Positions 1 to 63,229 are shown, counted from the first letter of the whole stretch. The stretch: DNA of 63,229 nucleotides, filler included, from Folioceros fuciformis (GCA_049999805.1; 11 parts of 11 records of this genome joined end to end with filler, not necessarily neighbours in it); one strand, 5' to 3'. The notes: generated by a model from the sequence alone, not told the origin. Numbers and translations are program-made.

Positions 1-511
1 CTAGAGCTAGCCAGGGCCCGGCGCTTGTCCACAGGCCACAAGTACTCACGGGGCCCAGAGTACTAGTGGACTACATGGGGGCACCCGGATTTGGAGGAGA
101 GCTTGAAGGCGAGTGACGATGGAGTGTGATCAGGGTGCAGGAATTACTGTTCAGCTCCAGGTTGCCCCTGACCAGGTCTGCTGTCATCAGCTTGCCACCA
201 CCACTACCACTGGTTGCGCTTGCGCTGCCCACTTCTGCAAGTGGAGTTCCAGCTACGTGTTGCAGCCGGTTGTTTGGAGCAATGGTGATGCGGATAGCAA
301 CCTGTGTGGAGTCACTTGAACTTGCCATCGACTAGCCGCGCGCCACCGGATCCCGGATCCTTGATCCTCCCACCCACGAAGAGCTTACAGCTAGCTAGTA
401 CAGGCCTAGGCCTAAGCCTGCGGATACGGACCTGTCCATGCTCCAGGATTGCAAATCCAACGTGTAGTGATCGACTGCGATGAGCTCCTGAACCACTAGT
501 TGGAGCTTGTT

Positions 512-3500
512 ATGGAACGGGCCCGAGAGACGCTCAGCGATGAGCACGTCGGGAAGAATATGCCCATGATAGCGAATGATATGCCCGCTTTTGCCACTTC
601 GTCCGTCAACTGCAGGCCTGGGTCTGCGAATCACCGGTCGCGAATGCTCGCCATGATCAACATTGCTTCCGGGGCCTGCTCTGCTTCCTCGCTCAAAGGT
701 ACGTACCTACCCACCTGCGTTGCGTTGCGTTGCCGTTTGTATCATTGCGTACCACATGTTCGGCTAGCTAGGTAGCTACAAGTTGTGCAGCCATGCATTC
801 GATTTGAAGCACAAAAAAATCATTTCCGGTCCAGGTCTGTCTATACACTAGTAATTGTCTGATCAGTCGTCTTCGGCCNNNNNNNNNNNNNNNNNNNNNN
901 NNNNNNNNNNNNNNNNNNNNNNNNNNNNNNNNNNNNNNNNNNNNNNNNNNNNNNNNNNNNNNNNNNNNNNNNNNNNNNGAAGACGACTGAGAGACCTAGG
1001 ATAGGCTAGGGTACGGCAGGATAGGATAGTCTTGGCTTGGCTTAGCTAGTACAGTAGTGTGCAATTTGGAGAGGTGCAGCGGTGTGTTGTTCCGGATCTG
1101 GATGTGCATTCCTTAAATTGTAAACTTTCTGAAATGTTGCTGGCAGCAGATCACTTGCAATGGAGCAACCTACGCTCGGGGGGAACGTGGGGCGTCCTCC
1201 AGGGCCACGACCAGGGGCTGGTGAATATTGCGCAAGCCAATCCCATCGCGAATCATGCCCACAACGTTAATGGGCACCAGCAGCTGGGGCCCCAGGGAAT
1301 TGTGCCAGAAATGGCCCCGGGTGAATCAGCAGCGGTCCAAGTGCAGCTTCCACTGCCTGATCCCCCTGCACCTGCTGCTACTGCTGCACCTACTTCCAGA
1401 GAACTTGGCCCACACCTAGCTATGCATATGCATATGGGAGGTGGCGGCCCGGACGCGGCCCGTGCCGTGGTGGCGGATGAAGTTGCAGCGACAGCCCTCT
1501 ACTTCCACATCAACAGCAACAGAGCATCCGGATCCGGAGGACCGTTAGCATGCGCTGCGCCTAACTGCACAGCGCCTACAGGTGCGACCATGTCCCCGAT
1601 GAAGCGCTCTTTCTACACAATGTTCAGCGACGCCTCTGACGACGCTCCAGATGACCTGGATACCTGCATAGTCGACTGCACTCATGTGGAGAAGAAACGG
1701 CGGCTAACCGTGCAGCAGCTGCGAGCTCTCGAGTCCAATTTCGACAAGGAGAATAAGCTGGAGCCGGAAAGAAAAATGCAGCTTGCGCACGATCTCGGGC
1801 TACAGCCGCGCCAGGTTGCAGTCTGGTTCCAGAACCGTCGGGCCCGTTGGAAAAATAAGCAACTAGAGAAGGACTACGATCAGCTGAAGCTGGAGTACGA
1901 CAACCTAGTGTTTGAGCGCGACAACCTCCAGTCGCAGGTATGCATCCTCAGCCTGGCCTGGCCTTGTTGGACTGGCCTTTACAATTCCTATCTCAGCTCA
2001 CCTCGCACGTCGTCCTCTGTCACCAGCCCAACTCACACTCCTCCGTCCCTTCCTTCCTGCATCTTTGTTACAGGTGCGACTGCTCACAACAAAGCTGCAA
2101 GCATTTGAGCCCCCGAACCCGAAGCCCGACGGGGATGATGCCGGCATTTCGCAGCACACCAACAGGCTGAAGGTGGAGGAGATACAGACCTCTCCTGCAC
2201 CTGTGTCCGGTACTTCAACCTCTACTGGCCGATTACAACCGCGGTCTACTACTGCATTTCATGACAATGTTCGACTGCGCAACCAAGCAAACGAAGATGA
2301 AGACACGCCTGCTGACGTTGCTCCTGCTGCGCAAGCGCGTGCTGCTGAATCAGAAAAAGGGGAGTCCTTCCTGGAACTGGCGCCCGGAGGTCCTGGCCCA
2401 GGCCCAGGCCCGGGATCATCCGGATTCGCACTGTCTCCGGCCAATTCTGCAGAGGAAACTGGGATGGCTCTCACGGAGGGTTCAACAACCTGCGCAACAG
2501 GGTACTCTGGGGAAGTTGGGACTATGGCTACACTGGCGGACAACACGTCCATGATGGGCTATGACATGTCCCAGGTGTCCAGTCCCATCTTCAAGGTCTC
2601 TTCTCCCAGCGACTCCTCCATGGTCTCCACCACCTCTCTGTCCAAGACTCCCAATGGCCAGCAGCCCACGGCCCAAGACATACAGCTCGTCGCTGCAGTC
2701 GACTTGCCTGCCCTGTGTGTCAATGTGACTACGAGTGAGGCAAGTGTCATCAGTGCCGCTACTTTTCCTCCATGTGTTCCTGAATCCGCCAATGCCATGC
2801 CCGCCTTGGATTCCATTCCTGCAGATCAGCCGCCCATGGCCTATGCGGTACCGCTGGAGGCCTTGGACACTACTATAGCCACCAGCTCTGGACCAGGTCA
2901 GCACTTGCTTGTGCCAGCTAACGCCACTAGCACTGAAGCTCCCCACCACATCCATGTCCCTTACTCACTCTGTCACAAAAGCCAGACGGACCACATCCAT
3001 CATTCGCAGCTGCAGGCCGACACTAGTACTCCTCATGACCTAACACCCGGCCCGGTCCCCGCTGTTGTCAATCAGGCCAGTACTAGTACTAGTACTAGTA
3101 CGAGTCCTAGAAGTGGTGTTGGTGTACCCATGCCCAGCAGATCTGTGGTCTCTGCGGACAACTTCCTCCTCTCCTTCGCTGACCCTAGCCCTGCTGGCGC
3201 ATCAACCCGAGCCCGGCCATTGCAAGGACTTAGGAGGAACCTGTCTTCCCCATCTCTTCACCAAGTGAACCACAATCTGTGTCAGTTGAATCTGTGTCCC
3301 ATGGGCTTGAGCCAGGCCGCGGCGCCCGAGGCCCCGCCGGCGATCGACATAGCACCATCCTGTGAGGGGCAGGGACCCGGGCCCGGGCCCGGGTCTGCAT
3401 CTCCCTTGAGCGAACTACCTATTGACATGGCCCTTGGTGTGACCTCCAGGAGAGAGCCTTCCGGATTGTCGACGTATATATTTGAGCGTAGTACTTGTCC

Positions 3501-4065
3501 AGCTTCTACAGGTGTGAATGTTAGCGTTAACGTTGCAGGTGGTTACGCGGCCCCGAGGCCTGTTGGGAATGCACACGGGCCATTGCTGAGCAGCACTTAC
3601 GACTTCATGAAGAGCCGCCATCTCAACAAGCTGGCCAAGCTAGTCATTCCCAGCATGTTCCAAACTGGTGGCCATGGGCTGCCCTTGAACTTGGGTGCAG
3701 TCACTGCAGTGAGCCGAACAGTTACAGACTATGCCTCACCCAAGCGTCCAGCTGGGAGCATGAGCAATGTTAGCATATTTCACGTGCCACCTGCAGCTGC
3801 TGGCGATTCCAATGGCGGGGACCGCTCTAGTACTGAGCCTCTCCACCGGCCCCAGGTACCAACACTTCAGGCGCAGCCTCAGCCACAAGCTTTCGCTCAA
3901 CACCATCCTTTCCAGCAGGTCACCTTTCAAGCCGCCAAAGTGGAGCCGGAATCGGACTTTGTTCAAGAGCTCCTCCCACGATCAGCAGATCAGTGCAGCT
4001 CAAGCCAATTCGAGATTGTCGACAGCAGATCAGAAGGGTTGCCTTGCGATTGGTGGGAAGTGTGA
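512..4065 (+). CDS. Homeodomain-leucine zipper class I transcription factor (ATHB1/HAT5-like), about 988 aa, 3 exons: 512-698, 1150-1937, 2074-4065
   Basis: Homeodomain [60 protein letters not shown], followed by the zipper [35 protein letters not shown] introns are phase compatible (AAAG|GTACGT...GCAG|AT, phase 1; GCAG|GTATGC...TTACAG|GTG, phase 0). C-terminal aromatic/acidic motif CDWWEV. Exon 1 and the start codon (512 or 560) are inferred. Confidence 0.9.
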
Positions 4066-4487
4066 TCCTCCACTATGATCGTAAGCCTCGTCCCACACCG
4101 CCTATTTATCACGGGCATTCAATGTAAGATTTCCATTCAAGCCCGCTCTCACACCATGAACTTCCTTCTCTTCTTGTGCCAGGCCTGGTGTGCTCCAAAA
4201 GTCGAGGACCAAAGCCCATGGGCTTCCACGAAAACCGAACAGCTTTACTTCACGGGAGAAAAACACAGTCCTACTCTCAGTGCTTCAGCTTCATTGAATC
4301 CATCTTCCCATTCCAGTCCTAACCTACAAAGAGGATGGACAAGAAGGGAGACACCTAGCTGGCTCATGCCCATATGTGCTGTTGTGCATAAGGGTAGTCG
4401 AAGGCTAACCCAATGCACCAATTCGGCACAGCATGACCAGCTGCAGGCCATCTACAGAACGTTTGTATGAATTGTTGCTTGTTGGAA

Positions 4488-7400
4488 TTAAGAAAATGGT
4501 TTGTCAGCTGCAGTGCCTAATGTTTCATGAGACGATGGGAGTGCGCACTCTGCTTCCACTGCCAAGCTCTTCGCTGTTCCAGGGCATGGATCGACAGCGC
4601 TGAATTGCCGCCAGCCAACCCCCAGTGCGCACGAGCTCTTCCCACTACATGCCTACATAAATACAAGGGATGCCGCAATGCCAGAATTGGCTGACTGTCT
4701 GACTTGACATTCAAAAACATGAAACGAAACATCCAGAGATAAGAACCTACCTGACTGACCGTTTCCAGCGAGGTCGCGACGTGGCAAGTCCCTACTTGAA
4801 ACTCTCCGCACCGACCTTGAGCGTTACCGTAACTAGCAAACTTGATACCTGAAATGACAAGTCCCTCGGAGCATCGCAGTTGTACCTCAGGCAATGGACT
4901 GTGCTCTTGGAATGGATCCCACGCCTCAATAGGGGGTGGATCGGACTCAGTGACATGCCCACAGACTGTGGACACATTGAGGGTACGCAGTGTAACTCCA
5001 GAAACATTGCCTCTCGATTCTTCGAACAGAACCAGCAAATTATCATTCTCTTCAGAAATAAATGATCGAGGAACATGATACCTGAACCCATCAAACAGCG
5101 ATTCAGAAACTTCTGCCAGAGAACTGCAGCAATGGATTTCTTAGGGAGGCCACACTTACAAAACTTGTGAGGGTCTTCCGCAACCAGATGCGCATTTGCT
5201 TGGATCGTATCGTCCCCGCCAGTTGCAATCTGGAGAGCAACCGGTTGCAGGAGCGAGAACCGTAGCCCAGTACCTCCCTAAGTGAAAACCGTTGATCCAA
5301 GCTTGCCCCTTCCCCATGCTGCTCAGGTCGAGAGCTAATGGATGTCCTTCAGGTGGAGATTTGAAAGTACTCTGCTAGGTGTCCACAGTCCTACACTTGT
5401 GAGAAGGCATGCTTTCCAACTACTAGTGTCTACAGCTTGCCAAAAGTCTTATCAGAGTGTCAGCCTTATAATAAGTTTCTTGTGTTGGCTTTCGGGAACT
5501 GCACCTTGTACCACATTAAAGACTGGTTGCTTGACGGTACTACTGAGCTCCACAAGACAGATGAGCAACCTGTACGACTAAAAAGTTCCCAGCTTTCACC
5601 CTGCAGGCCAGCCTGGAAAAAAAAACAAAACACACTGCCTACATATCATCTCTTTGATTTTAGGACTGTCACAGATAGGCAGAACATTACGTAAGAGGCA
5701 AGATTATAGGGTGGAAAACTCCGTGACCTGATACGTCCAATTACCAGCACCAAGATCTCTTTCCCCAGAAGGAAGCCCTCTTAATGTAACTTTGCCTTGA
5801 ATTCCTGCTCCAAATGCCTCAAGTCTTGCACCATAGTTCTTTTCTCGCGATGACAGAAACATGGGCAGGAACTCAAACAGTATGTCCATGCCGTGCGAAA
5901 AAGCATGCACCAATCGCATGAATCTTGGAGGCTGGACTGTTCGAGACCAGATATCCACGAGAACGACATTCAAGTTATCCATACCTGGAGGCCAACCGTG
6001 AAGCAAAGCAGTGCAATATCATTGATCCCAGCCCGTAGAGTAACAGCCTGCTCCAGATCGAATGTCAAACTTGAACCGCTTCCTATTCTCCCTCCTGACA
6101 GCTGCACACATTAGGAGGGGCGTATTCATCAAATTCTTCATAGCACAAGAAGTTGTCATACCCAACCAACCTTGCAGCTCCGAATTCACAAAGATATAAA
6201 CTCCATCCCTGAGGGACGTAATAGAAATGGAGGCCTGACTTGACCCAAGAGCGCTATGCTCGGTTTCTGATACCTGCAGACTGCATGTTAGGAGGCAAAT
6301 TTAGACTGGCGAATGTCCATACACTACATATTCAAGCAGCTTGACAGGTTCGCCAGAAGCACTTGATGTTTTGATCGACAGCAGCATACGCTAGTCTCTA
6401 CATACCTACCTGGTTGTATACCACAAATAATCTGTCAGGTCATGTGTGGTACGAATCTGCTCTAGTAAGCCAGCATGGTAGAATGCGGAGCCCAACGATA
6501 CACCTGTGGGCTCCTGGTACGAGACCCACTCCGACGAAGACCAAACGGCACTGGGATCACTTAAGACAGACATTTCTGTGATCTGTCAAACAAAGCAAAA
6601 CATTCTTGAGGTTGTAGCTTCTTCAGGCTTCAACGAGTGTACACCCATGAGGACCATACCTTTGCTGTGTTGTATACAGATGTCTGGCAGTCGGGGAGGA
6701 TGCTAACAGACCACCCGGGCAAATCATAGGCCTGGCCATTAAAGGTAACTGTCGCATCATAGGTGTTTGTGTTCGATAGAAGTGCTGCACATAGTCTTCC
6801 ATCTCGAAGTATCTGTTCCACAGATGTCGCATTCTGCACATCTGAGTATAAATAGGCCTGCACGTTTATACATCCGCATGTATCAGATGCCATCGCAAAC
6901 ACGTGCCCCCTACTCGATTTCTGCATGCAGTGCCTACCTCTTGGTCGCCAGAGTCGGAGAGAGGCAAGTATAGAGACAAGGAATCACTTGCAACCAGGGT
7001 TGGCTCGATAATTCTGATCGCTAAATGAAGTTTCCTTAAGTGACCCCATTTTGGGTATCTCTCGTGTCCTACCAGCATCATATCTGTCAGAAGCACGACA
7101 ATGTTTCACAAGATCGAGCAAACTTAACCACTAGTCCTGTACAGGACCTCACCGTATTCGTCTATAGGGGCATCATAGTCATAACTTGTTGTGATAAACG
7201 GGCCTCCGGATGACCGTTCGAAGTTTGTTCCACCATAGTACTGCAGCAGACGATTCTTAAGCCCGCATAAACTTCAACAGAGCAGCCACCGTCTCTTATC
7301 CTCCGTCAAAGACACTATGGTGAGCCCAGTACCATGTAGTAGTTCTGAAAGCTGCCTCCGCGTTGGAAAAATCGTGCCACAGCAAATGCGATATCCTGAA

Positions 7401-8960
7401 CTGGACGATGTGGTGTTGAGCCTTGCCAATGATGAAACCTGAAACGACATCAAAACTATTTCAACTGCTGTTGCCGGTAGAAGCTTTATTTTCCGCCATA
7501 TCAGAAGGCATTGCACCAAACAGAACGATTGAGCAACATACCAGCCTGTCCAGTTCTCGGTCCACATCTTAGGTTTGTTGCTATCAGATGGTTCAAAATT
7601 ATCACAGTAGAATCCATTGCATGTATTTATCTGTAATACAAACATATACATCTGATTCAGTCCAACCTGGACTTTCTGCTCGTCGCACCCAAAGACGTGA
7701 AGTTGGGAGAACAGGGAACTAACAGCAGATCCTTACAATGTTTGCTGGAGCATTGCCTTGTTGGCACATAATCCACGGAATCGTTGTGTTCAATGTTGTC
7801 ACCAAGGCCGCTGCCCATTCCATATACCTTTGTCCGGCATCTCCAAATGCACTCTGTACGTTGCCATATTCATTTTCGATCTGCAAAACTCACTCGCAGT
7901 CAGACACTGTCCTTCAGGAATCTACGAGCATACACATAGACCAGCAGACAACTCTAAAGAAGGAAAAAAATACCAACACACCTGACCCAGGATTATTGGT
8001 CCTCCTTGCTCAGCGAAGAGGTTGTTTTTCCGCATCAAACTCACTATCTCCTGGACAAAGCGTCGCATCTCTTGCTGACAGGGGCAATCAATTCCGTGGA
8101 GTCAGACACCGTGTAGTTTGCGAGAACGCCCGACCACTCAAACAGAAACCAGTCGGTCTGGACTCCAGGAACGTACCTTAAACGGCTGATTGTCCGTCCG
8201 GAATGCGATACCAGGAATTTCGTTTAGCCAAGCTGGAAAGCCTCTGGTAACGATCAAGAAAGTGAGTCACGCTTGAAAATCCACTCACGCCTTGCTAACG
8301 AGCATAACCTGAGACTTCCGTACCCGAAGTTCCACTCTGCACAGACATATGGACCAATGCGGAGATTGACATACAGCCCGGCGTTCTGGACCAGCTTGAT
8401 GAATCGAACTAAATCGTATCGGCCCCCGAAATAGTACTACGTGGCAACAGAAGGACGTTGTAAGCAGCTCATCAAGGCAGCGCATAGCACGGTGCACACC
8501 ACTGGCCAATTCAGGATTTTTACTTGTCCCGGATGACGTTCGTGACCAGACCAGAAAACGTAAGTCTGAATGACGTCCAAGCCTCCATCTCTCGCCTTGG
8601 AAATTAAACCCGGCCACATCTGTCACAAATGTAAGCCACATCGAAGTCCATCCGCGCTTCGGTAGGACTAGTGTACGTGGAACAGAATCGGAGACAAATT
8701 AAGATTGGATTGGCTCTGTCTGTGAATGCGCGTGAGAGCCATGCAATTCCGAAACTGACCTCCGGAGCACTGCGAGGATAGTGGATGGAGCCAGAGCTGA
8801 GTATCCTGCGCTGTCCATCGATGACAAGAGCTCGTCTGTCGTAGGTGACCTGCAGGCCTTCCTTCATCGGATTCCTTGGAGATGGGGAAGGTTTGTCATC
8901 TCCTCGGCTAAAATTCAGTGTCAACAGAATTGCGATCACTAGAACCTTGAGATTCACCAT
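4488..8960 (-). CDS. Beta-galactosidase, glycoside hydrolase family 35 with C-terminal galactose-binding lectin domain (multi-exon, apparently complete)
   Basis: Signal peptide [15 protein letters not shown], then [79 protein letters not shown]...[40 protein letters not shown]...[17 protein letters not shown] stop at 4488-4490. Confidence 0.95.
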
Positions 8961-10233
8961 CCTGCAAGCCGGCTGCTCCAGAATTCGTGCCCAGAAATGA
9001 ATCTTTCAGCGGATTATGTAAGTGCTCCAACTGCAAGCACAGCATTTGTCCAATTAAGAAGCAACTCTGGCGCGGCCTTGCATGCCTTGACTACAGCCTC
9101 AAGTTCGAAGAATCGACCTCGCCTTACCCTTACGAGATGTGAATTCCTATTATCCTACAGCCTTTCCATGTGCAGCAGCCATCTTGCATGCGATTTATTC
9201 CAGGTTCTACGGAGATCTTCATCTCCTCAGATGTGATCAGCCTGGCGTGCATTCCACTCAATCTCTCGGAGACAAGTTCCTATTAAGAGGACAGCAGCAC
9301 CAGCATGACGAACTTGCTCAAGGCTCGTCTCGTGGGTGAATCGTCCGGTTAGTTGCGTAATGCTGCGGTTCAACACCGATAGTTATGATTGCATGACGTG
9401 TCAAGGAAATGCAGCCGTTGGTTTTACGTCGGACAAGTTGCCAGCGATGCCAACTTCTCTCTACACAGAGTATGTAGAGTACTTCGTTCCAGACTGACGG
9501 ACGGACCGACCACTCGAGAATCCGATGATGAGACGACGGAGCCTTCGAGTTGTGATAAGACACAAGTCCCCACTTTACTCTCACAAAAATGTGCTCAATT
9601 CCAAACCAATTATAACGTGTTATGCTCAATTCATAACGCTAGACAGTAGGGGAAAAAATTCCGCTTCAGCTCTTCAACGAAGAGTCGGAAGGGTTTTATT
9701 TAGTCTATAAGGTTTAGTAGCCCAAACAGAGAACAGTGATGTTCCATCCATCAAGCCCTGTTGCTTGGCAGGAATTGCACTGCCTTGGAGATGGCCTTCT
9801 CGGATAGAGAGGCACGTACTGGATCCATCGTCCATCCTGAGGGCAGAAAACGGTCCCCGATTTGGAACCGATCCACAGTTTCTGGAGACCAGATTGGATC
9901 AAATCTGCTAAACGGAGCTGATAACACCTCATGAAGCAAACAACGCAGCAAATCTGTCAAGGACAAGCTCTGCCGAATCTTCGATCCTTTTTATCCTCCT
10001 TGGCGGCGACAAGGGAGGCAGAGAACGCTTCGGAAGCGTCGACTCATAAATGCAACAAGCTACTGTATGTTTTATAACGCTGAGAATGTCCCGGAGAGAA
10101 GAGCCACAGATGTGATATACACAATCGCCCAGCAAGCCAAAACCAGCTACATACATGACCTGGTACAGCAGAGGACACGCGGAAGAGGTAACGGGGTCGT
10201 CACCCGAATCGTGACCTTTCTATTAGTCAACAG

Positions 10234-12190
10234 TTAGATTTGATTTCTCAGCAACCATTCCACGGCCGCTTGGACATCGCCCCCGCTTGCAGTCAAAGCC
10301 CGGATGTTGGTCTGCTGGTCAAAAAACCCCATTTCTTGCAGTTGGGAGAGCTGTTGGGCAAACACTTGCTCCGCGTTCGGAGGAGGCACATTTGCTGCCA
10401 AACCAGCAGCTAATGAGATGTCACGAAATGCCTCCAATTGTAGTGTACTAAGATTAAGGAGGTGCTTGCTTTGTAGACCTACCTCCGGCGGAGTCCAATG
10501 GGAAACCACCTCCAAGCCCACCCCACATGCTGTACAATGAGTTCAAATCAAGAAGAGGAAAGCTGCCAGGAGCTCCACCCTGAGCTGGTGTTCTGCACAA
10601 CACAACACAAGTTTACTGCTCACATACAACAGCAAGTATACGTGTTATTCCAACAAACAGGTCCTTAGTGTCACGACCATCAACAATGTGTTGATACTCA
10701 CTGTTCTGCTTGTGGCCTCCCCGGCGTCTGACCTGGGGCAGCCTGCTGAAACAATTGCTGCCGAAAGAAAAAGAGAGTCAGGCTAAACTGAAGCACCAAA
10801 GCAAGAGCAAACCGAGAAAGCAACGAGCAACAAGCGTCGGTACACAGACCTGAAAACTTTCTGGACTAGCAATTTGCCGCACGAAATCAGGGCTCTGCAT
10901 CATCTCTCGGATTTGGGGATTTGCATTTAGCAGCATCTGTAAATGAGGCTGCAGATTCAGCATCTACAAAGAAACATCCAAGCAAAAGGTTAGGTCGTGG
11001 GAGGCGGGTGACAACAGAGACAGATAACAAAAGGAAAGACAGCAGCCAGAGGACCAATGATTTCCGAATACCTGCATGATAGACTGGGGGTTGGCAAGCA
11101 GACCCTGCATCACCTGCTGGATTGCAGGGTTCTGCAGCATCTGCTGGAATGCAGGGTTCTGCAGCATCTGCTGCATAGCATTTGGATCCAAACCAAAGCC
11201 CAAACCACCAAAGGCACCCAAATCTGGTGTTCCAGAGCCAGCAAGGCCTCCAGAGCCGGTAAGCCCTGCTAGTGACCCAAACCCTGTACTTGCAGGAGTC
11301 GACCCTCCGAGTCCCTGAGCTGTTGGGTTCGCACCCCCTGTACCTCCTGGAACAAGAAAACAAGAGGTCCTCAGGTACAGGAAAAGAGGGTGAGTCCTGA
11401 TAGGCATGTGAGGGCACCCGCAGCTGACACTTACGTTGAGGGTTCCAAGGATTTGGGAGAGGAGCAGTATTCGGGAGAGTGGTGGTTGTGGAGGCAGAGT
11501 TTGGGGCACCCGCGGGAGATGCAGGCGCAGCATCTGCAGGCGGAGTCTGATTCAGTGTCAACTGCTGTAAGCCCAACAATCCTCCAAACGGATTAGCTGC
11601 AGTGTCACCGGCAGCATCGCTCCCCATAGCTGCAGCATTCATCAATGGCTCTTGGACGGTCTCGTACATTCTCCTGAGCATGTTGAAACCTTCAGGAGAG
11701 GCTTCAATGTTGCTCATAGCCCGGTCGGTGTTCCTCATCATCTCCCGCATGAGCTCCGGATTTCTAGCAGCATCCAATGTTTGGCGCAGAGTGCCAGGAT
11801 CATTCAAGATATGTGCAAGATCAGGATTCCTGTCAATTATGTCCCTCATCTGCGGGTTGCTCATAATCAAACTGCGCATCATCTCGGGATTGTTCATCAA
11901 ATTCTGCACCGCAGGCATGTTCATCATCTCCCGCATCAAGTTGGGATTTTGAATGAGTTGCTGCTGTACATGCTGAAACTCGGGTCCAAGGCCGGCAGCG
12001 GTAGCTCCCCCCGGTCCCAGAAACGGCAGGCCCTCCAAACCGGCAGCTGCCCCCAAACCCGGGCTTGGAGCTGCAGGAAATGCTCCAGCCAGACCAGGCA
12101 ATGCGGCAGGCGGGGTGGCAGCTGCCGCTGCAGCCGACGCAGATGACGGAGCTCCTCTAACAAGATGGACTGTGTGATCATGCTGCAACC
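10234..12190 (-). CDS. DSK2: DSK2/ubiquilin ubiquitin receptor (UBL-STI1-UBA), 5'-truncated at scaffold end
   Basis: End of UBL domain [16 protein letters not shown]1 repeats [42 protein letters not shown]...[36 protein letters not shown] domain [35 protein letters not shown]. Exons joined by GT-AG introns. Confidence 0.93.
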
Positions 12191-12212
12191 CTGCCAACAC
12201 CAAGCACAGAAC

Positions 12213-12312
12213 NNNNNNNNNNNNNNNNNNNNNNNNNNNNNNNNNNNNNNNNNNNNTTAATTAATTAANNNNNNNNNNNNNNNNNNNNNNNNNNNNNNNN
12301 NNNNNNNNNNNN
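12213..12312. other. Artificial scaffold spacer N44-TTAATTAATTAA-N44 (also at 20565-20664, 23665-23764, 36318-36417, 39576-39675, 42861-42960, 49881-49980, 56022-56121, 58397-58496, 60387-60486)
   Basis: The identical 100-bp linker with stop codons in all six frames recurs 10 times, and genes are cut off at these linkers. Confidence 0.98.
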
Positions 12313-14093
12313 GGGCAGGCTGAGCGGAAACAGCCCCGACTGCAGCAGGCCAGGCGGCCACAACCTTCACAGCGAACCTCAAAACCCTCGGAACAACAGT
12401 AGAGACCGCGCCATCGCGTTCACTTCCTGCCACAGCAGAATCTGCCACAGCAGGATGCGCCACATTTGTGATTCCCGCCGACAGTTGCATACTGGCAGAC
12501 GCCATAGAGCCCCTCCCTCAAGCGGACTGAAGTAGCAGCTTGTTGCAGCTCAGCCACGTCCTTCCTACCGCACACACCAGTCCCCAGTCGCCACAGAGAA
12601 TTAACTCCCCAGCCGGACAATCACCCACAGATTCCAGGCCACAACCGCCACACAGACCCGATCCCCACAATCTCCACCTGCGAAATTCTCCTCCCAGAAC
12701 TGTGCACTCCAGATTCAGAAATGCCACTGCCCAACCGAGCGCAGGCTTTCAAGGCCGAACTGCCCGCAAGTTTCCAGGAACCAGCAGACGAGCGCGGAGT
12801 GAAGCAGTCACCAGTGATCCAGGTGACAAGCGTGCTGACAGGGGGTAGTTACAAGGACGTTCCCAGCAAGAGCTGCTGCATGCAAAGCTATCCCAGAGCA
12901 GGCAGCGGGAGGATCTAAATCGCAGTCCAGCCCCTCTGACACGCTGCGATAGGGACAGCTGCCACAGCTCTAAACCTCACCAAAACCTGTAAGAAGTACA
13001 GTCCAGTCCGGCTCGACACCTTACGCTTAGCCTTCCCCAGGTCTGCCAACCCCAACAATTTATACCCACTAACAGGTGCCGGCGAAACCCGGAATCACTA
13101 CTGGCTCGACGAGCTATAGCGAGCTCTTTCCATTTCCACCCCAGGTGCGCTGAACCTGGACAGCATCCGGGTCTGTGTGAGTGGCGAGCGAGGACCCGGT
13201 ATGGTGTGGGGACCGTCACTGGCGGCGAAATGGGCCAAGGAAGTTGCGTTGGTGCAGGTGCGCCTTCCCCAGACCCCACTGTCCGGAAAGTAGGCCCCAC
13301 GGCTGCTCAAGAGCGAGAGGCTTCGCGGCTTCGGATGTCTAGCAGTAGCACCTTTGCTTCTCGCCGCCCCCTGGACACGCTCCTCGAGGTTTCTGGCTTA
13401 CCAGACCTTACCTTGTGACCCTGTGGCCGCCCCACGGGGCAGGCTCAAAAGTGAAAAACTCTTTCAGGCCCTCGACTTGCCGCGTCCTTGCGGCCAAATC
13501 CAACTATCGCTTGCGTCTCCCCGATCGTTGTTTCGTTCTGTCTACCTGGTCCGTTTTCAGTGTCGGTCTGAACCTGGCCTCCCTTCCTCTCCAGCAGAGA
13601 TATTATACCTTCATATATCCATATATAAATATTATATAAATACCGATGTACCTTAACTGTCATGTGTGTATAGTAACTAACACACAAAGTATGTCGGCAT
13701 GAGCTAGTAAGAATTGGGGATAAGGGAGCCGATGAGGCTTTGTCCCTTGCCCATGAAAGAATCTTCTTAGCTTGTTCCCCTTCTCTTCTTCTTGAGTAGC
13801 CATGGTTGTACAACTTATTGAGTTGCTGTGCTTGTCGATAAGCTTGGAATCACAAGCTCTTTGATGACTTTTTTACATAGTGTCAGCAATGTATGACACA
13901 CCTCAAATCTAGGTGAGGGGCAGTGATGCAAAACAAAGAACTCAACCACCTAGATGACAAGTTGCTAGGAAAATCATGGAGGGCAATGGGGACCAAGATA
14001 CCTACGTTCCTTTTAGAAGCATATTGGATCCTAGCACTTAAGGCCCTCCCAAAAAGCTTCCATGCGAGTGTGGGCAAATCAACACATATGGCA

Positions 14094-14490
14094 CTCTCTT
14101 CAAATTCGTGCTAGCACCCAAAAACACAAATAGCCCTCCCTTTGAATTCATACTATCTACCAAAAACATGAATAGCTCCCTCAAATTTATGTTAGCAACA
14201 AAAAACATGTATGGCGATCTCCTCAAATTCATGCTAGCAACCAAAAGTTCCTATGGNNNNNNNNNNNNNNNNNNNNNNNNNNNNNNNNNNNNNNNNNNNN
14301 NNNNNNNNNNNNNNNNNNNNNNNNNNNNNNNNNNNNNNNNNNNNNNNNNNNNNNNNTCCCCTCAAAATTCAGCCTAGCAACCAAAAGTGCGTATGTCCTT
14401 CCCCTCAAAGTCAGGCTAGCAATCAAAAACGCATATGATATGGCCTTCCCCACAAATTCAGGCTAGCAACCAAACAACGCATATGGCCCT
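14094..14490. repeat. Degenerate ~41-bp minisatellite (TCCCTCAAATTCA-GCTAGCAACCAAAA core) spanning an N gap
   Basis: At least 7 diverged copies visible, on both sides of the gap. Confidence 0.75.
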
Positions 14491-16100
14491 TTTCACATTG
14501 AACATCACACTCCTCACACCCATGTGGACACAATAGCTCTATTTTGTCGTGCCCAGCACACACCTCACACCTATTACATGTGCTTGCAAAAGCATTTCTA
14601 TCTATGTAGCCATGAAGACAAGCACCAAACTCTAATAAGGAGACAATGGTTACAAAGCTCACCAATAAATTTCAAGTCTGGTGTGGACAATAGATAGTCG
14701 AAGATGAAACATGGGAATAACATCCAAAGGGCGTGTCTATATATTTTTAAGGGGAGACAGTTCCTTGTGTGGCCTAATGTTGTTGAGAGTAAGGTTTTTG
14801 TTGGCTCCTATGTAGATAGTAATGGTCAATTTTGTCACAGCTGACCATGTAAGAATGCTACTCAGCTGACCATGTAAGAATGCTACTCACCTATCTTCTC
14901 GCAAATTGAAGGATATTAAAAAATGGGTGAAGCATAAGGTGTTTTGCAAGGTTTGAAGAGCCTATATTCTTATAAACTATGAAGAGATAATAGCTATTCA
15001 ATTGATGGGCAGCATGTCAACTACACTCACACCTTCACAAGATGATTGTCTCAATGGTAAAGACGTTTGATAACATTGTACATAAATGCCTTGGTTGCTT
15101 GTTACCAATTTGTACATAGAGTTTTAGGCCATTGCACTATTATTCATCAATTACTTTGGAAAGCAATGGGACCTTATCATTGACATGTGGTTGGTAGCAA
15201 TGGGAGCTGCACTACACATTGCACAAAATTAATAAAGCACATCACTAAAGGTTTGCTATCGTCACAAGCATTAAACTTATCGAGAATGAGTGTGATACAC
15301 ACTTACCATAGTGCATAGCAACTCAAGTGCTAGGTGCTATGGATGTATGTTTGTCACAACAATCACCTATCTAGACTAATATTGGCTTAAACAGCAGATC
15401 TAGACTAATACCTGCTTAAACAGCAGCACTAGGCTGTAACCCGTACCCGTCTCAAACTGGGGCTCACTTGGCTTATGACTGTGGAGTGCCTGTAATAATG
15501 GCCAATAGTCCTGGTCTGGTAGGGAACGCCGAGGCCTTGCGGTAAGGGTTTGGTTTCTTGGGAACCCAACCTCTCCCACCGCATTATTGCTGAACACACA
15601 AACGTCTCGGGCAACTCCGCAGCATCTTATTATGGGTGGACATCGCTTTCGAAGAGGTGAACGCCTCCCCTCCGGAAAACCTCCAAAATGAGGTTACGGG
15701 ATTTCCTTCGGAAGGAGTTAAACAGAATGTGCCTCCTTTACCCAGAGACAGTAAGTGGTTAGTTGTTCCACAGAGCAAAGCGGACACGGCAACGTCACAA
15801 TCAGCATGACACACAGTTTGAACGTTGAAGACAGCTCCTGCTAGCTCAAATTCCCAGGAGTGCCATGACACCTGGTATCAGGAGATGCACCACTGGGAGC
15901 TGAAGGATGTGGCAGGCGTTTACAAACAATGCGGCACTGCCGCTTTCCCAGTTCGCTACGGTTGGCACGAGACCAACAAGGTGTGTCGAGGAGCCACCTA
16001 TGGACTAGCGCTAACTGATGTGGGGGTATCTGAACACATTACTTTCAGGCAAACCAGGGCATCAGTAGTTAATCTCGAGCGTGACCCCAAAATGCATGGG

Positions 16101-16170
16101 ACAATCGATACAACACCAGTTCCACAATCGATACAACACCAGTTCCACAATCGATACAACACCAGTTCCA
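16101..16170. repeat. 23-bp tandem repeat x3 (ACAATCGATACAACACCAGTTCC)
   Basis: Three perfect copies downstream of the DnaJ gene. Confidence 0.9.
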
Positions 16171-16331
16171 AATAGAAACTTGAATGACGTCTGGAAACAA
16201 ATGAAAAATGTTCATGGAACTTGGGACAGGTTGAGGTTCCTCTCCTCACGATCGAGACACAAAGCCGCTTCAACCAGATACTGAGCTACAATGTTCCACA
16301 CCGTGTCTTAGCTGCAAAAATGGTAGAAGAG

Positions 16332-17390
16332 CTAAGGCTTGAGAATCCGCTTGATGTCCTGTCGTTGCGAGTCTGTCAAAGAATTCGGAAATTCCACTTC
16401 GAAAGTCACGAAGAGGTCCCCTTTTTTGAGACTGTCATAGATAGGCATGCCCTCCGATTTGAAGCGCCTTACCTCCTTCGGCTTTGTAATACCTTTAGTA
16501 CCTATACTAACCAAGTGCCCATCCAGATGTTTAATCTGCTTCTCAAAACCAACCAGCGCATCCAAAAGTGAAATGGTGACACTTGTCTGTAGGTTGTTGC
16601 CATCCCTTTGAAACGTTTTGTGAGGCCGGATTCGAATGACGAATTTGAGGTCGCCAGGTTCTCCATCCACAATAGGTTCACCGTCTTCGTAGAAAGTCAC
16701 CTCCTGCCCCTCCTTCATTCCCTTTTCTACATCTACTGTCACAAACCCTCCTTCCCTCTCGAACTTCACATTAGGGCACTCATCGCACACAGCCTGAGTG
16801 TACTGTTGAAACATCCCCGGACCAATCTGCCTATGAAACACCTGGTTCTTGCAGTTGCATTGCCGCTTTCCAGGTGCAGGCTTCAACACATTCTTCTCCC
16901 TCCAGATCTTGTGCGAACTCCCGATGTAAAGATCCTCCAAGGTAGCGTACAGCTCAACCACAACATCATCCCCCTTAGGCGTCTTCTCCTCCTCCTCCTC
17001 TCCATCCCCAAATCCAAACCTCATGCCCGAGCCCCCGAAGAACTGCGAAAAGATATCGTTGGCAAAATTGCCTCCTCCGCCTCTGCCACCTTGCTGGTGA
17101 TGTTGCTTCAGGCCCTCCTCTCCATACTGGTCATAGATCTGCCGCTTTTCCTTATCGGACAAAACTTCGTACACGTTGTTTATCTCCGCGAACTTCTTAG
17201 TGGCTTCCTCTCCCGGATTCTTGTCAGGATGATACTTCAGAGCAAGCTTTCGGTACGCCCTCTTAATCTGGTCCTCCGAGGCCCCCTTCGGCACTTGAAG
17301 CACATCATAATAGCTCTTCTTTGCTAGCGCCTCTAGGTGATAGCTACAGAGCAGCAAAGCTAGCAGAAGGATAGACCATGGGCGCTCCAT
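16332..17390 (-). CDS. ERDJ3B: ER-luminal DnaJ/Hsp40, ERdj3B/DNAJB11-like, intronless, 352 aa
   Basis: Signal peptide; J-domain KSYYDVLQV...[14 protein letters not shown]-rich region; [11 protein letters not shown]...QIGPGMFQQ...[12 protein letters not shown]; DnaJ_C domain [18 protein letters not shown]. Confidence 0.93.
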
Positions 17391-18281
17391 GTCCTCAGCG
17401 GCTCACCACCCTACCTCGAGCTTCCGCAAAAACTCACTGCAGCAAAGAACCGTCAACAACTCTCAATTCCAAGGGTTTTAGCGTCCACTGTCATGCAAGC
17501 CCTGGCTTTCACAAAAGAAGATACACACATAGCAGCAGCCGATTGCATCCAAAAATCCCCTCCCCACGCCCAAACAAACCGGAACTTCAGCTGGAAGCAG
17601 GACAGTGCTCACCAGCACCGAGGAGTCACCGGTTGTACAACTCTGCATCTAGTCTTCGTTTGCCGCAAGAGTAAACTCATATCAGAATGACGAGACACTC
17701 ATCGCTCTCCCGCACAGAAGCAGCGTGTGTAGCAGCGTCCACACAGACAAAAGAACTCCCGAGGCTCCCGATGTCTTCTTCGAGGCCCCGGGACGCGAGC
17801 CTTCTTCGGTTGAGCGTCAAGGAAAGGCACAATACCATTTCGACGTCACGGTGGAGTCGTTGGCCACTACCATTTCGCCAACTGGCGGAAAGTCTCTTTA
17901 TTGAATTAAAGTCGAGAAAAATAAATGATTTGCACATTGCACAGGACCTCTGGTATGGCTTCGCGACGTCTACTTGGTAGTCAGTAGAAGATACATACCT
18001 GACGAAAGGAACTATCTACGAGTGTACCAACCGGTGATGAGACTACTTACGCCAATGAGACGTCTCATGAATTGCATACAGACCTAACGTATGATGTTCC
18101 ATCATCCCTTAGGTCTGCCTGTCTAAGGAATGGTGGGGCTAGTTGGCGTGCGGTTCTTGGCCCTAGAGTGGGTTGGTCGTTATGTTTTAGGGCATATGGG
18201 TTGTCTCGTTCTTTTTTATTCAAGTTCTTTTTTCAGTTGAAGAGTACTATCCTTCATGGCGAAGACAGGTACTCCAGTGAT

Positions 18282-18405
18282 TTGGCCGACATTCTTTCCG
18301 TTGCGTTTTGGGAGCACGGGTCTACTGGCTTCAAGCACTGGCCGACATTCTTTCCGTTGCGTTTTGGGAGCACGGGTCTACTGGCTTCAAGCACTGGTCT
18401 ACTGG
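18282..18405. repeat. ~57-bp direct tandem duplication (TGGCCGACATTCTTTCCGTTGCGTTTTGGGAGCACGGGTCTACTGGCTTCAAGCAC x2)
   Basis: Two identical copies plus a partial third. Confidence 0.85.
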
Positions 18406-19149
18406 CTGCCAAGACCTCCGGCAGGTTTGATAGGAAGCCAGACTCTCTTTATCGCACTTGTCCTACGTTTTTATCCTATCCCCAAGGCTTTCATTCAAGG
18501 TGTTGAGGATGGGGTTTTTCCTAGTGGCCCATGCTCCCTTTCAAGTTGAGATGCTAGTCCCCGGATGAACTTTGGTACAGAGATTCTTGAGCTCAAGAAG
18601 CGGGAGCGGCGAGAGCAGGTTACGGCGGGGTCGTAGAGGCCTGTGGCTGTAGGGGCAAGGGCTGCAACAAGTCCTGCAGGCCGTCCGTGGCTTGTGGGCG
18701 CTAGGCGGCCCTCTTTGGGCCGGGCTCCTTGTGGGGCCGGTTCGGGTGTGGCAGTGGGGCTAGGTTTGTGTGGAGTCCACATGACGAATGGATCCCTGAA
18801 AAAAAATGGTTTTTGTTTTTTTAGTTTTAGTGGAATTGCATGGGAAGAAGTTGAGAAATGAGGAATTAGTTAGGTGAAGTCTTGACAAGAAACCTGGGTT
18901 GGTGTGTGCAATAGTCCAGGTGGGTTGTTAGTTTAGGTCATAGTTGTGGTTGGGGAACAATATCCCTTGGGGAGAACCAAGGGGCAAGCAGCCGACCAGT
19001 AGTAGCTAAGGCCCAATGGATCAGAGAGGCTTTAGCTATAGTGGTATGCATAAGCGGGTTTGGCTTGGCTAGGGTTTCATACCTCAAGGTGGAAGGTGCA
19101 AGAGTTCCAATAGGATCAAGAGGGCAAACCTCCAGCGGGATGAGAGGGC

Positions 19150-20564
19150 GGGTGGCTCAGGCTGGATCTAGATTGGGAGGCCAGCGGCGGCCGAGGTGGT
19201 TAGCAGACAGCGGCTAGCCACGGCCGACGGCCTGGCTGGCTAATCGAAGCTGGGTCGTAGCAAGGAGCAGGCCGCTGGCTGACTGCCGCGGGACCTGACT
19301 AGCGATAGCCGCCAGGCGGGCTGGCTGCAGACAAATAGCTAGCAGCGGCTGCAGGCCGACAACTCGGCAACAACTGCAGGCAGTGCGGTCCGGCTGTAGG
19401 CAGACAGCCACTGCAGGTAGGTGGCTTGGCAGGTGGCTGAGCCAGTAGTGGCTGGCAACTGGCCGGGGTGGATCCAAGCAGCCAGGCCGACTGGCTGGAC
19501 TGTGGCCAGAGGGCGGGCTGGACTGTGGCCAGACGGCGGGCTGGTTGCTGGCTGATGGTTGCTGGCGGGTTGCTAAGGAGCCTCGCCAACAGCCCAACTC
19601 GGGCCGGTTGCATGCAGGCAGCAGGAGGCTCAGCAAGCTGGCTGCCTGGACGGGTCCAGGAGGACAGGTGGCCTGGCAGGAGGTATGGTAGATGGTCGGG
19701 TCAGCAGTGGCCCAGCTGCTGAGGAGCAGCTAGGAGACCCGGTAGCAAGCAGCAACCAGCGGGCCGCCAGAACCAGGATGCAAGGCAGGCCGGGGACCAA
19801 GCAGTCTGGCTACCTGGCCGGATTCGAAAGCCATCAGTGGCCCGGCTACTGAGAAACAGGATGCCGGGGTGGATCCGGCCAGGTGGTCGGCAGGGCAGGC
19901 GGGCGGCATGGGCGAATCAGCCAGGAGGGTGGCGTGCGGCTTGGCTGGTAGGTGGATTCGGCCGGGCAACCAGGCAACCGCCTAGCGGTGGCTGGCTGGC
20001 TAGGGGGATCCTGGCCGGGGGCAGGCCTGTCCGGGGGAGGATTGCAGGTGGCCTGGCGGCTGGCCGAGGTGGATCCAGGCAGCCAAGGCGAGTGGCTGGA
20101 CCCTGGCCAGTCGGCGGGCTGGCTGAATCGGGGCCGAAGCAGCCAGGCTGTAGGGGGCGGATCCGATTGGGATGGCAGGTTGGCTAGAGGCGGCCTTACA
20201 GGCGAATCCGTCTAGGCAGGCGCTGGCCGGATCACCAGGCAGCCGGCAAGCGGGCCAATAATGTAGGTAGGTAGGTGTCTGGCCGAATTGCCAAGGCAGA
20301 CTATGCATCCAACCAGGGAGGCAAGCCGGATTGGCAGGGCCCGGCCGGGCTGGCGGGTAGGCAGATGGTAGGAAGGCCGGGGTGGCAAGCTGGCTAGCAA
20401 TGGTAGCTATGGGCAGACATAGGCGTTCGGCAGACGGCCAAGTCCGAAGACAGGTGATGGCGAAGAGCTCTGTTGATGATAGCGCTGTGGAGAGGTGCTG
20501 AATCGAGGCAGTGCGAAGCGGGGGCCGGTGTCTAGGGAAGAATATGGGCCCTATGGTAGTGACG
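19150..20564. repeat. GC-rich low-complexity (GGCT/GGCA-rich) repeat tract, probably transposon-derived
   Basis: Dense GGCTGG/GGCAGG/GGATCC motifs; no coherent protein in any frame. Confidence 0.5.
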
Positions 20565-21135
20565 NNNNNNNNNNNNNNNNNNNNNNNNNNNNNNNNNNNN
20601 NNNNNNNNTTAATTAATTAANNNNNNNNNNNNNNNNNNNNNNNNNNNNNNNNNNNNNNNNNNNNAGCTGATCCCGCTGAATAAGCTACCATTTTCAGGCT
20701 AGGTTCCGGCTACTGATCCCACTCCTTCCCACCTCCTCTCTATCTTTCCCATTGCTTATGCTCCTTCCCTAGAGGCTGGCTCAGCCACCAAGGGTGAACA
20801 GGTGCAGGGGAAGACTCAGCGGGCGACCATCCAGCAAGGAAGAGGCAGCGTCCATAGATCTTTGAAGATTAGACATCCTTTGAAGTCTCAAGGTAGTCTA
20901 AGAGGTGGTAGATCCTTGTGGTGGTAGGGCCAGGAGCTCANNNNNNNNNNNNNNNNNNNNNNNNNNNNNNNNNNNNNNNNNNNNNNNNNNNNNNNNNNNN
21001 NNNNNNNNNNNNNNNNNNNNNNNNNNNNNNNNNNNNNNNNTAGTCTAAGAGGTGGTAGATCCTTGTGGTGGTAGGGCCAGGAGCTCATTGGTGGCAGGTT
21101 GTGCTAGAAGTCTAAATAAGTGGCTGGTGACAGCC

Positions 21136-21502
21136 GGCTAGGCTATTAAAATATTATTTCTCAAGTTAGAGAGAGGTGAAGTCAGAGAGAGAGAGAGGCT
21201 CCTATAAGATCAGGTGAGCCTATAGGAGGAGGGAGTCATTCACTTTGGGAGTCAGTCTATCTCTTCGTGGGCTCTTGGAGGTCCTCTCTTCATGAGCTCT
21301 TGTGGTCTGTCCCTGCTTGGTTTAGGACCAGCAGTGTGTTGCCGGCTGTGCAACGTCTGGTAGGATCGCAAGCCGCGTGTTGCCGGCTGTACAGTGTCTG
21401 GTAGGATCGCAGGCAGCATGTTGCCGGCTGTACAGTGTCTGGTAGGATCGCGGGCAGCGTGTTGCCGGTTGTATAGTGTCTGGTAGGATCACAAGGTGTA
21501 AT
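21136..21502. repeat. Dispersed repeat (probable LTR-retrotransposon terminal region) with an internal ~39-bp tandem array; second copy at 56122-56596
   Basis: CTATTAAAAT...TCTCAAGTTAGAGAGAG...GGCTCCTATAAGATCAGGTGAGCCT...(GTGTTGCCGGCTGTACAGTGTCTGGTAGGATCGC)n...GATCACAAGGTGTAAT is shared between two scaffolds. Confidence 0.75.
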
Positions 21503-22102
21503 GACCAGGGTGTAGGGGCTTGCCCCTCGCTCTTGATTGTAAAGGATGTGTCTTTCTCTCGACCTGTGCACTCTTGTTCCTTGCTTGGTCAAGTGTTGTA
21601 GGCCGGCCATGTCTCATGGCGTCTGGTAAGGTTGTGGGGAGGAGATACCCGAGAGGGGAGTATGTTCCCTTCTTTCTTTTGTTTGGGGTTAGTCTAGTGA
21701 CTCTTGCCGGGTAGGAGGAGTTAGTAGGGAAGTGTAGAAGGTAGTGGTGTCATTGTTAGTTGCTGGTGTTGGTGCTGGAGTGAGAGAGTGAGTGAAGTAA
21801 GTGAGGGAAGTCACAGATCTAAGAGGTTAGGGTCGTTGTAGTGACTGGAGTGAGTTTGTGGGCACCGAGAGAGGTGCAGCTGGCCGCCGGACAGCGAGGC
21901 CTGTCCTACGCCTGATTGGAGCTGGAGGAGAGCCCTCGAATCCATCATCGAGTCGATCAAGTCCGACCCTCCATCCACAGCAGCAAGGAACCCTATCGCT
22001 CCTTCGTGGGAACGAAACCCAATGTCTCAACGGCAGTGGGATAAGTGTGGCCACTAAAGGTGGAACCCGTTGGCTATCAGTGCCCGGGGTTTTGCCTCCA
22101 CA
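21497..22102 (-). mobile_element. LTR-like repeat with TG...CA termini; inverted copy at 23176-23664
   Basis: The minus strand begins TGTGGAGGCAAAACCCC, as does the plus strand at 23176; 21623-22102 aligns in reverse complement to 23176-23664. Confidence 0.7.
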
Positions 22103-22269
22103 GCTGGACTGTCCCAAAACTGAGGAAGTTAGAGCCACCATGCTGGCAGTTCCCTACATAAAATTTGTGGGGTTTGCCCTATACATGTCAACCAAAACGA
22201 GGTTCGACCTGAGCCAACCCTACGGCATCCTTGCTTAGTTAGTTCAAGCCATATTCTTGCCATACGTAT

Positions 22270-23175
22270 TCGTGGAGACAAACATAAGCATTAGTTGTAT
22301 TTGTCTCAAATTGAATACATTAACAAGGTGCTTCAACGTTTCAATGTGGAGAAGGGGAAGGTATTGAGTACTTCGTTGCCTCCTATTAATGGGATTAACC
22401 CAACATGGGTTAGTTAACCAGGGTAAGTCGTAGACCGTTAAAAATACTAACTTTGTAATATTTTGATTATTGTTCTATTTTAGTTTTCATGCTTCCGCAA
22501 CTTTAACACCTCCATATGTGAAACTTTTAAGCAAGGATTGCCCAAGCTCTACGGAGGACAAAGTTGAAATGGAGACAGTTCCATACTCATCAGCTGTAAG
22601 GAGTTTGATGTATGCAATGATTGCTACACATCCTGACATTGCCTTTGCAATGGGCATGATTAGCAAGTTTATGTCAAACCCTAGCAGGAAGCATTGGGAG
22701 GCAATGAAAGATGTTATAAGGTACTTAAATGGTACGAAAGCTTTGTGCTTATGTTTTGGTAGTGAAGATGCATTTGTCGTGGGATATACGGATGCTGATT
22801 ATGTAGGGGATATGGACAAAAGGAGGTCCACATCAGGTTAGGTCTTCATGTGCACAAGAGGGGCAGTCTTATGGCGATCTCGTTTGCAATCGTGCATAAC
22901 ACTATCTACCACAGAGGCGGAGTATGTTGCAGCAACCAAGGCGTGCAAGGAAGCCATGTGGCTTGCTCGTTTAGTGGGAGATTTGGGGATAAAGGCTGAG
23001 CTGCTAGTGTTGCATTGTGATAGCCAGTGTGCTATTCAATTGGCGAAGAATCCAGTGTTTCATGCGAAGAACAAACATGTGGAAGTGAAGTATCACTTCA
23101 TTCGAGAGGTGTTGGAAGACAAGAGTGTACAGCTTGTCAAAGTTCACACCAGTCAAAACCCTGTAGATATTCTTA
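22270..23175 (+). mobile_element. Ty1/copia reverse transcriptase-RNase H remnant (degenerate, interrupted)
   Basis: EYINKVLQRFNV, VPYSSAVRSLMYAM...HPDIAFA, GYTDADY.GD.DKRRSTSG, stop codon, TLSTTEAEYVAA, LHCDSQCAIQLAKNPVFH...KHVEVKYHFIRE, QNPVDIL. Confidence 0.92.
22384..22508. mobile_element. 125-bp solo-LTR-like insertion with 5-bp target-site duplication CCTCC
   Basis: CCTCC at 22379-22383 and 22509-22513; termini TATTAA...TTAACA (a decayed TGTTAA/TTAACA inverted pair). Removing the insertion restores the copia RT frame SLPPYVKL. Confidence 0.75.
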
Positions 23176-23664
23176 TGTGGAGGCAAAACCCCGAGCACTG
23201 ATTGCCGACGGGTCCCACCTTTAGTGGCCACACTTATCCCACTGTCGTTGAGACATTGGGTTTCGTTCCCACGAAGGAGCGATGGGGTTCCTTGCTGCTG
23301 TGGATGGAGGGTCGGACTTGATCAACTCGATGATGGATTCGAGGGCTCCCCTCCAGCTCCGATCAGGCGTAGGACAGGCCTCGCTGTCTGGCGGTCAGCT
23401 GCACCTCTCTCGGTGCCCACAAACTCACTCTTGTCACTACAACGACTCTAACCTCTCAGATCTGCGTCTTCCTTCACTCACTTCACTCACTCTCTCGCTC
23501 CAGCACCAACACCAGCAACTACTAGCAACCAGCAAGGACACCACTACCTTGTATACTTCCCTACGGACTCCTCCTACCCGGCAAGAGTCACTAGACTAAC
23601 CCCAAACAAAAGGAAGAAGGGAACACACTCCCCTCTCGGGTATCTCCTCCCCACAACCTTACCA
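23176..23664 (+). mobile_element. LTR-like repeat inserted into the copia RNase H coding end; truncated by scaffold end
   Basis: Begins with TGTGG exactly where the RNase H motif DIL(TK) breaks; inverted copy at 21623-22102. Confidence 0.7.
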
Positions 23665-23764
23665 NNNNNNNNNNNNNNNNNNNNNNNNNNNNNNNNNNNN
23701 NNNNNNNNTTAATTAATTAANNNNNNNNNNNNNNNNNNNNNNNNNNNNNNNNNNNNNNNNNNNN

Positions 23765-25777
23765 GTCGACCGGCTTGAACGATTGGGCATCGCTCGCTAC
23801 TTCAAGAACGAGATCAGGATGTGCCTGGATTATGTCGACAAAGAATGGTCGGCAACTGGTCTGGCTTGGGGGAGAGGTTCCACGGTCACTGATCTGGATG
23901 ACACTGCCATGGGCTTCCGGCTGCTTCGCAAGCACGGATACGACGTCTCTCCAGATGTTTTTCTGCCATTCAAGAGGGACAACCAGTTTTTTTGCTTTGC
24001 TGGTCAGTCGGGGCAAGCAGTGTCGGGGATATTGAACTTCTACAAAGCTTCGCAGACATTGTTTCCTGGAGAGACTTTGCTGGAGGGGTCTCGAACGTTT
24101 TGCCGCAATTTCCTTGAGGCAAAGTGGCATGCCAACGAAGTCTACGACAAGTGGATGATGACCAAAGACCTGCCCGGAGAGGTGGAATATGCCTTGAATT
24201 TTCCCTTCTACGCCAGTCTGCCTCGGATTGAGACCAGAGCTTATCTGGACCACTATGGTACCAATGACATCTGGATTGGCAAGACACTTTACAAGTAAGT
24301 CGGATTCCAAGTTTCCAGTGAATGGCACAGCATTGTCAGCATACAATGGCTAACGCTGCTCCTTATCAGAATGCGTTACCTTCACAACCCAACACTCCTA
24401 GCATTTGCCAAGGCCGACTTCAACCTTTGCCAGAAGCGATATCAGCAGGAGCTTGAGCATCTTGTCAGGTATGGATGCGTAAATATTGCGCAAAAGCATC
24501 ATGACTTTCAAGGGCTAAGAGCTTTGCGTGGATGTAGAAGTTTGTGACGTCCGCACTCAAGGTCCTGTCGATGATGCCGTCATTGTGGACAACTGCAGAT
24601 GGAATGAGTCAGCGGATTTTGCACAGCTTTCTTTCGCGAGGCAGAAGGTGGTGGAGTGCTTCTTCGCAGCTGCTGCTACCATGTACGAGCCGGAGCTGAA
24701 CAGCGCTCGGAGAATTTGGGCTCAGATGGGCGTGCTAACTACTGTGCTGGACGATTATTTTGATACGGGCACTCCCCTTGTGGATCTTCGGCGGTTCAAA
24801 GCAGCTGTAGATAGGTAAGGATACATTCCAACATTTCTTGTCCTGAGGCCCTTGGAGGCCTTTTGGAAGCTTGTGATAAACAAGTGCCTGCTATGCTTGC
24901 AACGTCATCGCAGCTGGGATCCATCTTTAATTGACATCAAGAACGAAAGGCAGAGGATCACATTTATGGGTCTGTACAACACCATTAATGGCATAGCTGC
25001 TGAAGGGTATCTGGCTCAAGGCCGAGACGTCAGCAGGCATTTTATCGGCTATGTAAGATTCCAAACCTTTGGAACTGAAAGAGTAGGCTAGGTGCACGTG
25101 GAGGTCCATCCTAATGTGATCTTGGGCATCTTCGTGGGTGCAGTACAAACGGTGGATCGGCTCCTGTTTAGTGGAGGCTGAGTGGGCAGAAAAGCAAGAG
25201 ATTCCCCAGTGGGAGGAATACATGATCAATGCGGAACCATCAATTGCCCTGGAGTGCGTGATGCTGCCGCCCATCTTTTTTGTGGGTGAGGAACTGAGCG
25301 ACGAGGTGTTGGAGGGAGAGGAGTTTGTGAGGCTCACAAAGATGGTGAACATCATTGGCCGTCTCCTGAACGACATTCAAGGTTACAAGGTGGGTAATCA
25401 AGTTCCTCATCTCCAGATGCTTCATTTGGAGGCTCTGTTACACGTCACCGACTAGGTTTTTCACACCCAAGCTATTTCTTGCTTTGCAGAGAGAAGCTGC
25501 AGAAGGAAAGGCCAACAGCGTGATTATTCGAATGAGGGACCATCCTGGAGCCAGCGACGAAGAGACGATGGCTACTCTCTGCAAGATAATTGACACCACT
25601 ATGCAGGAATTGACACTTGAGGTATTTCAGGCCTCGGAAGTTCCACAGGCTTGTAAGGAGGTGCTCTACCACATGGCCAGAGTCATGCATCTTTTCTACA
25701 AGGATACCGACGGCTTCAGCTCCCTCACAGCCATGAAAGAGCATGTCAAGAAACTGCTTTTCGAGCCCGTTCTCTAG
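23765..25777 (+). CDS. Bifunctional class II/class I diterpene synthase (CPS/KS-type), 5'-truncated; exons about 23765-24294, 24370-24468, 24599-24814, 24914-25052, 25144-25389, 25490-25777
   Basis: Class II motif DLDDTAMGFRLLR; FFCFAGQS; DKW...KDLPGEVEYAL.FP.YASLPR.E.R; AKADFN.CQ; class I motif TTVLDDYFD; NSE/DTE motif RLLNDIQGYKRE..EGK.NSV. Splice phases are compatible. Confidence 0.92.
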
Positions 25778-27399
25778 AGACGCAGGAAGGAGAAAATCCG
25801 TCCACTTTTCTGTCGGGAGACTTCGCTTATCAACTTCTACCATGGTGTGCCTCATCTACTTGCAGCACTGTCATCCACTCCCTCTAGGCACCCCAATTCC
25901 AGTGGAAGCGCAGGATGCTTAACTTCTGTGCTTGGAGGTTCGAAAGCAAAGCGGTTCCTAGACTTCTGTTAACCGAAACTGAGCCTCCTTTGCACATGAG
26001 GGCTAGGCAACTAACAGAGTTATCTCACTAAAATCGGGAAACCCCGTTGTATATTAATCTCACTTGACCACCTAGACTTTGCAACTTGTATTATCTTTAA
26101 GACGGCCAGCTTTTGAAACCTCTTTAAACTTATTTGCTGATTTTCTAAAAACTTTAAAACTTATTTATTCTTGAAAGTTAGAGTATAAAAAAATTAAGTT
26201 AACTACGTTATTAAAGCTACATTTTGAAATCAAAGATTACTGCTTTGTTTTCCTTTAACCCTTGGCATGTCTATCAGCATATATAGAGACTTTTTTTCTT
26301 GTTTTTATTGGCTTTATCGTTGCAGTATTAGGCTTAAAAGTATGCCTTAGGGGCTTGAAAATATGTTTTGAGGATTAGTTTCTTTGAATTTGGCTTAAAG
26401 AAAAAATATATCTTAAAATAGACAGGAAATCCCTACTACTCCTTAGTTATGTTATTTTAAAGAGATGAGAAATCCCATCTACCCCTATCCTTAGTTATGT
26501 TATATGAAATAGATGAGAAATCTCATCCACCCCAACCCCAACAAAGGGCAAAGGGCCAATAGAGGGTTGAAAGCCAAGAGACTAGTCCATGCGAATACTC
26601 ATGAATACGAGTCCTATAATAGCCTATACCCCTATAGGCCTATTATTTCCTAAAGATATCATGATTGGAGGTGGGAGAGACTAAATCTATTTGTAGCCCC
26701 TAAGATGTCATAGAGTTCCTGAAGATGTCATGAATGAGATGGGAGAAACTAAATCTATTCTCCCTAAAATGATTGGAGATAGTGAAAAGCCAAATTTATT
26801 CATAGCCCCTAAGATTTATGATTGGAGATAATAAAGAGCCTACTTGGAATTTAAGGGGCCTACTCTACATCAGTAATAGTCTTACAAGTACTCGTAGCCC
26901 TTAAGATGTCGGCATTGGAGATATTGATATTGTTCCAAAACACTAGTATCCAACTTGTACATCACAATGTTGCAAAACCTATAGTAGTATCCACTATGTA
27001 AACCACATTTGCCGAATTACTCTTTGCTAAGCATTGGAAACATGCTCCAAAAGAAGGTCACCATTCAAGGAAGAGAAACCCATTTCTATTCCTGTGATAA
27101 GCCTGTGAACATTGCTTAATGAGTCTAGAGAAATTCTTGTCCATAGTACCATAGGCCTGAAGAATAAGGAGGATAAAAACGTGACCCATCTGGATAGAAG
27201 TGTATTTATAGACCTTGCTTGTCACCCATTCCTCAACCGCTCAACCCGAAGGTTGATAATTACATGCTCACATATAGAGTCCCTAATTGAATTTGTCACA
27301 ACTAGGCTCTAACATAAATATGTTTTTTGGGAAAGAAAAGAATTTGAATTGAATCATCACTAGGCTGCTTGAGACTCCATTGGTGATAGCCCGAATCCA

Positions 27400-29640
27400 C
27401 ATCAGAAGTCCTTGTAAGCCTCAATCATCTTCCAAGTTTGGGGGGAAGAGAAGGCCTGTCACCCCAGCCTCCTTGTCTAACCTAACTACTTTAGGAACTA
27501 CTACAAAAGTAGTGTAGGTAGTGCTTACCTAACTAGCTCGAACCCTGAAGCAATTGAACACCTATTTTCCCTAAGGACAAGCATGATTCCATTGACGGTC
27601 GCCCCTGGGCCCAGAAAACCCACTAGTCTTCATTCCTTTTGTTTAAATCTATGTAGGAAACCTGCATTGAGATCGTCTATTGCCCCCAAATGCGCCACAA
27701 TAAAGCCTTAAAGTTTGTTGTTTCCATATCTTTCTCGCCATATACAACCAACGTCCAATTGAGCTAGAGGCAAAAAGACTTGAAGCTCCACAACAAACCC
27801 CACCATTAAATCTAAAGTAGTGGTTTCCTCGAGCCCTCATCCAAACCAAAGAGCGTTGTTCGTTCCATGACTCTAAGGTTAGCTATAGGAAAGAGGGCTT
27901 GCCGCTAGCTCTCGACCTCTTTCTTAATTGCTTGCGCAAAGTTATTGTGGAGAAATAGATGTTGACTTTTGTTGGGGGCTCTTGCATAGTATACCTTGCA
28001 AAATCTCTCCCCTTAGCCACTAACAAGTCATCCCAATGATCATCATTTGGTAAACAGGCTTGAAAGAAACACCTGATTGTGATCCTCACCTTAGGTGGAA
28101 TGCCAGCACACGATCACAATAGTTTTGATCACTAATAGCTGGCGCCTGAAGGAGAGTCTTGACCTTGAAGCCATTGGCTTGCATTGGCTGTACCTGTTTT
28201 TCTATGCAAACACCATCTAATGGTAAATATTTGTAGTTTGAAAGTTAAAGAGTGACCTTGGCTTCCCCTACTAGCTCCCTGGACGTCTTGGCCATCTAAA
28301 GAGGTCAAGTCTCATTTCTAATTCCCAGTTTTCTACTAGTTGGAACCAACATTCCTTCCTGATTTGGCCAGAGGACGGCTGCGCCATACATTGCTCACCT
28401 TGAGTACACCATCTCCCTACTTGCAATGTTATTGTTAGCATCGTTACTGGCCATAGTGCCCCGCGACGAATATGCCTTTCACTCCTTCCTTAACACTCCA
28501 AAAGCTCCTTGGGAGAAACAACCCTGTACAACCAAGCCGGCCCTTCACCTACTTGGAAGCTAAAAATGCATGATCTAATGCTGGAGCAATAAACTACTCT
28601 TTTGAGTCAAATTCCTTGGCCTTGCTATCCAAGTATGCCGAGTATGCTGCCCACATCTATTCTAAAACTTCCCCAAGTTGCAATAGAGCTTATTTCATCT
28701 CAGGGGCCATTCCCTCGTGCAACTAAGTAAATATGAGCCTAATACATCAAGATGACATAGCAAACTCCCCTATTACCACCTCCACCTCCTTCCAGCAAGA
28801 CTTTGTCCTATTCCACAAGTGGCCAAGTTGACACAGCTCCTGCTGACTAGCTGCTCCAAAGATCTGGGAGAGGTAGACCTGAGAGGTAATATTCAATGTC
28901 CATACACTCTGAGAGCCTTGAAGAGAAGTGCCTAGCACATCATCCATACTCAAAGGGTTAGATGGAGTGACACGCACTTTGAGCTCCAAGTAACTGCTCC
29001 AAATTGACTTAAAGAGTGGGGAGCAATCCTTAGTATCCAACAAAGGCTTGTCAACAAGGATATTATCAATTGCCCTTCATTCTTGAGAGACTGCTTGCAT
29101 TCACTACAAGTGTTGGATTAAAATACTCTTCTATGGTAGCAAAATGGATCAGCAGCCTTTATTACCCACTGAGTATGTAATGCTTTCATCTTGCTAAATG
29201 GGTCCACCAACCCAAGGCAAGGCTTGAGGTATATGATGCCATGCTACTTTGTGAGTTTGCACATGGCGCGCCTCTAGATCGGCTCCACAACAAATTGATT
29301 ATAACCTGTTGCAACCTTTTCAAGTCTGCCTTAGTCAGGACCCATAAGAACAAGTAGTACCATAAGTAGCCCATAGGAATGTGATTGATCATCACCAGCC
29401 CACTAGCAAGATTGAGTTCCAAGAGCTGAAGACTCCTAGCTTTCTGAATGAACCTTAGGCAAACAAATTTTCTAATGTCCCTATTCTCATCCGTTTTCTA
29501 AAAGGTAGCCTCAAATACTGGCAAGTGGAGCCAAGGACCCTTATGATATGACTAATGCATTGAGGTACTTCCTCCTTCATGATGCATAACATGCGAGTCT
29601 TCCTCCAATTTTAACCTTGCATCTTAAGAGTTGACCAAAG
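27400..29640 (-). mobile_element. Degenerate non-LTR (LINE) retrotransposon ORF2 remnant (post-RT region and RNase H)
   Basis: Fragments GYLWYYLFLW...LKRLQQVIINLLWS, LFKSIWSSYLELK and RNase H-like YFRFNGG; many stops and frameshifts. Confidence 0.55.
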
Positions 29641-30139
29641 ATTTAAACCTTTAGTGAAAAAACCTTAGAATTCAAGAAAATTGTATTACGCAATATATAT
29701 GAACACGCTCTATAAAGGAAAAACCTACACAATTTGGTCACCAAAAACATGATATCACAAACAACATCACAAGTAGCAAGTTTATTGGGCCTCAATGACC
29801 TCAACTTCGTGCTCCCTAGGCAACCTTCACACACCCAAAATCCTAAACCCCCATTTGGAGATTAAAGGGAGCTCTCTACAAAAAAGGCAGGCTTGACAAT
29901 GGCTTAGGCACTAAATAAGGTTTTGGTGCCAAGGACGAGGAGCCCTTCCCTCTCACCAAGCTCGTAAGATCAATTTACGTTTCCGCATTCTACTACACAT
30001 TGCTTTGGCTTTGCTATTCTTTGCTTCAACTTTGTTGCTCTCTGCTCCGACCCTACAACCTTTTGCTTTGACTCTACTACTATTTGCTTCAAGTTTGTGT
30101 CATCTACTTCAACTCTGTTGCCGCTCGCTTCGATTTTAA

Positions 30140-30425
30140 TATTGTTTGCTCCAACTCGGTTACTGTCCGCTCCTTGCTCCAACTCGGCTACTGTCCACNN
30201 NNNNNNNNNNNNNNNNNNNNNNNNNNNNNNNNNNNNNNNNNNNNNNNNNNNNNNNNNNNNNNNNNNNNNNNNNNNNNNNNNNNNNNNNNNNNNNNNNNTC
30301 CAACTCGGCTACTGTCCACTCCTTGTCCGCTCCTTGCTCCAACTCGGCTACTGTCCACTCCTTGTCCGCTCCTTGCTCCAACTCTTGTCCGCTCCTTGCT
30401 CCAACTCGGCTACTGTCCACTCCGT
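30140..30425. repeat. Tandem repeat array (CTCCAACTCGGCTACTGTCCACTCCTTGTCCGCTCCTTG, ~39 bp with shorter variants) spanning an N gap
   Basis: Multiple near-identical copies on both sides of the gap. Confidence 0.85.
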
Positions 30426-30956
30426 GTCTAATATTGTTTGCTACACCGCTACTACCATATGCTTCGACTCTACCACTCTCCACTTTAACTCCATTGACTC
30501 TCCACTTTAACTCATTACCGTCCCCTCCAACCTTGCTGCTAGGTTGTTGTAAACTAAGCTTAGAGTTTCAACGATGAGGTGGAACAACCCAAAGAGGGCC
30601 AACAAGTAGCTAGTCTTTCTTCTATCCAATGCTTCTCAATCTCATGTGCTAAAGGCATAAATGTTCTGGACCTAATACATATACTAATAATATTTGGAGA
30701 GTGTATCCACAGCCCAATGAAACAAATTACCCTAGACAACTTGATGCTAGGGTAATTTGAAGAAAGAAACTGGACGTCGAACTACATAATTTATGTCAAT
30801 ATTTGCGTTGGTAAGTAGAGGATCATCGGAGGCGTGAGGCGGTGTGAAGAAGATGCAGACGGCTTCCTTGCTGGGATTTTGTTTGATTCTTGAAAGGAAC
30901 TCTTGAAAGAGGTGTCCTGGGAGGGTGGGGCTGACTACGTCTGGTATGTGATTCTT

Positions 30957-32624
30957 TCAGGCAATTCGAGAATAGGTCGGGGGGCGGATGGTACAATCTG
31001 ACGACAGAGGATAGTAACAGTACGTGTCGTTCTTCATGCAGAGGAAGAGGCGCTCGTATGCGGCCCCCATTTTGGAGGCGGTGAACATGAGAGCCGCATA
31101 TTCCAAGCACATGCGGCCCTTCTTTCGCAACGCTTCCCTGCCGTCGTGGATGACGGAGAACAAAGCCGCAGTGAGGGCCTCTACATTGGGCGAGAAAGTA
31201 TAGCCGAAATCCTTGGACACCACCACGCTCCAGGTGATGCTGGAGAAGTGCGTGGCCAACAGCGGCTTCCCGCACTGCATTGCCTCGAGCAGGGTGTGAT
31301 CCAGGCCCTGCGCCCGCAGCGTAGGGTTCACAAACACGTCGATGGCGTTATAGAAATCCGCAAGCTCCCAGGGCGTCATCGGGCCAAGCATCTTGGCATT
31401 GGGAGCCAGCTCACGGTATCTGTCCCCCCAAGGCCCGTTCCCCGCCACCAGCAGATACACGTCTTTGCGCTCCTTCAGGATGTGCGAGAAGGCATCGAAG
31501 AGCAGCGGGTGACCCTTGTCCCGCACCAGCCTCCCCGCGGCCCCGAGCACTAGAGATGCGTTGCGTGGGACGCCGTGCTTGGCCAGGAACGCAGCTCCCT
31601 TGGCCGGGTCCGGGTGGAACTTGACCTGGTCCACCCCGTTCAGGATGATGTGCACCCGCTCCAGCGGGATTTCGTAGATGGTGCGCAGGACATCCCCAAC
31701 GTAATCAGAAGTGGCAACATGATGGTTGTAGCTATGGAAGAAACGGACTTCATCCGCCACTTTCAACACACGCTCCGCCAAGCTCTTCTGCAGATCGGGA
31801 GACCTCGGCTCGCCCGGCTTGCGGGTTAGGTCATGGACGATGTCGGAATGGATGGTTTCATAGGCGATGCCGTGCCAGGACGCAGCCAGCCGAGGTACTT
31901 CCCTGGCCCTCCAATGAGGGAGAGCAACGCTCTCTGAGTGCACGCACTCGAAGGGCGCGCTCGCGTTGATGTTCACAAACCTCTCCCATGCCTCGGCATG
32001 ATCGAAGCCTCCGCCAGCGTTGGGCTTCAGGATGTGGATCTCCAGGTTCTTTCCGTCCAGCAGCTCCCTCGGCAGGTTCTCCATCTCCGGGGAGGTGGTG
32101 AAGACGTGCACGATGTGCCCCCGTTCCGCCAGCACCCGGTGCAGCGTCATGGCGTGTCGCTCCAGCCCGCCCGGGGTGCCGCCTACCGGCCACTTCTTGA
32201 CGAAGAGCGCCATCCTCAGGCTCTCCGGGGGCGGGCCGAAGCAGAGCCGGTTCCAGGCCGTGTCCAGCTTGCGCAGATCCCCCGACCACTGCGCGGCCTG
32301 TTGCTCCCGCTCCTGCTCCGCAACCCATTGCACTCCCCTCGCCTCATGCCGCCCGCGCTCCGCGCACGACGGCGACCAGCCGAATATGGCCAGGGAGTAC
32401 ACAAGCAAGCACGCCGCCATGACGAAGCCCCAGCCGCAGTGCCAGGACGCCACCACTCGCCGAGCGGTGCCCCGCCATCGCTGCGATACTCCCCCGCCTT
32501 GCAGCTCTTTGCATCCCGCGCCCATGCCACACCGGCCACCGCGATCCAGATCTTGCCAGATTATGCAGGCGTTATACCTCGCCTCTTCTCGCCCGCGATC
32601 GTGCCCTGCCATGCCCCATTTCAA
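30957..32624 (-). CDS. Glycosyltransferase family 4 (GT-B fold) with N-terminal membrane anchor, intronless; start codon uncertain
   Basis: AWNRLCFG...LRMALFVKKWP.GG.PGGLERHA.TLH..LA.RGH.VHVFT, HSESVALPHW, SWHGIAYE, HIILNGVD, AGRLVRDKGHPLLF, FYNAIDVFVNPTLRAQGLDHTLLEAM, FTASKMGAAYERLFLCM. Confidence 0.92.
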   Translation of the reverse strand: MKWGMAGHDRGREEARYNACIIWQDLDRGGRCGMGAGCKELQGGGVSQRWRGTARRVVASWHCGWGFVMAACLLVYSLAIFGWSPSCAERGRHEARGVQWVAEQEREQQAAQWSGDLRKLDTAWNRLCFGPPPESLRMALFVKKWPVGGTPGGLERHAMTLHRVLAERGHIVHVFTTSPEMENLPRELLDGKNLEIHILKPNAGGGFDHAEAWERFVNINASAPFECVHSESVALPHWRAREVPRLAASWHGIAYETIHSDIVHDLTRKPGEPRSPDLQKSLAERVLKVADEVRFFHSYNHHVATSDYVGDVLRTIYEIPLERVHIILNGVDQVKFHPDPAKGAAFLAKHGVPRNASLVLGAAGRLVRDKGHPLLFDAFSHILKERKDVYLLVAGNGPWGDRYRELAPNAKMLGPMTPWELADFYNAIDVFVNPTLRAQGLDHTLLEAMQCGKPLLATHFSSITWSVVVSKDFGYTFSPNVEALTAALFSVIHDGREALRKKGRMCLEYAALMFTASKMGAAYERLFLCMKNDTYCYYPLSSDCTIRPPTYSRIA

Positions 32625-33502
32625 GAAACACTACCCGCCGTGCAGTCTGTACGTGTGCAGCTGCTGCCGATAAATCAAGAAATGTGCTCGAACAACTCCT
32701 GCAAACCAAGAAATCATCAGCATGCATAGAGCGCAATCCATCTTTCGTCATCCATTTCCCGTTGTGCCAGTGCCTGCAGATGTGTGGTTACATGCTGCTT
32801 CAACGCTCCCAAAGAAACTAGCGCCCCACGCCATTCGTCATTCAAGCAGCACAAATGATTCCGATCTAACGCATATCGATGGATTCCCGCCTGCATCTTC
32901 GACTTCACACCTTGCTCAACTTCTGCCCTGCTTGGCTGTCTAGAGGTACTTGCCTGTGGCCTACTTGCCTTGTGAAGGGTGAGTGAAGTCGACAACGCGA
33001 GCCTTTGTTGGAGTCCAGAGAAAATGAATGAAATGAAATTTATTATCAACACTGCCTTCATTGTGCATCGTGAGTTAAAATAGTTAGTAAATTATGTTTA
33101 GGATTACGTAATATTAATTGACCATGAGTACTAAGACTAAAAATTGGACCAGGTCATTGAAATTTATTCATTTTGCAAATATGTAGGTGGGGTGCCTAAA
33201 GGCCGATAACTTAGATACACAATTCAATAAGCTTTCAAGATTAAAAAATATTTATAATAATAAAAATATAGCAAATCTAGAGTGGATACAATTAATGCAC
33301 TTATAGTCCTTCAATGCACCTTTTTTTTAAATAAAACAAATCCATATGATGCTTTTCACCCTTTAGTGCTCTCACTCTCATGCTTACACACACAATATGC
33401 TCTTACACTTTGCCACTATAGATAACCAATGTCATGGTGGCTAGTCTTTCAAACTGTTAATCATATGCTCTGATTACTCTATTGGCACGCATTTCAGCAG
33501 CT

Positions 33503-33712
33503 CTAAGGCTTGGATTGGCAAGCATAGGTCTCCCTTAGCAGCATAGCTAAGGCTTGGATTGGCCAGCACAGGTCTCTCTCAGCACCACAGCTAAGGCTTG
33601 GATTGCCCAGCATAGGACTCTCTTAGCACCACCACTAAGGCTTGGATTGCCAAGCATAGGACTCTCTCAGCACCACTACTAAGGCTTGGATTGTCAAGCA
33701 CAGGTCCCTCTT
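33503..33712. repeat. ~44-bp minisatellite x5 (CTAAGGCTTGGATTG-CAAGCATAGG-CTCTC-AGCACCAC)
   Basis: Five recognisable copies. Confidence 0.85.
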
Positions 33713-33864
33713 GGAGGCACAAGTAGCACTATAGGCATGTTGTGAAATGCACAAGAGGAGCCCAAGCTATAGTTTCTATGATTAGCCACTCATTTTGCAT
33801 AAGTTTTAGCATAGCTCAGCTCATCCTGTTAGCCATCCTGGCAGCCATATACAGGCCTGCATAT

Positions 33865-36317
33865 TAGCCACATGTCAATGAAGCTAGCCTCCAAAGCTCT
33901 AGCACTCTTTCATAAGATCACTCACTTGCTAATGCTTAGAGGCACACCATAGTCTGCGCTAAATAGTCGTATTCCACAAAGCCCATTTCGTATATTTCGA
34001 AAACAATGATATCCCAATCAGTTATTCATTTTTAATCATGTTTTTCAAAAACTAGGCTTGCTTAACATATATATTTTTAAACTTGTCCTTTATTTGTTCA
34101 ATTAAATAATGAGGACTTCGTTGTGGTTGATGCCATTTTCCTATTCAAATAATGATTTTATTGTTTTCCTTTGAAGATGTGCTAGTAGGCAAGTGCACTC
34201 ACTCAACAATAATGGTAAAACATACATTAGCATAGGTGAACTAGGAGCGATCATGAAAACGGTTGGCAGCAATGTCATTGAGCGTGAAGGTGACAAAAGG
34301 GGAAGGCGCTCAAGCCCTCTGCCTAGAGGTACCGCCAACCCAAGATTGAATCAAAGCCATGGCAATGCACCACGCATTGCCATAGCACACCTTGCATAAG
34401 CTACAAGTGTAGTGGCGGAAGTTCCTTATGCGGTGGAGGAGTCTCAAAGGGACCCTTCCTCCTTGCAACCCCAGGTCTTCGGCTTTTGATTACCCGACTG
34501 CACGTAAGGGCGGTTGGAAAGAGGCAATGATGTCTACTATGCGCGATGGCCTACCCCGGTCGAAGCGAATCATTCCCATGACAAGTTTGCGTAAGGTCAT
34601 GGCTAAACCTAAGTTTCTAGAGACACAACACCAACTCATGTCCTACCTTGTGGTTCTAGGCAAGGTCACTGGTCCCTCTCTCTTTGTCCAGGAGGTTAGA
34701 TCCTACATACAGGAGGCAATTGGGGCTCCCCCTGCGTGTGCCCTTGTCAAGCCTGACGGCAGCTTCCAGGTGAAGATGGAGTCCCGAAACCAGGCTAAAG
34801 CTTCCTAAGGGCTGTGAAGTTCTAGGCAATTGCACTCGTCACCCTGGAACCCTAGTCTGCATGCACACCTCTGCTAACAGAACTGACTTCAAGAAGAAAT
34901 TTGTGTGGGTGGAACTCCTTGGGCTCACCCCCTAACTTATTTGAGATGGCTGAATAAATAGTCCAAGTGGTGGGTGAAGTGTATGCCTGCTCCACCTTGA
35001 CGACATGTGGTTTGGAGTGACTCCACGTTTTGGCATCAAGGTTTCTTTGGCACTTGACCTTCTAGACAGTGCTATCATTGAATAATCTTCTGACCCCAGC
35101 ATCTAGCTCAAGCAATTGTTCTTTTGCCTGGACATCCCCACTTAATGTCGGAAATGTGGACGAGTAGACCATCTCCAAGGATCTTGTCCATTTGTGGCAT
35201 GGCAGCGCAGCACAATGGGAAACCAGTTGATGCTCACCTTGCCTTTGCCCCTACCTTCAATGCACACAGACCACAATGGGTAGCTATTAACACCGAAACC
35301 AACTAGTTGTGTTGTAGGTGGAGCGCAAGGCTCTTCGATCAATAGGTAGCAAATAGCACAACGATTAGAGTATGCATGTCTTTCAAGAAAAAGAGAGATT
35401 GGGAACTTTCTTCTGCATCCCAAATTTTGACAAATCAGTGACATTACCAAGTGTCACCTCTTGCGACTGATCAGGCCAGAGAATGGCAATCTCCGGCCTA
35501 ATCAGTCACAAGAGATGACACCTTAGGGCATGTGGGTTGCTGCGGAAAAAAGGGCTTTCTTAGGTCTCGAAGAGGAATTACACATTGCTTATGAGGCCAA
35601 TCTGGAAGGCAAGTTGAAGGGGAGTCAGGCTTACACAGTAAATGCATAGGAGCGATGACTTTCTTGCCTCCATTTTCTTCTACTTTTTCTTCGAAGTGGA
35701 AGAAAAGGTCAACTTTGGGGAACTTGCAAAGACGGATTGGTGTCAAGAAGACCTCTTCAAACAATCTATCAAAGATGTTGTTAGGGGACAAGGAGTTGTT
35801 TCCTTCAATACCAAAGTGGTGACAAAGGCTCTGTTAACGCACCTGGGCTGGGGAGGGAATCTACCCCAAATCATGATTCTAGGTACTCAAGTTGTCCAGG
35901 CCAAGCCGAATCTCAGCAAGCCATTGAGCCCTAGTATGTCTCCTTCATCACCAAAAAAGGCATTTAGTGGTCCCCCCTTAGTGGAGCCATAGCCACATGT
36001 CAGTGAAGCTAACCTCCAAAGCTCTAGCACTCTTCCATATGGTCACTCACTTGCTAGCGCTTAGAGGCACAACATGGTCTACACTCAATAGTCATATTCC
36101 ACCCAGCTCATTTGGTACATTTCGAAAACAATGATATCCCAATCAGTTATCCATTTTTAATCATGTTTCTCAAAAACTAGGCCCGCTTGAGATATCTATT
36201 TTTAAAGTTGTCCTTTATTTTTCAATTAAATAATAAGGACTTCGCTTTGGTTGCTGCCATCTGTCTATTCAAATAATGATTTTCTTATTTTCCTCTGAAG
36301 ATGCACCGGTAGACTAG
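33865..36317 (+). mobile_element. Degenerate LINE ORF1-like remnant bracketed by ~320-bp direct repeats (33865-34190 and 35990-36317)
   Basis: TAGCCACATGTCA-TGAAGCTA-CCTCCAAAGCTCTAGCACTCTT...TTCGAAAACAATGATATCCCAATCAGTTAT is duplicated. The interior carries KPDGSFQVKMES and KKFVWVELLGLTP (resembling the DUF4283 VWV.L.GLP motif) with stops. Confidence 0.5.
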
Positions 36318-37198
36318 NNNNNNNNNNNNNNNNNNNNNNNNNNNNNNNNNNNNNNNNNNNNTTAATTAATTAANNNNNNNNNNNNNNNNNNNNNNNNNNN
36401 NNNNNNNNNNNNNNNNNTATAGTATCTCATGACAGACAAGATATAGTAAAAATCTTCAATTGATAATAACATGAATAATCCTAAACTCATCCTTCCGTGG
36501 TGAGCTATGGGTTATATGTTATGGTTAGTATGTTGGATTATATATATATTTTGGTTGTACTTAGATCATATACATATTTACATAATTCATTGAGGGTTTT
36601 TTTAAGGTTGCAATTAATATATTTGAAAAAATGAGATGAAAAAATATATTACCCTTAAAGAAGGAGATAAATCATGATAGAATTTCTAAATCTAAGAGAT
36701 AAATATGATAGGAACATAGAAATACTATGGGAGATAAATTATAGAAGAATACTAGAGGGGATAAATTATGATAGAATACTAAGAGAGATAAATAAACCAT
36801 GATAAGAACGTAGGAGAGATTTAACTCTAAGCCTAATCCATGATAGAAACACTAAGGAGGGATTTAATCCTAAGCCTAATGACTACAAGTCGTAAGGAAT
36901 GTTGTCCCAATCCTCTATTAATATACTCAACACCTCAACAATTGGTCGTCGTCAGCAAGATACTCGCAATCCAGGGCCGCTATTATGCAGAAGCCGGTGC
37001 CTTGCGATTGTGACTCTATGCAATTGGCTGCCTCCAGCCTTCAAATTCCATCCTGTGCGTCCTAGTGAATTGTGCTTTCCATTTTCAACAATGGTTACTA
37101 TCTATACTCTTCCGGGGAACGGAGCGTTTTCCTACCTGTCGACACTTGGAGGATGGTCCAGGCTTCACCCATTGTTAAGCTTCAATGGTAGCGAACGG

Positions 37199-37319
37199 GA
37201 TCTTGATTCCCGAAAGAAGCTGAACAACATCTGATTCAAGCTTTATGTCCGCCGGGTGCTCATCATAGACAACCGTGAGGAACTCATTCCTTTGTTTTTA
37301 TCGAACGTCGGTCAAGGCC
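37199..37319 (+). pseudogene. Short HSP90 middle-domain gene fragment with in-frame stop
   Basis: Translates DLDSRKKLNNI*FKLYVRRVLIIDNREELIPLFLS, matching the cytosolic HSP90 signature [32 protein letters not shown]. No other HSP90 sequence was recognised in the flanks. Confidence 0.8.
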
Positions 37320-39014
37320 AGTATGGGTCAGAGCAATCCTACGTTGTGGGGCACACTGCCTGCACTCCAATAGCACCCACCTGCTCTGAACATGATACTT
37401 CTCAGGATGTCGACGGACTTTCTGGATACGTCTACGATCGCACTCCAGAAACATGTGTAGGGGATGGCCACTTACCAGGATAGGGTTGCACAGCACGCAG
37501 AACAGACAGGTCTTGTCAAGGGTGTGGCCACCCACCAATTGATATAGGCCAGGAGAGAGCGTTGTCTTGAACAGCGAAGATTGACAAGTGCTATTAGCAC
37601 GCACTGTGGGAGCCTCTTTCAGTACCCGACCCCTGGTGGCCTCGACTTCGGACTTGGGGTTTATTCCTGGTTGAAGGTACTTCTGATTCGCACACATTTC
37701 CGGATGATGATGCTATTGCTGCCCCAGTCACCCAAGTTTCTCCAAAACTTGCTATCCCTATGCCGACCATTTCTCGTGGTTATCACACTTTCCCCACCAA
37801 GTCGAAGAGTCAGCACAAATAGTCACACTCCCACACTCATGCGACACTGCATATGACAGATCTACTTACACAAAAGAAGTAAGACTCGTTCATAGCAAAA
37901 TTTAGGCAAGAAACGCTTCCCCAAAGCCCGCAACCAAGGCAATTCTGGACCATAGATGNNNNNNNNNNNNNNNNNNNNNNNNNNNNNNNNNNNNNNNNNN
38001 NNNNNNNNNNNNNNNNNNNNNNNNNNNNNNNNNNNNNNNNNNNNNNNNNNNNNNNNNNAGATGCATCGCAAGCTTTTTGATAGAGAAAATTTCGTTGGGA
38101 ATTGAACAAACAGTAGCCTTACTCAAACACGAATCCCCAAGTTGAAACAGAAGTGCGATGCACGAAGCTGTCTCTCATCTTGTCACCAAGCCTTGTTCCT
38201 GTGCGGAGATATGGAGCAATTCTGAATCAAGCTGCATATCTCTTCGTCAAGTCCTTTCATGGGTGTGTAGACAGACAAAGATATTTTGGAAATGAGTTAA
38301 GGGGCGTGAAGTTCTTCTACAACATTGTATGTACATAGTTCTGGCAACCACGTCCTTCATTGGAGGGCACTTTCTTGATCCATGTGAGGTTGGAGGATTC
38401 CCTTTGCCTTCTGGCGATGTGCGTTCACACGTAACGATCGAGCTGACTTTACGATGTTCCGTTTTTTTCATGCGTTTTCGCAAGAGTTTCTCTGTGGCCT
38501 GTGTTACTGCGCACTGTGGTACCATTCGATGCAGAAAGTACGGACGTGACTGCCAGCCTACGGTGTTTGGGGATGAGAATAAAAGTCGCTCCACAGAAGA
38601 CCGCAAGTTGACCGCGTCTCGGGCAGCCGTGACAGCATCGGAACCGAGCTGGAAGTGCAGTGCAGACCTTGTAGTGCAAGTTGCTGTCTTCCCATGTGGA
38701 CGGAGTGACGTTTACTCGTAATTGCGGGCAAGGCGTGCGGACGTTTCCTGAGTGCAGGCTGGAGCGCCGCTGTCTACGCATCAGATGTACCTGCACGTCT
38801 TGTAGTAGCCTACGAGGCATCCAGCACCCGGCTTTTGTGTGCTCGTAGTGGCGGCTTTTCCCACACCCTGCTCACAGTTCAATCTTCTCCTTGCGGTCTT
38901 CCTGATATAAGGTCATCGCCTTCGTACTCGGAATGTGCCTCTGAATCGGCATTGTCACTCAATCTGCGCTCGTTTTGCTTTGCTGCCTCGAGGCTGTCTA
39001 CCTAGGTGCGGACG

Positions 39015-39548
39015 ATGGGCACAGGAGCCGTAGCAGTTGGATCTGGGCAGGCACCGGTGCACTCTGGGCCTGAATCAAGCCCGCAGTTCCCTGGGGCTGT
39101 CCCGGTATACACTCAGACCCAAGCCACCCCGCAGGCGCCGCCCGTCTCCGGTTTCGCGCTGACGGGTGTCGGCGCTGTGTCGACCTTGGACTTAGGGCTG
39201 CGCTTCCTCAGCTTAGTGCTGGCGACCGTCAGTCTCTCAATCATCGCCTCAATCCGCTCGGGCGGCGTCTCTGCCTTGGATTACCGTTGCTTTCAGTGAG
39301 AAACGTCCTACCGCTCCTGGGTCTATATCGACGCGGCTTTTCTGTGTGCAGTGCGGAGCTTGTTGCGTGACCCTGTGCATTGTTGGCGCCGTTAGCTGAC
39401 CCCAGCTGTTTGTTTGCAACGTGTTTTCAGGTTCATTGTGGCGGCCAGCGCCATGGTTCTTGCGTACGAGGCCGTGCTCATCGGACTTAGTTTCTTGGGC
39501 GCCTTGGCTACGCCAGGCGTGTGGACAGTCGTCTTCGTTGCTGATCAG
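39015..39548 (+). CDS. CASP-like (DUF588/MARVEL) membrane protein, 3'-truncated; exons 39015-39295 and 39431-39548
   Basis: TM1 LDLGLRFLSLVLATVSLSIIA; Y..F.|FIVAASAMVLAYE; TM3 ending VVFVADQ|; intron positions typical of CASPL genes. Confidence 0.8.
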
Positions 39549-40114
39549 GTGGGTGACACAGTTCTTGTGCACAGCNNNNNNNNNNNNNNNNNNNNNNNNN
39601 NNNNNNNNNNNNNNNNNNNTTAATTAATTAANNNNNNNNNNNNNNNNNNNNNNNNNNNNNNNNNNNNNNNNNNNNACCTTTCTACTTTTAACTTTCACCT
39701 TATTTCACTTATGCCATTACTCGGCCTCCCTCTCTTTACCGTACGTACTCAAAATTTAAAAATACATATCGGGTCAATGAAATTAAACCCTTGACCACCA
39801 CTGCGAGAAGGCGATGCAGGGGCGGACGGATGCTTTGTTTGATATATTATTATGTCATGATGTGAGCTTTGACGCCTTGTGACAAAGTTGTCGTTTCCCA
39901 GGAGCTTGGGTCCAGAGGAAAAGTACAGCAGAGAGCCGGCAGATATCCGCCTCCATGTACCGGATAATGTGAGTCCGTGCCTGACGTAAATGTTCCCGGG
40001 AAGGGTGAGTGATGCGCTTGTGCGCTCGCGGTTTGAAGAGCGCAGACGAAGTCCGTATGCGTGGAGTTTGCTTGATGGTGGATTACGTTTTTGTGGTTTC
40101 GTGGAAAGAGGACG

Positions 40115-41383
40115 ATGGAGCTAGTGGCAGCTGCAATGTGGTGGAATGTTCTGGTACTCGTGTTGTTGGAGAGTGCTTCCTCCTGCGTCGTCGCAATGAA
40201 TAGTACTGATGTGAGCAGCCTTGGGTGGGATAGCCCGTTGTATATCCTCACTGTTGGGGGAACGTATGGCTGGAACAGACCACTCAACGGGACCGTCTTC
40301 TACGAGTGGGTGGATCGGAGCATGCCGGACTCTGCAATTGGAAATATGTTAGCTCGGAGCTCTCGTCCTGCCAGTCTGGATTTGGGTCTACAGTGCAGGA
40401 TGGCACAACTCCAGTTTGGCTCACCGTGGAGCCGTGGCCAGAGTCTTCAGGTCCGATCCGTGCTCTCACAGTAGCGTCGTTGTCTTCATCACCAGCGACC
40501 CGTCCGTTGCTGCTGAAAACATATGCCAGAACAATGTGGTAGGGTCATCTTGGGGGAGCAACCACTTCACCACTTACGTCAGCCTCATCTTGCTCAAGGC
40601 TGGGGTCAAGTACTGGTTTGTGTCAGGGTATGGAGGGGACTATAATTCTGGGATGGCATTCAAGGTCACAGTAGGGAGTCAGGAACCAGGCCCTGTGCCT
40701 GATGTCGGACAGAGGGATGTCGGCGTTCCCTACAACGTGGAGTATTGTGATACCATTGGGGTGCAGGTTTCTGATTTCGGCTCCATTATAGCACAGCAGC
40801 CCGTCTCGTCTTCCAATGCAAGGAGGTACTTCAAAGGAGATGCTTTGAGTTAATAGATTTGTGTCCGACAGGCTTCAGCTCTGTCTGAGTGCAGAAGCCG
40901 GTTTAACAGGACGTCAATCATGGTTGTTTCTGCACTGCAGGTATCGCATTCTTTGAGTACAACACACTTTTGGTGATTACAAATTCGGGGGATGGAGCTT
41001 CCTGCCACGATTTTAATCGTACACGGCTTTCTATTATCGGTGGACAGTCCAAGAATTCCTTCAAGTTGATTTATTTCAGTGTGTTTCTCGTATCCGATGA
41101 TGATCACTACGCCTACTTCTTATCGACCACCCAGGGCTGCGATGAAGGCATCAAAATAGTAGACCTCTCCATTCGAAATGATGCCTTAGGTCGGAGCTGC
41201 CCTAACCTATCTGGGAGCATTCTTGTTTTCACCAGGGACACCACCTCAATTGGCCCAGAATCCGGCACCGCCGCACATCTGTTCATCTGCCTTAGGTTGG
41301 AACTGCCTGGCGTTCATCTGTCCACAAGCGAGCAGATTGTCCGCAATACTAGGTTTGGTTACTACCGGCTTTCAATGTGTTAG
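40115..41383 (+). CDS. Divergent phytocyanin/early-nodulin-like protein with two cupredoxin-like domains (possible pseudogene); exons about 40115-40347, 40442-40848, 40941-41383
   Basis: Signal peptide; TVGGTYGW.RP.N...Y.W; HSSVVV...C; GVKYWFVSG.GGD..SGMAFKVTV; second unit YFKGDAL|...SC...YAYFLST..GC..GIKI. Splice sites are inferred. Confidence 0.55.
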
Positions 41384-41649
41384 AAACATGCATGTTTCGT
41401 TCCTGTTCAGTGAAGAAAAGGGTGGTGGCTCGCAGGTTACAAACTACTGCTCGCCTCTTCCTGTCTCTTCTCTATTCATCTCTTTGTGGTGTGATCATGA
41501 TTGGACGGTACAAGACTTCACAGCTGAATGACAGATGTAGACACAGTGCATTTGTATGTTTCATCGTGGTGTGTACTTACTTTCGGATTGTGCTACAGTA
41601 TTGTTGAACTTTGCGAGTTGGAAGCACTCTTTCCCTCTCGTCCCTTCTC

Positions 41650-42333
41650 CAAATAACTAGCGTATTTGAAGATCCCACAACTTGGACTCTACTTCAATCG
41701 AGGTCGATGCTGAGCTTACCGCAATCTCTTCCCTTGTGCTAGTAGCTAAATGCTTCGACCGCATCACTGAACTGGGTTTAGGGTGGTTGGTCTTGGACTG
41801 TGATTTCCTATTGGTGGGGTTCGATGTGGTCAAGTTTGCTCCAGAAGACTTGCAGTTCTGAAACTCGGCTTTTGCTTTTGCGACACCAACTCCCTTCCCG
41901 TGAACAACCTGCATCTCTGAGAGTTAAAGCTTTCTTCAACCTGTCACCCTCTATCTTTCGGCTTAAGTCTTGTCATCGTACGCCCTGAAGGAAAGACGTC
42001 GATTCTTACTTCGTTCAGCTTCTCGCCTTGCTACCCGAGCCTTTCAGGAAGGATCCATGTCCTTTCTGCATAGGATGTGACTCGCTCACGATCTTCTTGG
42101 CAAAGGCCCAGGAGTTGCTCCTGCCAGACACGCCGCAACGTAGGACTTCTGAGCCTGGCAAGCATGCACAGCACAACCTAGGCCAATGAAGTTGGTCAAC
42201 GTCTGGCAGTGTCTTGTACCATGTTCCTGCCTCCCCGGACACGAAGTGAGTTGGGAAAACGTTTGAGATGCTTCCTCTCGACAGCCATGACCCGGGACTT
42301 CTGAAATTAGCAAGATGCGGCTCATAACGATAA
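41650..42333 (-). mobile_element. Gypsy-like gag remnant (degenerate)
   Basis: EAGTWYKTLP...W..L resembles the retrotransposon gag A..W...LP....W motif; frameshifted. Confidence 0.4.
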
Positions 42334-43915
42334 NNNNNNNNNNNNNNNNNNNNNNNNNNNNNNNNNNNNNNNNNNNNNNNNNNNNNNNNNNNNNNNNNNN
42401 NNNNNNNNNNNNNNNNNNNNNNNNNNNNNNNNNGGGTTAGACCTGAGACATGCCTTCCAAGAGACTGGGATACTATTTTTAAATAATATAATATTGTTTT
42501 TTTAAAATTCTGTCACATACCCCTTCCCTGGATACGATCCATAATCCTGTAATGAATCACAACTCCTGGTAAGGTCTCACTTCATTTGTTCAGAAACAGA
42601 GTGGTGCGAACGAAATGCCATGACCGGGGGGCACGAGATCTGGTGTTGGCGCGGGTGCCGTGTGCGCGATAGCACTTGGACTCTACCTCCAGTGGCGAAT
42701 TCCGGGTGCGTCTGATGGTGCCGAGACCGTGTGCTCATTACGTGATGGACTGGTGCGCTGCCGGGTTTGAAATTAGCGGCCCTCGGATCCATAAAATGGG
42801 GAGTCTCCTTGACAGGGAAACACGCTTGTGTTTGGCTTTGTGGCTTGAGCAAGATGGAGCNNNNNNNNNNNNNNNNNNNNNNNNNNNNNNNNNNNNNNNN
42901 NNNNTTAATTAATTAANNNNNNNNNNNNNNNNNNNNNNNNNNNNNNNNNNNNNNNNNNNNAGTAAAGGGCTTTTCAAATTCAAGGTGGTGAAGGGGACTT
43001 TCACGGCATGCTCATTGATTTTTTTTGGTTTAGGATTTGGTTAAAATCCTATTTATTTTTCAAGTGAAAAATCATATATTCTTCTTTCTTTTTTCAAGAC
43101 TTTTCTGAAAGTGTTTGTTAATTTAATTATGGATTCAAACTCGTGCAGAAAATGGTTTTAACATCATTTTGGGAGGCAAAGGTTTTTCAAGTAGAAAGGG
43201 GTTATGGCTAATATTCCATTTATTTTTCAAGAAAACTTTTATAAGGGTTTTTTTTAATTTAATTATAAACTCTGCTCNNNNNNNNNNNNNNNNNNNNNNN
43301 NNNNNNNNNNNNNNNNNNNNNNNNNNNNNNNNNNNNNNNNNNNNNNNNNNNNNNNNNNNNNNNNNNNNNNNNNNNNNCTGCTCATAGTTATTTTGTTACT
43401 CCGTGACAAATTCATGATGAAATTATTTTTTATTTCAATAATAAAAAATAAACGGTAAAACACAACTAAGGGGTACCTTAGTTGTGGGCCAAGGTGTTGA
43501 AGGGAGCAACAAAAGGTAAAAGTAGATCAAGCACACGAAGTATGTGTACAATCACGTGCACAAGAAAGTTCAAAATTGACTTATTTTATATACCTTATAA
43601 AATTGTCCGTTTTATCCAACACTACAGACAGATGACCTAACAATGATTAAACGCGGGCGTCCCCGACCTCAACCAGACATGAAGGTTGAATTTGGTCAAA
43701 GTTTCGGAGCCCAAGTAACTACCCAAAAAAGTTGTACTGATTGTGTCATTTGGCCGTCAGAGCAAGAGCAGTCAGAATCGGGACGTGCATGGGATTGCTT
43801 TCAAACGAGGGGAGGGGCAAAAGACGCTTATGGCGTTTGGATGTTAACCAGGCTGCACCGACACGTGCATCTACTTTCGCGTGCTTTACATGGTTTCCCA
43901 CAGAAGGCATACGTC

Positions 43916-46900
43916 TCAGGCAGAGCCCACGTGAGGGCACACCATGACAGACTTCCCTGGCACAGGGGGACTTCGTCGCTCTTGTCGACCTCCACCCTGC
44001 TTCAGTTCCACATTATGCTCTGCATCACCCACAACCAACACAGTTTTTCCTGTTGATGGAGGGGCAGGTTTCAGAGGCGCTTTCACACTATCCACATGTT
44101 TCCCACTGCCCTCCTGCTCAGCGGCCTCCAATTGTGCTATCTCATCCGGAAAGTTCAGACGGGCTCCTCTTCCACACTTCCTATACACCATTTTATCATA
44201 AGCACGTGCTGCCACCTCTGGAGAATCAAAAATTCCAATGTAGATGTGCTTTCTTGTTTTCGGCTCATACATCTTCACCTTGAAACGTCCACTCGGTGTG
44301 ACCTGCACACCTACATAGGGAGATTTGCTTGGCTTAGGAGTGAGGGACAAGTTGCTATAACTATCTTTTCCCTTACTGGCTGGTCCTTCGCTTTGGCAAG
44401 ATGTCCTTGAGTCTGTTGGCACCTCCGGTGTGTCGTCAAGAGATTGGTGGCTGTCTTTCCCTCTCTCTGACATCGCCCGCCGCTTAGATGTTGTCTTGTA
44501 CACCTTCGCATACTGAGAATCCACGTAATAATCACCATCAACAACAAAAGCTTGTCTTAATGCTCTTTGTGATCCTTTCCCTGATCCTGATGCTGACCCC
44601 CGCCTCTTGTCAGGAACCTTTGCCTTTTCACAGCTTTCTCTGCTACTTGGTCTGGCGATATTTCCACTGGGCTTCTTACTTAATTTTGCCACCTCTGTAG
44701 GAGGAGAATCTAATGAATGCCTGACTAAGCACTTATCATTATTCTGTGTAGGAATTGTAGCCTCCAATTCGGACCCATGATCTTCTGATTCCTTTTTTTC
44801 TACCGTTGAATTAGGCAGTGGACCACCGCCCTCCACCTCCCTCCCAGAGGCCATCTGGAAATCATCTCCTAAACCTCTGCCTGGCAAGCGTTCTGCCAAC
44901 CACGATGCAATCTGATCCTGCTCCTTATTCTTGTCTTTCTCGCCCTTATTGTCCTTGGAGGACTGTGAAATGTAGGACATATCCTGCGAACTGGTAGCAC
45001 TTGCTGCATTATCAGTTAATGTCTTCTCACTTCCTGATATACCATGCCCTTCACTTGAACTCTCATCCAGCAAACCACTTGTTCTCAAGGAACCGGACTT
45101 TTCACTATTGGTGACCTGTCCTTCAGAAATTCTATCAGAATGTCGATCCTCTGTGGCTCCATGACTATGGTGATCGCTTCCCTCCCTAAGGCATTGGCTG
45201 TCATGACGTGGTTCACCAGAGAAAACCACGGCATTTAGTGTCGACTGATCCTCAACTTTCAGATGTGAAGCCAAGATGGCTGATGTTTCCTTCATACCAC
45301 ACAAGTTGACCTCCACCTGATTTACACTAATCTCGTGTCTTGGTGTTGTGCTCAGAAGTACATATTTTTCTGACACCAGGCAACTTTCACTGCTATTATT
45401 ATCCTTGGCTCCTCTGACACTAGTTGCACGCAGATTTGCAACTCCATTCGTACCCTCAGCTACATCGTCTTGCACCGAGAGCAAACTATCGGCAGCCTCC
45501 CCCTCCCAGCTTGAAAATTCAGGGCAGCGACCCCCTGTTACTGGAACATCTGTGACCAACTGATCCACCATGGTTCCTGCGAGGTCGGGGACACAAACAA
45601 TACCTTTGGACCGGGCCTTTTCCTCAGGTCTTCCGTTCAGGTCTTTGCCATCTGCTGTTGTCCTATGCGGACAAGAAGGACTAGAATGTTTGGAGCCAAG
45701 CTTTCCACAGCCGCCATTTTCATTCTTCCGGACATGTACATCAGCGCCAGTTTGGCTGAAATCACCTCTCAAGATCACTCGTGAATCTCCATTCACTTCT
45801 TGCACAATGTCCTTCCGCCCATGCACAGTTGAATTCACTGTCTGCACGTCACTTGGATGATTCTCATCACCTTGAGTTGAGTGTGGTCTCTTGTCAAAGG
45901 CTTCAACAGGGGCAGCATTCAAATATCCCATGTTCTGTGGCTGGTCCTCCACTAGTAACGAACAGCCAGGGGATACAACAATCTTGTTCACCTTGCTAGC
46001 CGTGCTTAACGAAGTATCATCTACACTTGACGCATTCAACAACTTCCGCTTCCTTGAAGCGTCTTGCGGAATAACAGAGAGCTCATTACACAGTTCAGTT
46101 GCTTGGGAACCAGCCACGCCACCTGTTTCCACTGTAGACGGTAAAGAGTCGTCTTCTGATTCCTCCCTGACAAAATTGGTCTTAGCTCTCTTGCCCCGAA
46201 ACATGCGTGCTGCATCATCATAGGCATGAGCAGCTGCTTCCTCGGTGTCAAATGTTCCCAGCCATAACCGCTTTCCATCTGGAGTTCGAATCTCTGCGCC
46301 AAATGCACCCCATGGCCTCTTTCGTACACCCACAAACTTGGAGAAAAAGATACGCCTACCATGACTTTTCCCTGTACTTGAGAGTTCCTTTAGAGATGAG
46401 ATAGCTTTCTTCATCGCTGAGAATTTATTTTCATGTACTGAGCACAGTAAACCCATGGTTGTCATATCCAGGCCTCCAATGTCGATGATGGTTGGAAGGT
46501 GAATTTGGTGCTGGTTTACCTTAGACACCGTTCCCTTTACCTGTGATACATAGGGCAAACATGCCAGGCCCACTCTAGTCAAATCCATTGAGCCGATGTC
46601 TACACAGCAAGGAACCGAAAGAGGCACACCATGCTTCCTTTTGTCTTGCGAAAGTGTGATGCCGGTATTTTCTGTTCTATGCTGTGCTGTTCTCAGTGGT
46701 GAAACTGCACAAGCCTTGTTAGTAATACAAGGCGTAACCATTGTGCAATTTTCCAGACTTGCAGCTCCCGATTGCTTTTCTTGAAAGCCCTTGACTACTA
46801 GGGATCCAGGTGCTCTCCGTTGCAACTTTTCTCCATTTGAAGATGGCATGCTTTTACCTCTGTAGAGTGTAAGCATTTTTTTCCTGGCTGAAGACAGCAC

Positions 46901-49693
46901 ATCCAGGTCGGGGAGGTTCCCTGCCTGTTTGACCTGTGCATGTTCCTTATGGGGGACCTCGGTTCCTTGACTTTGGTGATCTGGAGGCAGGCCTTTCGGT
47001 GCCACTTGATTCACAAGGTGTTTCCCTGGAGAGTCAAACTGCATAATGACTGGCGCGTCAACCACCTCCACATGGTGAGCCACTGTTGCAGCCAAAACCA
47101 TCAGCGTATATTCACCACTCGCATTCTTCTCTGGATGCAGCAATTTTGATGAAACTTGAGGTGATGTCACATGGGCGGGAACCTTGTGCATCTGACAGAA
47201 TCTGTAACAGGCATGCACAAAGACTGTGTCAGAGAGTGCGCGTAACCGTGAGACACAATCCATGCAGGGTAAACAGCACCGACTTGGTTGCTTTGAACAT
47301 TCAAAGCCTTTTTGGAGTTGATGACAGAGATAACCTGACTTAAGGAAGACCTACTCATGCAGCATCCCACAATTCCTCAACAAAAGACAGGAGACTTGAA
47401 AATAACCAGTGTGCATTTACCCTTGCGTACAGACGAAGGGCCTGGCCAAGGATACCATCAGCCTGACACTGTTCAAGGGTCTTCAGAAGTAGCAGAAACA
47501 GACCTGGTGTCTCGAGTGCTCAGGAATACAGAAAACTTGCAACGGCTTTGTGTAGAGTTGTCAATGTATTCACATTGTCTGTAGGGAGCAGAAGAGTCCT
47601 CGAGAATATGCTGCATGCAGAATTCATATCCATGCACAGCATACTGCAGGCATCTTTGCTTGTCTGACTGACAGAAAAGGGTGCCGTTAGGGGAAGACAA
47701 TTTATGCCCTCCCTTGAACTGGACTCGGAAGCTGTTGGGATTGTAAGAACGCAGGTGAAATCCTTCATTCCCTGCAGATTTGACAAAGTCATTTGAAGGA
47801 CTGCCTTTTGTGCCATTCAAGCTATCTTTTGCTTTATCACTTTCATCTGCTGCTAGCAAACACTTGGCACTTTGTTGACTACAAAGGGCACCAACTTCAG
47901 CTTTTGCTGTTGTAAGCAAATTCATATCAGTCCTTTTCTGAGGCTTCCTTGATTTCTTCCAGCTGAGAGGTTCGCCTTGACTCTCTTCCAAATCCTCCGA
48001 CTTCTCCTCTTTTGAGCAACCTAATTCGGCCTCAACAAATTTGCGCTTGCGTCCAGAATTTTCATTATTCAGGAGTAGACTTGCAATCGACTCTGAGGGT
48101 GTGTCGGTTTCCAAAGAATATTCTACCTGCATGGTGTTCCACAATAAGTTTCAGTTCTGCAGGGCAAAATCTTCCAGTACCACTCAGCTTTGAGATGAGA
48201 TCTATCTCACCTCCTGCGAATGGATACCCTTCATCTTGTTCCGAGAGAGAAACCTGACCTTGAACAGGTCAGCTGATATAATTTCAAAGAGTAATACATC
48301 CCCAATTTCTCCATCGTGATGCCCGACAAAAGCTGGCCATCCATTTGTAAGCGCAAGTCTGCGCCCAGATTGCTCCCAGGCGCTCCAATCAGTCTTCCAC
48401 CTGTGGCCCTGTGAATCCTCAAGAGTAACCTGCCCCTTTGATCCTTGGAGGAAAGTAGACATGAACATGACAGGGAAGCACTGCAGCAGGATGATGCTGT
48501 TAACATTCAGATTGAAAACCAGGAAAGGTGTTCACATTGTATGCTTCGTGTGTCATGAAGCGTACAAGCTGACAAAATTGTCTAGATTTTCATCAAACAG
48601 CAGAGCTGAGTGAAAGAGATTTACCAACTTCCCATTTGGACCGATTGATCTGCGCTGAAGAGCCCTTGCAAAAGATGGACTCTTGGTGACGACATCTCGG
48701 ACAAGCCTTGTGACCATCTTTCTGTTTGGGCTAAGGCGCCCTTCCCCAATGTAAGGGACATAACCTTGCTTGCAAACCCTTGGCAAGTCTGTTTTCAAAC
48801 GACGACTACCACCCACAGATGCCTTCACTTGATAGGGTTTCTCATTTACGCCCTGAAGATGCAATGGGCACCAGAATCCACTTAGACCTTATTGATGACA
48901 CTGTCAAAAAGCTGCCTCGCTTGAAACAAACGTTTTCTTAGACTCAACAATGTCAAGGAGGCATACAGTGGCCACAAAGGGGTCTGTCAAATACCCTTGT
49001 CTTTTTAGCAGGAAGCGACCAGCCCTGTTTTGTCCAATTCAGATGCAACCTCGTGCGCAGGTCATCTGTCAGTTCAATTTTCCTCGAGCCATGGCAAGAT
49101 GAGACCTGCTTCATATCCACAGACCCAAAATGAGAACCTGCTGGCCCTAGCACATTCTCCAGCTCGATTGTCTTCTGGCACTCAATTTGACCGGAGCCTT
49201 ACCAGAACCTTCTTCCTCCCAGAATCCAAAACAATCCGTCCTGGCCACCAGCAGTTATCTGTGTATACGTCCACAAGATCACCGGCCTCCCATTCCTCTT
49301 TCAGAAGCCTCACCTTCCTGGGAACTCCGTCGCGGGACACAGACATGATCTCATCTGGAGGCTTGGGTCGAATAGATGGGTTGTGATAACCATCCTTGCA
49401 GTCATAACCAGAATCTTCATGCGTGATCCACTCACTAGCTGCCGAGCCAGGAGCACAGACAGTTAGATGCCCTCGCAGGTTCTGAGACGATCGTACAAAG
49501 ATTTATATCAAATCTAAGACCTCCTGTCACAACAGCGAGTGCCCACATGCATATACATCAACAAAAGTTGAGAACGCCTTGTTAACGACAAGAACCAGCT
49601 TGACAAACGGTGAAATGAAGACTCACGCTCGTCTGGAACACAGGGGTAGCACACGTAATACCGGACTTCCTTTTGCCTGTCCACTTTCAAAAC
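43916..49693 (-). CDS. Multidomain chromatin/transcription protein Agenet-Agenet-B3-zf-C3Hc3H-AP2-AP2, at least 1590 aa, 5'-truncated; exons 49693-49627, 49438-49203, 49105-48995, 48852-48625, 48480-48259, 48126-47504, 47201-43916
   Basis: Agenet: IRPKPP...[20 protein letters not shown]...LRTRLHLNW...W. B3: PSFARAL...L.FP..F...VTLED..G.RW...W...[12 protein letters not shown]....GDVLLF. zf-C3Hc3H: C.....C..YA..G..FC..HILED..APY.QC.Y.......C...RFC..H. AP2-1: [17 protein letters not shown]...[17 protein letters not shown]...RG..AKTNF. AP2-2: YVGV...SGRF......[18 protein letters not shown]......G..A.LNFP. All six introns are GT-AG and frame compatible. Confidence 0.8.
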
Positions 49694-50403
49694 CTGCGTA
49701 GTACCCAACAAATACGAGGTCAACAACCCACCAAACTCAGTACAAGCTCAATACTTAAAACAAAACAACCGAGAGACAAAAGATTCCGAATGGCATACAG
49801 GCCGCTAAGACCAACCCCCACTCCAGGTCGGCACCGTTCACGCACCTTGGCATCCACCCAGACCTTCCGATTCTCATTCTNNNNNNNNNNNNNNNNNNNN
49901 NNNNNNNNNNNNNNNNNNNNNNNNTTAATTAATTAANNNNNNNNNNNNNNNNNNNNNNNNNNNNNNNNNNNNNNNNNNNNCGCCTTACTGCCACCAGCCT
50001 GCACTGACTGTCCCAGCTTCAGTGAGCTTGACAAATGAGAGTAGCATTGTGTGGATCCCGCTGCCTGCGCAATGCCGATCCCAGCCTGGAGTGGTAGGAT
50101 TGCTTGCTAGGACGGGACGTGCGCTAGGCTGCTCGTCACAGTGCCACTCGCGCTGCGAATGCCAGTCTGACAGCGTCACCTTTGTCCCATCAACGTATCG
50201 CTTGCTGCCGGATTCGCTCCATCTGTCGTGTCTTAGACCTGTGTGTGTGCTTCTGTGTCCGTATCCGTCTCCGTGTGTCCGTGTCGCTGTCACTCACTGC
50301 CGTGACGCAGCCGCTCTCTGGATCGTCACTGCTTGGCTTGGATACCCGCCTCATCACAGCCTCACCAAATCTGCACTGAGTACCGCAGATTGACATCGAC
50401 GAC

Positions 50404-53400
50404 ATGAACCACAGCTACGGCCGCAGCCTGCACATGCTGCACCAGCAGCACCCGGATTCCTGCTTCTCCCAGGTCTTGGATTCCAACACCGATTTCCAGC
50501 AGATGTTGGGGGATGTCGGGGGGGACGCCGGCCCGCCCTCCTACTCCAGTCTGCGGGAGCACGGAATGGGGCACGGGCAGCAGGATGTGGAGCCGGAGCA
50601 GTGCTTCGTCTCCATGCCGTCCTCCAACACCTGCTACGGTAACCCGTCGCACTCGCAGGGGGGCTCACCGGCCACGCCCCCCCCGCAGACCTGCCCATGG
50701 CCCCAATTTCAGACCTCGGACGTGCTCATGGCGGGGCATGGCCAGGGCTACGGGGACATGAATCCGCTGCACCAGCACAGGAACGGAGGATCCGAGGCCG
50801 CCGGGCTCGGCCCCGCCATGGATCAATGCTCACTCTCTTCTGATCAGGCCGGCCTGATCGCCAACAACAATCCCTCCCACATTAGCGCTCACCACCAGCG
50901 GATTTCAGCTTCCCGGGAGGAGATGTGCTCTGAGATGGGAGATTGGTGCGGGACTCCCCACCAACAACAACAACAGCAACAACAACATCAGCAGCAGCAG
51001 CAAATGCTGGATTCCGGCATGCGCTACCTCCCTCCCGTCTCCATGCTCGCTCCCGGTGGGAACGGGGCCAGCCCAAGAGTGGCCGGAGGGGCAATGCCCA
51101 TGTCCGTGGGCGGCTCCGCCAACCCCGTCGCCAGGATGCTCAACATGTCTCACATGGCCAGCAACAGCTCCACCACCACCAACAACACCACCAACAACAA
51201 CAACAACGCCGCCAACAACAACAGCAACAGCGTCGTCGTGCCCATGAGCGGTGGATTCCCGGGCAGCAATCTGCTTCAGAACCCCCCTGGCCTGCTGGCC
51301 GGGGGGGGAATGATAGCGCAGGAGGGAGGAGGAGTCATGAATCCCGGAGCTGCCTTCATTCCCCGCCATGGCCACCACCCTCTGGCGACAAGTCCCACTA
51401 CCCACAATTCCTTCCAGCTCTTCAATCCGGCTGCGGTGTCGGCGGCCATGGACAGGGTGCTCAACAGGGCGGGAGGCTGGATGGGCCAGACCGTCGACGG
51501 GGGCCAGGGGAACATAACCCACCTGCAGGGAGGTTGCGCGGCGCCCGGAGTGCGCCTCGCCACCTCCCACTGCCTGGCGCAGTTCTCCTCCGACCCAGGC
51601 TTCGCTGAGCGGGCTGCCCGCTTCTCCTCCTTCACCAATGCCAGCCGGCCCGGGCCCGGAGGCAATCTGGCTATGGAGGTGCGCACTCAGCAATCCCGGA
51701 GAGCCTCGCCGGTCAAGTCCGCCCAGCAGGATGCCGGGGAGGGCTCCAGGCTGTGGAGGACCAACAGCTGCCCGCCGCTCAGCACAGATCACCTGCAACA
51801 ACCCAATGCCCAGCCCAATGCCGCCCAGGAGAGCAGCAAACCAGCTGCTTCCGAGGCGGCAACCAACTCTTCCGGCTCGAATGCCCCCGCCTCCATGGAG
51901 ACGGAGCAGAGAAGCCCCTCTGCTTCTACCGCCACAGAGTCGCAGAGCCAGCGGGGTGCGGTATCCGACAAGAGACGGACTGTTCCCGCTAGGAACAGCG
52001 CCGGAAAGCGGCTCGCCAGAACCTCCAGCTGCCCCTCCACGGTGGCCAAGCTTCCCTTGGACGCTGTGGTGAAGGTGGAGGAAGGATCAGAGCAGCAGAA
52101 GGAGTCCAGCGATGGCCCTGAGGATTCCTCCAGCTCCGACCAGGACAAGGAGGGCTCCAGTGACAGCCAAGGCAAGAAGAGGAAGTCTGAAGACAAGATC
52201 TCTGCCTCCTCCAAGAATGCAGCTGACAACGGCTCCCGCTCTCCATCCACACCTGCCAAATCTGCCAAGGTGAGTGTTTCCATCCCACTCAGGCTACGAA
52301 GTGCTGCTCCTCTGTGCTGTTTGGATGCAGAGTGGCTTCTAAACGCAGGACTCAATGCTGTAACTGTAGAACGAAGACGCTCCTGCTGCGAATCCCAAGA
52401 GAAGTCGAGGAGACAAGGACACCAAGAGCTGCGGCGATTCCGGAGACAGCACTAGTCCTGGACCAGCCAAGGAGAGCAGCAAGCCGCCTGAGCTTCCCAA
52501 GCCCGACTACATCCATGTTCGTGCTCGGCGTGGGCAGGCAACCGACAGCCACAGTCTCGCTGAGAGAGTGAGTCATCGCTCGCTCTCTAGTCCTTCCCCA
52601 TGACCTTTTCACACACATCCTTTGCAAGTGCCAAGCGTGATGTCATGGCTTCTTACGTCTCTACAGGTGAGGCGTGAGAAAATTTCCGAGCGCATGAAGT
52701 ACCTTCAAGATCTTGTCCCAGGCTGCAGCAAGGTATGTTTCTTGCGGCTCTCAAGCTTCCTCCCAGTTCCAACGAAAAACTGTGAGGATGCCCATGAGTC
52801 CCACCGATCTCGTTGGCTCATGAACATCCGTTGTTGTCCATGTGCTGTTTAAACAGGTTACTGGCAAAGCTGTGATGCTGGATGAAATCATCAACTATGT
52901 GCAGTCCCTACAGCGGCAAGTGGAGGTGAGATTTCTTGGACATGCATGCCATTTGTAATCCACACACTCGAGGCACTAGGTAGCGGTGGATCTTCGTTTT
53001 CCTGATCATGCTTTGTGCTGGTGTCGTGTGGATGCAGTTTCTTTCTCTGAAGCTTGCGGCCGTGAACCCAAGATTGGAATTCAACATGGACACCATCATA
53101 TCTAAAGAGGTTCGCACCCAACTGCTTGTCCCAATGCCCAGGCATCGTGGAGTGTTAAGCAGTCGCTAGTGGGGAGGCTGAAGAGGTTTTTTTGCAATGC
53201 TACAGATGTTTCAGCAGCAACGAAACTCACTCCAACATCAACCTCAACAGCATCACCTGATTATGGGCCATGACTCGATACCTATGCCGTCCCCATACCC
53301 GACCCACCTCCTGCACCAGCACCCAATGGCCATGCAGATGGGTGCCACCTGCGCCATGGACATGAGGACCATGGGGGCTCCCTATGACGCACTGAGGAAG

Positions 53401-53671
53401 AGCATGAACGCACCCATGTCTCCGTGCCTGGATAACTATGGAGATACCGTTTCTCAGGTGAATGCCTTGGCATGGTGTACGATTCCAAGGAGGGCTTGAT
53501 AGCGTGTGTCCTGTCCATGTCCCTGCCTTCCCCAAGGCCTGGGGTACTCACTCACCTGCGCTTTTGGTGCTCACTGTGCAGACATCAACAGTGTGGGATA
53601 ACGACCTCCACAGTGTTGTGCATCACATGGGATTCGGCAATCTGCCTATGACTTCCGGGGGGAATTGCTGA
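50404..53671 (+). CDS. bHLH transcription factor, subgroup XII (CIB/BEE/BPE-like); exons 50404-52269, 52370-52567, 52667-52732, 52857-52925, 53038-53109, 53206-53457, 53582-53671
   Basis: [77 protein letters not shown]; upstream motif [21 protein letters not shown]-terminal [12 protein letters not shown]; poly-Q and poly-N tracts. Confidence 0.93.
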
Positions 53672-55559
53672 AGTGTGGACTTTGTATTGAATCATCAGTG
53701 TACATTTAGGAGAGGCGAGTGGTGTGGTTGGCTGCTCTGTAAAGTAGTAGGAATCTTGTGATGTAGAATGTTGGGTTCCGAGAGGCAACCGTGTAGGAGG
53801 AGCTTGCTACGCAGGCAAACTCAAAGAAGAGGAAATATTGTAGCTACAGTGAGAGAGTAGTGGTGGCACATGTCCAGCAGGAAAAAAAGTTTTTTCTTCG
53901 AGGCTCGCAAGGCCCCGCGAACAGGTAGTGCAGTTGGTGGTGTCTTGTTCCCTCCACACTTGAATGTGTGATGCGAGATGGTTTTTACAAAGAAAGCTAT
54001 TATACAATAGTACTGTTGTGTACCATCCAGCCCTGTTCTTTTGTGTTTCTCCTTCGTGGCAGCTTCCCCAGGCCAAGCTTTCCCCTACTATGGTGCAACA
54101 TGCAGCATGCTTTGGCTCTGCTCAGCCTGTGGTTGCTTGTGGCGGGGGGCAAGCCAAGGGGTAGGGCCAGGGGCAGGTTTGCTGGCTGTGTCCTACACAA
54201 AGTCAGAGTGACATCATAACTTGGGCTCACAGGTCGGTCCAGAATCAAGCTGCATGTCTCTTTGTAGCGCATTACAGGACTTTAATGAAGTCAGCCGACA
54301 TTCATCCACTCAAAGAAAAGGCGGCCAACAACTAGAAGCCGAAGGAGGACAACATGGGGCAAGGGCAGCCAGTGTCCTCCGATGTTGGATGGTGAGGGTG
54401 AGGGGTGAGGGGTGAGGGGTGAGGGTGGGACTGGGGAGCCGGGCCCCGCTCTCCGACCAGAGCAATCCATCTCCCTACATAGTAAGCAGCAAGCAGCTTG
54501 GAGGAAGGAAGGAATATGTGATGAGGCCCAACGGAAACGGGTCCACCCGATCCGTCCAAGACGGCAAACCAGTTGTTGCAACTGGTGGGAGGGCGTCAGT
54601 TGTGCGTCAGCCCAGCCTAGCGAGGCGCACTGAGCTCATGGCCTAACTAACGACGAGATGCTGAACACNNNNNNNNNNNNNNNNNNNNNNNNNNNNNNNN
54701 NNNNNNNNNNNNNNNNNNNNNNNNNNNNNNNNNNNNNNNNNNNNNNNNNNNNNNNNNNNNNNNNNNNNCAAGGCTAGGCTGATACTGGAGCTGGGGCTGG
54801 GGCTGGTGCTGGGGCTGGGGCTGGGACTGGGACTGGGACTGCCAATAGGGTCCACCTGTGTGCCCTGTGGCCTGTGCTGTGCTAGGGTGCAGGGCCGCTT
54901 GTCCCATCCCCACGGACCTGCTCCTGCAGCCGCACTAGTACCATGTAGTCTAGTGCATTGCACTGTGCACTTGTCACCCGCAACTGCTATGTGAACGGGG
55001 AGTGTGACGCACAGGGCATCGGATATCCCGAGACCGAGACCTAGCGAGCTGCAGAAAGGCAGAAAGGCAGAAAGCCAGCCCATGGCTAGCTACAGTGGCG
55101 CTGCGCTGCCGCAGCTGTGTGTACACTTTGCCATGATATGCAGCAGCTAGCGTTGCCATATCTATCGATCTGGAGTTTGGGCCCATTCCCCATCATTTGA
55201 GATTCCGGCACGGAACGAATGTCACATGATCCAGCAGCTTGATCAAATCCTGGGCCTGGATGGAACTCGGAGGCCAGATCATGTAGTCAATCAAGCCAGG
55301 TGGTAGGGCGTACATATCCCCAATATGCACACACACTTGCACAAGCACACTACACAACACAGCAAGCCCACACACAGTGCCAGCGGTACCAGTAGTGGCA
55401 GTGCAAGTGCACGCAACGCAACAAACACAAGTCGCACAAGCTCAGCTCCAGCCCCGCACAGCACAGCACAGCACAGCAGCAGCGGCATCTTATCGCATCT
55501 TATCGCTCCCGATGTGGTAGCAGCAGTGGCGAATACGATACATGCTAGCTCTCTCTTTG

Positions 55560-55692
55560 TCTGGCTCTGGCTCTGCCTCTGGCGCTGCCTATGTCTGTCT
55601 GTGGCTCTGGCTCTGGCTCTGACTCTGCCTCTGCCTCGCCCTCTGCATCTGCCTCTGCATCTGCATCTGCCTCTGCCTCTGGCTCCGCCTCT
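55560..55692. repeat. Hexanucleotide microsatellite (CTCTGG/CTCTGC/CATCTG)n; related tracts (GGGGTGA)n at about 54390-54428 and (CTGGGG/CTGGGA)n at about 54785-54842
   Basis: Directly visible simple repeats. Confidence 0.85.
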
Positions 55693-56121
55693 CCAGCACA
55701 AAAAAAAAACGCACACCTTGGCAGGCAGGCGTGCTGCCACGCAGGGGCGAATGGCCGGGAGCCAGAACCTGGGCCGATTTTGGGGACAGGGACAGGGACA
55801 GGGGCAGGGTCGGGGTCCCGGTCCGGGTCTGGGTCAGCGGCCGGTCCCCATCCCGGTCACAGGCCGGCCCAGCCACCAGGGACACGCACAATGAATGCAC
55901 CAGTGAAGCACCGACGTCCGGCTTCAGACGACGACGACGTCGGACGTCGGGAAAGATGCCCTAGTCGGACGGATTGCGGGTCAAGTGTTTAACGGCCCAC
56001 AACGGGCCGGTGCCGGAGTTGNNNNNNNNNNNNNNNNNNNNNNNNNNNNNNNNNNNNNNNNNNNNTTAATTAATTAANNNNNNNNNNNNNNNNNNNNNNN
56101 NNNNNNNNNNNNNNNNNNNNN

Positions 56122-58396
56122 CTAGGCTAGTGGTCCTATTAAAATAATATTTCTCAAGTTAGAGAGAGCTGAAGTCAGAGAGAGAGAGAGGCTCCTATAA
56201 GATCAGGTGAGCCTGGAGGAGGAGGTAGTCATTCACTTTGGGAGTCAGTCTATCCCTTCGTAAGCTCGTGGAGGTCCTCTCTTCACGAGCTCTTGTGGTC
56301 TGTCCCTACTTGGTTTAGGACCTGCAGTGTGTTGCCGGCTGTGCAACGTTTGGTAGGATCGCAAGCCGCGTGTTGCCGGCTGTAGAATGTCTGGTAGGAT
56401 TGCAAGCAGCGTGTTGCCGGCTGTACAGTGTCTGNNNNNNNNNNNNNNNNNNNNNNNNNNNNNNNNNNNNNNNNNNNNNNNNNNNNNNNNNNNNNNNNNN
56501 NNNNNNNNNNNNNNNNNNNNNNNNNNNNNNNNNNGGTAGGATCGCGGGCAGCGTGTTGCCGGTTGTATAGTGTCTGGTAGGATCACAAGGTGTAATCCCC
56601 AGGATCTCACCCGCTGTGCTCTCCCTTACTCCACTCATCAATCCTCTGTATACATTCTCCCCGTCTCAGCAGTCATCGATTCACTTCCACCCACTCCGCT
56701 TCACTTCCGGCTTCGACTCCTTCTAGCGTCCTTTCACATTCGCTCTTACTCACTACTCGGTCACTCGTTTCTCCTCTTTCTCACACACGCGCACTCTCGC
56801 GCTCTTCTTTCTCCGGTTCTTCGGTCTTCTTTCTCAGCAATGCCCCTCCTGGGCTCCTATGAACGTTGAGGAATGGTGAGGTACCGGGGCTAAGGGAAGA
56901 GGAATCCCTTCCACTCCAAACTCGCGGATTCGGCTCCGACGCCCACACCACCCACGTGACCACCTCGAGGATAGCTAGGGAGCTTCTCTCCCACTCGGCG
57001 AGGCTCCTCCTCCCGATTCGTCCCCGGACTTGATCATGGAGCGCCCACGACCTACACCCGCACCCCAGGTTGCTACGTGCGCTCGCTTGCCTGGACCTCC
57101 CGTCTAGCTACGGCCATCGCTAGGTCCCTGCAAGGTCGACTGTTCGGCTGGTTCTCGCTGATTTCTTAGGCCTTCAAACTGGCCTCTTGTACATGGTGAT
57201 GGCGGTTTTTCCGCCATAAAGTCTGTCAGGCAGGGAGGCTACGCTCTTAATTTCTGAGCGACTTGGGTCCAAATAAAGCACACTAAAAAAATCCTATTCT
57301 AGCATGCATTTACTATCGCCCTGTCCCACGCCGTTGGCGGCTTCCTCCTAGCCTTCGCACGTCACCCCTCGCTGCTCCTCCTCTCGCTCTTCTGCCCCTT
57401 CGTTGGTCCAGCAGATCCTCCCAGAGGATCTCCACATCACTGCTGATACTGCTGGACCTGGTTGGCGGTGCAGGTGGGTCCCACCGCTGTGGTTCACTAC
57501 TCCTCCTCCTTCTCTGGTTACTGAGGACAGCCACAGGCTCCCGTTCTACCCAGCGCTGGGCCTCCTCTTCCGTCAGTTCCTCCAGAACTGCGTTCGCATA
57601 GCAGTGGGGCAGTCCTGTCACCCCCACCAGCTGTAGTGGTAGAGTCCCAGGCGCGTCCTCAATTGCAAGCCGTAGCCCCGCGTCCCTCCTGTGCCCATGC
57701 GTACATACAAAAACAACTTCAGAACTCAGGCTCCTTCTACATAGAGGCCCGCCACATACGAAGCCTCCTCCTCATATTGCAGCAGCACCCGACCCTCTAT
57801 CATAAAGGAGGTGCTTACCCCTTCCTCCCTTGGGCTACCTCGGGCTGCTTGCCCCCTGCTCTCCTGGGGTACCGGAGGGTCCTCCATCCCTCTAGCTGCT
57901 GCTTCCCCCTGCTCGGTCCTCCTGGCGCGAGTCGCTTTTCTAGAGCGACTGGGCACATGCGCCTCCGCCAACACCTCTTCGACTACCGGGGTCGGGGCTT
58001 CGGCTACCGGCGTCGTCTCTCCTCTACAAGTAGTCTCCTCGGCTACCTTCGTTGTCGCTCGACTACCAGTAGCCCCTTCGACTACCGGCATTGTCGCTCT
58101 ACTACCGGTAGCCTCTTTGGCTACTGGCGTTGTCGTTCGACTACTTCGCCCAGTCTTGCCCTTCCTCTTCACTCGCTCCCTGGCCTCGTCCCGCTCCCGC
58201 TTGTACTTGTCGGCCACCTTCTGGACTCGTTCCACTCGGCCATCTCCTGCTCTTGAGCCCTAGCCATCTCCTGTTGCATATCTAGATTAGTCTCATGGGC
58301 TTCCCTCACCTGAGCTAGGAGTGTCCCCTACTATTCCTTCAGCGCCTGTATCTCTGTGAACCTCCAAAGTTTGGGGTAGTAGTTTGTTTTGGTTGA
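56122..58396 (-). mobile_element. LTR-retrotransposon fragment: terminal repeat shared with 21136-21502 plus a degenerate coiled-coil/repeat ORF (57313-58235)
   Basis: Shared repeat with tandem 39-mers; low-complexity ORF ...TPVAKEATGSRATMPVVEGATGSRATTKVAEE... of the kind seen in retroelement accessory regions. Confidence 0.55.
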
Positions 58397-59044
58397 NNNN
58401 NNNNNNNNNNNNNNNNNNNNNNNNNNNNNNNNNNNNNNNNTTAATTAATTAANNNNNNNNNNNNNNNNNNNNNNNNNNNNNNNNNNNNNNNNNNNNTTCG
58501 CTTAACGACCTAAACTATGCATGACGCCGGGATACGGGCTAGTCAAGGGCAACCTATCTCGCTACCCCCCCACTTAGACTATAATCCCGCCGTCGTGAAC
58601 CTCACATGTGCCGTAATCCGCGCCGTCTCTTAGCTTGCACATACTCTCCGTCTGCAGATCGAGTTGTAGCTATGCTAAGTGTTGGCGGAATTTCGCACTT
58701 GGACGACAGCTTTATCCTGCTGCTCCTGCTTGGGCTGCTAGTCTGTGTCGCCACCTGGGAGCAGAAAAGATTTTCCGGGAGGAGTTCAAGGCTCCAGAAG
58801 GCTGGGAGACTTGAGCTTGGCAGGGAGGAAAGGCTGCGCCACAGGATGAGGATGTCGCATGCTCAGCTCCGGCAGCTCAAGGGATTGTCTCCTGCTTCTT
58901 GTCTTTAGGTATGCTCCGTTTTGGAGATGCCCTGAGGTGGCGGCNNNNNNNNNNNNNNNNNNNNNNNNNNNNNNNNNNNNNNNNNNNNNNNNNNNNNNNN
59001 NNNNNNNNNNNNNNNNNNNNNNNNNNNNNNNNNNNNNNNNNNNN

Positions 59045-60222
59045 GACTACAAGGCCCAAACCTTCACAGTGCGCGGTATGGCGCTCCTTAGTCAGTGGTT
59101 TTGTGAACAAGTCAGCAAGTTTCTGGTCTGTAGGTACGTAGACCAGGTCTATCTCACCTGAGTCCACGGTTTCTCTAATGTAGTGCTGCTTCACTGCAAT
59201 ATGTCTTGTTCTGGAGTGGTGAACTGGATTTCTGGATAGGGCAATGGCCGATTGATTGTCACAGTAGATGGTTGTGGCTCCAGGTTGTGAAAACCCTACA
59301 GAGGCCATAAAGCGCCTGTTGTAGACTGTTTCCTGAGCAGCTGAGGTTGCGGCTGTGTATTCAGCCTCAGTGCTGGAGAGGGCCACCACTGTCTGCTTCT
59401 TAGATGTCCAGCTGACTGCTCCTCCAGACAGAATGGTGCAATTTGCAGTAATCGACTGCTTGGAGTCCTTGTCACTGGCCCAGTCGGAGTCAGAATAACA
59501 GATAAGTAGCGGGAACTTCCCTTGCGATTTGTATCTGATGCCGAGATATTGTGTGCCCTTGAGGTAACGCAGCACCCTCTTAACTCCTGTCCAGTGTGCA
59601 TTGCCAGGATTTGCCAGGAACCGCGAGAAGATGCGAGTAGCAGGGGACACATCATGTCTAGTCCATCCACTAATCCATATTAGACATCCAGTTAACATGT
59701 TGTAAGGCTTCTTTTCCATCTCTTGCTTTTCAGCATCCGTCTTTGGACTTTGTTCTATAGAGAATTTCTCTCCCATAGCCATGGGAGTGATGGCGGGCTT
59801 ACAGTCTACCATCATGAACCTCTCTAGCATTTGCCTTATATAATGAGCCTGGTGACAGAGTATACTTCCCTTATTTGGACTAATGAATATCTGTACACCT
59901 AGAAAGAAGGTGAGCGGACCCAAGTCCGTCATAGAGAATTCAGCCGTAAGAATAGACTGAACCTTCTTCATTGTGTCAGGGGAGTTAGCAAATATCAATG
60001 CATCATCAACATATAGTGCTAGAATGGCAAATGTCTGCCCTCCTCTAAGGATGTACACATTTGTGTCTGCATCACTCTGACTGAATCCTGACTGGATCAG
60101 GTAGGCGTGTATCTTCTTATACCATACTCTTGGTGCCTGTTTCAGGCCATACAGGCTCTTTTTTAACCTGCATACTTTATGAGGTTCTTTCTTACTAACA
60201 TATCCTTCTGGCTGTGTGATAT
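59045..60222 (-). mobile_element. Ty1/copia reverse transcriptase-RNase H (open frame), interrupted at about 60223 by a TGTTG-starting LTR-like sequence
   Basis: QPEGY...VCRLKKSLYGLKQAPRVW, ALYVDD, DLGPLTFFLG, YSDSDWA, VALSSTEAEY, IYCDNQSAIAL..NPVHHSRTRHI, QKLADLFTKPL. Confidence 0.95.
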
Positions 60223-60591
60223 TGTTGAGTTATCGAGCTCTATATGAGCTAAACTCATGTGGTGTTAGTTATCCCAGTTGGGTTCATACTAGACTAGTTC
60301 TAGTTATTAGTGAACTTAGGATAGTGTAGATTATCCCACATTGAACCTGGAAGTTGTGTAGCCCTAAATGTACTACTTAAATGGAGNNNNNNNNNNNNNN
60401 NNNNNNNNNNNNNNNNNNNNNNNNNNNNNNTTAATTAATTAANNNNNNNNNNNNNNNNNNNNNNNNNNNNNNNNNNNNNNNNNNNNGCTATAAGGTTCAC
60501 CTGCCGTCTTCTTGCAGCACTCGTACTCGAAGTGCCTAGGGATCCTGCACGAGTTGCAGGGTCCCTTTGTAGTTCTTCGTTGCTGTTGTTG

Positions 60592-61700
60592 CTACTTATT
60601 TTCGTTGAAAGTCGGTTGTGTTCCAAATTGATGAACGGGCCTCCTTGTGGCAAGGTTTGGTCTGAGGCCGCCCCGTCTTCCGCCTGTACCTCGTGATGTG
60701 AAAAGAGCGTGACTTGGGCCTGCACTAAACTTGGGATTGCTTGCATGGCTTGATTCTTCCTCCAGCAAGGCTCCCACGACTTCTGAAAGAGTGTAAGCTG
60801 GTACTCCTCTAGATGCCGCTGCCTGAATTGACTGCCGCAAGACAGAGTTCTGAGAACTGATGAAAGTTCTGTAAGAGGGAGGAAGAGAAGTGAGTAGTGC
60901 GACGACTGCTTGCAACTCTGTGACAGTTGTGCCGCTGGCTACAAGCTTGGCCCGCAAGGACCTGAAGTTATGGATGTGCTGCTCCACAGTTTCGCCTTCT
61001 TTCATTTTCAGCGCATAAAACTAACGTCTGGCGTTGATTAGGGACATGAAGCTTTAACTTGGAACATGTCCTTGAAAACGCTCCACACTTCTGCTGAGGT
61101 ACTCTGACCTTGTGTGTGGGGTAGCATNNNNNNNNNNNNNNNNNNNNNNNNNNNNNNNNNNNNNNNNNNNNNNNNNNNNNNNNNNNNNNNNNNNNNNNNN
61201 NNNNNNNNNNNNNNNNNNNNNNNNNNNGTAAGAGGGAGGAAGAGAAGTGAGTAGTGCGACGGCTGCTTGCAACTCTGTGACAGTTGTGCCGCTGGGTGCA
61301 AGCTTGGCCCGCAAGGACCTAAAGTTATGGATGTGTTGCTCCACAGTTTTGCCTTCTTTCATTTTCAGCGAATAAAACTGACATGTGGCGTTGATCAGGG
61401 ACATGTAGCTTTGAGCTTGGAACATGTCCTTGAAAACGCTCCACACTTCAGCAAAGGTACTTTGACCTTGTGTGTGGGGTAGCATACTCTTTTCTAATGT
61501 AGAAATAAGAGTGTTGCGTGCTCTCTTGTCTTTCTTATGCCAGGCTGCAATCTTGTCAAGGGTTGTAGGAGGCACGGTAGTTATGGATGGTTGCTTTAGG
61601 GTTCTATCTACAACTGACATCAGATCATGCTCTTCTAAGAGCGCAGTGATGCGCACCTGCTATGCCTCAAAATCACTTTCGTCGAAGCGATCTTAGTCAC
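60592..61700 (-). mobile_element. Ty1/copia gag (UBN2-like) remnant, partly duplicated on both sides of an N gap
   Basis: W.KKDKRARNTLISTL...VWS.FKDMF...FYSLKMKEG.TVEQHI..F..L..KL...G.....L.SLPPSY. Confidence 0.85.
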
Positions 61701-62129
61701 GGAACTCTATCTTAGAGATAATTGTGAAAGGTATAAAAAGGTGTTGACGTCATCATTATGTAGTGCTGAAAAAGTCTGAGGGGATCAAAAGATAGCATCT
61801 ACATGGGGCTCTTCTGTAGGTAAGACTCTACTCTACCTAGACGTACGGTTGTGTTGAGAACTTTCTGATTACCAGGCGCAGTGCTTCTAATTGAGGTTCT
61901 AAACAGGCGAGTTGAATCCTAAGACAATCGTATGTGGAAAGAAGACAAGAAGAGAGCACATGAGAGGCATCATCAGGTTGAGTTGGTGCGGGTTTGACCG
62001 ATTGAGTGAGCTTGAAGTTTTTACTGGGCGAGAATGATGATCGCAAGTGTTACATTTGTGCTCAAGGGAGATAGTCTACGTATGGGAGGTTTGTTCAAGG
62101 ACTCCGAGGAGTAGTTGCAGAGACGCTGG

Positions 62130-62335
62130 TGGTGCTGAGGTGCCTTACTGACAAGTACGTAAATTGAGGTGCTAAGGTGCCTTACTGACAAGTACGTAAA
62201 TTGAGGTGCTGAGGTGCCTTACTGACAAGTACGTAAATTGAGGAAGTACGTCTTCTAGGCATCTTGTTGGATGGTGCCTTACTGACAAGTACGTAAATTG
62301 AGGAAGTACGTCTTCTAGGCATCTTGTTGGATGAG
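62130..62335. repeat. Tandem repeats with core GTGCCTTACTGACAAGTACGTAAATTGAG (five copies in 38- and 60-bp units)
   Basis: Directly visible; lies between the primer-binding site and the gag remnant. Confidence 0.85.
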
Positions 62336-62442
62336 AGATTGCTAGAGCTAAACGCAATGAGTATTCTGCAGGGTCATGGCGCTGGGCTGTGAGGGCCTAG
62401 GTGAGGAGAGGAGGATGGCACATGGCAGCATGGAGCAAGATG

Positions 62443-62454
62443 GCTCTAATACCA
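62443..62454 (-). other. Probable tRNA-iMet primer-binding site (TGGTATTAGAGC) 3 nt downstream of an LTR end (...CCACA)
   Basis: One mismatch to the canonical TGGTATCAGAGC; the orientation matches the downstream minus-strand copia gag. Confidence 0.6.
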
Positions 62455-62779
62455 TCTTGTGGAAACGGAGAGAACAATTCTCATGAAAAGAACATCGATC
62501 ATTATGCTAATGGCCGCATATAGGAAAGTATAAACCGCTATTCGGTTTGGGCAGTTTAACTGTTCGTAACTTCACTAACTACGATATTTAATATTTACTA
62601 TTATGTGTGCTTAAGCAGGATAAACCGAAACGTGCCCTAAAAACGTTGTGCATCGGTCTGTGGTGTATGTTGGCGGTACCCCAATGTGCGGTGCGGCGGT
62701 GCGCCAACACCTACGGCTAAAGTTTCTCATGCTTGTAGCCTTCTTCCAACAATCTCTCACTATATAATTTGGTTTGCCA

Positions 62780-63229
62780 CAATAATGACATGGGAACTTT
62801 GCAAACGATTTTCCTTTGCTCTTTTCTTCCTAGCTTTTTAGATGACCCTATCCTTGGCATCAACTCCGTTATACTTAACTATTGACCATCCGACTTCACT
62901 TATGTTGAACATCCAACTCCACTGGTGTTGACCATTTGACTACACTTGTGCATTTAATGCAATAACAAGAGTCTTATATGATACGGGTAAGCTCCTCACA
63001 ATTATCCTTACCATGCCATCCTCTTCAACTTTAATACCAATAGATTTCAACTAATTAGTTAACTCTGTCACATTACTCAAGTGAGCTATAATCGAGTTAC
63101 CTTCTTGCACCTTCGAACTATAGAACTTGTTCTTCAGAAAGATTTTCTTCTAAAAAGTTTTACTCTCATAAAGATTCTTCAATGTGCTCCATATACTTGT
63201 GGAGAATGGTTTTGTACTTTATATATTTT
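62780..63229 (-). mobile_element. Second degenerate copia gag remnant
   Basis: SIIAHL..V.EL.N.LKSIGIKVEEDGMV..I..SLP.SYKTLV.AL, with stops. Confidence 0.65.

Follow-up and report, generated by a model that had tools for sequence, protein, structure and literature searches.

Proteins of the RAV family, such as RAV1 and TEM1, are transcription repressors that combine an AP2 with a B3 domain, and AGDP1/ADCP1 and AGDP3 are tandem Agenet cassettes that read H3K9me2. The pocket of AGDP1 lies in its second Agenet domain, where an aromatic cage of Tyr122, Trp127 and Phe144 is joined by Glu149 (PMC6208443). The closest described proteins are a "new subgroup" within the AP2/EREBP family, named after TcA3Bz1 (BMC Plant Biol 2019; PMC6781369). 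According to the parts of that article drawn on here, the subgroup is characterised by three AP2 domains; its Marchantia polymorpha member PTQ32953.1 carries an Agenet domain N-terminal to B3, followed by zf-C3Hc3H and three AP2 domains, and the layout is reported in liverwort, moss and gymnosperm genes. The same parts present sequence analysis only and offer no function.

Within a 63,229-nucleotide stretch of joined DNA from Folioceros fuciformis (hereafter the window), we identified on the minus strand an Agenet-B3-zf-C3Hc3H-AP2 gene of at least eight exons. Its joined frame is open for 1617 codons, the visible part of an extra upstream exon included, down to a stop at 43916, so that the predicted protein has at least 1617 residues. 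The gene lacks its 5' end because the assembly piece stops at 49880, inside the gene, with artificial spacer from 49881. Two sets of transcript-like contigs were compared with the locus. Those of run X1 match the window at 99% identity or more, and those of run X2 come from a relative that falls in the 90-95% identity class. For this F. fuciformis locus, the analysis demonstrates the gene model and its splicing, the domains present, the relationship to the family and the conservation of the frame in a related species. Taken as a whole, the locus is best explained, with high confidence, as a single expressed nuclear land-plant gene of the B3 - zf-C3Hc3H - AP2 clade. The domain order is the one that an earlier note on this DNA had read, namely two Agenet domains in tandem, B3, zf-C3Hc3H and two AP2 domains; the first AP2 is of ERF type, the second is divergent, and a linker lies between them. 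The features, from the 5' side of the gene, are as follows:

49846..49880, minus strand: upstream coding exon, incomplete where the assembly piece stops (X1 and X2 contigs show the joint 49691/49844, cut +2)
49034..49878, minus strand: tandem Agenet cassette, with three introns in its span (homology to the Calypogeia protein P0022)
49627..49693, minus strand: exon, 67 nt, phase 1 at its end, exon 1 of the earlier note (contig joints, gene model)
49203..49438, minus strand: exon, 236 nt, coding for the last part of Agenet 1 and the first half of Agenet 2 (joints, model; Pfam Agenet 23.3 bits on the enclosing frame)
48995..49105, minus strand: exon, 111 nt, coding for the remaining half of Agenet 2 (joints, model, alignment)
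48625..48852, minus strand: exon, 228 nt, covering the conserved N-terminal extension and the start of B3 (joints, model, alignment)
48244..48756, minus strand: B3 domain (residues 207-304) with its family-conserved N-terminal extension (residues 182-206), one intron inside (Pfam, PDB search, alignment)
48211..48480, minus strand: exon, 270 nt, main part of B3 (Pfam B3 45.5 bits; nearest solved B3 TEM1, E 3e-5)
47504..48126, minus strand: exon, 623 nt, coding for a linker rich in Ser/Glu/Lys and for most of zf-C3Hc3H (Pfam 47.6 bits; joints)
47186..47679, minus strand: zf-C3Hc3H, residues 465-528, split by a 302-nt intron (Pfam, model, homologue alignment)
43916..47201, minus strand: last coding exon, 3286 nt, with the CxxH that ends the zinc finger, then conserved motifs, both AP2 repeats and the stop codon at 43916-43918 (Pfam, joints, model)
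46172..46345, minus strand: AP2 repeat 1, ERF type, residues 809-866 (Pfam AP2; ERF096 and AtERF1, E ~1e-16)
44147..44323, minus strand: AP2 repeat 2, divergent, residues 1483-1541 (second Pfam stretch; best PDB match WRI1, E 2.3e-9)
43768..43915, minus strand: 3' untranslated region, at least 148 nt, to the X1 contig end (X1 record 1 starts at 43768)

The splicing of the gene is documented by one X1 contig (6366 nt) and one X2 contig (5550 nt), each of which crosses all seven joints: 49438/49627, 49103/49201, 48851/48994, 48480/48625, 48124/48209, 47201/47504 and, further upstream, 49691/49844. Every joint reads CT..AC on the plus strand, and all seven introns are GT..AG on the minus strand, with phases 0,1,0,0,0,0,2. 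The earlier note had proposed six of these introns with phases 1,0,0,0,0,2, and the contigs of the two organisms and the gene model reproduce them exactly, as they do the end of the stop codon at 43916. Its single open frame likewise stands, with 1606 codons from 49693 to the stop in place of the roughly 1590 it gave. The seven exons it had joined are real, and to them are added an eighth exon and a seventh intron upstream: 49693 is a splice acceptor and does not mark where the gene starts, a GT donor lies at 49845, and the frame is open through 49846..49880, which encodes ..NENRKVWVDAK, a portion of Agenet 1. The X1 contig runs about 1.4 kb further on the 5' side. Seven indels are listed for X2 relative to the window. 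All preserve the frame and fall in the linker, between residues 1047 and 1356: five involve 3 nt each, and the remaining pair, single-base changes lying 4 nt from each other, cancel out. The RNA nature of both runs is a guess; we read the contigs as mRNA because they are in spliced form, and they may instead derive from a processed DNA copy.

Pfam was run on the unjoined exon pieces and the bit scores were compared with the curated cut-offs. Among the domains that the earlier note had named, B3 (45.5 bits against 30.1), zf-C3Hc3H (PF13891; 47.6 against 27) and AP2 in two stretches (60.7 against 33.3) score above threshold, and Agenet, at 23.3 bits against 27 on the window's own pieces, falls below it because an intron interrupts the domain. 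In a pairwise sequence search, the solved domains nearest to the B3 exon are those of TEM1 (E 3e-5), NGA1 and RAV1 (E 3e-5 to 1.1e-3), at odds with the tree in the consulted part of PMC6781369, which places the B3 of the TcA3Bz1 subgroup nearer ARF. The zinc finger, which sits between B3 and the first AP2, shows its complete Cys/His pattern once the exons are joined. A PDB sequence search with the finger (E up to 10) returned no solved structure (0 matches); the nearest named Atlas clusters to the finger of the homologue are KANSL2-type, at scores of 0.89 and 0.86, which serve as leads only. AP2 repeat 1 matches the ERF/GCC-box AP2 domains of ERF096 (E 1.3e-16) and AtERF1 with E values from 1.3e-16 to 3.6e-16, and its alignment with ERF096 has in common the pattern GVRxRPWG..AEIR...R.WLGTF, that is, the motifs of the ERF subfamily. 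AP2 repeat 2 lacks the ERF-type RPWG..AEIR pattern and is separated from repeat 1 by a long, poorly conserved linker of about 615 residues.

The Agenet cassette is recognised through its homologue. In the model, Agenet 1 is incomplete (residues 1-61) and Agenet 2 spans residues 82-136; the window protein is 41% identical to P0022, from the liverwort Calypogeia, over 313 columns (E 1e-66), and the Agenet domain of P0022 reaches 30.8 bits in Pfam against the cut-off of 27. When residues 1-177 of P0022 were searched against the PDB (E up to 10), all six sequence matches were tandem Agenet cassettes from plants, led by AGDP3 (E 1.5e-4), with RsAGDP1 at E 3.9e-4; two of these alignments, both weak, cover both Agenet domains. 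The window exon piece alone gave no significant match in the PDB (AGDP3, E 1.1). The homology thus supports an Agenet domain N-terminal to B3 in the window, as in the Marchantia member.

A search among 8000 scored candidates yielded 20 homologue matches. Overall, homologues were retrieved from mosses, a liverwort, a lycophyte, ferns and a conifer, with none of the 13 species-named ones coming from angiosperms. By precomputed Pfam, B3, zf-C3Hc3H and AP2 occur together in nine of the 20, and zf-C3Hc3H with AP2 in 15; a domain rescan found the same domain order in five of six homologous proteins. Homologues with the layout have E values from 1.2e-151 to 1e-25, and those of Calypogeia, Cryptomeria, Diphasiastrum, Ceratopteris and Adiantum align over the whole length. 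The HSPs are colinear with the joined model, including an N-terminal HSP to P0006 at E 1e-55. In the tree, the window protein pairs with P0001, its nearest relative, with a support of 100; the liverwort joins them next (SH-aLRT 93), and this group is nested in a clade with mosses, lycophyte and gymnosperms. Our sequence set did not contain the Taxus, Ginkgo and Marchantia proteins of PMC6781369, and the relationship to them is drawn through other species. Judged by its sequence, the window gene is a member of the B3 - zf-C3Hc3H - AP2 clade and not a strict three-AP2 protein; the number of AP2 repeats varies among clear homologues, and the gene is filed there by homology and domain order.

One alternative is that two adjacent genes, one encoding Agenet-B3-zinc finger and the other AP2-AP2, were merged by read-through or in a chimeric contig. 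Assembled contigs may indeed bridge neighbours, and a contig of two genes shows no single transcript, but this explanation is extremely improbable here. The 302-nt intron is excised precisely at GT..AG in contigs from two organisms, which span the 47504/47201 junction, and the CxxH that the zinc finger requires comes from the next exon, as the earlier note had argued in joining the pieces into one gene; in the gene model, the last intron completes the finger at ...STRDTR|FCQMH, with the R codon split 2+1. Moreover, lycophyte, fern, liverwort and conifer homologues hold both halves in one protein with an unbroken alignment over the junction, which in P0003 is crossed in a single HSP (400-858 against model residues 465-905). 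It is also very unlikely, if somewhat less so, that the locus is a decaying, non-functional copy that has lost AP2 repeats and part of its C-terminus and is transcribed without acting as a regulator. With family-built profiles (filters off, E up to 10), the window has exactly two AP2 repeats, against three in P0001, three in gymnosperms, three strong ones in the liverwort and four in lycophytes, with two to four in mosses and one to two strong ones in ferns; the protein ends about 75 residues past AP2 repeat 2, and its branch in the tree is long (0.98). Against decay, the 1617-codon frame is open across eight exons, all domains score comparably to those of relatives (against the family profiles, 104 bits for AP2 repeat 1 and 86-90 bits for repeat 2), and the X2 relative has the same introns, with only frame-preserving indels listed.

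A further proposal concerns what this single gene does: its Agenet cassette could read a methylated histone tail, H3K9me2 as in AGDP1/AGDP3, and so steer the DNA-binding domains to a chromatin state. In its favour, the N-terminus of the family can be recognised as a tandem Agenet cassette like those of AGDP1/AGDP3/DUF724; a structural model of the liverwort homologue predicts, in its confident part, a barrel of Tudor-like form, which matches the TDRD3 Tudor at Z 8.9 (rmsd 2.2 over 55 residues) and AGDP3 AGD1-2 at Z 7.7 (over 115 residues); and the second Trp of the WW motif is retained in the window and the liverwort. Nevertheless, that model is poor (mean pLDDT 44.1), and Z values of 8-9 are the stated background level of the structure comparison. 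By hand mapping from alignments, in which one-residue register shifts are possible without a structure, at the positions equivalent to Tyr122, Trp127, Phe144 and Glu149 the window has Thr, Trp, Ser and Arg and the liverwort Ile, Trp, Leu and Glu, while the gymnosperm has Tyr, Lys and Phe at the first three, the only ones mapped there. The residues differ at the cage, and the AGDP1 pocket is therefore not conserved within the family. In the homologues retrieved from lycophyte and ferns, the Agenet cassette is missing entirely. The coupling of histone-mark reading to DNA binding, as the earlier note had suggested, is weakened by the lack of conservation of the cage residues and is not supported by the pocket; H3K9me2 reading in the AGDP1 manner by the window copy appears unlikely, and we consider the histone-tail reading as a whole improbable.

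For the single gene, we infer a sequence-specific transcription factor that would bind DNA via several independent domains, AP2 repeat 1 probably recognising a GCC-box-like site and the B3 domain and AP2 repeat 2 probably other motifs. Chromatin or protein contacts would probably fall to the Agenet cassette and to the zinc finger of KANSL2 type. By analogy with the KANSL2/INO80D type of the finger alone, the protein may recruit a remodeller. A more ambitious and rather doubtful suggestion is that an ancient land-plant regulator family, from bryophytes to gymnosperms, uses a non-canonical Agenet cassette and a KANSL2-type finger to anchor a protein with three DNA-binding domains, either to one specific state of chromatin or to a complex that is NSL-like or INO80-like. 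Were this so, reading and sequence-specific recruitment would be combined in one protein, unlike in any plant transcription factor so far characterised, and the two-AP2 window copy would amount to a naturally reduced form from which the dispensable repeats could be read off.

The splice reasoning of the earlier note, made from raw sequence, proved accurate for this gene model, but its claim that the architecture was undescribed fails because, in the part consulted, the 2019 paper already reports that architecture for a named subgroup (PMC6781369). The architecture is not new, and the window gene adds to a known family. What is gained is a transcript-supported member of a clade of very large transcription factors in plants about which little is known and, taken together with the homologues retrieved, an extension of the reported range of the clade to lycophyte, ferns, conifer (Cryptomeria) and leafy liverwort, over which the number of AP2 repeats runs from one to at least four. 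Since a tested function for any family member was not found in the literature searched, the clade is a fair knock-out target in Marchantia or Physcomitrium.

Compared with known systems, the window protein resembles RAV proteins in having AP2 and B3 together, and neither the RLFGV nor the LxLxL repression motif was found in it. Membership of the RAV family was rejected: whereas RAV proteins have one AP2 followed by one B3 and nothing else, here B3 precedes AP2, AP2 occurs twice, and an Agenet cassette and a zinc finger are added, the contrast that the earlier note had drawn, in a protein about five times as long. Like AtERF1 and ERF096, AP2 repeat 1 keeps the conserved Arg/Trp/Glu pattern, within which we take the DNA-contacting residues to be those assigned from the AtERF1 structure; unlike ERFs, which are small and have a single AP2, it lies alongside other DNA-binding domains in a protein longer than 1600 residues. 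The finger is of the same Pfam type as that of KANSL2 and INO80D, a resemblance limited to the finger, with no similarity found elsewhere. As in AGDP1 and AGDP3, two Agenet domains form one cassette; unlike in AGDP1, the equivalents of Tyr122, Phe144 and Glu149 are replaced, and unlike in AGDP1/AGDP3, there is one cassette, not three, fused to DNA-binding domains. Finally, although its two AP2 domains differ from the three given for the TcA3Bz1 subgroup in the sections of PMC6781369 consulted, the window protein shares with that subgroup the order of B3, then zf-C3Hc3H, then AP2 repeats and, with the Marchantia member PTQ32953.1, an Agenet domain N-terminal to B3.

The 63229-base window consists of 11 assembly pieces (1.9-12.6 kb) and is not continuous genome. 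These pieces are separated by 10 identical artificial spacers, each formed by 44 N, TTAATTAATTAA and another 44 N, and 11 further 100-N runs lie inside pieces, separate from the spacers. Because the spacers join separate assembly pieces, gene neighbourhood across them is meaningless. The Agenet-B3-zinc finger-AP2 gene sits in the piece 42961-49880, with its 5' side running off the piece end; since the pieces were joined artificially, genes past 49880 are not its genomic neighbours.

Artificial spacers and other open frames in the window
12213-12312, 20565-20664, 23665-23764, 36318-36417, 39576-39675: spacers
42861-42960, 49881-49980, 56022-56121, 58397-58496, 60387-60486: spacers (continued)
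1050-2108, plus strand: open frame in which, by eye, a homeodomain-like stretch precedes a leucine-zipper-like one; possibly HD-Zip
16332-17402, minus strand: uninterrupted, intronless 356-codon open frame for an ERdj3B-type DnaJ protein (best named match Marchantia paleacea, 71% identity; a transcriptome protein, 85%)
23717-24298, plus strand: open frame at a piece start with a DxDDTA motif, which we take to be that of a plant terpene synthase; by eye it looks like part of such an enzyme, and if that reading is correct it agrees with a land-plant origin
50380-52455, plus strand: 691-codon open frame in the piece following that of the gene, rich in Gln and Asn runs, in a region of 63% G+C; judged by eye, similar to the N-terminal portion of a transcription factor from plants
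58877-60229 and 60592-61659, minus strand: long open frames resembling, by eye, a copia-type retrotransposon's reverse-transcriptase part and gag part

The open frames on the minus strand at 43916-49747 are disconnected, as the earlier note had stated, and their joining was analyzed by placing contigs from four sequencing runs (X1-X4) on 43400-49880. The RNA nature of these runs was guessed, none being recorded as RNA, and X1 contains 0.80 of the sampled words, near the exon share of the stretch. A single 6366-nt X1 contig, at least 99% identical to the window, skips seven segments within this interval, all of them CT..AC on the plus strand, and the same seven joints are found in one 5550-nt contig of X2, a run from another organism (90-95% identity class). 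No contig of X3 or X4 was placed on 43400-49880. Because GT..AG introns are precisely removed in two organisms, we take the X1 and X2 contigs as probable mRNA.

Segments skipped by the X1 contig, and the additional exon
47201/47504, 48124/48209, 48480/48625, 48851/48994: skipped segments
49103/49201, 49438/49627, 49691/49844: skipped segments (continued)
49846-49880, minus strand: extra coding exon defined by joint 49691/49844, the last visible before the piece end

The minus-strand model built from these joints has GT..AG boundaries in all seven introns, with lengths of 152, 188, 97, 142, 144, 84 and 302 nt and phases 0,1,0,0,0,0,2, and its open frame of 1617 codons ends with a stop codon at 43916-43918. 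The six introns, the phases and the stop coordinate predicted in the earlier note were exactly right, and the 47201/47504 junction, which it singled out for checking, is spliced across in both contigs. Its codon count from 49693 changes from about 1590 to 1606, and position 49693, the 5' limit given there, is a splice acceptor and not the gene start, with a further coding exon upstream. Comparison with P0022, a homologue from the leafy liverwort Calypogeia fissa, suggests that the predicted protein still lacks around 30 residues at the N-terminal end of its first Agenet domain; the N-terminal 50-60 residues of P0022 and of a second homologue, P0006, used as queries for a loose tblastn search of the rest of the window, returned chance-level matches only (best E 0.41).

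Two further observations accompany the contig placement. A separate 172-nt X1 contig lies at 47206-47377, inside the 302-nt intron, with a depth of 2.2 versus 43.4, and has the look of residual unspliced RNA or DNA in this run. At position 45616 the window has C while both the X1 and X2 contigs have T, corresponding on the coding strand to Ala1052 to Thr in the unconserved linker; either allelic variation or an error in the assembly might account for the difference.

The indels of X2 bear on coding constraint. Of the seven entries listed for X2, none disturbs the frame: five have a length of 3 nt, and the remaining two, single-base changes at a distance of 4 nt, cancel each other out. The whole set lies within the unconserved linker (residues 1047-1356). 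Together with the 1617-codon frame and with domain scores equal to those of its relatives, these frame-keeping changes argue against a pseudogene.

The domain content was determined by running Pfam on the seven open frames before joining, with bit scores compared to the curated cut-offs; two of the seven pieces gave no Pfam match.

Pfam matches in the unjoined open frames
B3: 45.5 bits (cut-off 30.1)
zf-C3Hc3H: 47.6 bits (cut-off 27)
AP2, two stretches: 60.7 bits (cut-off 33.3)
Agenet, first 37 of 61 profile positions: 23.3 bits (cut-off 27)

Pfam thus confirms the B3 and zf-C3Hc3H domains proposed in the earlier note, while Agenet remains below the cut-off on the window's own pieces (23.3 versus 27), a low score attributable to the intron that splits the domain. 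In the joined model the final exon supplies the last CxxH of the zinc finger, as proposed, completing the pattern C-x6-C-x5-H-x4-C-x2-H ... C-x10-C-x13-C-x2-H. Run unfiltered with an E limit of 10, family-built AP2 profiles detect two AP2 repeats and no more, at residues 811-867 and 1485-1541. As modelled, the gene encodes a large protein of several domains, three of them recognisable as DNA-binding.

Searching with the large exon retrieved 20 proteins among 8000 scored candidates. According to precomputed Pfam annotations, 15 of the 20 contain zf-C3Hc3H and AP2, nine contain B3, zf-C3Hc3H and AP2, and five contain AP2 alone. The species-named matches belong to Physcomitrium patens (3), Diphasiastrum complanatum (2), Ceratopteris richardii (3) and Adiantum (3), with no angiosperm among them, and are labelled only as hypothetical, uncharacterised or AP2/ERF domain-containing. 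When six relatives were rescanned, five had B3, then the zinc finger, then AP2, the sixth (P0002) being without B3, and P0006 gave a sub-threshold Agenet match of 21.6 bits. The N-terminus of P0006, used as a second query, led to P0021 from Cryptomeria japonica and to the liverwort protein P0022, whose Agenet match of 30.8 bits is over the cut-off. Residues 4-304 of the joined model align with 33-314 of P0022 at 41% identity (E 1e-66), residues 5-304 align with P0006 (E 1e-55), and residues 465-905 align with 400-858 of P0003 in one HSP that spans the zinc-finger intron; the alignments to all three homologues are colinear.

A maximum-likelihood tree was built from 21 proteins, with 1156 of 3200 columns retained. 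In it, the window's protein pairs with P0001 with a support of 100, this pair then joins the liverwort protein (SH-aLRT 93), and the three are nested in a clade with mosses, the lycophyte and gymnosperms. The number of AP2 repeats, counted with the family-built profiles, varies within the family.

AP2 repeats per protein
Fern proteins: 1-2
Window's protein: 2
P0001 and gymnosperms: 3
Liverwort: 3 strong plus weak extras
Lycophyte: 4
Moss proteins: 2-4

Judged by best matches, the window's protein retains the first AP2 repeat and the one preceded by a conserved 21-residue motif, and is without the repeat between these two and without the C-terminal one.

The first AP2 repeat is of the ERF type, with PDB matches to ERF096 (E 1.3e-16) and AtERF1 (E 2.5e-16), and the printed alignment shows GVRxRPWG..AEIR and R.WLGTF in common with ERF096. 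The motif positions in common include Arg, Trp and Glu, which we take to be DNA-contacting in the AtERF1-DNA structure, and because these contact positions are among the matched ones, our best guess is that this repeat would bind a GCC-box-like site. The second repeat is divergent, with WRI1 as its best PDB match (E 2.3e-9), and is without the RPWG pattern. The B3 domain, together with a 25-residue N-terminal extension, is the best-conserved part of the family. Among solved structures, the B3 exon was closest to the RAV/NGA group (TEM1 E 3e-5, NGA1 9.5e-4, RAV1 1.1e-3), and its matches to FUS3 and ARF were non-significant. The basic RKRK clusters (residues 341 and 906) are candidate nuclear localisation signals. 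A scan of the window's protein for the repression motifs RLFGV and LxLxL gave neither, and a single DLNxxP at residue 1043, within an unconserved linker, is probably a chance occurrence.

The earlier note also proposed that the Agenet domains read histone marks and that the zinc finger recruits a remodeller. With residues 1-177 of P0022 as query, every one of the six PDB matches within an E limit of 10 was a tandem Agenet cassette from a plant, the best two being AGDP3 (E 1.5e-4) and Raphanus AGDP1 AGD1-2 (E 3.9e-4), followed by four weaker ones; the window's own Agenet exon (49203-49436) gave no significant match, AGDP3 (E 1.1) coming behind an unrelated xylosidase (E 0.12). The liverwort cassette was modelled with AlphaFold from an alignment of three sequences, and the model was of low quality (mean pLDDT 44.1, residues 1-111 below 50). 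Its confident part (residues 103-165) matched Tudor-like barrels at Z 7-9, and AGDP3 AGD1-2 matched the model at Z 7.7 over 115 residues; we count this fold match as weak because such values are in the range common as background. We conclude that the fold of the cassette is Agenet/Tudor-like. In AGDP1, according to the sections of PMC6208443 consulted, H3K9me2 is caged by Tyr122, Trp127 and Phe144, with Glu149 closing; these positions were transferred by hand through printed alignments.

Equivalents of the AGDP1 cage residues
Window: Tyr122 = Thr, Trp127 = Trp, Phe144 = Ser, Glu149 = Arg
Liverwort P0022: Tyr122 = Ile, Trp127 = Trp, Phe144 = Leu, Glu149 = Glu
Gymnosperm: Tyr122 = Tyr, Trp127 = Lys, Phe144 = Phe

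Because these equivalents differ, the AGDP1 pocket is not conserved in the family, and AGDP1-style methyl-lysine reading by the window's copy is unlikely. The retrieved lycophyte and fern proteins are without the cassette. For the zinc finger, a PDB sequence search at E up to 10 gave no solved relative, and among named Atlas clusters the nearest to the P0006 finger are KANSL2-type (0.89 and 0.86), which serve as leads only. A preprint, in the excerpt consulted, counts zf-C3Hc3H among structurally unsolved domains that may have a link to the remodelling of chromatin; recruitment of a remodeller by this finger is speculation.

The observation in the earlier note is borne out in detail, gene and architecture both being real, and its interpretation was half right: its histone-reader and remodeller ideas lack support, and the architecture it considered undescribed has the same layout as the TcA3Bz1 subgroup (B3, zf-C3Hc3H, AP2) described in 2019 by Zhang et al. 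(BMC Plant Biol, PMC6781369, as far as the consulted sections go). A prior description of this kind was among the outcomes that the earlier note itself had named as refuting its proposal. The literature searched yielded no second description or functional study of this family. On sequence grounds, the gene is a new member, with fewer AP2 repeats, of a known, functionally uncharacterised plant transcription factor clade. In the consulted sections of PMC6781369, this clade is reported missing from angiosperms, and Physcomitrium members with the zinc finger and no B3 are described. The tree presented there puts the B3 of the subgroup nearer ARF, whereas our search places that of the window nearest RAV/NGA. 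The window's protein was compared with TcA3Bz1 and with Marchantia polymorpha PTQ32953.1 through their published description, the relationship being drawn via sequences of other species. As described in those sections, PTQ32953.1 carries three AP2 repeats, B3 and zf-C3Hc3H, with Agenet N-terminal to B3, and the subgroup has B3 ahead of AP2, the opposite of the order in RAV proteins.
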